Shown here piece by piece: positions 1-64,000 of a DNA stretch of 64,000 nucleotides. Within the stretch, counting starts at the first letter, position 1, and the number at the start of each line of letters is the position of its first letter. A program made the position numbers and the translations under genes. The stretch covers positions 13,150 through 77,149 of the forward strand of contig CAYJFZ010000005.1 of the NCBI GenBank assembly GCA_964369975.1, written 5' to 3'. The notes beneath the pieces are model-generated. The model was not told where the DNA came from. It worked only from the letters and a program-made list of their open reading frames with translations, and did not search any database. The stretch is from an uncultured Oscillospiraceae bacterium. GTDB lineage: Bacteria > Bacillota > Clostridia > Oscillospirales > Ruminococcaceae.

Positions 1-406
1 TTTTTCCCTTATAAGAGATTTTTATATATGTATGTTACCACTTTTTTACTATAAATGCAAAAATTTCTTATATGCAAATGATTAAAGAATATATAATTTA
101 TCAAAAATTATATTGTATTTTTGGCATTTTACCATATTGACTTTTTTATTTATTACAAATAGTTTAAACATAGTTTTCAACACAGTGTTGATAACTTCTT
201 AAGAATTACGACAATAAACATTTAAAAAACTGTGTTTTTATCCACCTTTTTCAACAGTTTCAACACAGTTATCAACACTTTATTTATTCAACATACATAT
301 TGATATTATCCAATTTGTATATTTTACTTTACAAATTGTGTAATTTTAATAAATGTTTTTTTTAATATTTATTTTAAAAAACAATAATCCATAAAGGAGA
401 TTTTCT

Positions 407-655
407 ATGAAAGGTTTGCAACATAAAGTTATTGAAATTAATGATACTAAAAATACTCAAATTGAGAAAATTTTAGTGTTTTTAAAACCAGGACAAGAAC
501 GAATCAGCATCCAAAAAACAAGGCAGGAGGCAAATGATATTTTAGAAAATATTTATATAGGCAAAAAAAAGAAATTTAAAATCCCTACTTTAAAAACTAC
601 TTTGTTTTTTTTAGGTGTTTCTTTATTAGCTTTGGGGTTTTTAATTATTTTATAA
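407..655 (+). CDS. small hypothetical protein with C-terminal transmembrane anchor
   Basis: ORF preceded by AAAGGAG RBS; C-terminal hydrophobic stretch TTLFFLGVSLLALGFLIIL; no family recognised. Confidence 0.5.
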   Translation: MKGLQHKVIEINDTKNTQIEKILVFLKPGQERISIQKTRQEANDILENIYIGKKKKFKIPTLKTTLFFLGVSLLALGFLIIL

Positions 656-750
656 TTATTAATTTTTTTGTATAAAAACTCTTTTAAATTTTAATAAAAT
701 TTGGTATACTTATATATTATAATATAATTTTATTTTTAAAGGAGCAAAAT

Positions 751-1500
751 ATGCAAACAAGATCTGATATAGTATATGGTAAAAACCCTGTTACTGAGCT
801 ATTAAAATCAAAAAGCGGGGTGGATACAGTTTATATATCTGATAGCCTAAATGAGAGTGTACAAAATTATTACATCGCTTTAGCAAAAGAAGCAGGAGCT
901 GTTGTAAAAAAAGTGCATGCACAAAAATTAAAAACTATGTGCGAAACTGATAATCATCAAGGTATTGCCGCCTTAGTTAGCAATGTTTCATATTGCAGCG
1001 TAGAGGATATTTTAAATATCGCAAAAGAAAAGCAGGAAGATCCTTTTATTGTTTTATGCGATTCTATTGAAGACCCTCATAACTTAGGCGCTATTATAAG
1101 AAGTGCTTTTTTAATGGGCGCACACGGCGTTATCATTCCAAAAAGAAATTCTGCTTCAATTACCTCTGTAGTGCATAAGGCAAGCGCAGGGGCAAGTTTG
1201 CATTTAGCAGTAAGTAAAGTGAGTAACTTAGCCCAAACTGTTCGCCTTTTAAAGGAAAAAAATGTATTTGTATACTGTGCTGATTTTAAGCCTATCCCCG
1301 TTTATAAAGAAAATTTAAAAGGCTCTATTGCCATAGTTATAGGAAACGAGGGCAAGGGTGTACAGCCTTTAATTAAAAGTTTATGCGATGGAATTGTAAG
1401 TATTCCTATGGTAAAAACGAATACAGAAGTTGATTCTTATAATGCTTCTGTTGCCGCTGGAATAATAATGTATGAAATCGCTCGACAAAGAAATCTGTAA
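751..1500 (+). CDS. rlmB: TrmH/SpoU-family 23S rRNA (guanosine-2'-O)-methyltransferase RlmB-like
   Basis: N-terminal substrate-binding region (YGKNPVTELL) plus SpoU methylase motifs (DPHNLGAIIRSA, IVIGNEGKGV, SYNASVAAGI); good RBS. Confidence 0.85.
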   Translation: MQTRSDIVYGKNPVTELLKSKSGVDTVYISDSLNESVQNYYIALAKEAGAVVKKVHAQKLKTMCETDNHQGIAALVSNVSYCSVEDILNIAKEKQEDPFIVLCDSIEDPHNLGAIIRSAFLMGAHGVIIPKRNSASITSVVHKASAGASLHLAVSKVSNLAQTVRLLKEKNVFVYCADFKPIPVYKENLKGSIAIVIGNEGKGVQPLIKSLCDGIVSIPMVKTNTEVDSYNASVAAGIIMYEIARQRNL

Positions 1501-1517
1501 AAAAGGATTAATATTAT

Positions 1518-4500
1518 ATGTCTAATTCTAATAAAGATATCGATAGCATTTTACAAAGTATAAAACAGAAAAAAGCGCAAAGGGAGAAAGATTCCTTTGT
1601 TGTTTCTAGTGCAGAAAAAATAAATGAGCAAAGCATCCCTATAAGTAAAGCTACCATAACTAAAGAAGACACTGACAGCACTTTATCTGATTTTTTAAAC
1701 GCAACACCCGAAGTAAAACAAGCTACTACGCCTAAAGTAGAAAACACTCAAATCCCTTCTACTGATGATAAATTTGCTGAGTTTTTTTCTAAAACTGTCA
1801 CTGTTACAAAAACTCCCGAGGAGTTAAAAATAGAAAATCAAAAACGCTCTTCAAAATTCTTTCAAAAAAAGCATTTTACAGATAGTTTATCTTTAAATGT
1901 GCCTGATGAAGAATTTTTTGAAAAAGAAGTGCCAAAGAAAAAAGGTATTTTTAAAAACTTATTTTCAAATAGCGAAGATAAACAAAAAGAAGACCTACCA
2001 CTTTTTACAAAGTATAAAGAGGATTTACAAAACAGTACCGATTCTCCCATTATAAAAAAAGAAACTTCTCAAAAGCCAAAGCAAGAAAGCACCAAAGAAA
2101 TAAATGTTGAGAAAAAGGCTGTTTTAACTGATGAAGATTTGAGTTTTTTAAAAGGCTTTGAGACATTGAGTGATGAAGTAAATTTACTTAGTGAAGAAGC
2201 ATTAGATGCTCAAAATACAGCTGATATAGATTTTTCTTTCGATGAGGGTTTAAATGAAGAAAATCAAAGTTTGGCTGCCGATATAATTGAAAATAAAAAA
2301 ACGAACGATTTAATAAAAACAAACACAGCCACTGTTTTTGAAAGCATCGCTTTTAGTAAAGAAGAAATAGAAAATACCTCTTTAAAAAATGCCGATGAAA
2401 ATATAGAAAAAATAGACCATACCGATGAAATACTTAAAGAAAAAGAAGAAAACGAAGAATACTCTTCTTTCACTTTTGATGATATTTTAAATGCTGATGA
2501 AGATAATACAGCTTTAGAAGATACTCAAAACTCTCTATTAAGTGAAAACTTAATAGCTGATGATGAGCCTTCTTTTGAAAAAGAAGATGATATTCTTTTA
2601 GAAAACGATAGCGAAAACACAGGCGAAGAAATTACAGAAAATACAGATGAAAGCATAGAAGAAAACATCGCCACAATTAATGAAGATGAAGAAGACTTAG
2701 ACTTAACTACTTATATAAACACTTCGCCAATTGAAACTCAAGGTGAGTTAAATGACACTACTAAAATAGCTGTGAATGAGGATTTTAACTCATTGCACGA
2801 TACATTAATTGATGAAGACACTCCTTTCATTGAGTACGAAAGCGCAGGAGAAATATTCAAGGATACTTTTGATGAAAGCGCTGATATTTCGCTTGAATTA
2901 CAAAGCTTTAAAACAACATTAAACTTAAGAGTCATCTTAGGCCTTGTTGGCAGCGCAATCTTAACTTTATTAAGCCTTGCTACAACGAATGTCATTAGTC
3001 TGCCATCACTTATAAGCCCCCTAACTTCCCCTACTTTATACTATTTGGCAAACTTAATAGTCTATTTATTAATTTTAGTGGCTTTTATACCTACTATCCT
3101 AACTGGTGCAAAAGGCTTTTTCTCATCGCCTACACCTGATAGTTTTTTAACTGCCGCTTGTATTTTAAGTGTTTTACAGCTTGTAGTTTTAGTTATTTTT
3201 TCAAACAGCACAAACCCTGAAACTATCACTATTTTTGCAGGCTTTGTGTGTTTGGCTTTAGCCCTAAACGCATACGGCAAAAAAATCACAACAAATAATA
3301 TCATACGAAACTTAAAGCTTGCTTATGCGCCTGAGGGGATAAATGTAGGCTATATTTTGCAAGATACAGATGCTGTAAAAAGGCTTGCGCGCTCATTAGA
3401 CAGCAATATGCCAAATATACTTTTATCAAGGAAAACAAGCAATATATCAAACTTTTTACAAGCTGGTTTTTCTATTAGCTCTTCTGATTACTTAGCTCAA
3501 AAACTTTCAAGATTTTCAGTGTTCATAACAATTTTAAGTTTTGCTTTAGGCTTTTTTATATCAAAAGATTTTGTAATTGGCCTTTCTTGTTCGGCAGGCG
3601 CTGCTATTTTGCAAATCCCACTTTCACACACTATGATAGTGAGTGTACCTCAAAGTTTAATGCAAAAAAAATTAAAGCCAGTGGGTGCTTTAGTAAACGG
3701 CTGGCAAGGTATTGACCAGTTATCAAAAACTACTCATGTAACCTTTGATGCAAAGCATTTGTTCCCTGAAAACTCTGTAAAACTTCACGGAATTAAAGCC
3801 TATGAGAACGAAAGATTAGACCTTGCTATCTTATATGCTGCAAGCGTTTTAATTGAGCATTGCGATACTTTGCGCAGTGTATTTATGCAAGTTATTAATA
3901 ATAAAACAGACATACTATACGATATAGAGTCTTGTGAATACACTCAAAATCAAGGCTATGTTGCCTGGATTGAAAATTCAAGGATATTAATAGGTAATGC
4001 TTCTTTAATGGAAAAATACGATATAAAAGTGCCTGTAATAAATAGTTCAAACGCCCTGTCAAATAAAAACAGAAAGCCTATATTCTTAGCTGTTAATGGA
4101 AAACTATTTGGTGTTTTTGTAGTGAGCTATCACCAAAGCAAGGCAGTTAAAGAAAACTTAGATGTTTTTATAAAACATTCAAGAAACATTATCCTAACTT
4201 CAATGGACTTTAACTTAGATTCAAGTTTAATTGAAAACATCTACTCTTTGCCAAAAGATTCTGTAAATGTTTTAAATCAGCAAGAATACCTATTGATGAA
4301 AAACTTTACTGACTACACTTTCACAACAACTGCCTGCGTTGCTCATTTAGATAATTTGCAATCATTAACTCAAAGTTTTAGTGCAGCAGAAAGCGCAAGA
4401 GTAGCGCAAACTATTTGCACAATAGTGCAAACTTTATCAGTGGCTCTCGGTGGGATTTTAGCCTTAGTTTTCTCTTATTCTCTAACTATCGCTTCTTTAC

Positions 4501-4577
4501 CTATTACAGCAATTATCCCTTTATCCTTTGGCCTTGCCGGCTTATGCCTTGCAACAGCCTATGCTAAAAAATACTAA
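1518..4577 (+). CDS. large membrane protein: acidic low-complexity N-terminal half plus degenerate heavy-metal (P1B) P-type-ATPase-like C-terminal half
   Basis: aa 1 to ~470 are rich in E/D/K/S/T. The C-terminal ~540 aa have multiple TM helices and recognisable but degraded P-type motifs: SCS in place of CPC (nt 3585-3593), FDAKHLF in place of FDKTGT (Asp codon at 3747-3749), ILTSMD in place of MLTGD, VAHLDNL in place of GDGxND. Confidence 0.8.
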   Translation: MSNSNKDIDSILQSIKQKKAQREKDSFVVSSAEKINEQSIPISKATITKEDTDSTLSDFLNATPEVKQATTPKVENTQIPSTDDKFAEFFSKTVTVTKTPEELKIENQKRSSKFFQKKHFTDSLSLNVPDEEFFEKEVPKKKGIFKNLFSNSEDKQKEDLPLFTKYKEDLQNSTDSPIIKKETSQKPKQESTKEINVEKKAVLTDEDLSFLKGFETLSDEVNLLSEEALDAQNTADIDFSFDEGLNEENQSLAADIIENKKTNDLIKTNTATVFESIAFSKEEIENTSLKNADENIEKIDHTDEILKEKEENEEYSSFTFDDILNADEDNTALEDTQNSLLSENLIADDEPSFEKEDDILLENDSENTGEEITENTDESIEENIATINEDEEDLDLTTYINTSPIETQGELNDTTKIAVNEDFNSLHDTLIDEDTPFIEYESAGEIFKDTFDESADISLELQSFKTTLNLRVILGLVGSAILTLLSLATTNVISLPSLISPLTSPTLYYLANLIVYLLILVAFIPTILTGAKGFFSSPTPDSFLTAACILSVLQLVVLVIFSNSTNPETITIFAGFVCLALALNAYGKKITTNNIIRNLKLAYAPEGINVGYILQDTDAVKRLARSLDSNMPNILLSRKTSNISNFLQAGFSISSSDYLAQKLSRFSVFITILSFALGFFISKDFVIGLSCSAGAAILQIPLSHTMIVSVPQSLMQKKLKPVGALVNGWQGIDQLSKTTHVTFDAKHLFPENSVKLHGIKAYENERLDLAILYAASVLIEHCDTLRSVFMQVINNKTDILYDIESCEYTQNQGYVAWIENSRILIGNASLMEKYDIKVPVINSSNALSNKNRKPIFLAVNGKLFGVFVVSYHQSKAVKENLDVFIKHSRNIILTSMDFNLDSSLIENIYSLPKDSVNVLNQQEYLLMKNFTDYTFTTTACVAHLDNLQSLTQSFSAAESARVAQTICTIVQTLSVALGGILALVFSYSLTIASLPITAIIPLSFGLAGLCLATAYAKKY

Positions 4578-4592
4578 TTAATAATTATAAAA

Positions 4593-4624
4593 ACACCCTT
4601 TTATTATAAGAAGGGTGTTTTTTA
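4593..4624 (+). terminator. rho-independent terminator after the 1019-aa gene
   Basis: ACACCCTT / AAGGGTGT stem followed by T-run. Confidence 0.8.
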
Positions 4625-4861
4625 TTAAAATTAGATTTAAAATCATCTATCTTAACTTTTTTTGGTAAAAAATGAGCATTTTTAAACTTTTCATATATAA
4701 ATGATAAGAATTTTATTCATATTTTTATAACTTGTCACAGTTGAAAAAAATCTATATTAATAGTAAAATAATATATAGGAAGCCTAATAATCTTTTTAGT
4801 GCTTTGCCAAAGTCTTATTATCCAAACGGGTTCAGATTATAAGGCTTTGACTTAATAAGAT

Positions 4862-4934
4862 TTATCAATATAATTGAAGGAATATGGCCTTTGCGTTTCT
4901 ACCAAACACCGTAATATAGTTTGACTATTGATAA
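4862..4934 (+). promoter_or_regulatory. purine (guanine-type) riboswitch aptamer upstream of purE
   Basis: P1 TATCAATA/TATTGATA encloses the conserved core AATATGGCCTTTGCGTTTCTACCAAACACCGTAATATAGTTTGAC. C at the specificity position before the 3' P1 arm indicates guanine/hypoxanthine class. Followed by nested hairpins at 4933-4995 (AAATGATGAATTT/AAATTCATCATTT enclosing GCCAC/GTGGC) as expression platform. Confidence 0.85.
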
Positions 4935-5081
4935 ATGATGAATTTTGCCACCTTTTTGTGTGGCTGTATTTTGTATTTTAATAAATTCATCATTTACAAA
5001 CTGAATTATTTTACTTATATTTAGAAACGCTCTGGGTTTTGAGTGTTTCTAATTTTTTTTAACGAAAGAGGAGATTTAATT

Positions 5082-5570
5082 ATGAAAAAAGTAGCTATTG
5101 TAATGGGAAGTGACAGCGATTTATCTGTAATGCAAAAAGCAGCAGATAAATTAAAAGAGTTTGGTGTTGAGTATGAGATGAGGATAATGTCAGCACATAG
5201 GACTCCTAAAATCGCCTGTGAATTTTCAGAAAAAGCAAAAGAAAACGGATTTGCAGTTATCATAGCAGCCGCAGGTAAAGCTGCTCATTTAGCCGGAGTT
5301 TTAGCCGCTCACACTACTTTACCTGTTATAGGTGTGCCGATTAAATCCTCAACTTTAGACGGGCTTGACTCTTTACTGTCTACAGTGCAAATGCCTTCTG
5401 GTATTCCTGTTGCAACTGTGGCTGTTGACGGAAGTGAAAACGCTGCCCTTTTAGCAGTTCAAATTTTAGCAGTTAGTGATAATGAATTAAATAAGAAATT
5501 TGAGCAATTTAAAATAGATATGCAAAATGCAGTAATTGCAAAAGATGAAAAATTAAACGGAGGAAAATAA
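5082..5570 (+). CDS. purE: N5-carboxyaminoimidazole ribonucleotide mutase (class I PurE)
   Basis: [14 protein letters not shown] start with GAGGAG RBS; class I signature SAHRTP; start moved from 5043 to the RBS-supported ATG at 5082. Confidence 0.9.
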
Positions 5571-6605
5571 ATGCAAGACTTTACACAAAGTTATAAAAAT
5601 GCCGGTGTTGATGTAACTGCTGGCTACAAAGCAGTTGAACTTATGAAAGAAAGTGTGCAAAAAACATTTACTAAAAATGTCTTAACTGGGCTTGGTGGCT
5701 TTGGCGGAATGTTAAAATTAGACTTAGAGGGTATCGCTTCTCCTGTTTTAGTCTCAGGCACTGACGGCGTTGGGACAAAATTAAAAATCGCTTTTTTAAA
5801 AGACAAGCATGATACAGTAGGAATTGACTGCGTTGCTATGTGTGTAAATGATATAGTATGTTGTGGTGCAAAGCCTTTATTGTTTTTAGACTACATCGCA
5901 ACAGGCAAAAATGTCCCTGAAAAAATGGCTGAAATCGTAAAAGGCATTTCAGAGGGCTGTATTCAAGCTAGCTGTAGCTTAATTGGCGGCGAAACTGCTG
6001 AGATGCCGGGCTTTTATACTAACGATGAGTACGACCTTGCCGGCTTTAGCACAGGTGTTGTTGATGAAAATAAAATCATAGATAATACAGCTGTACAAGA
6101 AGGCGATGTTATCATCGCCCTACCTTCAAGCGGTGTTCACTCAAACGGCTTTTCTTTAATAAGAAAGATATTTAATATAGATGATAAATTTAATGATATA
6201 TATGTAGAAAGCATTCAAAGCAGTGTTTTAGATGCTCTTTTAGTGCCTACAAAAATTTATGTAAAGCCTATTTTAAACTTACTTAAAGAAGTGAATGTTC
6301 ATTCAATAGCACATATTACAGGAGGCGGATTTTTTGAAAATATCCCTCGCTGTCTTCCACAAGGCCTATCTGCAAAAATCAAAAAAAGTGATGTTCGTGT
6401 TCTACCTATTTTTGATTTAATTATGAACACAGGTGCTGTGCCTTTAGAGGATATGTACTCAACTTTTAATATGGGCGTTGGCATGGTAGTTACTGTAAGT
6501 AAAAAAGATGCTGGAAAAACTTTAAAACTTTTAAAAGAAAACGGTGAAGACGCTTATATATTAGGCGAAGTTATCAAAGGCGATAACGAGGTTGTTTTAT
6601 GCTAA
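5571..6605 (+). CDS. purM: phosphoribosylformylglycinamidine cyclo-ligase (AIR synthetase)
   Basis: Typical PurM motifs (GLGGFGG, SGTDGVGTKL, DYIA, HSNGFSL, AHITGGG); operon position. Confidence 0.92.
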   Translation: MQDFTQSYKNAGVDVTAGYKAVELMKESVQKTFTKNVLTGLGGFGGMLKLDLEGIASPVLVSGTDGVGTKLKIAFLKDKHDTVGIDCVAMCVNDIVCCGAKPLLFLDYIATGKNVPEKMAEIVKGISEGCIQASCSLIGGETAEMPGFYTNDEYDLAGFSTGVVDENKIIDNTAVQEGDVIIALPSSGVHSNGFSLIRKIFNIDDKFNDIYVESIQSSVLDALLVPTKIYVKPILNLLKEVNVHSIAHITGGGFFENIPRCLPQGLSAKIKKSDVRVLPIFDLIMNTGAVPLEDMYSTFNMGVGMVVTVSKKDAGKTLKLLKENGEDAYILGEVIKGDNEVVLC

Positions 6606-7201
6606 ATATTGCAGTGTTAATTTCAGGCTCTGGCTCTAATTTACAAGCGATTATTGATAAAAAAAACATAGGCGATATGAAAAATGTAAACATCGCCTGT
6701 GTTATTTCTAATAAATCGAGTGCTTATGGCTTAATTCGTGCAAAAGAAAATAACATCCCAGCCTTTGCTATATTAAAAAAAGACTATGAAAATTTTGATT
6801 TATGGCAAAAAGCCTTAATAAAAAAGCTAAGAGAATATAAAATCGACTTAGTTGTTTTAGCTGGTTTTTTAACTATATTGACAGATGAATTCATAAATGA
6901 ATTTGATAAAAAAATCATCAATGTTCACCCCTCTTTAATTCCCTCATTTTGCGGCGAAGGCTACTATGGCTTAGCAGTTCATACAGCCGCTTTAAAAAAG
7001 GGGGTAAAGGTTTCAGGGGCTACTGTCCATTATGTGGATAGTGGAGTTGACACTGGTGAAATAATACTGCAAAAGGCAGTAGAAGTATTAAAAACAGATG
7101 ATGCCCATTCTTTACAACAAAGGATAATGCAAGAAGCAGAGTGGCATATTTTGCCTATGGCTATAAAACAAATCGCAGATGAAAAGGAAAATAATAAATG
7201 A
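6599..7201 (+). CDS. purN: phosphoribosylglycinamide formyltransferase
   Basis: ISGSGSNLQAII N-terminus, VLAGF, INVHPSLIP, GATVHYV motifs. Confidence 0.9.
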   Translation: MLNIAVLISGSGSNLQAIIDKKNIGDMKNVNIACVISNKSSAYGLIRAKENNIPAFAILKKDYENFDLWQKALIKKLREYKIDLVVLAGFLTILTDEFINEFDKKIINVHPSLIPSFCGEGYYGLAVHTAALKKGVKVSGATVHYVDSGVDTGEIILQKAVEVLKTDDAHSLQQRIMQEAEWHILPMAIKQIADEKENNK

Positions 7202-7893
7202 TGAATATTCTTTCTTATTTAAAGGGAAAATCTTACCCAGGTAGAGGTATTTTTATAGGTAAAAGTAAAGAGAACTTTGTTTGCTCATACTTTATTATGG
7301 GTAGGAGTGAAAACTCAAAGAATAGGGTTTTTGAAGAAACTGAAAACGGTATAAGAACAAAGGCGTTTTGCGAAGAAAAATTATCAGACCCTTCTTTAAT
7401 TATCTATAATCCTGTTATCAATTACAAAGATAAATTAATAATAACAAATGGAGACCAAACTAATACAATCTATGATTTTTTAAAAGAGGATAAAACTTTT
7501 AAACAAGCTTTAAAAACAAGGAGTTTTGAGCCGGATAAGCCAAACTATACTCCAAGAATTTCAGCTATAGTTTATGATGATTTTACTTTTGAGATGAGTA
7601 TATTAAAAAGTGATGAAGGCGATGATAGCCAATGTCTAAGATATTTTTTTGAATATGAAAACTTGCCTGTAAATACTGCAAGGCTAATACATACTTATGA
7701 AGATGATGGAGCTGTTTTACCCTCATTTATAGGTGAAGCTAAAAAACTCTCATTTAAAGAAGAAGGTATAGATGAATTTGCAAATAATTTATGGGATAGC
7801 TTAGATAGTGAAAACAAGGTGTCTTTATATACTCATTTTATAAATATTAAAACAAAATCAGTTACAACAAAAATCATAAATAAAAATAAATAG
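7198..7893 (+). CDS. PurO-type (archaeal-like) IMP cyclohydrolase
   Basis: YPGRGIFIGK...YFIMGRSENSKNR pattern resembles the PurO IMP cyclohydrolase family; lies directly before an AICARFT-only PurH. Confidence 0.65.
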   Translation: MMNILSYLKGKSYPGRGIFIGKSKENFVCSYFIMGRSENSKNRVFEETENGIRTKAFCEEKLSDPSLIIYNPVINYKDKLIITNGDQTNTIYDFLKEDKTFKQALKTRSFEPDKPNYTPRISAIVYDDFTFEMSILKSDEGDDSQCLRYFFEYENLPVNTARLIHTYEDDGAVLPSFIGEAKKLSFKEEGIDEFANNLWDSLDSENKVSLYTHFINIKTKSVTTKIINKNK

Positions 7894-7902
7894 GAGCTTT
7901 AT

Positions 7903-9081
7903 ATGAAAGAATTAGTTTTGAAATACGGCTGTAACCCTAATCAAAAACCTGCAAAAATATATATGAAAAATAGCAAGGATTTGCCCCTAACTGTACTAAA
8001 CTCAAACCCTGGCTACATCAATTTATTAGATGCTTTAAATGCTTATCAATTAGTAAAAGAATTAAAACAAGCTACCGGTTATGCAGCTGCTACTTCTTTT
8101 AAACATGTAAGTCCGGCAGGTGCTGCCTTAGGCTATGAATTAAGCGCTGAGGATAAAAAAGTGTTTTTTGTAGATGAATCTTTAGATTTATCCCCTATTG
8201 CCTGTGCTTATATAAGGGCAAGAGGCACTGATAGGATGTCGTCTTTTGGCGATTTTATCGCTTTATCTGATGAGTGCGATGAAGCTTGTGCAAGATATAT
8301 TTTAAAAGAAGTATCCGATGGTATTATAGCCCCTTCTTATTCGCAAAAAGCCTTAGAACTTCTTAAAGGCAAAAGAAAAGGAAATTACACAATAATACAA
8401 ATTGATGAAGATTACACTCCTGAGTTAGTTGAAGAAAAAGATGTTTTTGGTATAACCTTTAGCCAAAATAGAAACAACTTAGCTATAAATGAAGACCTAT
8501 TTAACGAAATAGTAACTAAAAATAAAGACCTTCCAAAAAAGGCTTTAAATGACTTAGTTTTAGGAATGATAACCTTAAAATACACTCAGTCTAACTCTAT
8601 TTGCTACACAAAAGATGGGCAAACAATAGGTGTAGGCGCAGGCCAGCAATCAAGAATTCACTGCACTCGCTTAGCTGGCGATAAGGCTGATGTTTATAAT
8701 CTGCGCAGACATCCAAAGGTGCAAAGTTTAAATTTTGTTGATAAAATTTCAAGGGCAGATAGAGATAATGCCATTGATGTTTATATCTCAAACGAATATG
8801 AAGATGTACTAAAAGATGGCATTTGGCAAGAAAAATTCAAAACAAAACCAGAAGTTTTAACCTTAGAAGAAAAGAAAGAATACTTAAAAACAATTACAGA
8901 TGTAAGCCTATCTTCCGATGCGTTTTTACCTTTTGGGGATAATATATTAAGAGCTTATAAAAGTGGTGTAAAGTTCGTAGCCCAAGCAGGTGGCAGTGTC
9001 CGTGATGACAATGTTATTAATACCTGCGATGATTTAGATATGGTAATGTGCTTTACGCATACTCGCCTTTTCCACCACTAA
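7903..9081 (+). CDS. purH: AICAR formyltransferase (PurH transformylase domain only, no MGS-like cyclohydrolase domain)
   Basis: 392 aa, LKYGCNPNQ start, SFKHVSPAGAA, GAGQQSRI, SDAFLPF, GGSVRD motifs of the AICARFT domain. Confidence 0.85.
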   Translation: MKELVLKYGCNPNQKPAKIYMKNSKDLPLTVLNSNPGYINLLDALNAYQLVKELKQATGYAAATSFKHVSPAGAALGYELSAEDKKVFFVDESLDLSPIACAYIRARGTDRMSSFGDFIALSDECDEACARYILKEVSDGIIAPSYSQKALELLKGKRKGNYTIIQIDEDYTPELVEEKDVFGITFSQNRNNLAINEDLFNEIVTKNKDLPKKALNDLVLGMITLKYTQSNSICYTKDGQTIGVGAGQQSRIHCTRLAGDKADVYNLRRHPKVQSLNFVDKISRADRDNAIDVYISNEYEDVLKDGIWQEKFKTKPEVLTLEEKKEYLKTITDVSLSSDAFLPFGDNILRAYKSGVKFVAQAGGSVRDDNVINTCDDLDMVMCFTHTRLFHH

Positions 9082-9095
9082 AGGAGATTATTTAT

Positions 9096-10361
9096 ATGAA
9101 GATATTAGTCGTTGGCTCTGGTGGCAGAGAGCATGCCACACTTAAAAGCCTTAACAAAAATCAAAATGAGTTATACTGCGCACCGGGGAATGCAGGTATT
9201 GCAAATATAGCTTCCTGCGTGGATATTAAATCAAATGACATTGTAGGCATAACAAATTTTGCAAAAGAAAATAAAATTGACTTAGTTGTAGTAAGCCAAG
9301 ATGAGCCTTTAGTCTTAGGTATGGTAGACGAGCTTGAAAAAGCTGGTATCCGCTCTTTTGGGCCTAATAAAGCTGCTGCTATAATTGAGGGTAGCAAGGC
9401 TTTTTCAAAAAATTTAATGAAAAAATACAATATACCTACTGCAAAGTATGAAAACTTTACATCTTCTAAAGAAGCAATAGCTTATTTAGAAAAAGAAAAT
9501 TCTTATCCTACTGTTATTAAAGCAAGTGGCCTTGCCTTAGGAAAAGGCGTTATCATCGCACAAAATGAAAAAGAGGCAAAAGAAGCTGTTATAGATATGC
9601 TTGATAACTCAAAATTTGGCGAAAGCAGTAAAGAAATAGTAATTGAAGAATTTTTACAAGGCGTTGAAGTTTCTGTTTTAGCTTTTTGCGATGGCAAAAC
9701 TATCCGTCCTTTAATCAGCGCTAAAGACCACAAAAGAGCCTTTGATAATGATGAGGGCTTAAATACTGGCGGTATGGGCGTTATAGCCCCAAATCCCTAC
9801 TATACAAAAGAAATCGAAAAACAAGCCTTTGAAAAAATATTCACTCCTACAATAGAAGCGATGAATAAAGAAGGCAGAAAATTTAAAGGCGTTTTATACT
9901 TTGGCTTAATGCTCACAGATAAAGGGCCTTATGTAATAGAATATAACTGCCGCTTAGGTGACCCTGAAGCTCAAGTTTGCCTTTCTTTACTAAAAACTGA
10001 TTTATTGCAGATAATGAATGCTGTAATTGATGAAAAATTACACGAAGTTGAATTTGAAAACAGCGATGAGGGGGCAATAGTAGTAATGCTTTGCTCAGGT
10101 GGCTATCCTTTAGATTATAAAAAAGGCTATGTAATAAACGGCTTAGATGAAAAAGGTCAAAACGAAAATTTTGATTTTATTTTTCACTCAGGTACTGCAA
10201 AAAATGAAAATGGACAATATACCTCAAATTCAGGTAGGGTATTAGGCTTAGTAGCAAAGGGTGAAAATGTTTTAAAGGCAAAAGAAAAATTATATAGTAA
10301 TATTAAAAAAGTAAACTTTGAGGATTGTTTTTATCGTAGTGATATCGGAGGGAAAAATTAA
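9096..10361 (+). CDS. purD: phosphoribosylamine-glycine ligase
   Basis: MKILVVGSGGREHA start with AAGGAG RBS (start moved from 9048); ATP-grasp motifs; EYNCRLGDPE. Confidence 0.92.
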   Translation: MKILVVGSGGREHATLKSLNKNQNELYCAPGNAGIANIASCVDIKSNDIVGITNFAKENKIDLVVVSQDEPLVLGMVDELEKAGIRSFGPNKAAAIIEGSKAFSKNLMKKYNIPTAKYENFTSSKEAIAYLEKENSYPTVIKASGLALGKGVIIAQNEKEAKEAVIDMLDNSKFGESSKEIVIEEFLQGVEVSVLAFCDGKTIRPLISAKDHKRAFDNDEGLNTGGMGVIAPNPYYTKEIEKQAFEKIFTPTIEAMNKEGRKFKGVLYFGLMLTDKGPYVIEYNCRLGDPEAQVCLSLLKTDLLQIMNAVIDEKLHEVEFENSDEGAIVVMLCSGGYPLDYKKGYVINGLDEKGQNENFDFIFHSGTAKNENGQYTSNSGRVLGLVAKGENVLKAKEKLYSNIKKVNFEDCFYRSDIGGKN

Positions 10362-13300
10362 TGGTATATAGAGTTTATGTTAGTAAAAAAGATGAATTTA
10401 GTAATGAAGACAAGGCAGTTTTTCAAGATTTAAAAAATACTTTAGGCATAACAGCTTTAAAAAAAGTTAAGATATACAATAGGTACGATGTTGAAAATAT
10501 TACAAAAAAAGATTTTGACATAGCTGTAAAATCTGTGTTCTCAGAGCCTGTTGTAGATGATGTTACCTTTAAAGTAGCTTTTGATGAAAATAGCTTTGCT
10601 GTCCAGCTTTTAGCTGGCCAATTTGACCAAAGAGCCGACAGCGCCCAGCAATGTATACAATTTATAACTGCTAAAAAACTACCCTTAGTAAGATATGCAA
10701 AGGTGTATAAACTTTTTGGCAACTTATCAATTAACGATATCCAAGCAATCAAAACTTATTTAGTAAATCCAATAGAGTCTCGCATAGTCTCATTAGATGA
10801 AGTAACAAGCCTTGCCCTTGAATATCAAGAGGGTGAAGCTACTCCTATAATAAAGGGCTTTAACGATTTAAAAGGCGATGAAATAGATGTATTTATAAAG
10901 CAATACTCCCTTGCTATGGATAAGGAAGATGTACTATTTTCTCAAAACTATTTTAAGAATACAGAAAAAAGAAACCCTACTTTAACAGAGCTTAAAGTTA
11001 TAGATACTTACTGGTCAGACCATTGTCGCCACACTACTTTTTTTACTAATTTAACAGATGTGAAAATAGAAGATGCTACAATACAAAAAAGTTTTGATGA
11101 ATATTTAAAAGTGAAAAACTCACTGTATCCAAACGGTAGAAAAGACACTTTAATGAACCTTGCTACGATAGCTGCAAAGCATTTAAAAGCAATAGGTAAA
11201 TTAAAAAATCTTGATGAGAGTGATGAAGTAAACGCTTGTAGTGTGAAAATTGATGTAACAGCCGATGGCAAAAAAGAAAAATGGCTTTTAATGTTCAAAA
11301 ACGAAACTCATAATCACCCAACAGAAATAGAGCCTTTTGGTGGAGCTGCTACCTGCCTTGGCGGGGCTATTCGTGATCCATTATCAGGAAGAAGTTTTGT
11401 TTATCAAGCTATGCGTATCTCAGGCGCTGGCGATCCTCGAACCCCTTTACATAAAACTTTAAAAGGCAAATTATCTCAAAGAAAAATTTGCCAGAATGCT
11501 GCGAGTGGCTACTCCTCTTATGGCAATCAAATAGGCCTTGCAACAGGGCTTGTTAATGAAATATATCATCCTGGCTTTGTAGCAAAACGCTTAGAGCTTG
11601 GCGCAGTTATTGCAGCAGCACCACAAAAAAATGTAGTAAGAAAAACTCCTGTTGAGGGCGATGTTATCATCCTTTTAGGTGGCCTTACTGGTAGAGATGG
11701 CTGTGGTGGCGCTACTGGCTCATCTAAAGCTCACGACTTATCTTCTTTAGAAGAATGCGGAGCAGAAGTACAAAAAGGTAATGCGCCTGAAGAAAGAAAA
11801 ATACAAAGATTATTTAGAAATCCAGTTGTTACTAAAATGATAAAAAGATGTAATGACTTTGGCGCTGGTGGCGTAAGCGTTGCTATAGGTGAGTTATGCG
11901 ATAGCTTAATTATCGACCTTGACAAGGTGCCTAAAAAATACGAAGGCTTAACAGCTACTGAAATCGCAATAAGCGAAAGCCAAGAAAGAATGGCAGTAGT
12001 AATAGCTCAAAAACATCTTAAAAAGTTTATAAAACTTGCAAAAGAAGAAAACCTATTAGCTACTCATGTTGCCACTGTTACAAACACTGGCTACCTTGAA
12101 ATGATATCTAAAAATAAAAAAGTAGTAAGTATTTCAAGAGAGTTTTTAGATACTTCCGGCGCTGAAAAGTTTTCAACTGCTTTAATTAAAAAGCAAAACT
12201 TTTCACTAAAAGCTGATGAATTTAGTGATGTTTATGAAAAATTTAATGAGGTATTAAGTGATATTAATATAGCCTCACAAAAAGGCCTAACTCAAAGATT
12301 TGACTCAACTGTTGGCGCTGGTAGTGTGTTAATGCCTTTAGGTGGTAAAAACCAATTAACTCCTATTCAAGCGATGGTAGCAAAAATAAACAGCGATGAA
12401 AAAGATATTAAAACAGCAAGTATAATGAGCTATGGTTTTGATCCGTATTTAGCCGAGCAAAGCCCATACTACGCAGCCTACTACGCTGTAATCTCATCAG
12501 TTGCAAAAATTGTAGCCACTGGTGGTGATATTCAAAAAACTTACCTTTCTTTCCAAGAATACTTTGAAAGATTAAGAAAAGAGCCTCTTCGCTGGGGCAA
12601 GCCTTTATCTGCTTTACTCGGCGCTTTTGAAGCTCAATTAAACCTTGAAATTGGCGCAATCGGTGGCAAAGACAGTATGAGTGGTAGTTTTGAAAACTTA
12701 GATGTCCCTCCTTCATTAGTGTCCTTTGCTGTAAGTGTTAGTGAAGTGGATAATGTTATATCTCCTGAATTTAAAAAAGCTGGCTCTAATTTATATATTA
12801 TAAGACCTTTAAAAGATGAAAATGGCTTATACAACCCACACAGCCTTAAAAAGACTTATAAGCAAATCCAAAAAGCTATTAAATCAAAACGCATACTTTC
12901 TGCTTGGGCAATAGGCGCAGGCGGTATAGCAGAAGCTATTTCAAAAATGGCATTTGGTAATGACATCGGCGTTAAAATAAAAGGCGAAGTATCACAAGAA
13001 GATTTATTCTTAAAAGACTACGGTGCAATCTTAGTAGAGACTGATGCTGTTTTAAGATTTGGTAAAAAAATCGGCGAAACTATACAAAAACCAGTCATAA
13101 TCTATAAGCGCAAAAACTTAAAATTGAAAAAATTAAAAGATGTATGGCAAGCTCCTTTAGAAGAAGTATATCCTACTAAAACACAAGAGCAAAAAGCTGA
13201 AAAACTACAAACTATATCCTACACCGCCCCTATTAAAAAACTTTCACCACAAATAAAAGTAGCCACTCCAAAAGTTTTAATCCCTGTATTCCCTGGCACT

Positions 13301-14065
13301 AACAGCGAGTACGACTTAGCAAAGGCTTTTGCAAAACAAGGGGCAAAAACTGAAATATTTGTAGTGAAAAATCAAAGCGCAAGCGATATAAAACAAACAG
13401 CAAGAGACCTTGCTGATAAATTAAAAACAAGTAATATTTTAGCTATCCCTGGTGGATTTTCTGGTGGTGATGAGCCAGACGGAAGTGCAAAGTTTATAAT
13501 TTCAATGCTTAAAAATCCATTAATCGCTGAAGAAATTACTAATCTTTTAGAAGCTCGTGACGGCTTGTGTTTGGGTATATGTAATGGTTTTCAAGCCCTT
13601 GTAAAATTAGGCTTAGTGCCTTATGGTAAGATAATGAGTCCAAGTGAAGATATGCCAACGCTTACTTTTAACAGTATTTCTCGCCATCAATCAGGCCTTG
13701 CCCCTACAAGGGTAAGCAGTGTAAAATCTCCTTGGCTGATGTATCATAATGTTGGCGATACAGCCTTAGCAGCCTTAAGCCACGGTGAGGGCAGATTTAT
13801 AGCTAACGATGCTACCTTAAAATCAATGATTGAAAACGGACAAATTGCAACTCAATATATTGATACTGATAAAAATGCAACAAGTGATATTAATTTTAAC
13901 TTAAATAACTCTCATCTTGCTATTGAGGGTATCACATCACCTGACGGTAGAGTTTTTGGTAAGATGCTTCATAGCGAAAGATACGAAGAAAACAACTTTA
14001 AAAATGTTCCTGATAATAAGCCTTTAAATATATTTAAAGGCGCAGTTGATTATTTTACAAAGTAA
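10361..14065 (+). CDS. purL: phosphoribosylformylglycinamidine synthase, large single-chain form (synthetase plus glutaminase domains)
   Basis: 1234 aa; ETHNHPTEIEPFGGAATC, duplicated AIRS-like domains, C-terminal class I amidotransferase (GICNGFQ, HGEGRF). Confidence 0.92.
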   Translation: MVYRVYVSKKDEFSNEDKAVFQDLKNTLGITALKKVKIYNRYDVENITKKDFDIAVKSVFSEPVVDDVTFKVAFDENSFAVQLLAGQFDQRADSAQQCIQFITAKKLPLVRYAKVYKLFGNLSINDIQAIKTYLVNPIESRIVSLDEVTSLALEYQEGEATPIIKGFNDLKGDEIDVFIKQYSLAMDKEDVLFSQNYFKNTEKRNPTLTELKVIDTYWSDHCRHTTFFTNLTDVKIEDATIQKSFDEYLKVKNSLYPNGRKDTLMNLATIAAKHLKAIGKLKNLDESDEVNACSVKIDVTADGKKEKWLLMFKNETHNHPTEIEPFGGAATCLGGAIRDPLSGRSFVYQAMRISGAGDPRTPLHKTLKGKLSQRKICQNAASGYSSYGNQIGLATGLVNEIYHPGFVAKRLELGAVIAAAPQKNVVRKTPVEGDVIILLGGLTGRDGCGGATGSSKAHDLSSLEECGAEVQKGNAPEERKIQRLFRNPVVTKMIKRCNDFGAGGVSVAIGELCDSLIIDLDKVPKKYEGLTATEIAISESQERMAVVIAQKHLKKFIKLAKEENLLATHVATVTNTGYLEMISKNKKVVSISREFLDTSGAEKFSTALIKKQNFSLKADEFSDVYEKFNEVLSDINIASQKGLTQRFDSTVGAGSVLMPLGGKNQLTPIQAMVAKINSDEKDIKTASIMSYGFDPYLAEQSPYYAAYYAVISSVAKIVATGGDIQKTYLSFQEYFERLRKEPLRWGKPLSALLGAFEAQLNLEIGAIGGKDSMSGSFENLDVPPSLVSFAVSVSEVDNVISPEFKKAGSNLYIIRPLKDENGLYNPHSLKKTYKQIQKAIKSKRILSAWAIGAGGIAEAISKMAFGNDIGVKIKGEVSQEDLFLKDYGAILVETDAVLRFGKKIGETIQKPVIIYKRKNLKLKKLKDVWQAPLEEVYPTKTQEQKAEKLQTISYTAPIKKLSPQIKVATPKVLIPVFPGTNSEYDLAKAFAKQGAKTEIFVVKNQSASDIKQTARDLADKLKTSNILAIPGGFSGGDEPDGSAKFIISMLKNPLIAEEITNLLEARDGLCLGICNGFQALVKLGLVPYGKIMSPSEDMPTLTFNSISRHQSGLAPTRVSSVKSPWLMYHNVGDTALAALSHGEGRFIANDATLKSMIENGQIATQYIDTDKNATSDINFNLNNSHLAIEGITSPDGRVFGKMLHSERYEENNFKNVPDNKPLNIFKGAVDYFTK

Positions 14066-14079
14066 ATTTTCATAAAAAT

Positions 14080-14120
14080 AAAAACAAGCTGATGCTTTGT
14101 AGCAGTCAGCTTGTTTTTAT
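14080..14120. terminator. bidirectional rho-independent terminator between purL and the convergent P-loop gene
   Basis: ACAAGCTGATGCT / AGCAGTCAGCTTGT stem flanked by an A-run and a T-run. Confidence 0.8.
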
Positions 14121-14121
14121 T

Positions 14122-14643
14122 TTAAATTTTTATTAAATTTACATCAACAGTATAGCTATCATCTATATAGATATAGTTAAGTTTTTTCTCTTTACACTGC
14201 TTTAAATTATTCTCATTATCTTTAATCAAATTTTCTTTTGTACACCATGAATTATCATCACGATTTTCGATTTTGTTTGCATAAAGTAATATGTCCTCAA
14301 AATGCTCATTTATATAGTTTTTAGACATAACTAAGCAATAATATCTAATTTGAAGTAGGTATTCATTTGAAAAATCATTTTGCCAATCAAAAGGAATATA
14401 ACAACCCTCAATAATTAAATTTTGATTATTTTCAATAGCGGTCTTTACTATTCCTTTTACAATACTCCATAAATATGGTGTTAGCTCCTTATCATCGCTC
14501 ACTGTCAGCTGTGTTTTACCACTGCGTATTAAACCCATTTTCAGATGGTCAATAGATAGATAAGGATAAAAATATTTTTTTAGTAATTTTTGCGATAAAA
14601 CTGTTTTCCCTGTATGCGAAGCGCCTGCAATTAAAATCACCAT
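14122..14643 (-). CDS. P-loop NTPase/kinase (2-phosphoglycerate-kinase / AAA_33-like)
   Basis: Walker A GASHTGKT at the N-terminus, SIDHLKMGL and LIIEG segments reminiscent of small nucleotide/2-PG kinase-like proteins; function not assignable from sequence alone. Confidence 0.55.
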   Translation of the reverse strand: MVILIAGASHTGKTVLSQKLLKKYFYPYLSIDHLKMGLIRSGKTQLTVSDDKELTPYLWSIVKGIVKTAIENNQNLIIEGCYIPFDWQNDFSNEYLLQIRYYCLVMSKNYINEHFEDILLYANKIENRDDNSWCTKENLIKDNENNLKQCKEKKLNYIYIDDSYTVDVNLIKI

Positions 14644-14815
14644 AAAGCCTATCCCCTTTCAATTATCTAAATAATAATTGTGATTATTATAAGATAGTTG
14701 TTTGAAAAAAGCAAACAACTTTTTAAAATAGCAACTATTGGTTGCATAAAATCAAAAGCTCTTTTCTTGTTTGTAACTAAGTTATCTTATATAATATTAT
14801 TAGGAGGTGATAATA

Positions 14816-15148
14816 ATGAGCTTAGGCGAAAGAATTCAAAATTTAAGAAAAGAAAAAAACTATTCTCAAGAAATGCTTGCGGAACAATTAGAGATTTCAA
14901 GGCAGGCGATATCTAAATGGGAAGGCGACCAAGTGCTTCCTGAAATAGATAATTTGATAAAATTATCTAAAATATTTAAAGTCAGCATCGATTATTTATT
15001 AACAGGACAAGAAAGTATATTTATAGAGAAAGTAGCAAAAACAAACTACCAAATTGACCAAAAGACTACTAACATTATATCTATCATAGCTTCCAGTGCT
15101 ACTATCCTATTCATTTTCATAGCAAGTCTTTATTGGCTAACAAATTAA
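14816..15148 (+). CDS. XRE-family helix-turn-helix regulator with C-terminal transmembrane segment
   Basis: LGERIQNLRKEKNYSQEMLAEQLEISRQAISKWE is a classic Cro/C1 HTH; C-terminal IISIIASSATILFIFIASLYWL; start placed at the ATG after the AGGAGG RBS. Confidence 0.8.
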   Translation: MSLGERIQNLRKEKNYSQEMLAEQLEISRQAISKWEGDQVLPEIDNLIKLSKIFKVSIDYLLTGQESIFIEKVAKTNYQIDQKTTNIISIIASSATILFIFIASLYWLTN

Positions 15149-15160
15149 TACTTAATAAAT

Positions 15161-15196
15161 AAAACTCTCATTTATACTTTAAATGAGAGTTTTTGT
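15161..15196. terminator. hairpin terminator between the XRE gene and the convergent small membrane-protein gene
   Basis: AAACTCTCATTT / AAATGAGAGTTT stem with flanking A/T runs. Confidence 0.7.
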
Positions 15197-15220
15197 TAAT
15201 ATATTATACTGTATTAAAAT

Positions 15221-15493
15221 TCATTTTCTTTTTATAAGAGTTATTCCATTTAGTAGTATAGAAATTACAACTAAGCTAAAGAAAATCCCAGCTGTAGGTA
15301 GAACAACATCTATTAAAGCGCCCCAATCTCCTACTTTAACCCATTCTGCGTTCATCATATTAACTGCTGCGAGTGTTAGAGCTGTTAAAGATATGCTAAT
15401 AAATCTAAAAATTTCTGGATTTTTTGCCTTAATCCACAAATATAAATTTATACCTGCTGTTATCATAGCACCCATTCCAAATACAAACCACAT
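15221..15493 (-). CDS. small three-TM membrane protein, unknown function
   Basis: 90 aa with three clear hydrophobic helices; preferred over the overlapping + strand ORF 15183..15533, which has no comparable TM organisation. Confidence 0.5.
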   Translation of the reverse strand: MWFVFGMGAMITAGINLYLWIKAKNPEIFRFISISLTALTLAAVNMMNAEWVKVGDWGALIDVVLPTAGIFFSLVVISILLNGITLIKRK

Positions 15494-15572
15494 AATTTTA
15501 CCATCCTTTTATACTTTTCCTATAATTATATAACAATAAATCTAATATATCAAGTTTGTCTATTCTTGCATA

Positions 15573-16039
15573 AAAAAGACTCCCTATACAGGAAGTCTTT
15601 AAAATTGATAAATAAAATATTATCTTTTTGAGAATTGGGAAGTAGCTGAGCGCTGCCAGTGGCAGAAGTAGCGAAGCGGATGACTGTGCAAAACAAAGAG
15701 AATTTTAAAATTGCTTTAGCTTTTTTATAAATTCGACTATGTTTTGCTCCGTAGAGCAATTCTCTTATAATAAAAAAAGACTCCCTATATAGGAAGTCTT
15801 TAAAATTGATAAATAAAATATTATCTTTTTGAGAATTGGGAAGTAGCTGAGCGCTGCCAGTGGCAGAAGTAGCGAAGCGGATGACTGTGCAAAACAAAGA
15901 GAATTTTAAAATTGCTTTAGCTTTTTTATAAATTCGACTATGTTTTGCTCCGTTGAGCAATTCTCTTATAATAAAAAAAGACTCCCTATATAGGAAGTCT
16001 TTTGAATATCCAAAAAAGAAATTATCTTTTTGAGAATTG
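15573..16039. repeat. 201-bp tandem repeat, 2 full copies plus a partial third copy that is the genuine rpsI 3' end and terminator
   Basis: GACTCCCTATA(C/T)AGGAAGTC hairpin recurs at 15578, 15779 and 15980 (period 201). Copies 1 and 2 differ at only about three positions. Each unit contains ATTATCTTTTTGAGAATTG, identical to the last codons and stop of rpsI. Confidence 0.95.
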
Positions 16040-16420
16040 CGGTGCACGACGAGCAGCTTTTAGACCGTATTTTTTTCTTTCTTTCATTCTTGGGTCTCTT
16101 GTTAAGAAGCCTGCTTTTTTGATTTCAGGGCGTAAATTTTCATCGTATTGTAATAACGCTCTTGATAAACCGTGTCTTATTGCGCCAGCTTGTCCTGACA
16201 CACCGCCACCTTTAACATTTATAGCTAAATCAAATTTATCTGTTGTTTGTGTTAGAACCATCGGTTGTCTCACTATCATTTTTAGTGTTTCTAAACCGAA
16301 GTAATCATCAATATCTCTACCATTAACTGTAATTTTACCGCTACCGCTGTAAACTCTTACTCTTGCAACGGAAGATTTACGACGACCTGTTCCATAAAAA
16401 TATGCTTTTGTTTCGTACAT
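16022..16420 (-). CDS. rpsI: 30S ribosomal protein S9
   Basis: [14 protein letters not shown]...[14 protein letters not shown]...[14 protein letters not shown]...RRAPQFSKR; start set at the ATG with proper spacing to the AGGAGG RBS. Confidence 0.95.
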
Positions 16421-16441
16421 AATCATTATCCTCCTTCTAAA

Positions 16442-16870
16442 TTAAAACTCAAGAGCTTCTGGTTTTTGAGCTTGGTTTTCGTGTTGTTCGCCTTTGTATA
16501 CTCTAAGTCTTGTTAATGCTTTAGCGCCCATTGTATTTGATGGGATCATACCTTTAACAGCAAGCATCATAGCCTTTGGTGAGTTTGTAGCCATTAATGT
16601 TTTGTAGTTAACAGCTTTTAAGCCACCTATCCAGCCTGTGTGACGATAGTAGTATTTGTTATCTAATTTTGAGCCTGTTAAAACTGCTTTATCGCAGTTA
16701 ATGATAATAACATGATCGCCGCCATCAACATGTGGTGTGTAAGTTACTTTGCCTTTGCCTCTTAATAAGTCAGCAGCTCTTGCAGCAACACGACCTAATG
16801 GTTTGCCTGCAGCATCAAGTATATACCATTTACGCTCTACTTCTTTTGGTTTTTGTAAATAAGTACTCAT
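16442..16870 (-). CDS. rplM: 50S ribosomal protein L13
   Basis: RKWYILDAAGKPLGRVAA..LRGK motif; conserved rplM-rpsI pair. Confidence 0.95.
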   Translation of the reverse strand: MSTYLQKPKEVERKWYILDAAGKPLGRVAARAADLLRGKGKVTYTPHVDGGDHVIIINCDKAVLTGSKLDNKYYYRHTGWIGGLKAVNYKTLMATNSPKAMMLAVKGMIPSNTMGAKALTRLRVYKGEQHENQAQKPEALEF

Positions 16871-16950
16871 AATATCCTCCTGTAAATTTTTAAGTTAATA
16901 TATCTCTAACTTAATAACAAAATTAAAAACCCTCTAAAGGGTGTAGTATT

Positions 16951-16979
16951 AGTATACTTACTTTGGCTATAAAAGTCAA
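16951..16979 (-). promoter_or_regulatory. sigma-A-type promoter for rplM-rpsI
   Basis: On the minus strand TTGACT, 17-nt spacer, TATACT, about 80 nt upstream of the rplM ATG; the leader contains two small hairpins (possible L13 autoregulatory leader, not verified). Confidence 0.55.
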
Positions 16980-17168
16980 CACTTTTTTAGCTAAATTTTC
17001 ACCTATTGCGATTTTTCTTTTCTTTTTGTGTGTTTTGCTCTGTTTTTCTTTGTTTTTCTATACTTCTAATTTACAAAATTACACTTGAAATAATAAAAAA
17101 AATGGCATATACTATAAAAAGATTTATAAAATAAAGAGATTAATAATACATATATTAAAGGGGAAGTT

Positions 17169-17909
17169 ATGCCAAACTATTTTCAAAAATTATCAGGGCT
17201 TGTAAGAAAAGCTATAATGCAATACGATATGATACAAGAAAACGATAAGATAGCTGTGGCTGTATCAGGCGGAAAAGACAGCGTACTTTTAGCTTTATCG
17301 CTAAATCAAGTAAGAAGGTATCTTGGGATTAATTTTGATATAATAGCTATTACTATCGACCCTCGCTTTTCAAAAGATGATACTGATTTTTCTATAATCG
17401 AAAATTTATTTAAAGAGCATAATATAGAATACCATATTAAAAGAAGCGATATAGGTACTATAATTTTTGATGAGAGAAAAGAGGCGAATCCTTGTTCTTT
17501 ATGTGCAAGAATGAGAAGGGGCGCCTTACACGATTTAACCTTAGAGCTTGGCTGTAACAAAATAGCCTTAGGCCATCATTTAGATGATGCTATTGAGACT
17601 TTTTATATGAATTTATGGAATGAGGGTAGGATAGGCACTTTTTCTCCCCTTACCTATCTTTCTATAAAAGACATTACAATGATACGCCCTTTTGCCCTTG
17701 CTTGTGAGAGCGATGTAATAAGAGCGCAAAAGCAATTAAATATCCCTATTGTAAAATCAGAATGTAAGGTAGATGGAATTACAAATCGCCAGAATATGAA
17801 AGAATTTGTAAATCAAAAAAGCAAAGAAGATCCGTTTTTTAGAAGAAAGTCCCTAACTGCTTTTCAAAATAAAAACTTAGACGGCTGGGGCATAAAAAAA
17901 GATAAATAA
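17169..17909 (+). CDS. ttcA: PP-loop ATPase, TtcA-like tRNA 2-thiocytidine synthetase family
   Basis: SGGKDS PP-loop, CSLCARMRRG cysteine motif, LGHHLDD. Confidence 0.75.
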   Translation: MPNYFQKLSGLVRKAIMQYDMIQENDKIAVAVSGGKDSVLLALSLNQVRRYLGINFDIIAITIDPRFSKDDTDFSIIENLFKEHNIEYHIKRSDIGTIIFDERKEANPCSLCARMRRGALHDLTLELGCNKIALGHHLDDAIETFYMNLWNEGRIGTFSPLTYLSIKDITMIRPFALACESDVIRAQKQLNIPIVKSECKVDGITNRQNMKEFVNQKSKEDPFFRRKSLTAFQNKNLDGWGIKKDK

Positions 17910-17920
17910 TAGAGGTGTAT

Positions 17921-19078
17921 ATGACAAACTTTGAAAAACATTGCTGGTGTGAAATTAGTATAGATAGTATTATTCATAATTATAATACAATAAAAAACTA
18001 CGCCCTCCTTCCTATTATTGCAACAGTAAAGGCTGACGCTTATGGGCATAACTCCCCTTTTATAAGTAAAATTTATCAAGACTTAGATGTTTTAGCTTTA
18101 AGTGTTGCAAGTTTAGATGAAGCCTTAGAACTTAGAAAAAATAACATAAAAAAGCCCATATTAATTTTAGGCTATACTCAAAGTGCGTTTGCACAAAAGC
18201 TAAGTGAAAATAATTTAACGCAAAATGTTTTTAGCTTAGAGTATGCAAAGGCTTTAAATGAAAATGCTAATGAAGTTATCGACTGCCATATAAAACTTGA
18301 TACTGGTATGGCTCGCTTAGGCTTTGATGTTATTAATGATAAAGAAAACGCTTTTAAAGACTTATTAGCTTTAAAGCAATTTAAAAACTTAAATTTTACA
18401 GGGGTTTTCACTCATTTTGCATCAGCTGACTCAAGCGATGACTACGATATAAAATACACTGATATGCAAATTACTTTATTTAATGAAGCAGTAGAATTTT
18501 TAAAAGCTAATGATTTTTGCTTCACTTATATTCACGGGCAAAACTCAGGAGGCATAGCAAGGGGGCTAAATAATAATTTTAATGCTATTCGCCCTGGCTG
18601 TATTTTGTATGGATATCCACCTTCTGATACTGTTCCTTTTGATAATATAATCCCAGCTTTAAAGCTAAAATCAATTATCACTCATATTAAGCCAGTAAAA
18701 AAAGGAAGTCACATAGGCTACTCTTTAGCTTATACTGCAAATGAAGATATAACTCTTGCCACTATTTGTTGTGGCTATGCAGACGGTCTTCCAAGGGCGC
18801 TTTCAAGTAAAGACCACCATGTAGAAATTAATGGCAAGCTTTTTAAAGTAGTAGGTAGGATTTGTATGGACCAGATAATGGTTGATATAACTAATGGCGA
18901 AAATATTAAAATAGGCGATGAAGTTATCGTTTTAGGCGGCAAGGGTGAGGCAAGCATAGAATCAGTAGCAAAAAAACTAAACACTACCTGTGGAAGTATC
19001 ACCTGCGGGATTAACAAAAGAGAAGCAAGGGTGTTTACAAAAGAAGGCAAAATAAAAGAAATAAAATCTTTTTTATAA
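17921..19078 (+). CDS. alr: alanine racemase
   Basis: VKADAYGH PLP-lysine motif, typical length, C-terminal beta domain; start placed at the ATG 5 nt after the AGAGG RBS. Confidence 0.9.
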   Translation: MTNFEKHCWCEISIDSIIHNYNTIKNYALLPIIATVKADAYGHNSPFISKIYQDLDVLALSVASLDEALELRKNNIKKPILILGYTQSAFAQKLSENNLTQNVFSLEYAKALNENANEVIDCHIKLDTGMARLGFDVINDKENAFKDLLALKQFKNLNFTGVFTHFASADSSDDYDIKYTDMQITLFNEAVEFLKANDFCFTYIHGQNSGGIARGLNNNFNAIRPGCILYGYPPSDTVPFDNIIPALKLKSIITHIKPVKKGSHIGYSLAYTANEDITLATICCGYADGLPRALSSKDHHVEINGKLFKVVGRICMDQIMVDITNGENIKIGDEVIVLGGKGEASIESVAKKLNTTCGSITCGINKREARVFTKEGKIKEIKSFL

Positions 19079-19399
19079 GCTATGTTTAATACTTAATAAT
19101 ATAGTTATTAATACCTCTTATACTTAAACGCTAAAATTAACATTCATAAATAATATCAAAATAAAAACTAAATAAGTCAAAAAGTGCAGTAAGTTTTTAC
19201 TGCACTTTTTTCTTTTTTTCTTCACTTTTTATGCGTATACTTGCGATAAATACTGCTTTTTTATGTTTTAGGCTTATATTTATTTATTGCAATTATATGA
19301 TTTGCATAAAAAAAGGCTTGAGTTTTGCCCTTTAAGCGCTCGATAAAAGTCTTTTTTGCACTACTTTTTGTGCATAATGACAAAAAAAGGCGATTTTTT

Positions 19400-19428
19400 T
19401 TGACAGTTTGAGTGATAAGTGTTATAAT
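19400..19428 (+). promoter_or_regulatory. consensus sigma-A promoter upstream of the YabE-like gene
   Basis: TTGACA (19400-19405), exactly 17-nt spacer, TATAAT (19423-19428). Confidence 0.7.
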
Positions 19429-19504
19429 AAGCCTGTCAAAAATTTACTATTTGCTTTAACTTAAAATATTATAAATTACAAACTTTATGAATTAAGGAGA
19501 TTGA

Positions 19505-20554
19505 ATGAAGAAAACTTTTAAAAAATTTTTACAAGCAATTACTAATGCGCCTGTAAGAGTTTACGCGTCTTTAGCTTTTAGCTTTATTATGTTTACTCTA
19601 ATAGGTTTAATTGTCCACTCATTAAATATCGTTCATGTAAATGACAATGAAGAAGATTTAACAGTGGTAAGCATTTTTAACACACAAGAACATATATTAT
19701 CCTTAGCTAACAAAACTGTTAGCGAAAATGATGTAGTGCTTTATACTTCCTATAACGACTCTGTGGCAAATATGACTATATCAAGAGCGTTTGAGGTGGA
19801 TATAACAGCAGACGGACAAACGCAAACAATTTTATTTTCTCAAGGAACAGTTAGCGACTGTTTAACCCAAGCTGGAATAACTTTAGATGAAGATGACTTT
19901 ACTACTCCCTCTTTAAACACACCAATAACTTCTGGTGATAGTATAAGAGTATACAGAGTGGAATACCAAGATAATCAGTACAACGAAGTAGTACCTTACG
20001 AAACAGAATACAAATCAAGTAGTTTAATTTTTAGATTTAAAAACAGCTCTTATGTTTTAGTAGACGGGCAAGATGGTGAAAATCTTGTAACTTATCGTGA
20101 GAGATATGTAGACGGAGAACTTGACTATGCTTTAGTTAGCAATGTAGAAGTAGTAACAAAGCCTGTTAGTGAATTAGTTTTATCATATTCACACACGGCT
20201 ATTTCTCCTCTACCTGCACCTGAGGGCATAACAATAGTAAATAATGTACCATCAAGCTACACAAGCGTAATTTCATCAGTAGCTGCTACCGGATACTATT
20301 CAGCTACAGGTAAAGGCTCCTCTGGCCTTGGCTTATTTTACGGCTCAGTGGCTGTAAACCCTAACATCATCCCTTATGGCTCACAACTTTATATCACAAG
20401 CCCTGATGGCGAATTCATTTATGGCTTTGCTATTGCAACTGATACAGGTACTGCCTTAATGGAGGGTATAATAGGAGTTGACTTATTCTATGAAACATAT
20501 GAAGAAAGTAAACTAAACTGGAAAAACGAAGTTAATATTTATATTTTAAATTAA
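19505..20554 (+). CDS. YabE/RpfB-like cell-wall protein (N-terminal TM, G5 domain, C-terminal 3D domain)
   Basis: G5-like segment (YETEYKSS...VDGQDGENLVTYRERYVDGE) and 3D-domain segment (ATGYYSATGKGSSGLG...VAVNPNIIPYGS...ATDTG). Confidence 0.8.
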   Translation: MKKTFKKFLQAITNAPVRVYASLAFSFIMFTLIGLIVHSLNIVHVNDNEEDLTVVSIFNTQEHILSLANKTVSENDVVLYTSYNDSVANMTISRAFEVDITADGQTQTILFSQGTVSDCLTQAGITLDEDDFTTPSLNTPITSGDSIRVYRVEYQDNQYNEVVPYETEYKSSSLIFRFKNSSYVLVDGQDGENLVTYRERYVDGELDYALVSNVEVVTKPVSELVLSYSHTAISPLPAPEGITIVNNVPSSYTSVISSVAATGYYSATGKGSSGLGLFYGSVAVNPNIIPYGSQLYITSPDGEFIYGFAIATDTGTALMEGIIGVDLFYETYEESKLNWKNEVNIYILN

Positions 20555-20560
20555 TTAAAA

Positions 20561-20590
20561 AGAAACGATGAAGCCATCGTTTCTTTTTTT
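20561..20590 (+). terminator. rho-independent terminator
   Basis: AGAAACGATG / CATCGTTTCT stem plus T-run. Confidence 0.85.
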
Positions 20591-20695
20591 GTTCATAAAA
20601 TAAAAACAATTTATTAATTTTGAGTTAAATATTTAATCAACTTTTTTTCACTACTTATCTATATACTTATAAGTGATAAAAGTTATTTAACTTAA

Positions 20696-20757
20696 AAGTG
20701 TTTTATACATTATTTTATTTCTCCTGAAAAAACAAGGCTCGCCCCGCCTTGTTTTTT
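20696..20757. repeat. copy A of a ~62-nt repeated element (conserved 17-mer, TCTCCT, CAAGGC/GCCTTG hairpin, T-run)
   Basis: Shares AAGTGTTTTATACATTA, TCTCCT and the CAAGGC...GCCTTGTTTTTT hairpin with 21079-21141. Confidence 0.8.
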
Positions 20758-20760
20758 CTT

Positions 20761-20904
20761 TTAATCTCTTTTAAAAATAGAAAAATTATCCTTTTTTTCT
20801 TCTAAATACAATTCTTCACATTCTTTTTGTGCATTTATTATTATATTAAGTGCCTTTTCGCTTTCTTTTAATAAATGATAATACATATCTTTATAAGTTG
20901 ACAT
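20761..20904 (-). CDS. 47-aa hypothetical protein (below the ORF-track size cutoff)
   Basis: Manual translation: MSTYKDMYYHLLKESEKALNIIINAQKECEELYLEEKKDNFSIFKRD. AGAGGTGAG RBS 5 nt upstream of the ATG; followed by the copy A hairpin acting as terminator. Confidence 0.5.
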   Translation of the reverse strand: MSTYKDMYYHLLKESEKALNIIINAQKECEELYLEEKKDNFSIFKRD

Positions 20905-21078
20905 AAGCTCACCTCTTTTTAATATTTTATCTAAAAGAAGTAAAAATATACTATAAATCTTAACTTGTGTATAATTTATGTTTCACTGTTTTTTCAAATG
21001 GAATACAAAAGTTTTTCACCTTTTAAGATTATAATTAAATCATAGCTTACAAAAGCTAAACGATACTAACTTCACTTT

Positions 21079-21141
21079 AAGTGTTTTATACATTAATATT
21101 CTCCTAAAGGCAAGGCTGTTCCCCTACAGCCTTGTTTTTTT
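21079..21141. repeat. copy B of the ~62-nt repeated element
   Basis: Same 17-mer, TCTCCT and CAAGGC...GCCTTG hairpin with T-run, immediately upstream of the promoter of the 680-aa membrane protein gene. Confidence 0.8.
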
Positions 21142-21211
21142 GCTTTATTTCGTATTTTATGGTATAATACCTTGCATTATAATGTTTAAATTATCAGTTC
21201 GGGAGATATAT

Positions 21212-23254
21212 ATGAGCTACCTATACGAAAAATTTAATAAAGCAAAAATATTTTTAAGTATACTATTTTTAAGTGTCTACCTTTTCATCACTCAAATAAG
21301 TGGGGGTAGTATTTTAGAGGTATTCTTATTTATAATTTGCTTTATTTTTAGCATTTTAGCTCCTGGATTTGTACTATATAAAATTTTTAAAATAGAAAAG
21401 TATATAAAAGATTTTGAATACCCTTTAGTATTCACTTTTGGCTGTGGATTTTTAGGTATTATATACGCTATTAGTGTGCGCTTAAGTCTTCATATTTTAA
21501 TGTATACTTTAATAGCTTTAGCTGTTTTTAGTGCTGTTTATATTTTAATAAAGGAAGACTATATCTCAAAATTTAAAAAAATAGACAAAACTCAATTTAT
21601 CTTTTTATTTTTTATTTTCAGCGCTTTGATATTTGTTTATGCTTTTATGGGTGTAAGCAAAAACGCTCACCCGACAGTAGTGGGAGAAATAAATTTGGGC
21701 CAAGATTTTTTATGGAATGTAGGCAATGCAGAAAGTTTTAAACTTAACTTTCCTCCTATTGATATAAGATTTTTTGATGTAAGGCTAAAATATCATTATT
21801 TAACAGAGTTATTAGTTAGCGCTTTTTCTTATTTAAGTGGTATATCAAGCTATAATATTATTGGCTTTTATTCGCAGTTAGTGTTTTTATTTAGCTTAAT
21901 TATCACTTTATATCTATTCACAAAAAATATATATAACTCCATACAAAAATCAAATATTTTCATCCTTTGTTTATTCTTTTTATCTTGCTTAAGTTTGCAT
22001 AAGGTATTTTTAACAGGGCAAAGTTTATTTGGGCATAACTTCTTATCTGCTGTTTTAACTAATGTAAACAGCATGTGTGTCGCATTAATATTCTTATGTG
22101 TATTTATTTTACTTTTTATTACATTAACAGAAAATGAGTATAAATTAAACATCGGCTATTTTTTTGTTTTAGTTGGTAGCTTTATACTCCTCACTTACTC
22201 AAAGTCGCCAATAGCTGCAATTGTCGCTATTGCTTTAGTAGCTTGTTTAGTTGCAAGATTTTTACAAGGAAAATTCATTTTAAAAGAAGTGCTTTTTACT
22301 TTAGGCTTATCCCTTGGATTTTTATGGCTATATACTATAGGCTTTTCTTCTGGTGCAAATGTATCAACGGGCTTTAGTTTTTCTTATACAATAGAGCTTA
22401 GCTACTTTTCAAACTATGTAAAAAATCTATGGATAACTCATAATTCTATTTACTTTTTAATCCTGCCGTTTTTTATGCTTTTTCAGACTTTTTGTATGAT
22501 GCCTTTCACTTTTACTATTTTTATTTTTAATGCTTTTAAAAGTGTTTTTTCTTATAAAAATTTATCATACTTAAATTTATTTTCTTATGCTGTGGGAATA
22601 GGCGGTATGATAGCATACTTTTTTTCATACCACGAAGCATATAGCCAAGTTTACTTTTTCTATATCGCCTTTTTCTTTATCACATTAGTGGCTGTGGATA
22701 AATTTGAGTTTAAAAAGCTCAATATTAAAAACGCACCTTTATATATCTTATTAATATTAAGCCTTTTAACAAGTATATTCTTTTATCTAAACTTTACAGG
22801 TTCTGGGCTAAGACAAGTATTATACAATCATGATATAATTCAAAAATACCCTTACCCTTATATCGTAAAAGCTGAAGATGAGTTAGCTGGTGAATACTTA
22901 AAAGGTGTAAATGAAGAAAACGCAATGTTCATCACTAACAGAACTCATACAGGCGCAAGCGAGGGCTTATCTAATGTTTACACAGCCTTTTCTGGTATGC
23001 AAAGCTATATGGAGGGGCATAAGTACACCTTATCTAATATGGGCGTAAGTATTGACATCATCGGGCATAGGTATTCTGTAATAAATACTATATTCTCAAA
23101 AGACACTTCCTTAGAAGATATTATCGCTTTATGTAAAGATAATAATATTATGTACATTGTTTATTCTTCGCAATTTGAAGGGGATACTCAGCAATTAGAA
23201 GCTCTTTTAAAGGTATTCAATGATGATACTGTCACTATTTATAAAGCATATTAA
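21212..23254 (+). CDS. large polytopic membrane protein with C-terminal soluble domain (possible GT-C-type glycosyltransferase/polymerase)
   Basis: About 15 hydrophobic helices followed by a ~150-aa hydrophilic C-terminal domain. Start moved to 21212 because a TTGCTT-17-TATAAT promoter lies inside the longer ORF and a GGGAGA RBS precedes this ATG. Functional class is a guess from architecture. Confidence 0.6.
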   Translation: MSYLYEKFNKAKIFLSILFLSVYLFITQISGGSILEVFLFIICFIFSILAPGFVLYKIFKIEKYIKDFEYPLVFTFGCGFLGIIYAISVRLSLHILMYTLIALAVFSAVYILIKEDYISKFKKIDKTQFIFLFFIFSALIFVYAFMGVSKNAHPTVVGEINLGQDFLWNVGNAESFKLNFPPIDIRFFDVRLKYHYLTELLVSAFSYLSGISSYNIIGFYSQLVFLFSLIITLYLFTKNIYNSIQKSNIFILCLFFLSCLSLHKVFLTGQSLFGHNFLSAVLTNVNSMCVALIFLCVFILLFITLTENEYKLNIGYFFVLVGSFILLTYSKSPIAAIVAIALVACLVARFLQGKFILKEVLFTLGLSLGFLWLYTIGFSSGANVSTGFSFSYTIELSYFSNYVKNLWITHNSIYFLILPFFMLFQTFCMMPFTFTIFIFNAFKSVFSYKNLSYLNLFSYAVGIGGMIAYFFSYHEAYSQVYFFYIAFFFITLVAVDKFEFKKLNIKNAPLYILLILSLLTSIFFYLNFTGSGLRQVLYNHDIIQKYPYPYIVKAEDELAGEYLKGVNEENAMFITNRTHTGASEGLSNVYTAFSGMQSYMEGHKYTLSNMGVSIDIIGHRYSVINTIFSKDTSLEDIIALCKDNNIMYIVYSSQFEGDTQQLEALLKVFNDDTVTIYKAY

Positions 23255-23258
23255 TAAT

Positions 23259-23291
23259 AAAAAACTTCACTATTGATAGTGAAGTTTTTTT
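23259..23291. terminator. bidirectional terminator between the convergent membrane-protein gene and phoR
   Basis: AACTTCACTAT / ATAGTGAAGTT stem flanked by A- and T-runs. Confidence 0.85.
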
Positions 23292-23296
23292 ATTTT

Positions 23297-24958
23297 TTAC
23301 TTTATAAATTCAATTTTAAAAGTCGTTCCTTCATTTTCTGATGAAGTAACTGTTATTTTACCGTTTATCGCTTCTAGCGCATGTTTTACAATGCTAAGGC
23401 CAAGCCCAGAAGAAGAAATATTTTTATTTCTTGATGTGTCTGATACATAAAACCTTTCAAAAATCTTATCAATATCTTTTTGCGCTATACCTATTCCTGT
23501 ATCGCTAATTAATACTGTTACTGTTTTTTCATCTTCAGTTAAGGCTATACTTACCTCGCCCTTTTCTTTATTATATTTTACAGCATTACTAATTAAATTT
23601 CGAGTTATGTCGTATAGATAACCCTCGTCTGCTTTTATAACAGCCTCACAGGCTTTGAAACTAATTTTGATATTTTTATTTTTTGCTGCAAGAGTGAATT
23701 CATCTATCACATTGCAAAGCACTTTTTTTACATCAACATCTTCTAAATTCATTAGTTTTCCATCTTCTATTGCAGATAATTTAATAATATCATCTATCAT
23801 CTCTAATAGCCTTTGAGCGTTTTGCTCGATGATTTGTGCAAAAGGTAGGATGTCATCTTTTTTAGCCATTCCTTGGTTTATTAATTGTGCATAACCTAAG
23901 ATGCTTGTTAAGGGGGTTTTTAATTCGTGAGTTACATTATCAGCAAACTGCTTTCTTGTGTTTTGGTTTTGCATTTGCACAGTAATGTCTAAAGTTATTA
24001 AAATAGCCCCTTGGATGTAGCCATCTTTAATATTCGGGCCTATTGTATATTGATAATACTTTGATTGATACTGCATTATACCTTCTTGCCTTTTTCCTTC
24101 TAAGGCAAGTGTCATTGCTTTTTGAAGCTCTGGATTTCTTATTTGATTTGAGAAATGTACATTTATATCTTTTATATTAAATACTGTTTTACTCTCATTA
24201 TTAATTTGCTCAATAATGCCATCTCTATCACAAACTACTATACCCTCTTGGATATTTAAAAACACATTTTGTAACTTATCTCTTTCTAAGGCTATATACT
24301 CTATTTGATTATTTATTATGCTATTTTGCGTATTGATTTTTAAAATAAATGAAGATAGTTCTTCATATATTTCACCTTTTCCTGTTTCTACATCAAAGCC
24401 TGTTACTACATCTACTACTCTTTTTGTAGTCTTATCAGATATAAAATAACACACAGCGAGTATCATAGCGATAAATAAAATCATTACAAGAATGTTATCG
24501 CCTATTAAAGTAGTGAATAAATCCTGTGCATAAACGCCCACTCTTATTATCCCCTCGCCCTCAATGTGAAAAGCTGAGTAATAAATAGTTTTATTGGCTG
24601 TATCTGAGTATCTTTGAGACTGGCCAAAATTTGAATTTATAGCATCTTTTACTTCTTGTCTGTCGATGTGATTATCCATAGTTTGTGCATCAAAATCAGT
24701 ATCATACAACACATTCCCTGTTATATCAATGTATGTAATCCTTGCATCAATATCAAACTTTGCCTCGTTTAATTTATCTATAATTTCTTCATCATGTAAG
24801 CCTTCTAAGAGCTCTACTAACAAACTTACTTGAGTTTTTGATTGTGTAAACATTGTATTTTCAAAAGTATTAAAATAAATCATCGTACTTAGTGCAATGC
24901 TTAATATAGCTGCTACAAAAGCAACTATAACACTACTTTTGACTATCTTTTTTTTCAT
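23297..24958 (-). CDS. phoR: phosphate-regulon sensor histidine kinase (PhoR-like)
   Basis: Two TM segments, PAS-like region, HisKA H-box (NVTHELKTPLTSI), HATPase N/G boxes (NAVKYN, DTGIGI, GLGLSIV); adjacent to phoP-phoU-pst. Confidence 0.8.
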   Translation of the reverse strand: MKKKIVKSSVIVAFVAAILSIALSTMIYFNTFENTMFTQSKTQVSLLVELLEGLHDEEIIDKLNEAKFDIDARITYIDITGNVLYDTDFDAQTMDNHIDRQEVKDAINSNFGQSQRYSDTANKTIYYSAFHIEGEGIIRVGVYAQDLFTTLIGDNILVMILFIAMILAVCYFISDKTTKRVVDVVTGFDVETGKGEIYEELSSFILKINTQNSIINNQIEYIALERDKLQNVFLNIQEGIVVCDRDGIIEQINNESKTVFNIKDINVHFSNQIRNPELQKAMTLALEGKRQEGIMQYQSKYYQYTIGPNIKDGYIQGAILITLDITVQMQNQNTRKQFADNVTHELKTPLTSILGYAQLINQGMAKKDDILPFAQIIEQNAQRLLEMIDDIIKLSAIEDGKLMNLEDVDVKKVLCNVIDEFTLAAKNKNIKISFKACEAVIKADEGYLYDITRNLISNAVKYNKEKGEVSIALTEDEKTVTVLISDTGIGIAQKDIDKIFERFYVSDTSRNKNISSSGLGLSIVKHALEAINGKITVTSSENEGTTFKIEFIK

Positions 24959-24971
24959 ATTTTAACCCCTG

Positions 24972-25640
24972 TTATTCTGCTTTATAACCAACGCCTCTTA
25001 CTGTTTTAATCACATTGGCTGAAGTTTTAAGCTTTTGTCTTAAAGTTTTTACATGCATATCAATAGTGCGACTTTCGCCAACATAGCTATCGCCCCATAC
25101 CTTATCCATTAATTGCTTTCTTGTAAAGACTTGATTTGTATTACTTAAAAATAAATACAGCATATTGTATTCTTTTAGCGTAAGCTCTACTTCCTCATCT
25201 TCTACTACTACCTTTCTTTGCTGGTGGTAAATAGTAACGCCTTTAAAAGAAATGCTACTTGCTTTATTATCATCACTAACTCTTCTAAAAACAGCCTTTA
25301 CTCTTGAGAGAAGTTCCATTATTCCAAAAGGCTTTGAAACATAGTCATCAGCTCCTAAATCAAGGGCTTTTACTTTATCTATTTCAGAAGTTTTTGCAGT
25401 GAGCATAATTACAGGTACATTTTTTGTACTGCTGTTTTTTCTTAAAAATTCAAGTAGCTGTACTCCGTCAATATTAGGTAGCATTATATCTAAAATACAC
25501 ATATCGGGAGTATCGGTTTTTATAGCTTCTAAAAAGTCTTCGCTTTTAGTAAAGCCAGTGCTTTTAAATCCATTTGATTCAAGGGCATAAGTAACAAGAT
25601 TATTTATATTCTCATCATCTTCTACGCACCAAATTTTCAT
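24972..25640 (-). CDS. phoP: OmpR-family response regulator (PhoP/PhoB-like)
   Basis: Receiver domain with phospho-Asp context (MCILDIMLP), winged-helix C-terminus (VRGVGY). Confidence 0.85.
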   Translation of the reverse strand: MKIWCVEDDENINNLVTYALESNGFKSTGFTKSEDFLEAIKTDTPDMCILDIMLPNIDGVQLLEFLRKNSSTKNVPVIMLTAKTSEIDKVKALDLGADDYVSKPFGIMELLSRVKAVFRRVSDDNKASSISFKGVTIYHQQRKVVVEDEEVELTLKEYNMLYLFLSNTNQVFTRKQLMDKVWGDSYVGESRTIDMHVKTLRQKLKTSANVIKTVRGVGYKAE

Positions 25641-25650
25641 AATACACTCC

Positions 25651-26301
25651 TTAAATTGAATTATGCTCGCCTGTAATTGAGTAAATTACCCACTCAGCGA
25701 TGTTAGTTGCATGGTCACCAATTCTTTCAAAATACTTTGCAATACTTAATAGGTCAATAGTGGCTTCTTCATACTCATGCTTTTTAATTAAATCAACTAA
25801 ATGAAGTTTAGTTTTATTGTATAAATCATCCATTACATCATCATAAGTTAGTACACTTTGAGCTAATTCTAAATCTTTATTAATAAAGGCGTCTACAACA
25901 TTATGCACCATAGTAATAGTAGCTTTTGACATATTTTTTATATAGCCATCTGACATAATTTGAATATTATTTTCACTACTTAGGAAAATTTCGCTAATAT
26001 CCCTTGCTTGGTCTCCTATTCTCTCCATGTCAGTAATCATTTTTAAAGCAGCTGAAATCTGTCTTAAATCCTTTGCTACTGGCTGTTGTTGTAGTAATAA
26101 TTTTAAGCATAGGTTTTGTATTTCTTTTTCTCTTAAGTCTATTTCTTTTTCAAAATTTATTGCATCTTGCGCCTTTTGTTTATCGCCAATTTCAAGTGCT
26201 GTAGTGGCACACTCAATAGCATTTTCAATTAAAGTTGCCATTTCTACAAGCTTTGTGTTAAGGGTTAGTAGCTGTCTTTCAAAATTGTTTCTTACACTCA
26301 T
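25651..26301 (-). CDS. phoU: phosphate signalling complex protein PhoU
   Basis: Two PhoU repeats with the ERIGD motif (DMERIGDQARDI, FERIGDHATNIAEW); start set at MSVRNNFERQL (216 aa), which abuts the pstB stop. Confidence 0.88.
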   Translation of the reverse strand: MSVRNNFERQLLTLNTKLVEMATLIENAIECATTALEIGDKQKAQDAINFEKEIDLREKEIQNLCLKLLLQQQPVAKDLRQISAALKMITDMERIGDQARDISEIFLSSENNIQIMSDGYIKNMSKATITMVHNVVDAFINKDLELAQSVLTYDDVMDDLYNKTKLHLVDLIKKHEYEEATIDLLSIAKYFERIGDHATNIAEWVIYSITGEHNSI

Positions 26302-26303
26302 TT

Positions 26304-27050
26304 TTATCCAAACCTTCCTGTTATATAATCTTCGCATCTTTTATCTTTAGGGTTTGTGAACAATTCCTCAGTTGGGGCATGCTCTACCATTTCACCTAAT
26401 AAAAAGAACGCTGTATAATCTGAAATTCTCACTGCTTGTTGCATATTATGAGTTACTATAACAATAGTATACTTCTCTTTTAGGGATAATGCAAGTTCTT
26501 CAATTTTTGAAGTTGAGATAGGATCTAAGGCGCTTGTAGGCTCATCCATTAGTAAGATTTCAGGGTTTACTGCTAAGGCTCTTGCTATACAAATCCTTTG
26601 TTGCTGTCCACCTGAAAGACCTAAGGCTGGTTTGTGTAATCTGTCTTTAACTTCATCCCAGATAGCTGCATCTTCTAAGGATTCTTGCACTATTTTATCT
26701 AACTGCGCTTTTTGAGTAATCCCATGAGTTCTTGGGCCGTATGCGATGTTATTGTATATACTCATCGGAAATGGATTTGGCTTTTGAAATACCATACCAA
26801 CTCTTTTTCTTAATATATTTGTATCAATATCGCCATAGATATTTTGGCCGTCAAGTAAAAAATCACCTGTTATTTTACAGCCTTCAATTAAATCATTCAT
26901 CCTATTTAAACTTTTTAATAAAGTGGATTTTCCGCAGCCAGAAGGGCCTATAAAGGCTGTGATTTTTTTCTCTGGTATACTTAAATTTATATTTTTTAAC
27001 GCTTGAAAATCAGAGTAGAATAAGTTTGCGTCATTTATTTGTAATTTCAT
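26304..27050 (-). CDS. pstB: phosphate ABC transporter ATP-binding protein
   Basis: GPSGCGKST Walker A, LSGGQQQR signature, [11 protein letters not shown] Walker B, PstB-typical C-terminus YITGRFG. Confidence 0.95.
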
Positions 27051-27905
27051 TTATTTGTTTCCTTTCGTTAACTGCTTTGCAAGGAATGTTGATAAAAAAT
27101 TTATTCCTATTATCACTACTAATAATATAGCAGCTGTTGCATAGGCCTGTGGGAAGTGAGTGCCCTCACCTGTAAGCATATACATATGTACAGAAAGAGT
27201 TCTGCCCCCTGCCTGTGTGATGTTTGCAGCATAGTTTGAGGTTGTACCTGAGGTGTATAATAAAGCGGCAGTCTCCCCTACTATTCTACCTATCGCTAAG
27301 ATAACGCCTGCTAAAATTCCGTTTGTTGCCGCAGGTAGGACTATAACAAAAATTGTCCTTAACTTTGCAGCGCCTAAACCATAGCTTGCCTCTCTATAAC
27401 TTTGCGGTACAGCCTTTAGGGCTTCTTCTGTTGAGCGGATAATTAAAGGCAGTATCATTATTGAAATTGTCAGTATACCTGAAATTAAAGAAAAGCCAAG
27501 CCCTACATAAATTACAAAGAATATCCAGCCAAACAAGCCATAAACTATTGATGGAATACCTGCTAAAGTTTCTGAAGTAAGTCGCACTACTTCAACAATT
27601 TTATTATCGGATTTTGCATATTCTACTAAGTAAATAGCTGTTGCAATTCCTAAAATTGATGAAATTGTAATTGATATTGCTATCATCAACACAGTATTAA
27701 AAACTGCAGGCATTAATGATACATTCTTACTTGAATACTCTAAAGAAAACATTGAATCTTGCCCACTTATTAATTTTGTTACTTCTTGTATAATTTGGGG
27801 CATACCATTTGCTAATATATATATTATTATAAAAATTACTATCAAAAAAGTGAAAAGTGCCGCTGTGTGAACTAATATTTTTAAAGGATTTAATTTAATT
27901 TTCAT
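27051..27905 (-). CDS. pstA: phosphate ABC transporter permease PstA
   Basis: Six-TM permease with EAA-like loop (EALKAVPQSYREASYGLGA); operon order. Confidence 0.9.
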   Translation of the reverse strand: MKIKLNPLKILVHTAALFTFLIVIFIIIYILANGMPQIIQEVTKLISGQDSMFSLEYSSKNVSLMPAVFNTVLMIAISITISSILGIATAIYLVEYAKSDNKIVEVVRLTSETLAGIPSIVYGLFGWIFFVIYVGLGFSLISGILTISIMILPLIIRSTEEALKAVPQSYREASYGLGAAKLRTIFVIVLPAATNGILAGVILAIGRIVGETAALLYTSGTTSNYAANITQAGGRTLSVHMYMLTGEGTHFPQAYATAAILLVVIIGINFLSTFLAKQLTKGNK

Positions 27906-28807
27906 TATTTATCCACCCTTCTTTTTAAAACGGCAAAAGATAAATTGATTATTAAAATAAATACAAATAATACAACGCCTGTTGCGATTAGTGCATCTTG
28001 GTGTAAGTCTGCTGCATACTTCATTTCAATAACCACATTCGCTGTCATCGTCCTTATGCCTTCTAAGATGTTTGAAGTTAATCTTGGCTGATTACCAGCT
28101 ACCATAATTACAGCCATAGTCTCACCTATTGCCCTGCCTATACCTAAAACTATAGAAGCTAATATACCTGACTTTGCCGCTGGCAATACCACTTTAAAAG
28201 TAGCATTTTCATGACTTGCACCTAAGGCTCTTGCACCCTCATAATAATACTCAGGAACAGCTCTAATTGCACTTTCGCTTAAATTTATTATAGTAGGCAG
28301 TATCATAACGCCTAATAAAATAGAGGCAGTTAGGATAGTTTGCCCTGTTGTTTTAAACATACTTAAATTTGTTAGCCCACTTAGCCAGTTAAATGAATCT
28401 CTTATTAAGGGCACTAATATTTGCATACCGAAAAATCCGTAAATTATAGATGGAATACCTGCCATTAATTCAATAGTTGGTTTTAAGAATTTATACACTT
28501 TTTTAGGGCAGTACTGAGTTATGTAAACTGCTGTTAGTATACCTATTGGAACACCTACTAAAATAGCTCCTATTGTTATATAAATACTACCTACTATCAT
28601 TGATAGTATTCCAAACTGTGGATTAGTTTGGCGTGTTGGTCGCCATTCTGTTCCTAATATAAAATCAAAAAAGCCTATTTCTGCCATAGCAGGAAGTCCT
28701 CTTGAAAACAAGAAAATACAGATTACTAAAACACATAAAATAGATATAGTAGCTATGGCTAAAAATACCGCTTCGTATACCTTTTCTTTGCCTTTTTCTT
28801 TTAACAT
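27905..28807 (-). CDS. pstC: phosphate ABC transporter permease PstC
   Basis: Permease with loop ESAIRAVPEYYYEGARALGAS; operon order. Confidence 0.9.
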   Translation of the reverse strand: MLKEKGKEKVYEAVFLAIATISILCVLVICIFLFSRGLPAMAEIGFFDFILGTEWRPTRQTNPQFGILSMIVGSIYITIGAILVGVPIGILTAVYITQYCPKKVYKFLKPTIELMAGIPSIIYGFFGMQILVPLIRDSFNWLSGLTNLSMFKTTGQTILTASILLGVMILPTIINLSESAIRAVPEYYYEGARALGASHENATFKVVLPAAKSGILASIVLGIGRAIGETMAVIMVAGNQPRLTSNILEGIRTMTANVVIEMKYAADLHQDALIATGVVLFVFILIINLSFAVLKRRVDK

Positions 28808-28875
28808 TTTTCCTCCGATTATTGAAAAAAATGGCTAATATCTTAATATTAGCCATCTTATTTTTTCTTAAAAAA

Positions 28876-29757
28876 TTATCCTAATTCAGAATAATCGCTA
28901 ACTTCGCCGATGTAAACATTCATTAATTGTTCCATTGTGATGTTTTCTAATGGGTTTTCATTGTTTACTACTACTGCGATACCGTCCATTGCTAAAACAT
29001 ATGGTGTTAATTCTGCTTTTTCTGAATCTTTTAATTCACGGCTTGCCATACCTAATTGGAATGTTCCATTCATTGCACCTTCCATACCAGCTGATGAGCC
29101 TAAAGCTTCGATGTTGATTGTAGCGTTTGGATTTAATGTTTTGTAATCTTCAACTAATACTTCCATTAATGGGCTTACTGAAGTAGAACCGCCTACTGTG
29201 ATTGTGCCTTCCACTTGAGAAGAAGTGTAGTCTTGTGTTGTAGCTTCTACTGCGATAAAGCCTTCAGCTTCTACTATGCTTTGAGCTTGTTGTGTAAATA
29301 AGTAATTAATAAAGTCAGCTGTTAAAGGATCTAATTCTTCGCCTGTTTTTGTTGCAAGGTTAAAAGGTCTTGCTACTTTGTAAGAGCCATCGTTGATAGC
29401 CTGTGTTGATGGGCTAACTCCGTCTACTGCTACTGCTTTAACTGTATCATTTAATGAGCCTAATGAGATGTAACCGATAGCTGATGGATCTGCTGCTACT
29501 GCTGTCATAACTTTACCTGTACCGTCTTGAACGATAGCGTCTAAAGTTGTCATATCGCCGTCGCCACTGTCAACGCCTGTGATTTCTACGAACGCGCCAC
29601 GAGTACCTGAACCATCTTCACGAGTGATAACTGTGATTGTGCTTAGTGTTGTTCCTTCATCTGTTGAGCCTTCGTCTGTTGAGCCTTCGTCTGTTGAGCA
29701 AGCTGTTAAGCTAACTAACATAGCTGATGCTAATAATAGTGATAAAAATTTTTTCAT
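28876..29757 (-). CDS. pstS: phosphate-binding lipoprotein PstS
   Basis: Lipobox LTAC, (STDEG)x3 linker, PBP fold motifs (REDGSGTRG, GGSTSVSP). Confidence 0.9.
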   Translation of the reverse strand: MKKFLSLLLASAMLVSLTACSTDEGSTDEGSTDEGTTLSTITVITREDGSGTRGAFVEITGVDSGDGDMTTLDAIVQDGTGKVMTAVAADPSAIGYISLGSLNDTVKAVAVDGVSPSTQAINDGSYKVARPFNLATKTGEELDPLTADFINYLFTQQAQSIVEAEGFIAVEATTQDYTSSQVEGTITVGGSTSVSPLMEVLVEDYKTLNPNATINIEALGSSAGMEGAMNGTFQLGMASRELKDSEKAELTPYVLAMDGIAVVVNNENPLENITMEQLMNVYIGEVSDYSELG

Positions 29758-29848
29758 TTTTTCAATTTCCTTTTTAGTTTAATAATTTTAAAATTTGTAT
29801 TTTTTCTACTCACTTGTTTCGAGTACGATATTCATTCTAACTCTTGTT

Positions 29849-29888
29849 TGTAAAATCCCAAAGTATAGTTTTGTAAAGTTTATGTAAA
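29849..29888 (-). promoter_or_regulatory. Pho-box-like direct repeats upstream of pstS
   Basis: In pstS orientation TTTACA hexamers (plus-strand TGTAAA at 29849, 29872, 29883) are spaced 23 and 11 nt apart. This matches the TT(A/T/C)ACA 11-bp phased PhoP boxes known from Bacillus. Confidence 0.5.
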
Positions 29889-30038
29889 GCATTTTTACAA
29901 AGCAACCTTTATATGATTTTACATTATATATAGTATATAATATTAAAACATCTATAAAATATAGCTTGTTTTCTTTAAGGTCTATTTTTTTTATAAAAAG
30001 AATATAAATTAATAAAATTATATTAAAGGATGCAAACT

Positions 30039-30320
30039 ATGAATTATAAAAACTATCAAGATAACGGTCTTACAAGAAGCGAAGCTATTGCCTTATACAT
30101 AATAAATTCAAAAGATACTGTAAGGGGCGCTGCAAAGATTTTTAATATCTCTAAAAGCACTGTACATAAAGACTTAACCACTAAATTAAAAGCTGAAAAC
30201 CTAACTCTTTACAAAAAGGTAAACATCGTATTACAAAAAAATAAAAGCGAAAGGCATATAAGAGGAGGCCTTGCCACTCAAAAGAAATACAGAGCTCAAA
30301 GAAATGAAAAACCTGCATAA
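30039..30320 (+). CDS. spoIIID: sporulation transcriptional regulator SpoIIID
   Basis: TVRGAAKIFNISKSTVHKDLT HTH and KSERHIRGGLATQKKY closely match the SpoIIID family; 93 aa from the RBS-supported ATG. Confidence 0.88.
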   Translation: MNYKNYQDNGLTRSEAIALYIINSKDTVRGAAKIFNISKSTVHKDLTTKLKAENLTLYKKVNIVLQKNKSERHIRGGLATQKKYRAQRNEKPA

Positions 30321-30425
30321 ACATTAATAATTATACATAATATTGCATATTTATTGAATAATGCTTGACTTTATTCTATTTTGATGTATAATAGCTGTAT
30401 AATTATAAAATGAGGAGATATAAAA

Positions 30426-31868
30426 ATGAGCGATATTAAAAAAATACACGATATTTTAGACAGCATACAAGATGATGTTATATTAATCAATGATAAAATC
30501 TGGGAAGCTGCTGAAACATATTTTGAAGAATATGAAAGTGCTAAAATCTTAGAAACTTACTTAGAAAAAGAAGGCTTTACTATTGAAAGTGGCGTTAGCG
30601 ATATCCCTACTGCCTTTGTAGCTAAATGGGAAAATGGCGGACATAAAGTAGGCTTTTTAGGCGAGTATGATGCCCTTGAAGGTGTAATGCAAGAAAAGGG
30701 TAGTTTTGATAAAAAAACACCTACAACAGGCAACACAAAATGCGGACATGGCTGTGGTCATAATAGCTTAGGCGCTGGCGCTTACGGTGCTGCTGTTGCT
30801 TTAAAAAAATACGCACAAGAAAATGATATGGCTGTAAGTGTCTATTACTATGGCTGCCCAGGTGAAGAAAACGGAAGTGGTAAAGTATTTATGGCTCGTA
30901 GCGGACTTTTTGATGAGCTTGATATTTGTTTAACTTGGCATCCAGGCGATGACAATGCTGTAATGGGAACAGGCACTTTAGCAAATTTAAGTATTAATTT
31001 TGAGTTTACAGGTCTTACAAGCCACGCAGCAGCAAGCCCACATTTAGGCAGAAGCGCCTTAGATGCAGCAGAACTTATGAATGTTGGCGTAAACTATTTA
31101 AGAGAGCATATTATTCCAACTGCAAGAATTCATTATTCATATATTGATGCAGGAACAAAGGCTCCTAATGTTGTTCAAGATTATGCTCATTCTTATTATT
31201 TTGTAAGAGCTCCTAAGGTTTCTCAAATGTTTGAAATCGCTGATAGAGTGTATGATATCGCAAAAGGTGCAGCTTTAATGACTGGCACAAGTGTAAAAAT
31301 AACAATAGCTGATGGCCTATCTGACTATGTACCGAATGCTGTTTTATCAAATCTTATGCAGGAAACATTCCAAGAGCTTGGAGCTGTTGATTACACAGAT
31401 AGCGATATACTTTTAGCAAAGAATTACTTAAAACACATCCCAGAGGCACAAATAAAAGAAGCTCAAAAAGTAGTTGCTTTAAATAACAATAAACCAGCTT
31501 TTGCATACGATGATATTTATTTAGACAATGCCGTTGCACCTTATAAGCATAACCCTGATGTAGCCTTACCTGGCTCTACTGATGTAGGCGATGTAAGCTA
31601 CTGTGTACCTACTGCTCAGTGTAATGTTACTTGCTATGCAATAGGAACACCAGGGCACTCATGGCAATTAACAGGACAAAGTGCCTCAGTTTTAGCTCAT
31701 AAAGGAACAGTGCACGCTGCAAAGGTTATGGCGCTAACAGCTATTAAAGCTATTAAAAATCCACAAATCATTCTTGATGCTAAAAAAGAATATAAGCAAA
31801 GCGTACCTAATGGCTATACTTGCCCAACACCTAATGATATCCTACCTATAATCCCTGAAAAGAAATAA
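30426..31868 (+). CDS. M20-family amidohydrolase (AbgB-like aminobenzoyl-glutamate hydrolase subunit B family)
   Basis: 480 aa; metal-ligand region CGHGCGHNSLG, GCPGEE, TWHPG; overall M20D-like pattern. Confidence 0.7.
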   Translation: MSDIKKIHDILDSIQDDVILINDKIWEAAETYFEEYESAKILETYLEKEGFTIESGVSDIPTAFVAKWENGGHKVGFLGEYDALEGVMQEKGSFDKKTPTTGNTKCGHGCGHNSLGAGAYGAAVALKKYAQENDMAVSVYYYGCPGEENGSGKVFMARSGLFDELDICLTWHPGDDNAVMGTGTLANLSINFEFTGLTSHAAASPHLGRSALDAAELMNVGVNYLREHIIPTARIHYSYIDAGTKAPNVVQDYAHSYYFVRAPKVSQMFEIADRVYDIAKGAALMTGTSVKITIADGLSDYVPNAVLSNLMQETFQELGAVDYTDSDILLAKNYLKHIPEAQIKEAQKVVALNNNKPAFAYDDIYLDNAVAPYKHNPDVALPGSTDVGDVSYCVPTAQCNVTCYAIGTPGHSWQLTGQSASVLAHKGTVHAAKVMALTAIKAIKNPQIILDAKKEYKQSVPNGYTCPTPNDILPIIPEKK

Positions 31869-31873
31869 TAAAT

Positions 31874-31907
31874 AAAAAAACAGATAGTATTTTACTATCT
31901 GTTTTTT
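31874..31907. terminator. bidirectional terminator between the convergent M20 gene and mazF
   Basis: CAGATAGTA / TACTATCTG stem with flanking A- and T-runs. Confidence 0.85.
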
Positions 31908-31913
31908 ATTATA

Positions 31914-32264
31914 TTAATACGACTGCAAACCAAAGCTAATATTAAGCGCTTTATTTATTTTATCTATTTCTTCATTATCTAATTGCCCTGTTTTTTCTTT
32001 TAGCCTTTGTTTGTCTATTGTTCTAATTTGTTCAAGAAGTACCACGCTGTCTTTTGCAAGGCCACAGCGCTCTCCTTTAATAAGTATATGAGTTGGAAAA
32101 GCTGATTTATCTTGCTTTGAAGTTATCGCTGCTGCTATAACTGTGGGCGAATGCTTATTGCCTAAGTCATTTTGTACTATCACCACAGGGCGAGTACCAC
32201 CTTGCTCACAGCCAATTACAGGACTTAAATCGGCATAGAAAATTTCGCCTCTTTTAATATCCAT
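31914..32264 (-). CDS. mazF: MazF/EndoA (PemK-family) endoribonuclease toxin
   Basis: Strong resemblance to B. subtilis EndoA: KRGEIFYADLSPVIGCEQGGTRPVVIVQND.GN..SPTVIAAAIT...PTH...LLEQIRTIDKQRL. Confidence 0.88.
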   Translation of the reverse strand: MDIKRGEIFYADLSPVIGCEQGGTRPVVIVQNDLGNKHSPTVIAAAITSKQDKSAFPTHILIKGERCGLAKDSVVLLEQIRTIDKQRLKEKTGQLDNEEIDKINKALNISFGLQSY

Positions 32265-32381
32265 ACTATTAACTCCTTTCTTTTAGATAGTAATAGTATG
32301 AATATAATAAAAAGCTTTTATACATTAATTGAAAAAATTTCCATTATAAAATATCGCATTTTTTTATTTTTTACGCTATTT

Positions 32382-32741
32382 TTAAACTTCAAAAGCTGTC
32401 ATACAGCCTTTTTGTGTACCCCAGTGACGGCATTCAGTAACGCTTATAAAAGTTCTATTTCTTGATATGTTTAACTCTTTTTCTAAAGCCTCATTTATTA
32501 AATTGCAGTATTTTGAAATACCTTCGCTATCAACATAGTTATAAAAATCAATAGTTACCATTGCATTCGGCTCCGTGGTATCTCCTGCTACATATAAGCT
32601 ATTATTATCATCAATTTTAGAATAAAGTGACTCTTTTTTCTTTCCGTTTATAACTTCTATTCCCTGTGTTAAAATTTGTGCTAAACTGTCTTTTTTCTCT
32701 TTTGTTACACTGATATTTGTTATTACATTAATATATGGCAT
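32382..32741 (-). CDS. tautomerase/MIF-superfamily-like protein
   Basis: Begins MPYINV (Pro-1 after Met removal, hallmark of tautomerase superfamily), ~119 aa beta-alpha-beta size; assignment tentative. Confidence 0.45.
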   Translation of the reverse strand: MPYINVITNISVTKEKKDSLAQILTQGIEVINGKKKESLYSKIDDNNSLYVAGDTTEPNAMVTIDFYNYVDSEGISKYCNLINEALEKELNISRNRTFISVTECRHWGTQKGCMTAFEV

Positions 32742-32844
32742 AGTAATGCCCTCCTTAATTTTTTATTACTATAATTATATCAAAGACCTATAATTAAAAC
32801 AAGAATAAAAAAAATCCCCTTGCTATTTTAGCAAGGGGATTTAA

Positions 32845-33126
32845 TTATTCTTCAGCTAAGGCTGATTTAAGCCATACTGCACCTGCATCAAGTGCATTAT
32901 AAAGTCCGTTTTTAATACCTTGTTTTACCATTCTTTCCATTATATCAAGGCTTGTATCTGTAGCTATTAAAGATACATGTATCTTATCTGCCACTTTAGT
33001 GTTTTCTACTTCTTCATAGCTTAAAACTTTTAGATAAACTATATATTTATCCGCAGGCTGTCCGTAGTATATTTCATCGCCTTTTCTTACTATCGGAAGC
33101 CCCTTATAAGTTTTTTGATTTTCCAT
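32845..33126 (-). CDS. hypothetical protein
   Basis: 93-aa ORF with AGGAGGG RBS; no family recognised. Confidence 0.55.
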   Translation of the reverse strand: MENQKTYKGLPIVRKGDEIYYGQPADKYIVYLKVLSYEEVENTKVADKIHVSLIATDTSLDIMERMVKQGIKNGLYNALDAGAVWLKSALAEE

Positions 33127-33155
33127 TTAATACCCTCCTTTTTTATATAGGAGAA

Positions 33156-33398
33156 TTAAACAAGATAATTTTTTAATAAACTTTGTAGTATATCATCTCT
33201 GTCAAGTTTTCTAATCTTGTTTCTCGCTCCTTGGTGAGTAGTTATGTATGTTGGGTCTTCTGATAAAATATATCCTACGAGCTGGCTAATTGGGTTATAC
33301 CCCTTTTCTTTAAGCGATTCATACACTTCTTGTAAAATTTGCTTAATTTCATCGTCTTTTTCATTATATATTGAAAATACGGCGGTTTTATCTATCAT
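33156..33398 (-). CDS. ireB: IreB-family (UPF0297/YrzL) regulatory phosphoprotein
   Basis: EVYESLKEKGYNPISQLVGYILSEDPTYITTHQGARNKIRKLDRDDIL is the conserved UPF0297 core. Confidence 0.85.
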   Translation of the reverse strand: MIDKTAVFSIYNEKDDEIKQILQEVYESLKEKGYNPISQLVGYILSEDPTYITTHQGARNKIRKLDRDDILQSLLKNYLV

Positions 33399-33473
33399 AC
33401 CTTTATACCCTCCTACTTTTTTATAGTCTATTGTTATTGTACCCTAAAAGTGTGTATATTTCAAGTATAATCC

Positions 33474-35858
33474 TTAGACTCTTAGAAAAATGTCGATTTT
33501 TGATAAATTATCTAAAATTGTATCAACTGCTTCTTGTGCAATTTTTTCTGTTAGAGTTTGTTGTTTATCTCTTAACACGATGTTGTACGCCATACTTTTT
33601 TTGCCTTCCTCTATATGAGCGCCTGTATAAACATCGAATAATTTTACACTTTCTAAGTAGTTTGGACAGCTTTCTTTTATCACTTTTATAATTTGTCCAT
33701 TAGTTACTTCGTTTTTGCAAACTAAAGCTAAGTCACGGCTCATACTTGGAAAACGGCTTAGTTGTTCGTACTGTACAACGCCTTTGATGCTGTTAAAGAT
33801 TTTTTCGCTATCTAAATCAGCTACATACACTTCAGTCTTCATATCTAAGTTTTCGCAAACGATTGGATGAATTTGCCCTATAACGCCCACTTTAATGCCG
33901 TCAATTAAAATATCTGCACATCTTCCTGGGTGATACATCTGCCCTTCTTCATTTTTTATAAATTCGATATTTTCTATATTGAATGAAGTGATTAATTTTT
34001 CAACTACACCTTTTAAGTAAAAGAAGTCTTTATCTTTACCATAAGAAGCTAAGATGAATTTTGCTGTTTCTATTGGCAATTCATCAATAGTAGTAGGTGT
34101 ATATTCTGTTGCATTTTCAAATAAGTCTACACTTTCAATTCTTGAGTTGTAGTTTCTTTGTACAACATTCATCATTGAAGCTACTGCTGTTGTTCTCATA
34201 ATTGAAGTATCTTCACCTAAAGGATTTGAAATTACTACTGCATTGCGAAGTATATTATCTTGCGCTAAGTTTAGTAAATCAAAGTTTTTTGGAGAATAGA
34301 AAGAATAAGTTTCTATTTCATAATAGCCAAAGCCTAATAGAGCATTAACAGCCCTTGTTGTGAATGTTTGCATAGGTGTAGGTCTTGCTGTTGCTATACC
34401 TTTCATTATGCTTGAAGGCAGTTTATCATAGCCGTATATCCTTGCTACTTCTTCTGCTAAGTCATTCATCTGCACTACTTCTTTTTTTGCTATATCGTAT
34501 CTATCAGTAGGTATCACTACTTTACCATCATTTACTTTTAAATCAAGTCTGTTTAAAATGTCAATAATTTCTTTATCTTGTAAATCAGTACCTAAGATTT
34601 TATTTATTTTATCACATTCTAAAGGAATAATTCTCGGGCTTCTTTTGTCTTTATATACATCAATATACCCTTCAATTACATCGCCTGCATCTAACTCTTT
34701 TACTAAATGAAGCGCCATAGATAAAGCAGTTAATGCCTTATCAGGGTTTAAGCCTTTTTCAAATTTGCCTGAGGCTTCTGTTCTTAAATTAATTGCTTTT
34801 GATGTTTTTCTAACATTTACGCCCTCAAAACAAGCTGCTTCAAATACAACCATATTTGTATCATCATATACCCCTGAATACTCACCACCCATAACGCCAG
34901 CTATAGCGATAGGCTCTTTTTCATCAGCGATTACCATCATACTGCTATCTAATTTTCTGTTTTGGGAATCAAGTGTTACTATTGTTTCATTATCCTTTGC
35001 TTGTCTTATGTTAATTTTGCCACCATTTACATATTTATAGTCAAAGGCATGCATCGGTAGACCAAATAGTAGCATAACATAGTTTGTTATATCAACTATA
35101 TTATTAATAGGGCGAACTGAGCAAACTCTTAGTCTTTCTCTTAGCCATTGTGGGCTTTCTTTAACTCTTACATTTTTAATCATACCAGCTGTATATCTTT
35201 GGCAGTTTTCTGTTTTAATATCAACGGATAAGTATTTATTAATATCATCCTCACCTTTTGGATAGCTAACTTCAGGTGATTTATATTCTTTTTTATAAAC
35301 AGCCGCTGCTTCTTTTGCAATAGCTGAAACGCTTAAACAGTCAGGGCGGTTTGGAGTTATTTCAAATTCTACCATATAGTCATCAAGACCTAAGGCAACA
35401 GTAGCATCCATTCCTATTTCGCAATCTTCATCTAAGACTAAAATCCCATCTTTATCAGCTTTAGGAAAGTCGTTTTCAGTTAAGTTTAACTCCTCTAAAG
35501 AGCAAAGCATACCGTTACTTTCAACGCCTCTAAAGTCTGTTTTAGTTATTTGTTTTTTACAAGGAAGAATAGCACCATCTAAAGCAGCTGGTACTAAATC
35601 GCCTACTTTTAAGTTTGTTGCACCTGTTACTATTTGCACTACTTCTTTTTTGATATCCACTTTGCAAACAACTAACTTATCCGCATTTGGATGTGAGTTA
35701 ATTTCTAAGATTTTGCCTATAACTACATTTTTGCATTCATCAGCTAAAGTTTCATACACTTCAACTTTTTGCCCTGCCATAGTCATATCCTTTGCAAAGG
35801 TATGTATATCTACATCAATATCACAATACTCTTTTATCCATTTATAAGATACTTTCAT
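33474..35858 (-). CDS. pheT: phenylalanine-tRNA ligase beta subunit
   Basis: 794 aa; MKVSYKWIKEY start, tRNA-binding, B3/4, B5 and FDX-ACB domain order. Confidence 0.95.
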   Translation of the reverse strand: MKVSYKWIKEYCDIDVDIHTFAKDMTMAGQKVEVYETLADECKNVVIGKILEINSHPNADKLVVCKVDIKKEVVQIVTGATNLKVGDLVPAALDGAILPCKKQITKTDFRGVESNGMLCSLEELNLTENDFPKADKDGILVLDEDCEIGMDATVALGLDDYMVEFEITPNRPDCLSVSAIAKEAAAVYKKEYKSPEVSYPKGEDDINKYLSVDIKTENCQRYTAGMIKNVRVKESPQWLRERLRVCSVRPINNIVDITNYVMLLFGLPMHAFDYKYVNGGKINIRQAKDNETIVTLDSQNRKLDSSMMVIADEKEPIAIAGVMGGEYSGVYDDTNMVVFEAACFEGVNVRKTSKAINLRTEASGKFEKGLNPDKALTALSMALHLVKELDAGDVIEGYIDVYKDKRSPRIIPLECDKINKILGTDLQDKEIIDILNRLDLKVNDGKVVIPTDRYDIAKKEVVQMNDLAEEVARIYGYDKLPSSIMKGIATARPTPMQTFTTRAVNALLGFGYYEIETYSFYSPKNFDLLNLAQDNILRNAVVISNPLGEDTSIMRTTAVASMMNVVQRNYNSRIESVDLFENATEYTPTTIDELPIETAKFILASYGKDKDFFYLKGVVEKLITSFNIENIEFIKNEEGQMYHPGRCADILIDGIKVGVIGQIHPIVCENLDMKTEVYVADLDSEKIFNSIKGVVQYEQLSRFPSMSRDLALVCKNEVTNGQIIKVIKESCPNYLESVKLFDVYTGAHIEEGKKSMAYNIVLRDKQQTLTEKIAQEAVDTILDNLSKIDIFLRV

Positions 35859-35872
35859 AAATATTATCCCCC

Positions 35873-36892
35873 TTAAAACTGTGATAAAAAGCGCATATCA
35901 TTTTCGTATAATAAACGCAAATCATCAATGTTGTATTTCATCATAGTTAATCTTTCAAGCCCCATACCGAAGGCAAAGCCTGAGTATTTACTACTATCTA
36001 TTCCACAGCCTTCTAAAACAATAGGGCTAACAACGCCAGCGCCTAATATTTCAATCCAGCCCTCGCCTTTACACATCCTACAGCCTTTACCGCCACATTT
36101 AAAGCAAGTCATATCCATTTCAGCACTCGGCTCTGTATAAGCAAAGTGGTGAGGGCGAAATCTTACTTTTGTCTCTTCGCCATATACTTTTTTAACAAAG
36201 GCTTCAAGCGTTCCTTTTAAGTCTGCCATTGTTATGTTTTCATCTACAACTAAGCCTTCGATTTGATGGAATACTGGTGAGTGAGTTGCATCTATTTCAT
36301 CAGCTCTATATACCCTACCTGGAACGATAACTCTAATAGGTAATTCACTCTCAAGCATTGTCCTTACTTGCATAGGGCTTGTCTGTGTGCGAAGAAGGAT
36401 GTTTTCAGTTATATAAAATGTATCTTGAGTATCTCTTGCAGGGTGACTTTTAGGCATATTAAGCATTTCAAAGTTATACTTATCATACTCTACTTCTGGC
36501 CCTGATACTACATCAAAGCCCATACCTAAAAACACTTCTTTAAATTCATCTAAAGCAAGTTTTAAAGGATGTCTTTTACCTAAAGATACTTCTTTTGAAG
36601 GAAGTGTTACATCAATAGTTTCTTCTAAAAGAGCCTTTTTTAAGTTTTCTTGTTTAATTTCTTTTAATTTTTCTTGTATTGCGTTTTCTAAAAATTCTCT
36701 TACCTCATTAGCCAAAGCACCCATTACAGGTCTTTCTTCATTAGACAGTGAGCCCATTTGTTTTAAAATATTTGTCACTTCGCCTTTTTTACCAAGCACT
36801 TTTACTCTTATTTCATCTAATGCTTGTAAACTATCAGCTTTTTTAATTTCATCGTTTGCTGATAATTTAATGTTTTCTAATTGTTGTTTCAT
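35873..36892 (-). CDS. pheS: phenylalanine-tRNA ligase alpha subunit
   Basis: HPARDTQDTFY, class II motifs (FRPHHFAYTEPSAE, GFAFGMGLERL). Confidence 0.95.
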   Translation of the reverse strand: MKQQLENIKLSANDEIKKADSLQALDEIRVKVLGKKGEVTNILKQMGSLSNEERPVMGALANEVREFLENAIQEKLKEIKQENLKKALLEETIDVTLPSKEVSLGKRHPLKLALDEFKEVFLGMGFDVVSGPEVEYDKYNFEMLNMPKSHPARDTQDTFYITENILLRTQTSPMQVRTMLESELPIRVIVPGRVYRADEIDATHSPVFHQIEGLVVDENITMADLKGTLEAFVKKVYGEETKVRFRPHHFAYTEPSAEMDMTCFKCGGKGCRMCKGEGWIEILGAGVVSPIVLEGCGIDSSKYSGFAFGMGLERLTMMKYNIDDLRLLYENDMRFLSQF

Positions 36893-36926
36893 TTCTTTTC
36901 TCCTTATATATTTAATCGGGACAAAT

Positions 36927-37180
36927 AAAAAACTTCGCCCCTATGAAAGGGACGAAGATTGTCTCCGTGGTACCACCCAAATTTTTGCTTTAGCAAAGTC
37001 CTGTTATCCAAACTCGTTTTATAAGGCTTTGTTTTACAAACACTCTTTGTGCATATAACGGTGCAAACCGGCAAAGCCTACTTAATTTCAACTCGCTTCT
37101 CCTAAGGGAACTTCAATTTTCTTTTTTTATGCTTTTTCAGCTACCAAGCACTCTCTACAAAAAAAAGATAAACCTACTTT
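36927..37180 (-). promoter_or_regulatory. T-box riboswitch leader (Phe specifier) of pheST
   Basis: Minus strand contains stem I AGAGAG element and a candidate UUC specifier in GAAGTTCCC. It also has the T-box sequence AATTTGGGTGGTACCACGG (plus 36965-36978 core) and a terminator CTTCGTCCCTTTCATAGGGGCGAAG plus T-run (36927-36958). Confidence 0.85.
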
Positions 37181-37205
37181 TCTTATTCACAGAATTTATC
37201 TTTTC

Positions 37206-37234
37206 TATTATACTATTAAAATATAATGATTGCA
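37206..37234 (-). promoter_or_regulatory. sigma-A promoter of the pheST T-box leader
   Basis: Minus strand TTGCAA, 17-nt spacer, TATAAT. Confidence 0.6.
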
Positions 37235-37289
37235 ATACCTTTTTAAAATTTGCTATAATAATAAAAACGATATTAACAAGGCGGTAAAA

Positions 37290-37655
37290 ATGTACGGTAT
37301 AGGAATAGATATTACAACAGTTTCACGAATAGAAAAAAGCTGTAAAAACGAAAGCTTTATAAAAAAGGTATATGGAGAAGATGAAGTAGCTTTATTTTGT
37401 AAAGAAAAAATCAAATATTCTTCTTTAGCTGCAAACTTTGCTGCAAAAGAAGCTTTTTCAAAAGCCTTAGGCACTGGCGTTATTGGCTTTAACTTAAAAG
37501 ATGTTCAAATTTTAAGAGATAGTAAAAAAGCACCTTACTTTAAGTTTAGTAACGAGGCTTTAAAAATCGTAGATGATTTAAATGTTAAAGCCTTTGTATC
37601 TCTAACTCACGAAAAGGATACAGCAGCAGCCTTCGTTGTTTTAATTAAAAAATAA
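37290..37655 (+). CDS. acpS: holo-[acyl-carrier-protein] synthase
   Basis: MYGIGIDITTVSRIEK start, FAAKEAFSKALGTG motif, 121 aa; start moved from 37230. Confidence 0.88.
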   Translation: MYGIGIDITTVSRIEKSCKNESFIKKVYGEDEVALFCKEKIKYSSLAANFAAKEAFSKALGTGVIGFNLKDVQILRDSKKAPYFKFSNEALKIVDDLNVKAFVSLTHEKDTAAAFVVLIKK

Positions 37656-37667
37656 AATATAAACAAT

Positions 37668-37697
37668 AAAAAAGGTATCTTAATGATACCTTTTTTA
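37668..37697. terminator. bidirectional terminator between the convergent acpS and ArsR-family genes
   Basis: AAGGTATC / GATACCTT stem with A- and T-runs. Confidence 0.8.
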
Positions 37698-37720
37698 TTT
37701 TAAAAATTTATTAAAAGCTT

Positions 37721-37987
37721 TTAGTTAGGTTTGTAAGAAACAAGGTCTTGAGTCAAGCTGTCTAATACTTCCCCGTTTATTGTGTAGAAAACCCATCTAC
37801 TTTCTTTTCTGCTTGAAATCACTTCGCTATCACAAAGTATTTTCATGTGATGAGATAGTGTGGATTGGCCGATATTTAAGTTTTCTAAAATATCTCCTGC
37901 ACACAACTCGCCTTCTTTTAGAAGATCCATAATTTTTAATCTGTTTTCATCTCCTAATGCTTTTAAAACTCTTTCACGCTTTGTCAT
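37721..37987 (-). CDS. ArsR/SmtB-family transcriptional regulator
   Basis: LKALGDENRLKIMDLL...ELCAGDI...QSTLSHHMKIL winged-HTH; start at the ATG 8 nt after the AGGAGG RBS. Only one Cys in the position of the ELCVCDL metal site. Confidence 0.8.
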   Translation of the reverse strand: MTKRERVLKALGDENRLKIMDLLKEGELCAGDILENLNIGQSTLSHHMKILCDSEVISSRKESRWVFYTINGEVLDSLTQDLVSYKPN

Positions 37988-38155
37988 TCTTATAACCTCC
38001 TTTGCTATCATACCTCTATTTTTTTGTCAATTATATATGAAATGATATAACTGTTTACATATTCATTGTACTATATATATATTTCTAAACTATGTATTTA
38101 ACATTAATTTTCATCGCTTTTTCTATATATAAATATGCAGTTTCATTCATATTCT

Positions 38156-38836
38156 TTATTTTCTTAAGCCAGAATTTTTTCTTATAGGCGTGCTTTTCGC
38201 AGTGAACGAGCCAAAAAAATCTTCATAATTAATGACAGGAGCTACTGGTGTAGGGGTGTAAGTTTTAGTGCTTCTTGTAGTGGCAGCAGGTGTAGCATAA
38301 GCGCTATTAATGCTTGCGAGCTGACTTTGATAGCTTGCGTTTTGTTTTGCTATTTCTTCATTTCTTTTTGCAATTAATTCATTTAATTTACTTGTAAAAT
38401 AATCAATTATTTCATTTCTTGCAGATTGATACTTTGAATCAATACTCATTTGCATACTCTCTTGCGCTCCACCGCTTAAGCCTTGCATAGCAAGATTTGA
38501 GTCGATGTTGACTTTTTGCTTTTGGTTGTCTATATATTCATCTTTTAATAATTTTTCTTTTTGGGTTTGTATGTCTGCTTCTGAAGTATAATACTCATTA
38601 TTTATAGCTGCTAATTTTGAATCATTTTCACTTTTTGCAGCGTTTTGTTTATCTATTAAAGCTTGATTTACAATACCACTAACATCGTAAGATGTTTTAT
38701 TTTGTGTGTAAGTGTATGGAGTAACTTTTACTATTTTACTTGAAGTATTTTCTTGTTGTTGATCTTTAACTATCTTATCAAACTCTTCTTCTGTAATTTC
38801 CACATACTCCCCATTTTTATAAGTATAACTTGGCAT
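38156..38836 (-). CDS. hypothetical protein at the distal end of the phage-like island
   Basis: 226 aa, Q/N/K-rich predicted coiled-coil centre, T/P-rich C-terminal segment; no family recognised. Confidence 0.55.
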   Translation of the reverse strand: MPSYTYKNGEYVEITEEEFDKIVKDQQQENTSSKIVKVTPYTYTQNKTSYDVSGIVNQALIDKQNAAKSENDSKLAAINNEYYTSEADIQTQKEKLLKDEYIDNQKQKVNIDSNLAMQGLSGGAQESMQMSIDSKYQSARNEIIDYFTSKLNELIAKRNEEIAKQNASYQSQLASINSAYATPAATTRSTKTYTPTPVAPVINYEDFFGSFTAKSTPIRKNSGLRK

Positions 38837-38839
38837 TTT

Positions 38840-39154
38840 TTACTCCTTTACTTTTTCAAATTCATCTTTTACTATATCAAAAATACTATTTATGAATTCT
38901 TTTAATATCTCATCTGTAATTACCATTTGCAAGTATTTTGGCAGTATGCTATTTAATTTGCCGGCAACATAGCTTAGCTTTTCTTGTCCTACTTTTGTGC
39001 CGATGATGTTTTCTTCTGCCCATATAATGCTTTTGTAAACAAACTCTATTACATCTTCTTTTGCAAGTGTTTTATTTAATAATGCTTTTAAGATAATAAA
39101 AACACTTATTAAAATAATTATAAATGCTATTACAACTATTGCTTCATTACTCAT
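38840..39154 (-). CDS. small N-terminally membrane-anchored protein (lysis-cassette position)
   Basis: 104 aa, TM segment AIVVIAFIIILISVFIIL; overlaps the upstream gene stop. Confidence 0.5.
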   Translation of the reverse strand: MSNEAIVVIAFIIILISVFIILKALLNKTLAKEDVIEFVYKSIIWAEENIIGTKVGQEKLSYVAGKLNSILPKYLQMVITDEILKEFINSIFDIVKDEFEKVKE

Positions 39155-39408
39155 TTATATTGTTTCCTTTCTACATTTTTTATTCTACCATCGTAAATGG
39201 TTAATTTTTTTTCATGCTCATCTAATTTTGCATAAATTTTATTGTGGTTGTCGCTATTTTTTGCCTCTAATTTGCTTATTGTTTTCGCCATGTTATCAAC
39301 ACTTATCGTCAAATTTATTATTGTTGTGTTTAATTTGATAATAGGTGTCACTACTGTTTTAACAAAGGTAATTAAAGCTAAAACTGTAGTAAATACCACC
39401 CATTCCAT
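39151..39408 (-). CDS. holin-like protein (BhlA/UviB-like architecture)
   Basis: 85 aa: N-terminal TM (VVFTTVLALITFV) followed by a charged coiled-coil tail, directly downstream of the lysin gene. Confidence 0.45.
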   Translation of the reverse strand: MEWVVFTTVLALITFVKTVVTPIIKLNTTIINLTISVDNMAKTISKLEAKNSDNHNKIYAKLDEHEKKLTIYDGRIKNVERKQYK

Positions 39409-39426
39409 AAATTCATCCCTCTCTTT

Positions 39427-40236
39427 TTAATTTTTAAAAATCGCTTTAAAGAAATTGAAAATACTACTAAACATTGCCTTAAATAATCCAAATATACTAC
39501 TTAATATTGCTTTAAACAATTCGAATATACTTCTTACAATTACTAAAAGCAATTTAATTATAACTTCTAATAAAGGAAGATTGTCTTCATCTTGTGAATC
39601 TTCATCTTGTGAGTCTTCATCTTGTGAATCTTCATCTTGTGAGTCTTCATCTTGCTCTTCTTCAGGCTCTGGTGTTTGTGGCTCATCATCTTCTTCAAAG
39701 TCGAGTATCACTTCGCTTTCCCTTATCCAGTCATAACCACCGCTGTTTAAAATAATTACATCGTCGCCTAAAATAAACAATTTCTCTAAAGGATACTGAT
39801 TTTCTATAACATAGGTTTGGTATTCGTTTTTAAACTGGAGTATCTGCTCCCATTTCCCCTTGCCCGCTTCTATGTGCACATGTGAATTAAATGCGCTTGG
39901 GTTCCCACTTCCCATACCGCCTTCTGTATAAAAAAGCTGTCCTTGGCTTAGTATCTGCCCCTCATTTACTAAAAATTCGCTTGAATGAACACAAAGCAAT
40001 CTTAAATAATCGCTCGTACCATCTGCAAATAACACAGGGGCTATACTTTCAAAATACGCCTCACCATTAGCGTTATATCTAAGCCTTTTTACTATCATAT
40101 CGCAAGGGGCATATAAATTATCTTCCCCTGTGTCTTTGCCTCCAAAATCCATCGCCAAACTTCCTTTGTGAGAGTAAGAAGATCCCGCATTTTGCGTAAC
40201 TCTTAAATACTCCATAAAAAATTTACATAGTTGCAT
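39427..40236 (-). CDS. M23/LytM-like peptidoglycan peptidase (putative lysin) with acidic repeat linker and C-terminal amphipathic repeats
   Basis: SHKGSLAMDF and NSHVHIE resemble the HxxxD and HxH zinc motifs of M23 peptidases. (DEDSQ)x4 is encoded by 15-nt tandem repeats at 39584-39655. C-terminus has three SSIFxxFKAxF 11-mers. Confidence 0.6.
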   Translation of the reverse strand: MQLCKFFMEYLRVTQNAGSSYSHKGSLAMDFGGKDTGEDNLYAPCDMIVKRLRYNANGEAYFESIAPVLFADGTSDYLRLLCVHSSEFLVNEGQILSQGQLFYTEGGMGSGNPSAFNSHVHIEAGKGKWEQILQFKNEYQTYVIENQYPLEKLFILGDDVIILNSGGYDWIRESEVILDFEEDDEPQTPEPEEEQDEDSQDEDSQDEDSQDEDSQDEDNLPLLEVIIKLLLVIVRSIFELFKAILSSIFGLFKAMFSSIFNFFKAIFKN

Positions 40237-40297
40237 TATCTCATTCTCCTTTATATAAAAATGGCATTTTATACCTATTTTATATTATGCAAAAAGC

Positions 40298-41299
40298 TTA
40301 TTTTTGGTTTTCTTTTAGCATATTTTCTAATTCTAAAACTCTTTCATTTAGCTGTTTTATAGCCCCTACCATTGGCGATATTAATTCTTGATAATCCATT
40401 GAATAATTCATTTCACCTTCTTTAGTAATGTTTTCAAATTCTGTCACAATACCGTTATTGGTTTTTAGCTGTGTTTGTTGTATGGCTTGTAATACATCTT
40501 GGGCGATAAAGCCATATCGAGTAGTATTTTCTTCATCATCAATCATTACAAAAGATTTTGGTTTTAGTGCATAAATAAATTCTGCTGCCTTTTCTTGAGG
40601 TAAGCTTTCAATGTCTTTTTTTAATCTCATATCTGACTGAATTTCAAATTTTGAAGCTCTTACTCTTAAATACCCTGATGTATTATTATTTACAAAACTT
40701 GAGCCATAGGTGCTTTTAATATACATCTCACCAAATGTTTCTATACATTGTGGAGAGCTTACAACAACACTTGGGGCTTTTAATCCTTTATCAAATCCAA
40801 AAAATGGAGACCCGTTGTATGCACTTGCATACATATTATAGTTTTCTATCTCTTGTGTTTCTTCATCTATTTTAGAAATTACTATTTTTTCACCCGCTTG
40901 TAAGGCCTCTCCTTCGTTTAAAATGTGCATTATACCCACTTGTCCATCAAACAAGCCTAAATTTTGAATAGCTTGGGCATTTGTTGCTTCGTCTGCTATT
41001 TGTGCACTATCAACTTTTCCATCGCCATCTGTGTCATAGACTGCCTTCATCATGCTATCTTGCGTTGCAGTATCAATTTTTTCATCTATAACAATATCTG
41101 CTTGACTTTTTGTATACACTGTTTCTTTTTCTACTTCTAAAGTGTCGCATAAATCATTATGCTTATCCGCAACAAAACTTGTAAGCCTATCAAATACCAA
41201 TTTGTTTTCTCTTGCATCACCTTCTAAGACATCGGGTGCATTTACAACACCTAAGGTATCTTTATCATTTTGAGTTATTTTCAAGTTGTTAAAACTCAT
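40298..41299 (-). CDS. tail fibre protein with C-terminal intramolecular chaperone (peptidase S74) domain
   Basis: SDMRLKKDIESL...YGFIAQDV...ELISPMVGAIKQLNERVLELE matches the self-cleaving tail-fibre chaperone domain; YDTDGDGKVD motif in the shaft. Confidence 0.7.
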   Translation of the reverse strand: MSFNNLKITQNDKDTLGVVNAPDVLEGDARENKLVFDRLTSFVADKHNDLCDTLEVEKETVYTKSQADIVIDEKIDTATQDSMMKAVYDTDGDGKVDSAQIADEATNAQAIQNLGLFDGQVGIMHILNEGEALQAGEKIVISKIDEETQEIENYNMYASAYNGSPFFGFDKGLKAPSVVVSSPQCIETFGEMYIKSTYGSSFVNNNTSGYLRVRASKFEIQSDMRLKKDIESLPQEKAAEFIYALKPKSFVMIDDEENTTRYGFIAQDVLQAIQQTQLKTNNGIVTEFENITKEGEMNYSMDYQELISPMVGAIKQLNERVLELENMLKENQK

Positions 41300-43183
41300 T
41301 TAGTTATCTCCTTTCACATAATTTGTCGGTGTAAAGCATTTAATTAAGCTAAATACACCAAAGCCCTCGTTCTTTTCTTTATTTGAGAATATAAATTGTA
41401 CAGCTGTATAATTTTTAATTTTATGCTTTATTACGATAGTTCTTGCATTGTCGTCTGCTTCAAAAGTATATCTATTAAAATTTACATCTGAAAGATTTAA
41501 GATATCACAGGTATGTTTTAAAATTTCTACACCTTTTACATTATCTAAGGTTTTAGCGCTGATAGTTACAGAAGAGCGGGTAACGGGCTTTAAAGTTAAA
41601 ACGCAGCCTTTTTTACTCAAGGTTTTACTCATTAGCCCTAAGGCATCGTCATCCATTTTAGTCGACCATACAGCATTAATCGCCTTATCATCATCTGAAA
41701 ATCTTTCCATTGTAAATATGTCACTTTTGAATACGCAAATATTCCCATCATTATCTCCAAAGTATAATAAATCGTTCCAACTCATAAAGCAATTTGCATT
41801 TATCCCTTGCCAAAAATATGCTTCATACACAAAGTTGTCGTGCTTTGCTATATTACTTTTTTGCCTTGAGTCTAATAAGTAAACATTAGAGTTTACACTA
41901 ATTAGATAATAGCCTTGCCAAGTAAAGGCGACAGCATTTTCTATACCATCTTCATATATCAACTTATTATCTATAAAGTAAGAACGGTTTTGCACTGTTC
42001 TTTCGGCTGTTATGGCATTACTCGTTATTGCATAAACCCCTGTGTTTGATAAAAATAATGGCTCATCTACGAGCTGTGCAAAGCTATAAGGTGAAATAGC
42101 GCCTATGCCTGTAATACAGCCTTGTAGAGTAAATTTTAATTTTTCATCACTGTCAAAATAAGGACTTCTTAAAAAAATAGTTGTATCCTGACTGTTATCC
42201 TCTTTTACTACTATTAAATGTGAGCCAATTTTGCCATAGCCCATAATCTTTGTATTGCTACTTCCTACTATACTAAAATTTGTATCTCCAAAATAAGTAG
42301 GATCATTTGTATGGCAAAACCAGTCATAAGAAGGATAATTTTCATTACCTGTCACAAACACCCTTGTATCAGAACCCATACCAAAGAATGTATGCTTATT
42401 GCAATTTTTTATTTTACTTAAGGATTCATTATCAGTTTTTGCGTAAGTGATGAAGATATTATCCTCACCTATAATGCTACTTTTAGCTGGAGCTATGGTA
42501 AATGTAATCTTACCTAAAGCTCTATCAACTGTAAAGTTTGTCCCTTCTTTTAGAGTAGTCGTACTGCTTTCTGATATTTTTTGCTGAATTACAACTTCAG
42601 TTTCATCTAAATCTTTTGAAAAAACATAGTAAATCTTTTTAGTGCCATCAGCTGCAAATTTTTCCGTTCTTTTAGGTTGCAATAAATTTATAGCTTCTAA
42701 GGCTGTGCCACCACCATCAGGCGTTTTTGCAATGAGTGTAGTTGGAATATAAGCTACTTCGCTTACATCTTTTACACTGCTACCGTCGTATACTAAATAT
42801 TCTCTTCCTGTTAATATAAAGGCCTTTGTTTTATCTTCGTGAAAAGTAAAGAAGATGCTCGACTTTGCTCTGTTTAAGCCTTGATGAATTAAGACAGGTT
42901 CTTGTGAGTCAAAGCGATATAGCTTATCTCCGCAATGCGCTAAAAATGTTTTTTCACCTTCTATTTCGCCATTAGCAATGCAGTAAACAGTCTCACCTAA
43001 AGAAAACAAGGTTTTATATCCCATTCTTTTTTCTGGCATACCTGATTTATCTGAAATCATATTAACAGCATCAGGTGAGCGCTTTTCATCTACAAGCATT
43101 GCATCTTGACTAAAATCAACTCCTAAAAATTTATTATAAACTTGAGTCCTTAAAGATTTTTTTGCACTTACTTTAATAGGCAT
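41300..43183 (-). CDS. large tail structural protein (podovirus-type tail/nozzle or baseplate-like)
   Basis: 627 aa, beta-rich, located between head-completion genes and the tail fibre; family not recognised. Confidence 0.5.
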   Translation of the reverse strand: MPIKVSAKKSLRTQVYNKFLGVDFSQDAMLVDEKRSPDAVNMISDKSGMPEKRMGYKTLFSLGETVYCIANGEIEGEKTFLAHCGDKLYRFDSQEPVLIHQGLNRAKSSIFFTFHEDKTKAFILTGREYLVYDGSSVKDVSEVAYIPTTLIAKTPDGGGTALEAINLLQPKRTEKFAADGTKKIYYVFSKDLDETEVVIQQKISESSTTTLKEGTNFTVDRALGKITFTIAPAKSSIIGEDNIFITYAKTDNESLSKIKNCNKHTFFGMGSDTRVFVTGNENYPSYDWFCHTNDPTYFGDTNFSIVGSSNTKIMGYGKIGSHLIVVKEDNSQDTTIFLRSPYFDSDEKLKFTLQGCITGIGAISPYSFAQLVDEPLFLSNTGVYAITSNAITAERTVQNRSYFIDNKLIYEDGIENAVAFTWQGYYLISVNSNVYLLDSRQKSNIAKHDNFVYEAYFWQGINANCFMSWNDLLYFGDNDGNICVFKSDIFTMERFSDDDKAINAVWSTKMDDDALGLMSKTLSKKGCVLTLKPVTRSSVTISAKTLDNVKGVEILKHTCDILNLSDVNFNRYTFEADDNARTIVIKHKIKNYTAVQFIFSNKEKNEGFGVFSLIKCFTPTNYVKGDN

Positions 43184-43773
43184 TAAATATCAACTCCTTT
43201 TAATACTTCTACTGTCGGATTATAGCCACTCATTTTTAAAGAGGCTAATTTCATTTCGTAATCGTTATAGTAAATATCAGCCTTGTTTGCATCATCATCA
43301 CGGAAAACATAATAAGCCGCTAATAATGGTAGTAAAACGCTCACGCCAATATCAAAATTAAACTCTTCATCATCTTTTGTATCAACGCTTACTTGCACAG
43401 GCTTTGCCTCATACACAAAGGTATAAAGCCCTGTTGAGTAAACGATAATAGTATTGTTTAAAAGCTGAGTGTAGTCTGTATATTCAACGCTCTCATCTAA
43501 TACCTCATACCCACTTTGTGTTTTTTCATATTTTACTGTTTTATACACTTTAGAAAGTTTTAAAAAACCTTCATCTATATCTTTTAAATTAATTGAAGCA
43601 ACACTTTGCAAAACTTCAACATCTGCCATTTTCAAAAAAGGCTTATATTCAAAGGCAATAGCATTAATGCTCCTATTAATAGCAGAAATTAAGATGTTTG
43701 CATCTTCTGTATAAGTTAGTGGTGTTTCAAATCCTAAGGATAAAATTTCTTCTTTTAGCTGTTTGTAAGTCAT
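43183..43773 (-). CDS. phage structural protein (possible head-tail adaptor)
   Basis: 196 aa, position downstream of the capsid gene; start overlaps the neighbour. Confidence 0.4.
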   Translation of the reverse strand: MTYKQLKEEILSLGFETPLTYTEDANILISAINRSINAIAFEYKPFLKMADVEVLQSVASINLKDIDEGFLKLSKVYKTVKYEKTQSGYEVLDESVEYTDYTQLLNNTIIVYSTGLYTFVYEAKPVQVSVDTKDDEEFNFDIGVSVLLPLLAAYYVFRDDDANKADIYYNDYEMKLASLKMSGYNPTVEVLKGVDI

Positions 43774-43785
43774 AAGGAAGCCTCC

Positions 43786-44001
43786 TTATATATACATAGC
43801 TTTTTCCAAAAGTTTTTTAACACTTAGAGTAACTTTATAATCTTTGCCTCTTTCAAACATCTCTTTTTTAGAGTTGATGCAAATAACTACATTTTCATCG
43901 CTTTTGTTAAGTGGATCTTTAGGAATTCTCACTAAAAATAAATCTTTTTCTTTTGCTGGTTTACTCGCTTGTTTTTCATTTGTATCTATAATATTATTCA
44001 T
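43786..44001 (-). CDS. small phage protein, unknown function
   Basis: 71 aa ORF with AAGGAGAA RBS directly after the post-capsid hairpin. Confidence 0.5.
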   Translation of the reverse strand: MNNIIDTNEKQASKPAKEKDLFLVRIPKDPLNKSDENVVICINSKKEMFERGKDYKVTLSVKKLLEKAMYI

Positions 44002-44017
44002 AATTTTCTCCTTTATT

Positions 44018-44043
44018 ATTCAGCCTGCTTTTGCAGGCTGAAT
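44018..44043 (-). promoter_or_regulatory. perfect 11-bp-stem hairpin immediately downstream of the major capsid gene
   Basis: ATTCAGCCTGC TTTT GCAGGCTGAAT; lies 12 nt after the capsid stop and 16 nt before the next start. Confidence 0.7.
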
Positions 44044-44055
44044 ATTAATTATTAA

Positions 44056-44991
44056 TTAAACAGTCGCTGCTGTTTCTATTCTTACTATTGCCATTTCATT
44101 TAAGCGTTTTACAGCCATAAGAGCTTTCCAACCAGCTGAAGCTCTTTGCTCAAGCGGGTCAGCAGAGCCAGATGAGCCTGCGTCTTTAATGATAACTTTT
44201 GGTGCTGTTAATTCGCCTTCAAGGTCAATACAACCATAAGCATCTTTTGCTACTATAACAGTAGAATGTACATCTACATTGTTTGCATTTGTTAAAGTTT
44301 GCGTATTAGTTGTATCAATAAATCTTACACCGTGTAAACGACCTATTTCGCCTTTTTCAATGTTTGTACCGCCGTTGTATTTACTTACATCTTGCCATAG
44401 TGGATCTCTTTGCAAATCATAGGCTACATTATGGTTAATAAAGCCGTAGAAATAGCCTGAATCCATAGGTTTTGCATTAGCGTTTCTTAAAGTTCTCACT
44501 GCTTTTTGAATTAACTCAGATGTAATTACATCTGTTTTAGCAATATCATCTATGTCAGTTATAGTTGTTTTTGGGAATTGTACATTTGTACCATTTGACA
44601 CTTCTCTCATTGCTAAAGTATCTAAGGTAAGCGCTGCTTGCTCGCCTAAAACATTTGCTGTTTCAGTAAGTACTGGGTCAATACCTAATAAGTTTAATTT
44701 AGATGAAATTTTTACAAAATCGCCGTACTCCTGTACTTGCGCTGTTAAGTTAGTAACATCTAAGGATTTGCCATCTGGTGTCACTCCCTCTGTTAGTGGT
44801 GTAGTATTTACAGATAAAGAGTTAAATCTTCTAAAACTTACTTGACCACCTGAATTTTTAGGCATAGTTCTTTTTTGCCCGTATTTTAGCCACACTAAAT
44901 TCGGAACTAATCTTTCAAGAAGGGTTCTATCATAAAATGTTGCATTTTCCGCTGTTAAATTTTGATATGTTTGTACTGGTGCTTGTGCCAT
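44056..44991 (-). CDS. major capsid protein (HK97 fold, N4-gp56-like family)
   Basis: N-terminus FYDRTLLERLVPNLVWLKYGQKRTMPKNSGGQVSFRRFNSL matches my recollection of the N4-gp56-family capsid signature; preceded by a scaffold-like gene. Confidence 0.75.
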   Translation of the reverse strand: MAQAPVQTYQNLTAENATFYDRTLLERLVPNLVWLKYGQKRTMPKNSGGQVSFRRFNSLSVNTTPLTEGVTPDGKSLDVTNLTAQVQEYGDFVKISSKLNLLGIDPVLTETANVLGEQAALTLDTLAMREVSNGTNVQFPKTTITDIDDIAKTDVITSELIQKAVRTLRNANAKPMDSGYFYGFINHNVAYDLQRDPLWQDVSKYNGGTNIEKGEIGRLHGVRFIDTTNTQTLTNANNVDVHSTVIVAKDAYGCIDLEGELTAPKVIIKDAGSSGSADPLEQRASAGWKALMAVKRLNEMAIVRIETAATV

Positions 44992-45017
44992 ATTTTTTTC
45001 TCCTTTTTATTTTAAAA

Positions 45018-45503
45018 TTACATTAATTCGCCTCTTAAGGCTTTTTGAACTTCAGTTAAGAATTCATCTCTTGACATTGCTTTGAATCTATCAGGTTTTT
45101 CAAAGTTATTCGCTTGTTTAATATCGCCTGTAGATGGTTGTAGATTTTTCATTTGATTAATTGCAGAGTACGCTACTTTTACTGGGATGTTTTCGTTTCT
45201 TAATTTTAAGTAACTTGTTAAGTCAATATCGTCAAAAGAGCTAATTGTTTTATCTTCTTTTTTAAGCTCTATTAACTCTTGTTGCATAAGCATATCTACA
45301 AGAATATTTTTTAATACTTCGTTTTCATTAACTAAAAGCATAACATCTTGTACACTAAACTCATTTGCTACTTGCTGAGTGTTTTGCTTGCCCATTACTT
45401 CTTCACTAACAGCATTTAAAATTTGCTCTTTTGCTATTTCTTCATTTTGTAGCTGTTCATTAGCTATTGCAATATCATCTTTTTTTTGCTTTGTTTTTTC
45501 CAT
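45018..45503 (-). CDS. scaffolding protein
   Basis: 161 aa, acidic and helical, located between the portal and capsid genes. Confidence 0.55.
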   Translation of the reverse strand: MEKTKQKKDDIAIANEQLQNEEIAKEQILNAVSEEVMGKQNTQQVANEFSVQDVMLLVNENEVLKNILVDMLMQQELIELKKEDKTISSFDDIDLTSYLKLRNENIPVKVAYSAINQMKNLQPSTGDIKQANNFEKPDRFKAMSRDEFLTEVQKALRGELM

Positions 45504-45514
45504 ACTTCCTCCTA

Positions 45515-47056
45515 TTAAATTTGCTTTTGTGTGATTTCTTCATTTACATTCGCATCACCTTTTCGTTTTTCCAATATTCTTTCTAAGTCCGCCTTAGGTA
45601 CAGCAGAGGTATCATCGATAAGCGATACATATTCATCAAAGGTTATCGCCCCTTTATTGAATAAATTATCAAGTGATAACTGCCTACTTAATCGGCTGTA
45701 TGGGTCAATTGGAGAAACATCTATTCTTAAATCGATATCTTTATACAAAATATCTTCTTTAAGCAAAGTTTTGCCGTCTATAGTGCTGACGGTCTTTGGG
45801 CTATAAGCAAATATCATATTTTGCCATACGATAGCCACATCTTCTAAAAACTGTTTAAATCCTGAGATATGCTCATTTAAGGCTACTGCTGATTGATCTC
45901 TTGCAGCTTTAATAGCCTCGCCACTCGCCTTTGTTGGGTCAACTTGCCCTGTCGCTGCATCTGAAGCGCCTTCAAGCTCCCTTGTTATGTTTAATAACTC
46001 ATTTTGTAAGTACTGCGCATCTGGTGATATAGATACAGGCTTTAAGTAGTCTATCAAAGTTGAAATAGGATTTTGAATTTGATTTTTAACAGCTATAAGT
46101 CCGCCTACTGTATCAATATTTTGAATTTTGCTTACTCTATCTTTGTCATAAACAATACTCGGATAAGCGTATCTTTTAGTACTTATAGCCCTTCTTGTTG
46201 CAGTTTTATTTATTTCAATTTGATTTTCTATTAGCCCTTCAAGGCCGGACAAGCCTCTTATTGAGCCTATTTTTTCTTCCCATTTCATCTGCGCTATTGG
46301 ATATAAACTTAAATCTTTTACAGTTTTTAAGGGTGAGTAAATAACTCCCTTAACACTTCTTAAAAACGTAAGCCCATCTTTTGTTTTTTCTAAATACAGT
46401 ATGCTTGTACATTTTCCTTCTTGTGTTTTTACTTCATTATAATTTTCATAAAACTGTGCACTTGAAACATCATCAGATACTATTAAATCAATTTTTTCTT
46501 TTGACAGTTTATTCTTTTTAGCTATTTCTTTTACATAGCTTACAGGTAGGCGTTCTTCTATAATTATGTATTGCTGACTTTGCAAATCATCGTTTTGCTC
46601 ATCTGCAAAAAATATCCCTGAAGGATTAACTATCCTATTTTTAAAATATAAGTCTTTGTCATTTTCATCTTTAGAGTTAAATGTGTATAAGTAAACATCT
46701 CCAAAAATAAAGCTCCTTTTAATGATGTCCCAGCATAATTTATCAAACTTTGACTTTTCCCACTGCCTTAAAGAAAAGTCATTTAAAAACTCACAAACAG
46801 TGTTTAGTTTTTCATCGCTACTTTTAGTATTAAAAACTATTTGCATAGCACTTTGAGCTATCATCGAGATTTTATACTTACCAATAGGCTTTATAAAATT
46901 TAAAGCTATAAGTGGCTGATTTTGATGCTCTAAGCCCTCCCACTGCCTGCCCTCGTAAAAATTTAAGTTTCTTTTATTTTTTAAAAAGACATTGTTCTGC
47001 CTGTGGTTTTCAAGGCCTTGTTCATACCTTTTCCAATAAATATTTTCGTTTTGCAT
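45515..47056 (-). CDS. portal protein
   Basis: 513 aa, position after TerL, size and composition typical of portals. Confidence 0.7.
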   Translation of the reverse strand: MQNENIYWKRYEQGLENHRQNNVFLKNKRNLNFYEGRQWEGLEHQNQPLIALNFIKPIGKYKISMIAQSAMQIVFNTKSSDEKLNTVCEFLNDFSLRQWEKSKFDKLCWDIIKRSFIFGDVYLYTFNSKDENDKDLYFKNRIVNPSGIFFADEQNDDLQSQQYIIIEERLPVSYVKEIAKKNKLSKEKIDLIVSDDVSSAQFYENYNEVKTQEGKCTSILYLEKTKDGLTFLRSVKGVIYSPLKTVKDLSLYPIAQMKWEEKIGSIRGLSGLEGLIENQIEINKTATRRAISTKRYAYPSIVYDKDRVSKIQNIDTVGGLIAVKNQIQNPISTLIDYLKPVSISPDAQYLQNELLNITRELEGASDAATGQVDPTKASGEAIKAARDQSAVALNEHISGFKQFLEDVAIVWQNMIFAYSPKTVSTIDGKTLLKEDILYKDIDLRIDVSPIDPYSRLSRQLSLDNLFNKGAITFDEYVSLIDDTSAVPKADLERILEKRKGDANVNEEITQKQI

Positions 47057-47067
47057 ATACCCTCCTT

Positions 47068-47271
47068 TTACATCCCATTGTAATCATCTATATTTTTAAG
47101 AGTCAGCATTACCTCATCTTGCGCTTGCTCTTTTTCTTCTTTTTCTAAAAAATTAGTTGCTACAACAGGAATATCGTTTTTAATTTTCGCTTTATCGCTA
47201 AGTCCCAGCCTATAAGCATAAATAACCATAAAAGGCATTATTAGCGATAAAAAGCAAATTAATATCTCCAT
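47068..47271 (-). CDS. small membrane-anchored protein between terminase and portal
   Basis: 67 aa, N-terminal TM ILICFLSLIMPFMVIYAY, acidic tail. Confidence 0.45.
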   Translation of the reverse strand: MEILICFLSLIMPFMVIYAYRLGLSDKAKIKNDIPVVATNFLEKEEKEQAQDEVMLTLKNIDDYNGM

Positions 47272-47272
47272 T

Positions 47273-48637
47273 TTATTCCTCTCTTTCTATGTAATCTTCC
47301 CTTACATATAAGGCAATTAATAAAGCCATTACTAAATCATCATGCACTCCTTTAGCTGCCTCAATTCTTCCTTGTTCATTTTTAATAAAGTTTAGCATCT
47401 CATTTAAGGTATCTTTATCGTTTATCCCACTTACGCTTTTACGAAGCAGTCTAATTCCATTAGCTATAATAAGTGGGCGGGTGAATTTATCTGTTATAAA
47501 ACCGTAGCTTAGCACAGGTTTTTGAGTTATGGTATCTAAGCGCTTTCGCATATAAATATTAGAATAATTTAATCTTTCAAGCTCCTTATTAGGATAGCTT
47601 GAGAAGTTTGCTTCTACTACTATTAGCGCCTTATTATAAAGCTCTCCTAAGCAAAACAGTTGCTTTGCAAATAAATCCTCATCGTAAGTTTGATAAAGCC
47701 TTGCTACTTGCTTTGCAGAGTTTACCTCTATAACTTGAGCTGCAAATTTATCATCTCCCTCTCCTGCTGTATCCGCTGCGATTATATAAAGCTGTTCAGT
47801 TTTGGGATACTCATATATATTGATACCACCGCTGTCTAAATCCACCCACTTTATGTTTAAAAGGGATGATAATTTTTCTGTGTACATAAAATCGCCTGTT
47901 CTTAGTGGAGTTAAATCATCTAAAAGCCTTTGCGAAATTAAATTAGTATTAAAAACGCTTTGCCCATATACTCCCCACTGCCCCAAACAGTACACCTTAT
48001 AATAGTAAGGGTCTGTTATCCTAAAGGCTTCTAATTGATTTTTGTACTCGTTATCTAAAAACTCATTATCTTTATATGTAGTATGTACTACTTGCATGTT
48101 TTCTTCTTTATAATCAAAAAACCTTGCTTTTAGCCAATGTGAAACACTAATAGGATTAAATGTAATAACTATCTGTTTTTTACTCTTGCCCCCACGCAGC
48201 CTTAAGTTGAGTTGGTTAAAATCTTCTCTTGTAATTTCGCTTGCTTCCTCTATCCAAATATGTGTCATTTCTCCATTTTTAAAAGTGATTGATTTTAACT
48301 TCTCCACATCATCAAGACCATAAAAAACGACTTGATTTGAGTTAATACAGCTTATTCTCATATCACTCATATTTGCTTTAAATAAGCTACTTAAATTCCA
48401 ATCTTGTATAACTTGCAATAGCTGTGCAAATGTTGAGTCTCTATTGGTTTTACCTACAGCCCTTACTACGAGCAGGTTACATTTTTTCTCTTTTAAGAGC
48501 AAGTAAATAAACCTTTGAGCACAAAACATACTTTTACCACTGCCAGCGCCGCCATAAAAAATTAAAAACCTTTTATCATTTTCAAGATATGGTAAATAAA
48601 CTTTATTAAACACTTTTTTACTAATCGTTATTTTCAT
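47273..48637 (-). CDS. terminase large subunit
   Basis: Walker A GGAGSGKS, Walker B-like HIWIEEA, C-terminal RNaseH-like nuclease with AADTAGEGDD and HDDLVMAL. Confidence 0.88.
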   Translation of the reverse strand: MKITISKKVFNKVYLPYLENDKRFLIFYGGAGSGKSMFCAQRFIYLLLKEKKCNLLVVRAVGKTNRDSTFAQLLQVIQDWNLSSLFKANMSDMRISCINSNQVVFYGLDDVEKLKSITFKNGEMTHIWIEEASEITREDFNQLNLRLRGGKSKKQIVITFNPISVSHWLKARFFDYKEENMQVVHTTYKDNEFLDNEYKNQLEAFRITDPYYYKVYCLGQWGVYGQSVFNTNLISQRLLDDLTPLRTGDFMYTEKLSSLLNIKWVDLDSGGINIYEYPKTEQLYIIAADTAGEGDDKFAAQVIEVNSAKQVARLYQTYDEDLFAKQLFCLGELYNKALIVVEANFSSYPNKELERLNYSNIYMRKRLDTITQKPVLSYGFITDKFTRPLIIANGIRLLRKSVSGINDKDTLNEMLNFIKNEQGRIEAAKGVHDDLVMALLIALYVREDYIEREE

Positions 48638-48645
48638 TTTCCCTC

Positions 48646-48963
48646 TTAATCTGTTAGTTTTACAATTATTTCACCTTGCTTTGTATCCGCCTGTTCTAAA
48701 AAATCATTTTCTAAAACAAACTTTGCACCACCGCTTAAGTTTTTATCATACAAAGCCTTACTATTCATATCCTCAAGATGCAATAAGCATAAATTAACTC
48801 CAAACTTTAACTTCTCATCATTTTTTAATTGTAAGAAGGCTTCTTTGCTCTCAATACCAAGGTAAAGGGCAAGGCCTGCTAAAGTTGGGATTTCTTGACT
48901 ATTAAAGTATTCGCATGCTTTTTCATATAGTATTTTAGACGATGTAAATTTTGCATTTTTCAA
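48646..48963 (-). CDS. terminase small subunit
   Basis: 105 aa, TTG start 8 nt after the AAGGGAGG RBS; IPTLAGLALYLGI HTH typical of small terminases; immediately upstream of TerL. Confidence 0.6.
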   Translation of the reverse strand: MKNAKFTSSKILYEKACEYFNSQEIPTLAGLALYLGIESKEAFLQLKNDEKLKFGVNLCLLHLEDMNSKALYDKNLSGGAKFVLENDFLEQADTKQGEIIVKLTD

Positions 48964-49479
48964 ACTATCTAACCTCCCTTGCTTTTAATTCTAAGTGAGA
49001 AAAAACTTTTATCTCCATTTATTTCGATTTTTCTTTTTTTTGTGAAAAATGCACTATTTATTAGTTTGTCGGTACTCCAAAAAGTACAGATAATTTTGTC
49101 AGATTTTGTCGAATGCTATTTTTGCAAGGTATTGAAATAAAATTTATTTCTAAAAATCGAAATACTTTTTATTCCAAAATTAATAAATCTTTTACTTTTT
49201 TCTTTTAAAAAATTACTCTTTTTATTTTTTAATATAAAAATTTGCAAAAAAAAATAAGCTACATCTAAAATTAGATATAGCTTAAACATTGTTTTTTTAT
49301 TTTGATTTTGCTACTGATAATTAAATCAGTAATTCATATTTTAAATTTTCTTTTTTTAGTTAATAAAGGCTATCTTTTTTAATCACTATTTAAAATGGCT
49401 TAAGTTTTACTTTATACTTTTATTTTTTATATTCTATATTATTATTCACCATATACCTTATATTAAAATAATTTAAAAC

Positions 49480-49515
49480 AAAAAAAATCACTTAAAGCAA
49501 ATTTGCTTTAAGTGA
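49480..49515 (-). terminator. rho-independent terminator of tRNA-Lys
   Basis: TCACTTAAAGCAAA / TTTGCTTTAAGTGA 14-bp stem followed (minus strand) by a T-run. Confidence 0.85.
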
Positions 49516-49517
49516 TG

Positions 49518-49593
49518 TGGTGAGCCATCGGAGACTCGAACTCCGGACACCCTGATTAAAAGTCAGGTGCTCTGCCAGCTGAGCTAATGGCTC
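49518..49593 (-). tRNA. tRNA-Lys (anticodon UUU), CCA encoded
   Basis: Minus strand GAGCCATTAGCTCAGCTGGCAGAGCACCTGACTTTTAATCAGGGTGTCCGGAGTTCGAGTCTCCGATGGCTCACCA folds as a cloverleaf; anticodon loop CTTTTAA. Confidence 0.93.
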
Positions 49594-49620
49594 TAATGCT
49601 CTCGCTTGTGATAGCTTGAT

Positions 49621-49649
49621 TATTATATCAATAATAATTAAATATGTCA
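49621..49649 (-). promoter_or_regulatory. consensus sigma-A promoter of tRNA-Lys
   Basis: Minus strand TTGACA, 17-nt spacer, TATAAT, about 25 nt upstream of the tRNA 5' end. Confidence 0.75.
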
Positions 49650-49898
49650 AGAGTTTTTTTTAAAATTTTTTTTAGTTATTTTTTGAATAAAAAATATATA
49701 GTTATTATAAGCTTTTTTTCTTTATTAATAATCTTATTTTTAACTCATTTTTTATCTAATTTCTTTAAATCAAAACTTACTTTTATCTAATTTGTTATCT
49801 TTTTCATTTCGTTATATCAAAGCCTTTAAATAAAGTATTAATAATAATTATTCACTTAAAGTTTTAATCATTTACTAACATTAAAAATAAATTCAAAT

Positions 49899-49927
49899 AA
49901 AAAAACGGCTAATGCCGTTTTTTTTTG
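49899..49927 (-). terminator. terminator after spoVS
   Basis: AACGGC / GCCGTT stem with flanking A/T runs. Confidence 0.7.
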
Positions 49928-49952
49928 ATATAAAAGTTTATTTAATTTAAAA

Positions 49953-50216
49953 TTATTTTTTAACCTCTACAATCAACTTCATAGCTGTTCTGCTTTCCCC
50001 ATCAACTTCTACTGTTGTAAATGCTGGTGCGCAAACTAAGTCAACACCGCTTGGTGCAAGATACCCTCTAGCAACAGCTATGGATTTTAACGCTTGGTTT
50101 ACAGCGCCTGCACCGATTCCTTGTACTTCCACTATACTACTTTCTCTTATAATACCTGCAATCGCTCCAGCTACTGAAACCGGATTTGACTTTGAAGAAA
50201 CTTTTAATGCTTCCAT
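49953..50216 (-). CDS. spoVS: stage V sporulation protein S
   Basis: LKVSSKSNPVSVAGAIAG...GAGAVNQALKSIAVARGYLAPSG..L.C.PAF is the highly conserved SpoVS sequence. Confidence 0.93.
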   Translation of the reverse strand: MEALKVSSKSNPVSVAGAIAGIIRESSIVEVQGIGAGAVNQALKSIAVARGYLAPSGVDLVCAPAFTTVEVDGESRTAMKLIVEVKK

Positions 50217-50672
50217 AACTTTACTCCTTTACTATAACGCATTTAATCTACATTTGTCTATATGTTTTATTTTCTTAAGATAAGCATTTACAAACATGTC
50301 TATTAATTTATAAAGTTAATTGACTTTTAATATAGATTTATTTATATAAATATCATATAACATCTATAAGCATTTTGCAAGCGTTTATATCATATTTCTT
50401 GCTTTTTTTAATATATATGTATACTTGTACATTTTTTAGATTTTATATTGTGCAAAATACATTAACTTTTACACCTATTTTAAAAAAAAAATTACTTCTT
50501 TGTATTTTAAATTTTACATTGGCAGTATTAAAGACTTGCATATTACATCTAAATTTATTGATATAATCGAAAAATATTTAGTATTTTTTGCTTTTTTATT
50601 AAAAAAATTAATTTTTTAATGCGATTTATTTTAATATTTTAATTTGCAATTTGTATCAAAAATCCATATCTC

Positions 50673-51425
50673 CTACGCTTTAATTGTTTTGATAGTGTTG
50701 TTTTCTATATCTAAAACAACCCCATGCAAATACCCATCACCATTCATTACTTTAAAACTTTGGCTCGTTAAGTATTTCTGTTTTAAAATCGCCTTGTCTT
50801 TTTCAACTCCTATCACACTATTTGCACTACACACAGCGCCTACATCTGTGATATACATCGTCTTATTTTCTAAAATTTGTGCATCGTTTGTTTGCACATG
50901 TGTGTGTGTTCCTACAACGGCTGTAACTTTTCCATCTACATAGTGGGCAAAGGCTTGTTTTTCAGCAGTTGACTCTGCATGAAAATCAATAATAATATAT
51001 TTTGATGATACTCTTTTTAATATCTTATCAATCTCAAAAAACGGATTGCGATTAGCATCTAAAAAAGCAGTACCTAATAAGTTTATAACACTCACATCAT
51101 ATTTTTTGTTTGAAAATGTCAGTACTCCGCAATTATCTTCACTCACAGCTAATAAATTTTGCGGACAAAGGATGAATTCGTTTTCTTCATACATTTCAAC
51201 GCTACTTCTTCTTAAAGAGTGGTTGCCCCCTGTAATAGCATCAACACCTAAAGAAAACAAATTTTGCGCATCTTTAATAGTAAGGCCTACCCCACTTTGA
51301 TTTGCATTTTCGCCGTTTGCTATACAAAAATCAATGTTTTCATCCTTTTTTAAATTGCTAAGCTTCTTTTTTAATATCTCCATACCATTATCGCCTACTA
51401 CATCACCTATAAATAAAATTTTCAT
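50673..51425 (-). CDS. ymdB: YmdB-family metallophosphoesterase (2',3'-cyclic-nucleotide phosphodiesterase)
   Basis: MKILFIGDVVG, ANGENA, TGGNH, DFHAE, GTHTHVQT motifs; conserved position between rny and spoVS. Confidence 0.88.
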   Translation of the reverse strand: MKILFIGDVVGDNGMEILKKKLSNLKKDENIDFCIANGENANQSGVGLTIKDAQNLFSLGVDAITGGNHSLRRSSVEMYEENEFILCPQNLLAVSEDNCGVLTFSNKKYDVSVINLLGTAFLDANRNPFFEIDKILKRVSSKYIIIDFHAESTAEKQAFAHYVDGKVTAVVGTHTHVQTNDAQILENKTMYITDVGAVCSANSVIGVEKDKAILKQKYLTSQSFKVMNGDGYLHGVVLDIENNTIKTIKA

Positions 51426-51506
51426 ACGCTCTCCCTTTAGTGCTAATTGTTGTTATTAAAAATAAAGGCAGGCTATAAAAGCCCGCCTTTTTAATTGTGC
51501 ATAATT

Positions 51507-53063
51507 TTATTTTGCATATTCTGTTGCACGGCTCTCACGAATAACATTTACTTTTATTTGACCTGGGTAATCTAATTCTTTTTCGATTTTTGCTACTATA
51601 TCCCTTGCCATTAATACAATGTTATCATCATTTACTTCATCAGGCTTTACTAAAATCCTAACTTCCCTACCTGCTTGAATAGCAAAACTTTTTTCTACAC
51701 CGCTAAAGCTATTTGAAATTTCTTCAAGTTTTTCAAGCCTTTTGATGTAGTTTTCAAGATTTTCTCTTCTTGCGCCTGGTCTTGCAGCACTAATAGCATC
51801 AGCTGCTATTACTATGAATGCAAGTGCAGTTTTAGGTTCAATATCATTGTGATGTGCGTGTACTGCGTGAATAATACTACTATTTTCTTTGTATTTTTTA
51901 CATACTTCTACACCGATAGAAACATGTGTTCCCTCGTGCTCGTGGTCAAGGCCTTTTCCTATATCGTGTAAAAGTCCTGCTCTTTTAGCCATATTTATAT
52001 CAACGCCGAGTTGCGCTGCTATAAGCCCACATAGATAGCTTACTTCAAGTGAGTGATTTAAAACATTTTGACCATAGCTTGTTCTATATTTTAGTCTACC
52101 TATTAATTTTACAAGCTCTGGGTGAACGCCGTGAACGCCTGCGTCCATAACAGCTTTTTCACCTGCTTTTTTAATTGTTGTTTCAACATCTTTTCTTGAT
52201 TTTGCTACTGTTTCTTCTATTCTGCCTGGATGGATTCTTCCATCAGAAATTAATTTTTCTAAAGTAAGCCTTGCTACTTCTCTTCTTATTGGATCAAAGC
52301 TTGAAACTGTTATAGCTTCTGGTGTATCATCAATAATTAAATCAACGCCTGTTGCTGTTTCAAGGGCTCTTATATTCCTACCCTCACGACCAATAATTCT
52401 ACCCTTCATCTCATCGCTTGGTAAGTCTACAACGCTTACAACAGCTTCCTGAGCGTGGTCTGCTGCACATCTTGCTATTGCAAGTGATAGTAAGTCTCTT
52501 GCTATTTCATCGCTATCTTCTTTTAATTGTGCTTCGTAGTGAGTGATTTTCACAGCTTTTTCGTGTGCTAATTGTTCATCAAGACTTTCTAAAATTAATG
52601 CTTTTGCAGCATCTGCTGATAGCCCTGAAATTACTTCTAATTTTTCTACTTGTCTTTGTTTGATTTGTTCTACTTCATCGATTCTTGCTTGAACTAATAG
52701 TTCTTTTTGTTTTGCATCTTGTTCTTTTAGTTCTAAGTTTTCTGTTTTTTTATCGATGTTTTCTTCTTTTTGAGTTAATCTTCTTTCTTGTCTTGAGATT
52801 TCGCCTCTTCTTTCTTTGATCTCTTTATCTGCATCTGCTTTCATTTTAAAAATTTCATCTTTTGCTTCGACCAAAGTTTCTTTTCTTTTTTGTTCTGCTG
52901 ATTTAATAGCATCATTGATTAGTCTTTTTGCTTCTTGTTCGGCACTGCCTATTTGTGATTCTGCTTTTTTGCGTCTATAAGAAACACCAAAGGTGAACAT
53001 AAGTCCGCCTATGATAACTGAACAACCTAATGCTATCAAGCCGGCTTGCCATGCTTGAATCAT
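51507..53063 (-). CDS. rny: ribonuclease Y
   Basis: N-terminal TM, long coiled coil, KH domain ([12 protein letters not shown]), HD domain (LLHDIGK). Confidence 0.95.
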
Positions 53064-53239
53064 AATGGTTCTCCTTAAAGTTTATTTGGTTTTTAACCTA
53101 TAATATATATCAGAAAAATATCTGTAAAATAATAAAATTAATTCCCACACTTACTATTGTAAATATATTATGGCTAATTGTCAAGTTTATATGTTGACAT
53201 TGCAAAAAAAAAGTGGTATTATGATTTAAAGTGTAGAAG

Positions 53240-53455
53240 CGGATAAGTCTTTTATTAAAGAATTTTTAGAGAGCCTTTGGTTGGTGAAAAAAGGTAAATT
53301 CTAATAAAGGGTACCACCGCCGAGCGGCAAGGTGAACTTTGCCCGTGCTAAGAGCGTTAATCTTTTTGAGTGGCAACATTTGTTGCAATTCGGGTGGAAC
53401 CGTGGGTCTTTTAGTCTCATCCCGTTGTGGGGGTGGGCTTTTTTTATTGAAAAAT
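53240..53455 (+). promoter_or_regulatory. T-box riboswitch leader (Thr ACC specifier) of thrS
   Basis: AGAGAG stem I element, candidate specifier ACC at 53313-53315 (GGGTACCACC), T-box AATTCGGGTGGAACCGTGG at 53388-53406, G-rich 3' arm and T-run ending ~53455. Confidence 0.85.
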
Positions 53456-53518
53456 TTTTCTACTCCTAAACAATAAGTTATATTAAATATAAATAAAATC
53501 AAAATGGAGGAATTAAAA

Positions 53519-55420
53519 ATGATTAAAATTATTTTAAAAGACGGTAGCGAAAGACAGTACGAAAACGGCACTTCTTTTGCCCAAATCGCAAACTCAATTA
53601 GCCCTAAATTATTAGAAAGAGCAACTTGCGTTAAAGCTAATGGCGAAATTAAAGATTTAAGAGCTATCCCAAAAGAGGACACAGCCCTTGAAATACTAAC
53701 TTTTGATGATGATGAAGGTAAAGGTGCTTACTGGCACACAGCTTCACACATCTTAGCGCAAAGCGTTTTAAAGTTAATCCCAGATGCAAAACTGACAATA
53801 GGCCCAAGTATTCAAAACGGCTTTTATTATGATATAGATACAAAAGAAGTTATATCAGATGAATATTTTGAAAAAATCGAAAAAGAAATGATGAATATAG
53901 CTAAAGAGCAATTAGACTTATCTCAATTTTCTTTGCCAAAAAACGAAGCCTTAGAAATGTATAAAAACAATGAGTATAAAATTCAGCTTATAGAAGAATT
54001 AGAAGAAGGCGAAGAAATTTCTTTTTATCAGCAAGGCGACTTCATCGACCTTTGTGCAGGGCCTCATTTAATGAATACAAAGAGTATCGGCTGTGTAAAA
54101 GTATTAAGTGTTGCTGGCGCTTATTGGAAGGGTGACAGCGATAACAAAATGCTACAAAGAATTTATGCTATAGCTTTTCCAAAGCAAAAGCAATTAGATG
54201 AATACTTACATCTATTAGAAGAAGCAAAAAAACGAGATCATAAAAAAATCGGTCGTGAATTAAAATTATTTGAATTTTCTGATTACGCACCTGGTTTTCC
54301 ATTCTTTTTGCCTCGTGGTATGACTGTTTTCAATTTATTAATTGATTATTGGAGAGAAGTTCATAAAAAAAGAAACTATACAGAAATTAAAACTCCTGTT
54401 ATGCTAAACAGACAATTATGGGAAACATCAGGTCACTGGTTCCACTACAAAGAAAATATGTACACATCTTCAATTGATGAAACAGACTTTGCAATTAAGC
54501 CTATGAACTGCCCTGGTGGTATGATAGCTTATAAAATGGAGCCTCATTCATATAAAGAGTTGCCAATGAGAGTTGGTGAAATAGGCTTTGTTCACCGCCA
54601 TGAATTATCAGGGGCTTTAAATGGACTTATGAGAGTTCGTGCCTTCCATCAAGATGATGCTCATATTTTCATGACAGAAGCGCAAATCTCTGACATCATT
54701 AAAGAAACAATAGCTTTATACGATGAAGTGTATACACAGCTTGGCCTAACTTATAAAATCGAGCTTTCAACAAAGCCAGAAGATTCAATGGGCACACAAG
54801 AGCAATGGGATATAGCAACAAAAGGCTTACAAGACGCCCTTGACGACTTAGGTATCGCTTACCGCATAAACGAAGGCGATGGCGCTTTCTACGGTCCTAA
54901 AATCGACTTCCATATCCAAGATGCCCTACAAAGAACATGGCAGTGTGGTACTATCCAGCTTGATATGCAACTTCCTGAAAGATTTGAGCTTGAATACACA
55001 GGTCAAGACGGTGAAAAACACCGCCCAATTATGCTACACCGCACTTGTTATGGTTCTATTGAAAGATTTATCGGTATCTTAATTGAGCATTTCGCAGGCG
55101 ACTTCCCTGTATGGCTAACACCTACACAGGCAGTAGTTATCCCTGTAAGTGAAGCTCATAGCGAGTATGCGCATAAGGTAAAAGATGAGTTAGAAAAAGC
55201 TGGTGTGAGAGTTTCAGTTGATGATAGAAACGAAAAAATGGGTTATAGAATTCGTGAAAACCAATTACAAAAAGTGCCTTACATGCTTGTAGTTGGCGAT
55301 AATGAAATCGCAAACAACTCTGTTTCTGTAAGAGATCGAAAAGAAATTTTATCTGGCGAAATGAATGTTGTAGACTTTAAAGATAATGTTTTAAAACAAA
55401 GCAAAGAGCGCTCACTATAA
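53519..55420 (+). CDS. thrS: threonine-tRNA ligase
   Basis: TGS domain start MIKIILKDGS, second additional domain (HTASHILAQ), class II core, anticodon-binding domain; start at the ATG 8 nt after the GGAGG RBS. Confidence 0.95.
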   Translation: MIKIILKDGSERQYENGTSFAQIANSISPKLLERATCVKANGEIKDLRAIPKEDTALEILTFDDDEGKGAYWHTASHILAQSVLKLIPDAKLTIGPSIQNGFYYDIDTKEVISDEYFEKIEKEMMNIAKEQLDLSQFSLPKNEALEMYKNNEYKIQLIEELEEGEEISFYQQGDFIDLCAGPHLMNTKSIGCVKVLSVAGAYWKGDSDNKMLQRIYAIAFPKQKQLDEYLHLLEEAKKRDHKKIGRELKLFEFSDYAPGFPFFLPRGMTVFNLLIDYWREVHKKRNYTEIKTPVMLNRQLWETSGHWFHYKENMYTSSIDETDFAIKPMNCPGGMIAYKMEPHSYKELPMRVGEIGFVHRHELSGALNGLMRVRAFHQDDAHIFMTEAQISDIIKETIALYDEVYTQLGLTYKIELSTKPEDSMGTQEQWDIATKGLQDALDDLGIAYRINEGDGAFYGPKIDFHIQDALQRTWQCGTIQLDMQLPERFELEYTGQDGEKHRPIMLHRTCYGSIERFIGILIEHFAGDFPVWLTPTQAVVIPVSEAHSEYAHKVKDELEKAGVRVSVDDRNEKMGYRIRENQLQKVPYMLVVGDNEIANNSVSVRDRKEILSGEMNVVDFKDNVLKQSKERSL

Positions 55421-55433
55421 TTAAATAAAACAA

Positions 55434-55464
55434 AAAAATGGCTTATTTCTAAGCCATTTTTTTT
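55434..55464 (+). terminator. rho-independent terminator of thrS
   Basis: AATGGCTTA / TAAGCCATT stem plus T-run. Confidence 0.85.
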
Positions 55465-55756
55465 AGGAGAATTATATACGAAAACACTGAATATGATGTA
55501 TTATTATTTACAGATTTTCTACACCTTTAGTATACTATTAAAATGTGAATAAAGCTTGTACTATTCTTGTTTAAAAAGTAAAACATCTCTTTTTCACATT
55601 TTTATTATAAAAATTTATTAAAAATATTATATCAATACAATTTTAAAAAAACAAATAAATTAACTTATTGTTTTAATTTTTTAATAATTTATCAAAAAAT
55701 ACTATAATAAAATGACACTACAAAAGTAGTGTCATTTTTTATATAAGTAATTAATA

Positions 55757-56899
55757 TTACGGCTCTTGCTGGCTTAATATAACTTCTACAGCTATAGTCT
55801 CGCCTGTTGATGAGCGGTAAATTTCAAGTGGGAATAAATCTCCTGGTTTATATTTATCAAGCTCGTCTATTAAATCATTTGTAGTTAGTATCTCTACTCC
55901 ATTTGCTTTAATAATTACATCGCCTTCTAAGATACCTTTATTGTTTAAATCACTTGTTTCATCTATTGAATTTATAAATATGCCACTGCTCGGTAAGTTG
56001 TTCATAGGGCCGTTTGTTTCATTTAATTCAAAAACAGTAACACCTAAAACAGCCCTATCGGCAACAAAGCCATTTTCAATAAGACTTTGTATTATCGGTA
56101 TCGCTTCATTAATTGGTATAGCAAAGCCTATTCCCTCAAAATCAATATCGGCAATTTTTGAAGAAGTAATACCCACTACCTGACCATAGCTATTAAATAA
56201 AGGACCACCTGAGTTACCAGGGTTTACAGCTGCATCTACTTGGATTAATTCTATGCTTCTACTATTATCATCAATTTCTCTATTTAAGCCAGAGATAACG
56301 CCTTGAGTTAAAGTATTTGATAAGCCGCCAGGATTTCCTATAACTATCGCTGTCTGGCCTACTTTTAAATCATCACTACTGCCAAACTCTGCCGGCTCAA
56401 GCTCTACACCTTCTACTTTTATAACAGCTATATCTGTAAGCTCATCTGAGCCTATAATAGTAGCAGAAGCCTGCTGAGAATTATAAAACTCAACATTTAC
56501 TCCAGTACCACCCTCTAAAACATGGGCATTTGTTATTATATATCCGTCCTCGCTCATTACTATTCCTGTACCTGAGCTTATAGGAGATAAGTCATTTCCT
56601 TCATAAACAGTGATTTCTACTATCGAAGGAGTAACTTTTTCATATATTGATTCTGTCGTATAACCAGTGCCAGCAAAATCTGGTATTGGTTGCAAGTCAA
56701 TAATTGGCTGCCCATCGACTATCGTATTATCATCGCTATCATTATTAAAAATATTAAGCAAAAAATTTGGAGTATAGCTAATATAGTTGCCAGTTCTGCC
56801 AACTACTAAACCAAATGAAAAAGGTATTAAAATTATAATCAACATTAAGACTATTTTCCCAAAATGTTTTTTCTTTTTGCCAGTATTTCTCTCACTCAT
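55757..56899 (-). CDS. htrA: HtrA/DegP-family serine protease with PDZ domain
   Basis: N-terminal TM anchor, catalytic triad context (TNAHV, DIAVIK, GNSGGPL), C-terminal PDZ; alternative starts at 56905/56908. Confidence 0.88.
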   Translation of the reverse strand: MSERNTGKKKKHFGKIVLMLIIILIPFSFGLVVGRTGNYISYTPNFLLNIFNNDSDDNTIVDGQPIIDLQPIPDFAGTGYTTESIYEKVTPSIVEITVYEGNDLSPISSGTGIVMSEDGYIITNAHVLEGGTGVNVEFYNSQQASATIIGSDELTDIAVIKVEGVELEPAEFGSSDDLKVGQTAIVIGNPGGLSNTLTQGVISGLNREIDDNSRSIELIQVDAAVNPGNSGGPLFNSYGQVVGITSSKIADIDFEGIGFAIPINEAIPIIQSLIENGFVADRAVLGVTVFELNETNGPMNNLPSSGIFINSIDETSDLNNKGILEGDVIIKANGVEILTTNDLIDELDKYKPGDLFPLEIYRSSTGETIAVEVILSQQEP

Positions 56900-57058
56900 A
56901 TACATCACCTCTTTTTTATCGTATTATTATCTTAACTTTTATTTGTGAAAATTCTTTGATTGCAAGACTGTTAAAATATATATTTCTCATTTTTTTCACT
57001 TTTATAAACTCTTAATATTATACTATAAATATCACTGGTTAATACTATTATTCATAGT

Positions 57059-58528
57059 TTATTTTTTCGAGGAGGTATTTTGAGCCATCATATTTTGATT
57101 CATCGGTAGAGTTACTATAAATTCTGTATATCTTGAAACAACGCTTTTCACTTCAATTTTACCACCTATTTTAGTAAGTAATGTCTGCACTATAAACAAA
57201 CCTATACCTGCACCTTTTTTATTAATACTCCTACTTTTATCAGACTTATAAAATCTTTCAAAAATATACGGAATATCTTTTTTAGGTATGCCCTCGCCTG
57301 TGTTTCTAATTCTTATTACAACATTATCTTGCGCCTTTGGTTTTTTTACATCTAATAAAATTTCTCCGTTTTTAGGAGTGAATTTTACTGCATTATTATA
57401 GATGTTATATATAATTTGATGCACAATATCAGCATCAGTATAAATATTTAATGGCTGAGGCTCAAAACCTTTAATTGTAATATTTTTTTCTTCTACTTCA
57501 CTTTCGTGACCTAATACTATTGTTGAAATAGTATCCCAAATATCATAAGTTGCCATATTGTATTCATAGTTTTCTTCTTGCGCTTTTGACATTTCAAGCA
57601 TACTGTTAGTAAGTCTTGCAAGTCTTCCTATTTCATCACTTACAATTTTTAAGTATTTATCTTGCTCATTTGTCTGTATCGTTCCATCTAAAATACCATC
57701 AATAAAGCCTTTAATGCTCGTCATCGGTGTTCTTAGCTCATGCGATATATTCGCTATAAAGTTAGACTGTGACTCCTCGTTATTTTCAACAAAGCTTGCC
57801 ATAGCATTAAATGTTTCTGATAGTTGAGTAATCTCTGCTGCGCCTTTTTTTACATCAACCCTTGCTGAGAAATTACCAAGGCTGAATTCTTTAGCTGCAT
57901 CTGATACTTTTTCAATAGGGTTAATTATCCTTGAAGTTAAGAAAAACGATACAGCATTAGCAATTATCAAAACAAAGCCCGCTGCAAAAATAAATATCGC
58001 AGTAAGGGACTCTAAGAATAAAGAAATAGTATCACTTTTTGAAGAAACACGCACAAAACCTATATGCTCTTTGTTTGAATTAATTATATCATACATAAGC
58101 ATATACGAGTCTGTTTCTTCATTTTCACTAAGCACCATTTCAAAAGTTATCCCCTCGCCCTCTTCTTGAAGCGAGGTTAAAAAATCTACTCCGGCTTGTC
58201 TGTTTTCTATTATTTCACAACTTGAATTTGAGCTGCATACTAAGCCTTCGTCCTGCGTATTATAAATATGCACAAGGCTATCAGTACTGCTTGAAATGAC
58301 AAACAAATTGTAAAGCAAATCATCTGCTTTTACACTGTCTTCTTTTATAAAAGTATTCATAGCAGAAAGACTTGTCTGCGCCGTTTGCATTAAAATCTGT
58401 CTGCTTTCATTTACAAAATAATTATTTGTAAAATACATAAACACAGTACCTAAAACTCCAAGGGTTAATATCATTATCCCTGTAAAAGCTAAGAAGAACT
58501 GCGAAGCTATACCTCTTTTCATACTCAC
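57059..58528 (-). CDS. sensor histidine kinase (two TM, HAMP, HisKA, HATPase; CssS-like by context)
   Basis: H-box SHELRTPMTSI, N box NAVKFT, G boxes NTGEGI / GAGIGL; start may be the ATG at 58522. Confidence 0.85.
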   Translation of the reverse strand: MSMKRGIASQFFLAFTGIMILTLGVLGTVFMYFTNNYFVNESRQILMQTAQTSLSAMNTFIKEDSVKADDLLYNLFVISSSTDSLVHIYNTQDEGLVCSSNSSCEIIENRQAGVDFLTSLQEEGEGITFEMVLSENEETDSYMLMYDIINSNKEHIGFVRVSSKSDTISLFLESLTAIFIFAAGFVLIIANAVSFFLTSRIINPIEKVSDAAKEFSLGNFSARVDVKKGAAEITQLSETFNAMASFVENNEESQSNFIANISHELRTPMTSIKGFIDGILDGTIQTNEQDKYLKIVSDEIGRLARLTNSMLEMSKAQEENYEYNMATYDIWDTISTIVLGHESEVEEKNITIKGFEPQPLNIYTDADIVHQIIYNIYNNAVKFTPKNGEILLDVKKPKAQDNVVIRIRNTGEGIPKKDIPYIFERFYKSDKSRSINKKGAGIGLFIVQTLLTKIGGKIEVKSVVSRYTEFIVTLPMNQNMMAQNTSSKK

Positions 58529-58613
58529 CTTTTAATTATTATAATTAAAAAAGTTTTAAAGTGTATTTTAGTTTAAAACAACACTTACACTTTAAAACTT
58601 TAATTTACTTAAA

Positions 58614-59312
58614 TTATTTTTCTTCTACTTCAAATTTGTAGCCAACGCCCCAAACAGTTTTAAGGCTCCATTTTTCAGATACGCCCTCAAGTTTTTCTCT
58701 TAGTCTTTTGATGTGCACATCTATTGTTCTACTATCGCCATAGTATTCAAAACCCCACACCTCATCAAGCAATACATCTCTTGTAAAAACCTTGTTTGGA
58801 TTTTTTGCAAGATAATATAATAGCTCTAATTCTTTAGGCGGAGTATCTACTACCATTTCATTTACTTTTAATTCGTATTTAGTTAAATTCACAGCTAAAT
58901 TTTCAAAATAAAGAGCGCCTGTATTATCGCTTTGCGGTTTTGAAGGATTACTTCGTCTTAATACAGCTTTAATTCTTGCTACTACCTCTTTTGTATCAAA
59001 AGGTTTTACAATATAATCATCAGCACCAAGCTCTAAGCCTAACACCTTATCAAAAGTCTCACCCTTTGCAGTTAAAACTATTATAGGTGTCTCGCCTTTA
59101 GCTCTTATTCTTCTGCTTGCTTCCCAGCCATCGACATTCGGCATCATTACATCCATAAGCACTAAGTCGATATGAGTTTGAGAATAAATATCAATAGCTT
59201 CTTGTCCATCATTTGCAGTCCTTGTTTCATATCCTTCTTTTTCTAAGTATAAACGCAACAATTCGCAAATATTTTTGTCATCATCAACAATCAAAATTTT
59301 AATTTTACTCAT
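58614..59312 (-). CDS. OmpR-family response regulator (CssR-like by context)
   Basis: Receiver (LVLMDVMMP) plus winged helix (VWGVGYKF). Confidence 0.88.
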   Translation of the reverse strand: MSKIKILIVDDDKNICELLRLYLEKEGYETRTANDGQEAIDIYSQTHIDLVLMDVMMPNVDGWEASRRIRAKGETPIIVLTAKGETFDKVLGLELGADDYIVKPFDTKEVVARIKAVLRRSNPSKPQSDNTGALYFENLAVNLTKYELKVNEMVVDTPPKELELLYYLAKNPNKVFTRDVLLDEVWGFEYYGDSRTIDVHIKRLREKLEGVSEKWSLKTVWGVGYKFEVEEK

Positions 59313-59645
59313 TATATACCCCTCCTACGATGAGAAAAGTTTTATTTTTAAAAACTTGAGTAAGAGATGTGTTAAAATGTAAAGAATTAATCATTGTAAA
59401 AATTAGTTTTTATTCTAATAATATCGTTACATCTATTATACAACATAAATCAAAATATGAAAAGACTTTTTTTATAAAAATATAATCTTGTTATATATAA
59501 TAAAATGTGTTATACTCAAAATCGATGATATTTTTGTCAATTATTTATAAATTTTACTTGTATTTTTCTTATAAATTCACAAGTATGAATTAAAGGTTTT
59601 TTACATAAAATCAAAAAATTATTACTTAAAATAAAGAGGTGTCTT

Positions 59646-60743
59646 ATGAAATTAGGAATAGTAGGGCTTCCGAATGTCGGAAAAAGCACACTTTTCAACG
59701 CAATAACAAACGCTGGTGCACAAAGTGCAAATTTTCCTTTTTGTACAATCGAGCCAAATGTAGGTATGGTAGCTGTACCTGATGAAAGATTAGATAGACT
59801 AAGCGAGATTTACTCGCCTAAAAAATACACTCCGGCAACAATTGAATTTGTTGACATTGCAGGCCTTGTAAAAGGTGCAAGTCAGGGCGAAGGCCTTGGT
59901 AATAAATTCTTAAGTCATATAAGAGAAGTTGATGCTATCATTCATATGGTTCGTTGTTTTGACAGCGATGATATTATCCATGTTGAGGGCAGTGTTGATC
60001 CATTAAGGGATATAGAAACTATCGATTTAGAATTAATTTTATCAGACTTAGAGATAGTGCAAAGAAGAATAGATAGAACAAACAAGGCTTTAAAAGGCGA
60101 TAAATCTTTAAATGATTTACTAACAATGCTTAAAAGATTAGAAACGCATTTAAGCGAGGGTAAAAATGCAAGGGGCTTTGAAACCCTTTCAGATAACGAA
60201 GAAGCTTGGCTAATAGAGATGCCAATGCTATCAGCAAAGCCTGTAATTTATGCTTGCAACTTATCAGAAGATGATTTATTAAACGGAATAGATGAAAATA
60301 AATACTTCCCAATAGTACAAGAAAAAGCACAAAAAGACAGTAGTGCTTGCCTTGCAATCTGTGCAAAAATAGAAGAAGATGTAAACGGCTTGTCAAAAGA
60401 AGAAAAGCAAGAATTCCTACAAGAATTAGGTCTTGAAATTTCAGGACTTGATAACTTAATCAAAGCAAGTTACTCTTTATTAGGCCTTATCAGCTACCTT
60501 ACAGCCGGAGTTGAGGAAGTAAGGGCGTGGACAATTAAAAAAGGCACAAAGGCACCGGGTGCCGCAGGTAAAATCCACTCCGACTTTGAAAGGGGCTTTA
60601 TAAGAGCAGAAGTTGTAGCCTTTAGCGATTTAGATGAATTAAACACCATGGCAGCGGCAAAAGAAAAAGGCCTTGTAAGAAGCGAGGGCAAAGAATACAT
60701 TGTAAAAGATGGCGATGTTATCTTATTTAGATTTAATGTTTAA
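59646..60743 (+). CDS. ychF: redox-regulated ATPase YchF
   Basis: GIVGLPNVGKSTLFNA, DIAGLVKGAS, C-terminal TGS-like domain with GDVILFRFNV. Confidence 0.95.
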   Translation: MKLGIVGLPNVGKSTLFNAITNAGAQSANFPFCTIEPNVGMVAVPDERLDRLSEIYSPKKYTPATIEFVDIAGLVKGASQGEGLGNKFLSHIREVDAIIHMVRCFDSDDIIHVEGSVDPLRDIETIDLELILSDLEIVQRRIDRTNKALKGDKSLNDLLTMLKRLETHLSEGKNARGFETLSDNEEAWLIEMPMLSAKPVIYACNLSEDDLLNGIDENKYFPIVQEKAQKDSSACLAICAKIEEDVNGLSKEEKQEFLQELGLEISGLDNLIKASYSLLGLISYLTAGVEEVRAWTIKKGTKAPGAAGKIHSDFERGFIRAEVVAFSDLDELNTMAAAKEKGLVRSEGKEYIVKDGDVILFRFNV

Positions 60744-60752
60744 GGAGTTAAT

Positions 60753-61439
60753 ATGAAAACAATTGCAGTAATCGGCGCAATGCCAACAGAAGTAAGCCTT
60801 TTAAAAAATCGTTTAAGCGATGTAAGACAAGAAAATATTGCAGGTCTTAATATTTTCATCGGCACTCTACACTCAAAAACAGTCCTTGTGTGCCAAAGTG
60901 GTATGGGCAAAGTAGCAGCAGGTGCAGCAGCACAAGTATTAATAACGAAATACGGTATAGATGCTTTAATAAATTCAGGAATAGCAGGCAATATGTCAAG
61001 TGAAATAACAGTGGGCGATGTAGTAATTTCAAAAGAGGTTTTATATCATGATGCCCAGCTTGATATGATTAGTCAGCATTACCCACATCTTGAAAGCTAC
61101 ACAGCAAAAGATGAATTAATCGCTGCGGCAAAAAAGGCTTGCCAAGATACAGATACAAAGTTTTTAGTAGGTAAAATAGCAACAGGTGATAAGTTCATCG
61201 GTGATAGCAAAACAAAAAAAGAAATCAACGACTTTTGTAATCCTGACTGCGTTGAAATGGAAGGCGCCGCCATAGCTCATATTTGTTCTAAAAATGATAT
61301 TCCTTTTGTGATAATAAGGGCGATGAGCGATGATGCAGATGAAAAAGCTCATGATGAGCTTGTAGTAAAGCAGTTTGACACTCAAGAATACTGCGATAAA
61401 GCAGCTGACATTTGCGAGTTATGTATTAAATATATATAA
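60753..61439 (+). CDS. mtnN: 5'-methylthioadenosine/S-adenosylhomocysteine nucleosidase
   Basis: IGAMPTEV, SGMGKVAAA, VEMEGAAIA, RAMSDDAD motifs. Confidence 0.9.
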   Translation: MKTIAVIGAMPTEVSLLKNRLSDVRQENIAGLNIFIGTLHSKTVLVCQSGMGKVAAGAAAQVLITKYGIDALINSGIAGNMSSEITVGDVVISKEVLYHDAQLDMISQHYPHLESYTAKDELIAAAKKACQDTDTKFLVGKIATGDKFIGDSKTKKEINDFCNPDCVEMEGAAIAHICSKNDIPFVIIRAMSDDADEKAHDELVVKQFDTQEYCDKAADICELCIKYI

Positions 61440-61441
61440 AT

Positions 61442-61474
61442 AAAAAACAGTGTGAATTTTCACACTGTTTTTTT
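61442..61474. terminator. bidirectional terminator between the convergent mtnN and VanZ-like genes
   Basis: CAGTGTG / CACACTG stem with A- and T-runs. Confidence 0.8.
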
Positions 61475-61475
61475 A

Positions 61476-62177
61476 TTAAATAGCCATAAAAATAAATACA
61501 AAATAAAGACTAAAAGCAATACTAAGCAAATAATATAAATATAACTGCTTTTTAGTAAAATCTTGTAAAAATAAAATTTTTAATAGTAAAAAATAAACTA
61601 AAAATATAATGCCATCTACAAATGAAAAAACATACCTCTCACCTAATAAAATAAACATATCATATAAGTAATATGCTAAAAAAATTAAGGCTTGTAAAGA
61701 AACAGTAGGTATGAATTTCATCGTCTTTATCTTATCATTTTTATTTATTTTAAAAATAATTAAATAAATGCCTATACCTATAACTCCACCTAAAAAATTA
61801 AATACAACATCGTTAATATCACTAACTCCTGTTTTAAAGATAAATTGCATAGCCTCAATAAAGCATGTCATAAGTAAAATAATAATAAGGCTAAAAATCA
61901 CTTCTACCTTCTTTTTCATTGTCATAATAATAATTCCAAAAGGTATAAAAAGCATAGTATTGCTCACCATATCCCAAAAGGAATATCCGCTAAAAAGGTG
62001 AAGTCTTACACTTCTTATTCTATATTCAATAACTAAATTAGTTACATCTACGCCGAATAACTTGTAAATATAATCCCCTAAAATTATAAATCTTTCAACA
62101 CAAAGAACAAAGACTAAAGCTGTATAACAAAAAGTAATAAAATAAAACAAAGCTATTCTTCTTTTTTGATATTTCAT
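61476..62177 (-). CDS. VanZ-like family membrane protein
   Basis: NTMLFIPFGI and DINDVVFNFLGG are characteristic VanZ-like segments; multi-TM. Confidence 0.6.
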   Translation of the reverse strand: MKYQKRRIALFYFITFCYTALVFVLCVERFIILGDYIYKLFGVDVTNLVIEYRIRSVRLHLFSGYSFWDMVSNTMLFIPFGIIIMTMKKKVEVIFSLIIILLMTCFIEAMQFIFKTGVSDINDVVFNFLGGVIGIGIYLIIFKINKNDKIKTMKFIPTVSLQALIFLAYYLYDMFILLGERYVFSFVDGIIFLVYFLLLKILFLQDFTKKQLYLYYLLSIAFSLYFVFIFMAI

Positions 62178-62554
62178 AAAAATTCCCTTTTCTATATCTT
62201 GTTTATGCTAAGATAAACTATAAAATAATATGAATATTATACCATAAAATCCTTTTAATACATACTACATTTATATAGTTAATGATGCAAATATGGTAAT
62301 ATATATCGATGTGTTATATTTTATTGTCATCTTTTGCGATTTTTAATTGTTTAGATATTGTTAAATTATATTTAATATGGTATATTTATTAATATAAAAA
62401 TAGCAAAAATCCCAGCTCAACTTTTTATCATAAATTACGAAATGATTTACTCATAATTTTACTAATATTTGAATATAATTTTCTTGTTAAGGACAATTTT
62501 GCTAATTTTATTTATAAGTAAAAAAACAATTATTAAACTAAACAGGAGGAGAAC

Positions 62555-64000
62555 ATGAACAAATATAAAGGCATGGTAGCATCAAAAGGCATTGTCATTG
62601 GCGAGGCAAGAGTTATAAGTAGGAAAGCTACTGATTTTAAAAGAGTAGTTCAGGCTCCTCATCGCGAAAAATCACTGCTTGAGTCTGCAATTAACTTAGC
62701 TAAAAATGAACTTTCATACTTTATAAACATCTCCGAGGGCGAACATAGCGATATTTTAACATTTCAGCTTGTCCTTTTGAGCGATGAGGGTCTACTTGAG
62801 GGAGTTTATGAGAAAATCGAGCAAGGTTATGGCTCGGCTAAGGCTGTTGAAATTTCAATGGAAGAATACTGCCATAAAATAAAAAGTATCGGCGATGATT
62901 ATTTTATTCACCGCACCTACGATATAAGAGATGTCTTAGGCAGGGTAATAGATATTTTAGATGGCACAAAAAGAGATAGGTTTTCCCTTGATAAGCCTTG
63001 CATAATTTTAGCAGACGATATACTGCCAAGTGATTTAGCAAGCATTGAAAGAGAAAAAGCGCAAGGGTTTATAACAGTAAATGGCTCATACCAAAGCCAC
63101 TCAAATATAATCGCAAGAACAATGGAAATACCATCTATCTGTGGGGTAAGCAATGAAATATTAAACCCTTTACACCACGGCAAAACAGTAGTTTTAGATG
63201 GCATTACAGGCGAAGTTATTATAAATCCAAGTGAGTCTGTTTTAGAATTATACAAGCATAAATTAAAGCAGCAAGAAAAAAATAAATTAATAGCCACTGA
63301 AAGCGACTTAAAAGTCCTTAATTCAAAAACAGGAAAACCAATACGCATATATGCAAACTGTGATGAGGCAATAGATATTCAAAAAAGCATCCATTCAGCC
63401 AGCGCTGAGGGCATCGGCCTTGTAAGGAGTGAAATTTTATTTTTAAAAGATACTCCGCCTACATTCAAAACACAGGTTGAATTTTATGAGGCTTGTATAA
63501 AAGCGAGTGAAGACAAACCTATTTATATAAGAACTTTTGACTTAGGAGCAGATAAGCCTTGCCAAAGCATCACTTTTGAAAAAGAGCCAAACCCAGCTTT
63601 AGGAATGCGTGGCGTTAGACTAAAAAAACTGCATCCTGACTTATTCATAAGTCAGCTTAGGGCTTTATACATAGCAGCAAATAACACTAAAAAAATAAAT
63701 GTTATGATTCCTATGATAACAACAGAGCATGACCTCATTGATTATTTATCTACTGCAAAAGAAGTGCTAAATCGTTTACTTATAGAAGGTTTAGTAACTT
63801 TAGATAATGTTGAGTGGGGCGTAATGATAGAAGTGCCTTCCGCTGCTTTAATTAGTGACACCTTAGCAAAGCATGTTAAATTTTTTAGTATAGGTACAAA
63901 TGATTTAACTCAATATACAACAGCCTCTGATAGGCTAAATCGCTCAGTAGAAGCATATTATAATTTCATGGATGAGGGTGTTTTAAAACTAATTGATATA
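62555..64000 (+). CDS. ptsI: phosphoenolpyruvate-protein phosphotransferase (PTS enzyme I), 3' end beyond window
   Basis: Not in the ORF track because it is open at the window edge. Manual translation from the ATG after the AGGAGGAG RBS gives 482 codons with no stop. It includes GFITVNGSYQSHSNIIAR (phospho-His loop), GIGLVRSEILF and FFSIGTNDLTQYT. Confidence 0.88.
   Translation, partial: MNKYKGMVASKGIVIGEARVISRKATDFKRVVQAPHREKSLLESAINLAKNELSYFINISEGEHSDILTFQLVLLSDEGLLEGVYEKIEQGYGSAKAVEISMEEYCHKIKSIGDDYFIHRTYDIRDVLGRVIDILDGTKRDRFSLDKPCIILADDILPSDLASIEREKAQGFITVNGSYQSHSNIIARTMEIPSICGVSNEILNPLHHGKTVVLDGITGEVIINPSESVLELYKHKLKQQEKNKLIATESDLKVLNSKTGKPIRIYANCDEAIDIQKSIHSASAEGIGLVRSEILFLKDTPPTFKTQVEFYEACIKASEDKPIYIRTFDLGADKPCQSITFEKEPNPALGMRGVRLKKLHPDLFISQLRALYIAANNTKKINVMIPMITTEHDLIDYLSTAKEVLNRLLIEGLVTLDNVEWGVMIEVPSAALISDTLAKHVKFFSIGTNDLTQYTTASDRLNRSVEAYYNFMDEGVLKLIDI

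Follow-up and report, generated by a model that had tools for sequence, protein, structure and literature searches.

Known particle-producing loci and related phages

Gene transfer agents (GTAs) of the kind considered here were first described in Faecalibacterium, in 2024-2026. FpGTA, from Faecalibacterium prausnitzii, encodes a major capsid protein (MCP) of the N4-gp56 family, an adaptor and a nozzle, and its particles have been demonstrated: the capsids measure ~40 nm and package ~8.5 kb of random host DNA (Borodovich et al., Nat Commun 2026, PMC12946183). Further GTA candidates have been reported in gut Clostridia (bioRxiv 10.64898/2026.07.08.737213). A preliminary description of the DNA studied here had proposed that it holds an intact, domesticated or GTA-like particle locus, and that no podovirus-like GTA was known in Clostridia-type Firmicutes. 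The second statement is outdated because of FpGTA (PMC12946183), a podovirus-like GTA as such being not new, whereas the first came through the computational checks reported below (hidden functions, att repeats, comparative genomics).

FpGTA and our island both belong to the order Oscillospirales and share the gene order TerS-TerL-portal-scaffold-MCP-(small gene)-adaptor-nozzle. In both, the core operon is about 10-11 kb long, is without replication or integration genes and is conserved across species of a genus-level group, and the nozzles have been assigned the same PDB fold (8eap, P22 gp10). On the other hand, the FpGTA genes form two operons 125 kb apart, I of 10.5 kb and II of 5.5 kb (fibre, RBP, holin and endolysin), while the island is one contiguous operon. 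According to its description, the TerS of FpGTA has no obvious DNA-binding domain, whereas that of the island matches the P22 gp3 family; the protein in scaffold position is annotated as Prp in FpGTA and the island scaffold has no Prp match. Faecalibacterium proteins are absent from the best 120 MCP or nozzle matches and, therefore, identity to FpGTA is probably below ~55%.

Capsids of the N4-gp56 type are also found in the Bacillus phages Page, Pony and Pascal (Pagevirus) and in uncultured gut podophages with genomes of 31-43 kb. Their head and tail-core genes are ordered as in the island, with a small gene at the position of the 67-aa ORF, another one, equivalent to the 71-aa ORF, directly after the MCP gene, and a hairpin after the MCP gene too (in Page, a terminator is annotated at this place). 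Identity to the island ranges from 42% (Page) to 60-62% (uncultured phages) for the MCP, and is 31-51% for the nozzle and 24-43% for the portal. However, these phages possess replication, recombination and regulatory genes, and their virion module is much larger (24.6 kb in Page) and includes proteins of 1679-1808 aa; profile alignment shows that their portals are longer (567-603 aa versus 513 aa), as are their scaffolds (233-263 aa). The island TerL and TerS are of another lineage than those of the phages with the closest MCP.

Two other systems offer parallels. PBSX of Bacillus subtilis, a myovirus-type element of ~28 kb that has a contractile tail and encodes regulators of its own, is like the island a Gram-positive defective prophage that has kept head and terminase genes, with a TerL of the same family (TIGR01547); it fills its particles with host DNA and relies on lysis for their release, whereas the island is 11 kb long, short-tailed and devoid of a regulator gene. 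In the RcGTA-type GTAs of Alphaproteobacteria the head-tail cluster is devoid of genes for replication and integration, and shows vertical inheritance, purifying selection and host-controlled expression. The island shares this domestication signature although the structural genes are unrelated, RcGTA being siphovirus-like and scaffold-less, with lysis and accessory genes located elsewhere and a TerS deprived of its DNA-binding domain.

We think it probable, though well short of certain, that the island derives from an Oscillospiraceae podovirus of ~31-43 kb which became fixed in the chromosome, was domesticated and shrank to a GTA-like operon of 14 genes, of the same general sort as FpGTA, that still builds a DNA-filled, short-tailed particle and lyses its producer. 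In six related gut-type Oscillospiraceae genomes the locus is passed on with the chromosome and maintained by selection, so that it is likely to be a GTA-like particle factory.

Gene content and chromosomal setting

As previously described, the window (the whole stretch of 64,000 nt that was analysed) contains 14 co-directional ORFs on the minus strand, at 38156-48963, between an ArsR gene and a tRNA-Lys gene whose 3′ end faces them; all are intact and their junctions range from -4 to +61 nt. Assignment with HMMs (Pfam, PHROGs, NCBIfam, PADLOC) and structure comparison (AF2, Foldseek) yielded TerS, TerL, portal, scaffold, N4-gp56-family capsid, adaptor, nozzle, S74 fibre, M23 hydrolase and holin-like genes, plus four ORFs without assignment:

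49518-49593, minus strand: tRNA-Lys(UUU), 3′ end towards the island, with its own promoter and terminator (49487-49516)
48646-48963, minus strand: TerS, small terminase, 105 aa, P22 gp3 family (PF16677 GP3_package, 5e-9)
47273-48637, minus strand: TerL, large terminase, 454 aa (Terminase_3, 2e-54; TIGR01547, PBSX family)
47068-47271, minus strand: 67-aa protein with an N-terminal transmembrane helix, orthologues in all island copies
45515-47056, minus strand: portal, 513 aa (P22_portal, 3e-11; phrog_156)
45018-45503, minus strand: scaffolding protein, 161 aa, from its position between portal and MCP
44056-44991, minus strand: MCP, 311 aa, N4-gp56 family, HK97 fold (TIGR04387, 245 bits for a cut-off of 60 bits; phrog_1357, 1e-75)
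44017-44044: 12-bp GC-rich hairpin directly after the capsid gene
43786-44001, minus strand: 71-aa protein (phrog_15239)
43183-43773, minus strand: head-to-tail adaptor, 196 aa (PF24175 SU10_adaptor, 1.7e-6, above the gathering score)
41300-43183, minus strand: predicted tail nozzle, 627 aa, beta-propeller (phrog_3287; AF2 model with pLDDT 89.8)
40298-41299, minus strand: tail fibre, 333 aa, with a C-terminal S74 intramolecular chaperone (PF13884 Peptidase_S74, 8e-13; phrog_1980)
39427-40236, minus strand: M23 peptidoglycan hydrolase, 269 aa (phrog_11037; PDB 3csq)
39151-39408, minus strand: 85-aa protein with an N-terminal transmembrane helix and a coiled coil (phrog_1009; weak Rz-like spanin match)
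38840-39154, minus strand: holin-like protein, 104 aa (phrog_15303, 1.6e-13; phrog_6918 holin, 1e-4)
38156-38836, minus strand: 226-aa helical protein, last island gene, in all full-length copies
37721-37987, minus strand: ArsR/SmtB-family regulator (PF01022), 88 aa including the start Met (87 aa in the MAG orthologues)

Searches of Pfam, PHROGs, NCBIfam and PADLOC assigned none of the 14 ORFs, the unassigned ones included, to a recombinase, CI/Cro, replication, tube, sheath or tape-measure family, and no integrase, repressor or replication gene was detected in the island or within ~20 kb on either side. Over that distance the flanks are core, as had been stated, and consist of housekeeping genes (pheST with a T-box leader, acpS, spoVS, ymdB, rny, thrS, htrA, two-component systems, ychF). 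A search for att sites found neither a tRNA-Lys fragment nor any other direct repeat at the far island boundary, the longest k-mer common to both boundaries being an AT-rich one of 11 nt, and a terminator scan of 38012-38155 revealed none between the island and ArsR. The GC content is 0.321 in island and window alike, GC3 is 0.245 versus 0.240 and RSCU values correlate with r 0.95: codon usage is host-like and amelioration is complete. Since this terminase-packaged locus is intact and yet unable to replicate or integrate, it would appear to be domesticated or GTA-like.

So compact a locus, with its own terminase and capsid genes, could alternatively be a helper-dependent satellite resembling the capsid-forming PICIs, which packages itself while a co-resident phage provides excision and replication; indeed, a similar cluster of 12.7 kb in Butyricicoccaceae was likened to capsid-forming satellites (bioRxiv 10.64898/2026.07.08.737213). 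However, there is no integrase, Rep/primase, regulator or att in the island, which encodes the tail and lysis functions that satellites normally borrow, and whose position is fixed and its divergence in step with that of its host across several species (see below); moreover, it was found neither in IMG/VR nor in the scanned JGI metagenome contigs. Of all the explanations considered we hold this one to be the most improbable.

Copies in related genomes

The preliminary description had suggested looking for the locus at the same site in relatives, and this is where it was found. The gene set is present in five Oscillospiraceae MAGs (~30% GC), hence six genomes in all; four of the MAGs are distinct GTDB species representatives and the fifth copy is on a partial contig. 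In the window and in four MAGs, i.e. in every contig extending that far, the island ends at ArsR-acpS, with the ArsR host gene directly downstream, and the three MAG contigs that are long enough continue with pheS. ArsR is 85-87% identical to its MAG orthologues over its full length; in other Oscillospiraceae, orthologues of 57-63% identity lie at a different site, without the island. On the upstream side, the four full MAG copies have a giant surface-protein gene in common and no tRNA, tRNA-Lys adjoining the island in the window genome only. An empty site was not found in a close relative, six genomes being known.

Between the window and the MAGs, island proteins are about as conserved as host ones: identity is 79-81% for TerL, 84-85% for MCP, 72-73% for portal and 64% for nozzle, versus 83-84% for PheS, 73% for PheT and 65% for AcpS. 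The dN values of island and host genes are correlated (0.89-0.96), with the same pattern of relative divergence, the host genes being mostly immediate neighbours which could hitch-hike if the whole region recombined. For head, packaging and tail-core genes dN/dS is well below 1, at 0.04-0.2 (MCP 0.04-0.09, TerL 0.06-0.10, portal 0.07-0.15, nozzle 0.05-0.19, adaptor 0.09-0.24, TerS 0.07-0.29); these are NG86 values only, and those between window and MAGs are approximate because dS is saturated. The fastest evolving of the syntenic genes, fibre excepted, is that of the 226-aa protein (0.2-0.7). The four full-length MAG copies have kept every syntenic gene intact at a synonymous divergence that is ~0.3-1.9 or saturated. 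Co-divergence, low dN/dS, host codon usage and a conserved control region (next section) therefore argue for a vertically inherited, selected and domesticated particle locus derived from a podovirus.

The clade is discrete, with a drop in identity from 83-85% to at most 62% for the MCP and from 64% to at most 51% for the nozzle. The next relatives are phage contigs of 31-43 kb, or larger prophage modules with Rad52, G39P, HTH_3 and giant LPD38 or TNT proteins. Thus homologous clusters always sit inside larger complete prophages, a situation that the preliminary description had envisaged, outside the clade but not within it.

One may ask whether the island is simply the inert remnant of a prophage which integrated at tRNA-Lys, lost its lysogeny and replication modules and has no present function. 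The tRNA-Lys 3′ end facing the island in the window genome would fit, as would the complete genomes of the related phages and the TerL gene of one of the six copies (L017, GCA_964571025.1), where a 1-nt deletion causes a frameshift at about residue 350; the latter reflects genuine decay or else an error in the MAG consensus. But intact ORFs in the window and four full-length MAG copies, dN/dS of 0.04-0.2, the conserved control region, complete amelioration, the lack of an att scar and the absence of a tRNA near the MAG copies all speak against a remnant, and we consider this disfavoured explanation very doubtful.

Head assembly, packaging and the control region

The scaffold matched no database family (Pfam, PHROGs), but in a profile comparison it aligned with residues 161-231 of a 233-aa phage scaffold (L018, E 3e-5): its C-terminal half resembles the C-terminus of that protein, and towards the N-terminus it is ~70-100 aa shorter than its phage relatives. 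The 67-aa transmembrane protein matched no family in Pfam, PHROGs or PADLOC. The hairpin after the capsid gene is probably an attenuator setting capsid stoichiometry. For TerS, the top Foldseek matches were P22 gp3, 3p9a, and weak (E 0.26); its TTG start and GAGGGAGG RBS are kept in 5/5 genomes. Upstream of this gene we found the following elements:

49255-49284, minus strand: terminator-like hairpin with a T-run, at the upstream edge of the conserved island (terminator scan)
49145-49164: palindrome TATTTC-N8-GAAATA, an operator-like inverted repeat
49039-49114, minus strand: non-coding control block ATTCGACAA-N5-GACA, GTACyTTTT-NN-AGTAC, GTGCAT-N5-ACAAA (alignment)
48988-48993, minus strand: -10-like hexamer TAGAAT, TATACT in the MAGs (promoter scan and alignment), with no conserved -35

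The hairpin probably insulates the operon against read-through from tRNA-Lys, and an equivalent one with TTTTTTTGCA precedes TerS in 4/4 MAG loci. The palindrome occurs once in the 64-kb window, and since one match per sequence is not above chance (expected 1.0), the evidence lies in its conserved position, which is equivalent in L010, L012 and L013, with a near-match in L011. The blocks at 49039-49114 are invariant in five genomes, next to sequence that cannot be aligned, and their motifs occur at this position only, in the window as in each locus; they are a candidate binding region for an activator or regulator, or a candidate pac-related site. The -10-like hexamer could be an activator-dependent operon promoter. 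A search for conserved RNA structure in the control region found none. Conserved non-coding elements also underlie a 57-aa ORF at 49116-49289, which for this reason is probably not a gene.

Packaging may not be random, given that the family which TerS resembles (P22 gp3) is pac-specific. TerS could recognise a site in or near the island and initiate directional packaging in situ, as in lateral transduction, with headfuls running into the adjacent chromosome; as the island never excises, neighbouring core genes would then be transferred preferentially, rather than random DNA. The purifying selection on a TerS of this sequence-specific family, the phased repeat motifs conserved beside its gene and the inability of the island to excise are in line with this idea, and so are the broad coverage peaks of ~150 kb reported for an Oscillospiraceae GTA candidate (bioRxiv 10.64898/2026.07.08.737213). 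However, no pac site was identified, the conserved motifs lie upstream of the promoter-like region and are equally well explained as regulator sites, and FpGTA packages the chromosome evenly (PMC12946183). We therefore regard directional packaging as unlikely.

Tail, lysis and possible mode of action

When submitted to Foldseek, the AF2 model of the 627-aa ORF matched podovirus nozzle proteins (9k09_U; 9jyz_P, T7 gp12; 7z4b, SU10; 8eap_D, P22 gp10; E 1e-14 to 1e-17), which is the predicted role of this protein. Only the N-terminal ~100 aa of the fibre are kept between genomes, the C-termini being swapped by modular replacement. The M23 hydrolase consists of a domain of the phi29 gp13 tail-lysin type (residues 1-171 match residues 166-327 of 3csq_A, E 4e-13), an acidic DEDSQ repeat and a C-terminal tail that is hydrophobic and amphipathic; its C-terminal modules are swapped among genomes too and, in L011, the M23 domain is fused to GH25. 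The 85-aa membrane protein is a candidate lysis accessory, and the 104-aa ORF has a further, weak match to PF09682 Holin_LLH (3.7e-4, below cut-off).

For the domesticated, GTA-like locus that we favour, we infer operon expression, packaging substrate, capsid capacity, release and DNA delivery from these genes, and the course of events could be as follows. A host signal would act on the control region upstream of TerS (palindrome, phased GACA repeats, GTAC-N8-GTAC element, -10 box without -35) and switch the operon on, probably in a subpopulation. Procapsids would be formed from the portal, the shortened scaffold and the N4-gp56-type capsid protein, and be loaded by TerS (P22 gp3 family) and TerL (PBSX family, headful type) with DNA, presumably chromosomal since the island neither excises nor replicates. 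A short tail would then be added from adaptor, nozzle, fibres and the gp13-like M23 wall hydrolase, the last of which would also join the holin-like protein and the 85-aa membrane protein in lysing the cell and freeing the particles, and exchangeable fibre tips would direct them to related cells.

Another possibility is that the particle, although domesticated and filled with DNA, delivers none, and has been selected, like PBSX, for killing or damaging competing strains, or for programmed lysis, by means of fibre binding and the tail-associated M23 hydrolase. To our knowledge there is no podovirus-type tailocin, which counts against this proposal, and a short non-contractile tail provides no obvious killing route besides wall hydrolysis. 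In addition, the strong purifying selection on TerS and TerL implies that DNA packaging matters, but the same holds for PBSX, whose terminase family includes the island TerL. Other features point towards a killer particle: the hydrolase, like phi29 gp13, is of a tail-associated type, the exchange of fibre tips between species is what strain-specific targeting predicts, and the giant internal or ejection-type proteins of the related phages are missing, so that DNA delivery may be impaired. This option was left open by the authors of the FpGTA study too (PMC12946183); here it is unlikely, though it ranks first among the alternatives to a GTA-like locus.

The 226-aa protein has no match in Pfam, PHROGs, NCBIfam or PADLOC, and its strong matches among 1.84 billion representatives searched are confined to the island clade. 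Its central region has weak matches to other proteins, some of which are encoded on contigs of ~41-43 kb.

Layout and boundaries of the island

All 14 ORFs of the island are co-directional, lie on the minus strand and span 48963 to 38156 of the window, with inter-ORF junctions of -4 to +61 nt; both they and the flanking genes were found where the preliminary description had placed them. Beyond the ArsR-family gene come acpS, on the opposite strand, and then a T-box leader with pheS-pheT; the opposite flank carries spoVS, ymdB and rny. The more distant genes on either side are cellular as well: thrS, htrA, two-component systems and ychF, with a periplasmic-binding-protein-like gene and a histidine kinase among the others.

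Features at the island boundaries
49518-49593, minus strand (as the island): tRNA-Lys(UUU), 3' end facing the island, the sole tRNA in the window
38012-38155: spacer between the last island gene and ArsR
37721-37987: ArsR-family gene, after the last island ORF
37022-37199, minus strand: T-box leader upstream of pheS-pheT (Rfam RF00230, 95.8 bits)

T-box leaders are ordinary regulation for aminoacyl-tRNA synthetase operons, and this one, by its place upstream of pheS-pheT, marks the left flank of the island as core. The tRNA-Lys and the pheS T-box were the only Rfam matches in the region. No terminator was found in the spacer between the island and ArsR; it holds a conserved motif, AAATTAATGGAAATGTAATGATTTAGAAA in the four full-length copies from metagenome-assembled genomes (MAGs; L010-L013) and similar in the window, which may be an ArsR promoter or operator. 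A 57-aa ORF at the upstream edge is probably spurious. PADLOC gave no defence matches in the island, and its matching of ArsR to Csa3 reflects generic wHTH similarity.

Assignment of the island proteins

All 14 ORFs and the flanks were searched with HMMs from Pfam, PHROGs, NCBIfam and PADLOC. No likeness to a recombinase, a repressor, or replication, tube, sheath or tape-measure proteins appeared in these profile searches of the 14 ORFs, and the principal assignments were as follows.

Profile assignments of island proteins
TerS: PF16677, P22 gp3 family, 5e-9
TerL: Terminase_3 and the TIGR01547 PBSX family
Portal (45515-47056, minus strand): P22_portal
Major capsid protein (MCP): N4-gp56 family, TIGR04387, 245 bits (cut-off 60)
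196-aa ORF: head-to-tail adaptor, PF24175 SU10_adaptor
Fibre: S74 chaperone domain
104-aa ORF: holin-like, with a weak Holin_LLH match and PHROG holin families

Sequence-only PDB searches with the nozzle, adaptor, MCP and TerS were empty, so that structure prediction was needed. The 627-aa protein has a PHROG 'virion structural protein' as its sole profile match; its AlphaFold model (pLDDT 89.8, built from 58 homologues) resembles the podovirus tail nozzles T7 gp12, SU10, GP4 and P22 gp10 (8eap_D), with Foldseek E-values of 1e-14 to 1e-17. For TerS, Foldseek matched 3p9a (prob 0.97, E 0.26) with a single-sequence model that is poor past residue 72. The 161-aa ORF (45018-45503, minus strand) occupies the scaffold position, and through its C-terminal half it can be aligned to the C-terminal end of a phage scaffold. 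Residues 1-171 of the 269-aa 'lysin' (39427-40236, minus strand) match the M23 domain of phi29 gp13 (3csq, E 4e-13), a tail-associated wall hydrolase.

The rest of this hydrolase (residues ~185-269) consists of a perfect acidic repeat, QDEDS in 4-5 copies, followed by a hydrophobic, amphipathic and lysine-rich tail of ~50 aa. Two MAG orthologues have a shorter version of this tail, and two others have a coiled coil in its place; the tail could anchor the protein in the membrane or act on the membrane itself. Searches of the HMM databases assigned no function to the 67-, 71-, 85- and 226-aa proteins. With phmmer against 1.84 billion representatives, the 226-aa protein gave only clade-internal and weak unnamed matches, and it has no PHROG match; a P22 gp26-like needle or plug and the 'TolA'-annotated protein of FpGTA, the podovirus-like gene transfer agent (GTA) of Faecalibacterium, were considered as candidate analogues.

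Conservation in related genomes

Homologues of the nozzle (64% identity) and of the MCP (83-85%) are present in five MAGs labelled uncultured Oscillospiraceae, four of which are separate GTDB species representatives and all of which have a GC content of ~30-31%, similar to that of the window. The sample thus amounts to six genomes, one with a partial copy and five from a single study (ERP123703). The four full-length MAG copies have the gene set and order of the window. Their last gene encodes a homologue (238-242 aa) of the 226-aa ORF; ArsR comes next, then acpS on the opposite strand and, where the contig is long enough, pheS. The locus is the same in the five copies whose contigs extend to this junction. 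On the upstream side, the four MAGs all have the 3' end of a gene for a giant MBG_2 surface protein, and in two of them single genes are inserted there; the upstream side of the window differs. No integrase was found in the island copies, no tRNA in the MAG loci, and no empty site without the island. A scan of JGI metagenome contigs and IMG/VR for the island MCP profile gave no further copies, but it used only two short peptide patterns and could therefore miss divergent ones. In the partial copy (L017, GCA_964571025.1; CAZNAY010000076.1, 510-545) a 1-nt deletion, from CCTAATAAAGAA to CCTATAAAGAA, frameshifts TerL at about residue 350, and the remainder is read in a different frame; either the gene is truly decaying in that one lineage or the MAG consensus is in error.

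When the window is compared with the MAGs, identities are 83-84% for PheS, 73% for PheT and 65% for AcpS among the host genes, and 84-85% for MCP, 79-81% for TerL, 72-73% for portal and 64% for the nozzle among the island genes. The two sets show the same relative divergence, the window being the most distant in both and L012/L013 the closest pair. Island divergence parallels that of pheS, acpS and ArsR, and pairwise dN values for island genes and for host genes close to the island are correlated (r 0.89-0.96). By the NG86 method, and with dS saturated in the deepest comparison, dN/dS is 0.04-0.09 for MCP, 0.06-0.10 for TerL, 0.07-0.15 for portal, 0.07-0.29 for TerS and 0.05-0.19 for the nozzle, beside 0.04-0.15 for pheS and 0.14-0.36 for acpS. 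The codon make-up of the island is that of the host (GC 0.321 in both, GC3 0.245 versus 0.240, RSCU r 0.95). Across the six genomes, one of them with the frameshifted TerL, these figures indicate that the structural genes are passed on vertically with the host and are under purifying selection. The fibres have only their first ~100 residues in common between genomes, and the C-terminal modules of the hydrolase vary by genome, with a GH25 domain in one; such swapping of fibre and hydrolase modules is the pattern expected of parts that contact the target cell.

Relationship to phages

Outside the six-genome clade identity drops sharply, to at most 62% for MCP (4559 matches with E below 1e-30) and at most 51% for the nozzle. 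Where their context was examined, these relatives lie in phage genomes or in larger prophage modules with Rad52, G39P, Mom or HTH_3 genes, and they encode giant virion proteins, either with LPD38 (1808 aa) or with TNT (1230 aa). Among cultured relatives the best is Bacillus phage Page (MCP 42% identical), whose virion module of 24.6 kb includes a 1679-aa protein. Both the scaffold (135-161 aa in the island clade, 233-263 aa in the nearest phages) and the portal (483-515 versus 567-603 aa) are ~70-100 aa shorter in the island, whose scaffold retains just the C-terminal region alignable to phage scaffolds. This shortening may be linked to capsid size and, together with the loss of the giant internal proteins, is suggestive, not diagnostic, of a smaller capsid. 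TerL and TerS belong to a different lineage from those of the phages with the closest MCP. Given this and the phage context of the relatives, the island is thus a pared-down mosaic derivative of a phage group with N4-gp56-type capsids. The 11-12 kb 'Bacteriophage sp.' records of the MT836150 type, considered as size matches, are apparently unannotated metagenome scaffold fragments; the one compared (L001) has only the capsid gene in common with the island, at ~40% identity.

Control region upstream of TerS

Upstream of TerS, amid AT-rich DNA that is otherwise unalignable, five genomes have the following elements in common.

Conserved elements upstream of TerS
49255-49284: terminator-like hairpin, kept in five genomes
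49145-49164: palindrome TATTTC-N8-GAAATA, kept in five genomes
49039-49114: block ATTCGACAA-N5-GACA ... GTACyTTTT-NN-AGTAC ... GTGCAT-N5-ACAAA, kept in five genomes
upstream of TerS: -10-like box with no conserved -35, in five genomes

The hairpin, ~200 bp past the terminator of tRNA-Lys itself, is the upstream edge of conservation. We infer that the region is a regulator-dependent promoter. The island holds no regulator gene of its own, and the ArsR gene is adjacent; a role of ArsR as the operator-binding regulator is unsupported, because the palindrome is missing from the ArsR-orthologue loci of other Oscillospiraceae (L023-L026) and ArsR orthologues occur without the island. A SigK/SigE-like sporulation-sigma reading of the GTGCAT..ACAAA block does not fit in spacing or conservation. 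Neither a conserved RNA structure nor an Rfam family was found in the control region; an RNA element in the conserved leader was discarded, its consensus fold being -4.7 kcal/mol with no covariation. The start codon of TerS is TTG in the window (48961-48963, minus strand) and likewise in the MAG copies L010-L013, each time after the same strong RBS (GAGGGAGGTT), and the retention of a non-ATG start suggests that TerS translation is tuned low.

Nature of the island

As would be expected of a GTA, the island is chromosomal and made of phage-like structural and packaging genes, and the profile searches of its 14 ORFs and of the flanks gave no gene for replication, integration or excision. An intact temperate prophage does not fit an element with no integrase, att duplication, lysogeny switch or replication module. 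Satellites of the cf-PICI type have capsid and packaging genes, as the island does, together with an integrase, a regulator and a Rep/primase, and they lack tail genes; the island has no int, rep or regulator and does carry adaptor, nozzle, fibre and lysis genes. The presence of intact TerS, TerL, portal, scaffold and MCP genes, under purifying selection, is likewise at odds with a tailocin, a particle of tail parts alone that has lost its head and terminase genes. A domesticated GTA-type particle locus is, on the gene content and its conservation, the best-supported reading, and the preliminary description, which had proposed it, is well supported by its own tests: no integrase or replication function is hidden in any of the 14 ORFs as judged from Pfam, PHROGs, NCBIfam and PADLOC, the same locus recurs in relatives with dN/dS well below 1 (0.04-0.2), and there is no duplicate of the tRNA-Lys 3' end at the far boundary, nor any tRNA-Lys fragment or direct repeat of at least 12 nt joining the two ends.

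Such a locus would be expressed as a single operon under host control; it would, being unable to excise or to replicate, package chromosomal DNA by the headful, and assemble a short tail with the wall-piercing hydrolase; the particles would be released by lysis and targeted by the exchangeable fibres. The strong constraint on TerS and TerL shows that DNA packaging belongs to the selected function. Parts of the delivery type (fibre, nozzle and gp13-like wall hydrolase) are encoded, and the ejection-type giant proteins of the related phages are missing; the particle may deliver DNA, as a GTA does, or act as a PBSX-like killer. Packaging may be random or may start at a pac site in the island. Of a capsid that takes up host DNA with no preference for the island genes and holds less than the coding locus, as in GTAs, the shorter scaffold and portal are the only hints.

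That no podovirus-like GTA was known in Clostridia, as the preliminary description had it, is outdated, since FpGTA had already been described (Borodovich et al., Nat Commun 2026, preprint November 2024; PMC12946183). Its operon I (10.5 kb) encodes TerS, TerL, portal, a scaffold-position protein, an N4-gp56-family MCP, adaptor and nozzle (assigned 8eap), a separate operon II (5.5 kb) encodes fibre, RBP and lysis functions, and its capsids of ~40 nm contain 8.4-8.9 kb of evenly sampled host DNA (PMC12946183). A July 2026 preprint adds further candidates of 12-14 kb in gut Clostridia, one Oscillospiraceae genus included (bioRxiv 10.64898/2026.07.08.737213). The island has its capsid family, part list and gene order in common with FpGTA: the FpGTA MCP, RCH50849.1, bears the same family name as the island MCP (N4-gp56, TIGR04387), and adaptor and nozzle, the latter with a fold that includes 8eap_D, follow the capsid gene in a TerS-TerL-portal-scaffold-MCP operon. 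In contrast to the two loci of FpGTA, with fibre, RBP and lysis genes in operon II, the island and its four full-length MAG copies are each one contiguous operon. The island TerS, with its match to the P22-gp3 type, probably differs too, that of FpGTA being described as having no recognisable DNA-binding domain. No Faecalibacterium-named protein was among the 120 best MCP or nozzle matches, FpGTA itself being compared by description. The FpGTA work reduces the novelty of the island, which we rate as a member of a recently recognised kind, the GTA-like elements of podovirus type in Oscillospirales; its layout, a single operon, is unusually compact.

A more far-reaching proposal, which we advance tentatively and consider rather unlikely, is that the island was domesticated independently of FpGTA and is the most compact self-contained GTA known so far, with head, short tail, wall-piercing enzyme and lysis functions in one 11-kb operon of 14 genes; it would have been kept since before the split of two low-GC Oscillospiraceae lineages, would be driven by a host factor through the conserved activator-type control region, and, as it retains a pac-type TerS, may package directionally from its fixed chromosomal site and not at random. 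Few GTA families are known, and it took gut virome data, in 2024-2026, for those of the podovirus type to be recognised. A second such lineage would be informative in that it holds the whole particle programme in one small operon, with a clear comparative-genomic signature of domestication and a conserved control region open to probing. It would help to set sequence criteria that separate GTAs from prophage debris in Clostridia, would show which podovirus parts (giant internal proteins, long scaffold, portal extensions) a transfer particle can do without, and would offer a minimal gene set for reconstitution. It would also support the view that capsid-mediated mobilisation of host DNA in Oscillospirales rests on several domesticated elements.

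Additional observations in related loci

Three phage contigs of 31-35 kb with an MCP 56% identical to that of the island (L018, at 16563-19360, L019 and L020) have, in the tail/lysis region, a radical-SAM enzyme beside a small protein with a faint match to the tSAM_targ_Cxxx repeat; the two may be a RiPP-like modification pair in the virion module. A prophage-like module with a nozzle 47% identical (L027, 16426-21822; GCA_030625685.1) encodes 1230-aa and 327-aa proteins with weak matches to TNT toxin domains, followed by an Imm59-like gene; the arrangement may represent a virion protein that bears a toxin, together with the gene for immunity to it.

Two of the ArsR-orthologue loci, L023 (13972-15533; ENA ERZ28019155 k141_813741) and L024, contain an orphan pair, in which an 84-aa ORF accompanies a large terminase of 435 aa whose ATPase domain is distantly related to island TerL (profile E 4e-9). 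The pair lies between host genes (GATase, serine dehydratase) ~4 kb from the ArsR orthologue, in a 42%-GC Oscillospiraceae genome; it could be a remnant or belong to a GTA-like system whose genes are dispersed. In L025 (9036-10003) and L023 (9441-10003), from Oscillospiraceae with no island, a tRNA-Lys(CUU) on the opposite strand precedes the ArsR orthologue; L025 has two extra truncated copies of the 3' end of this tRNA (TGGTGCACCATCAGG...), which look like att scars left by past integrations at this tRNA.
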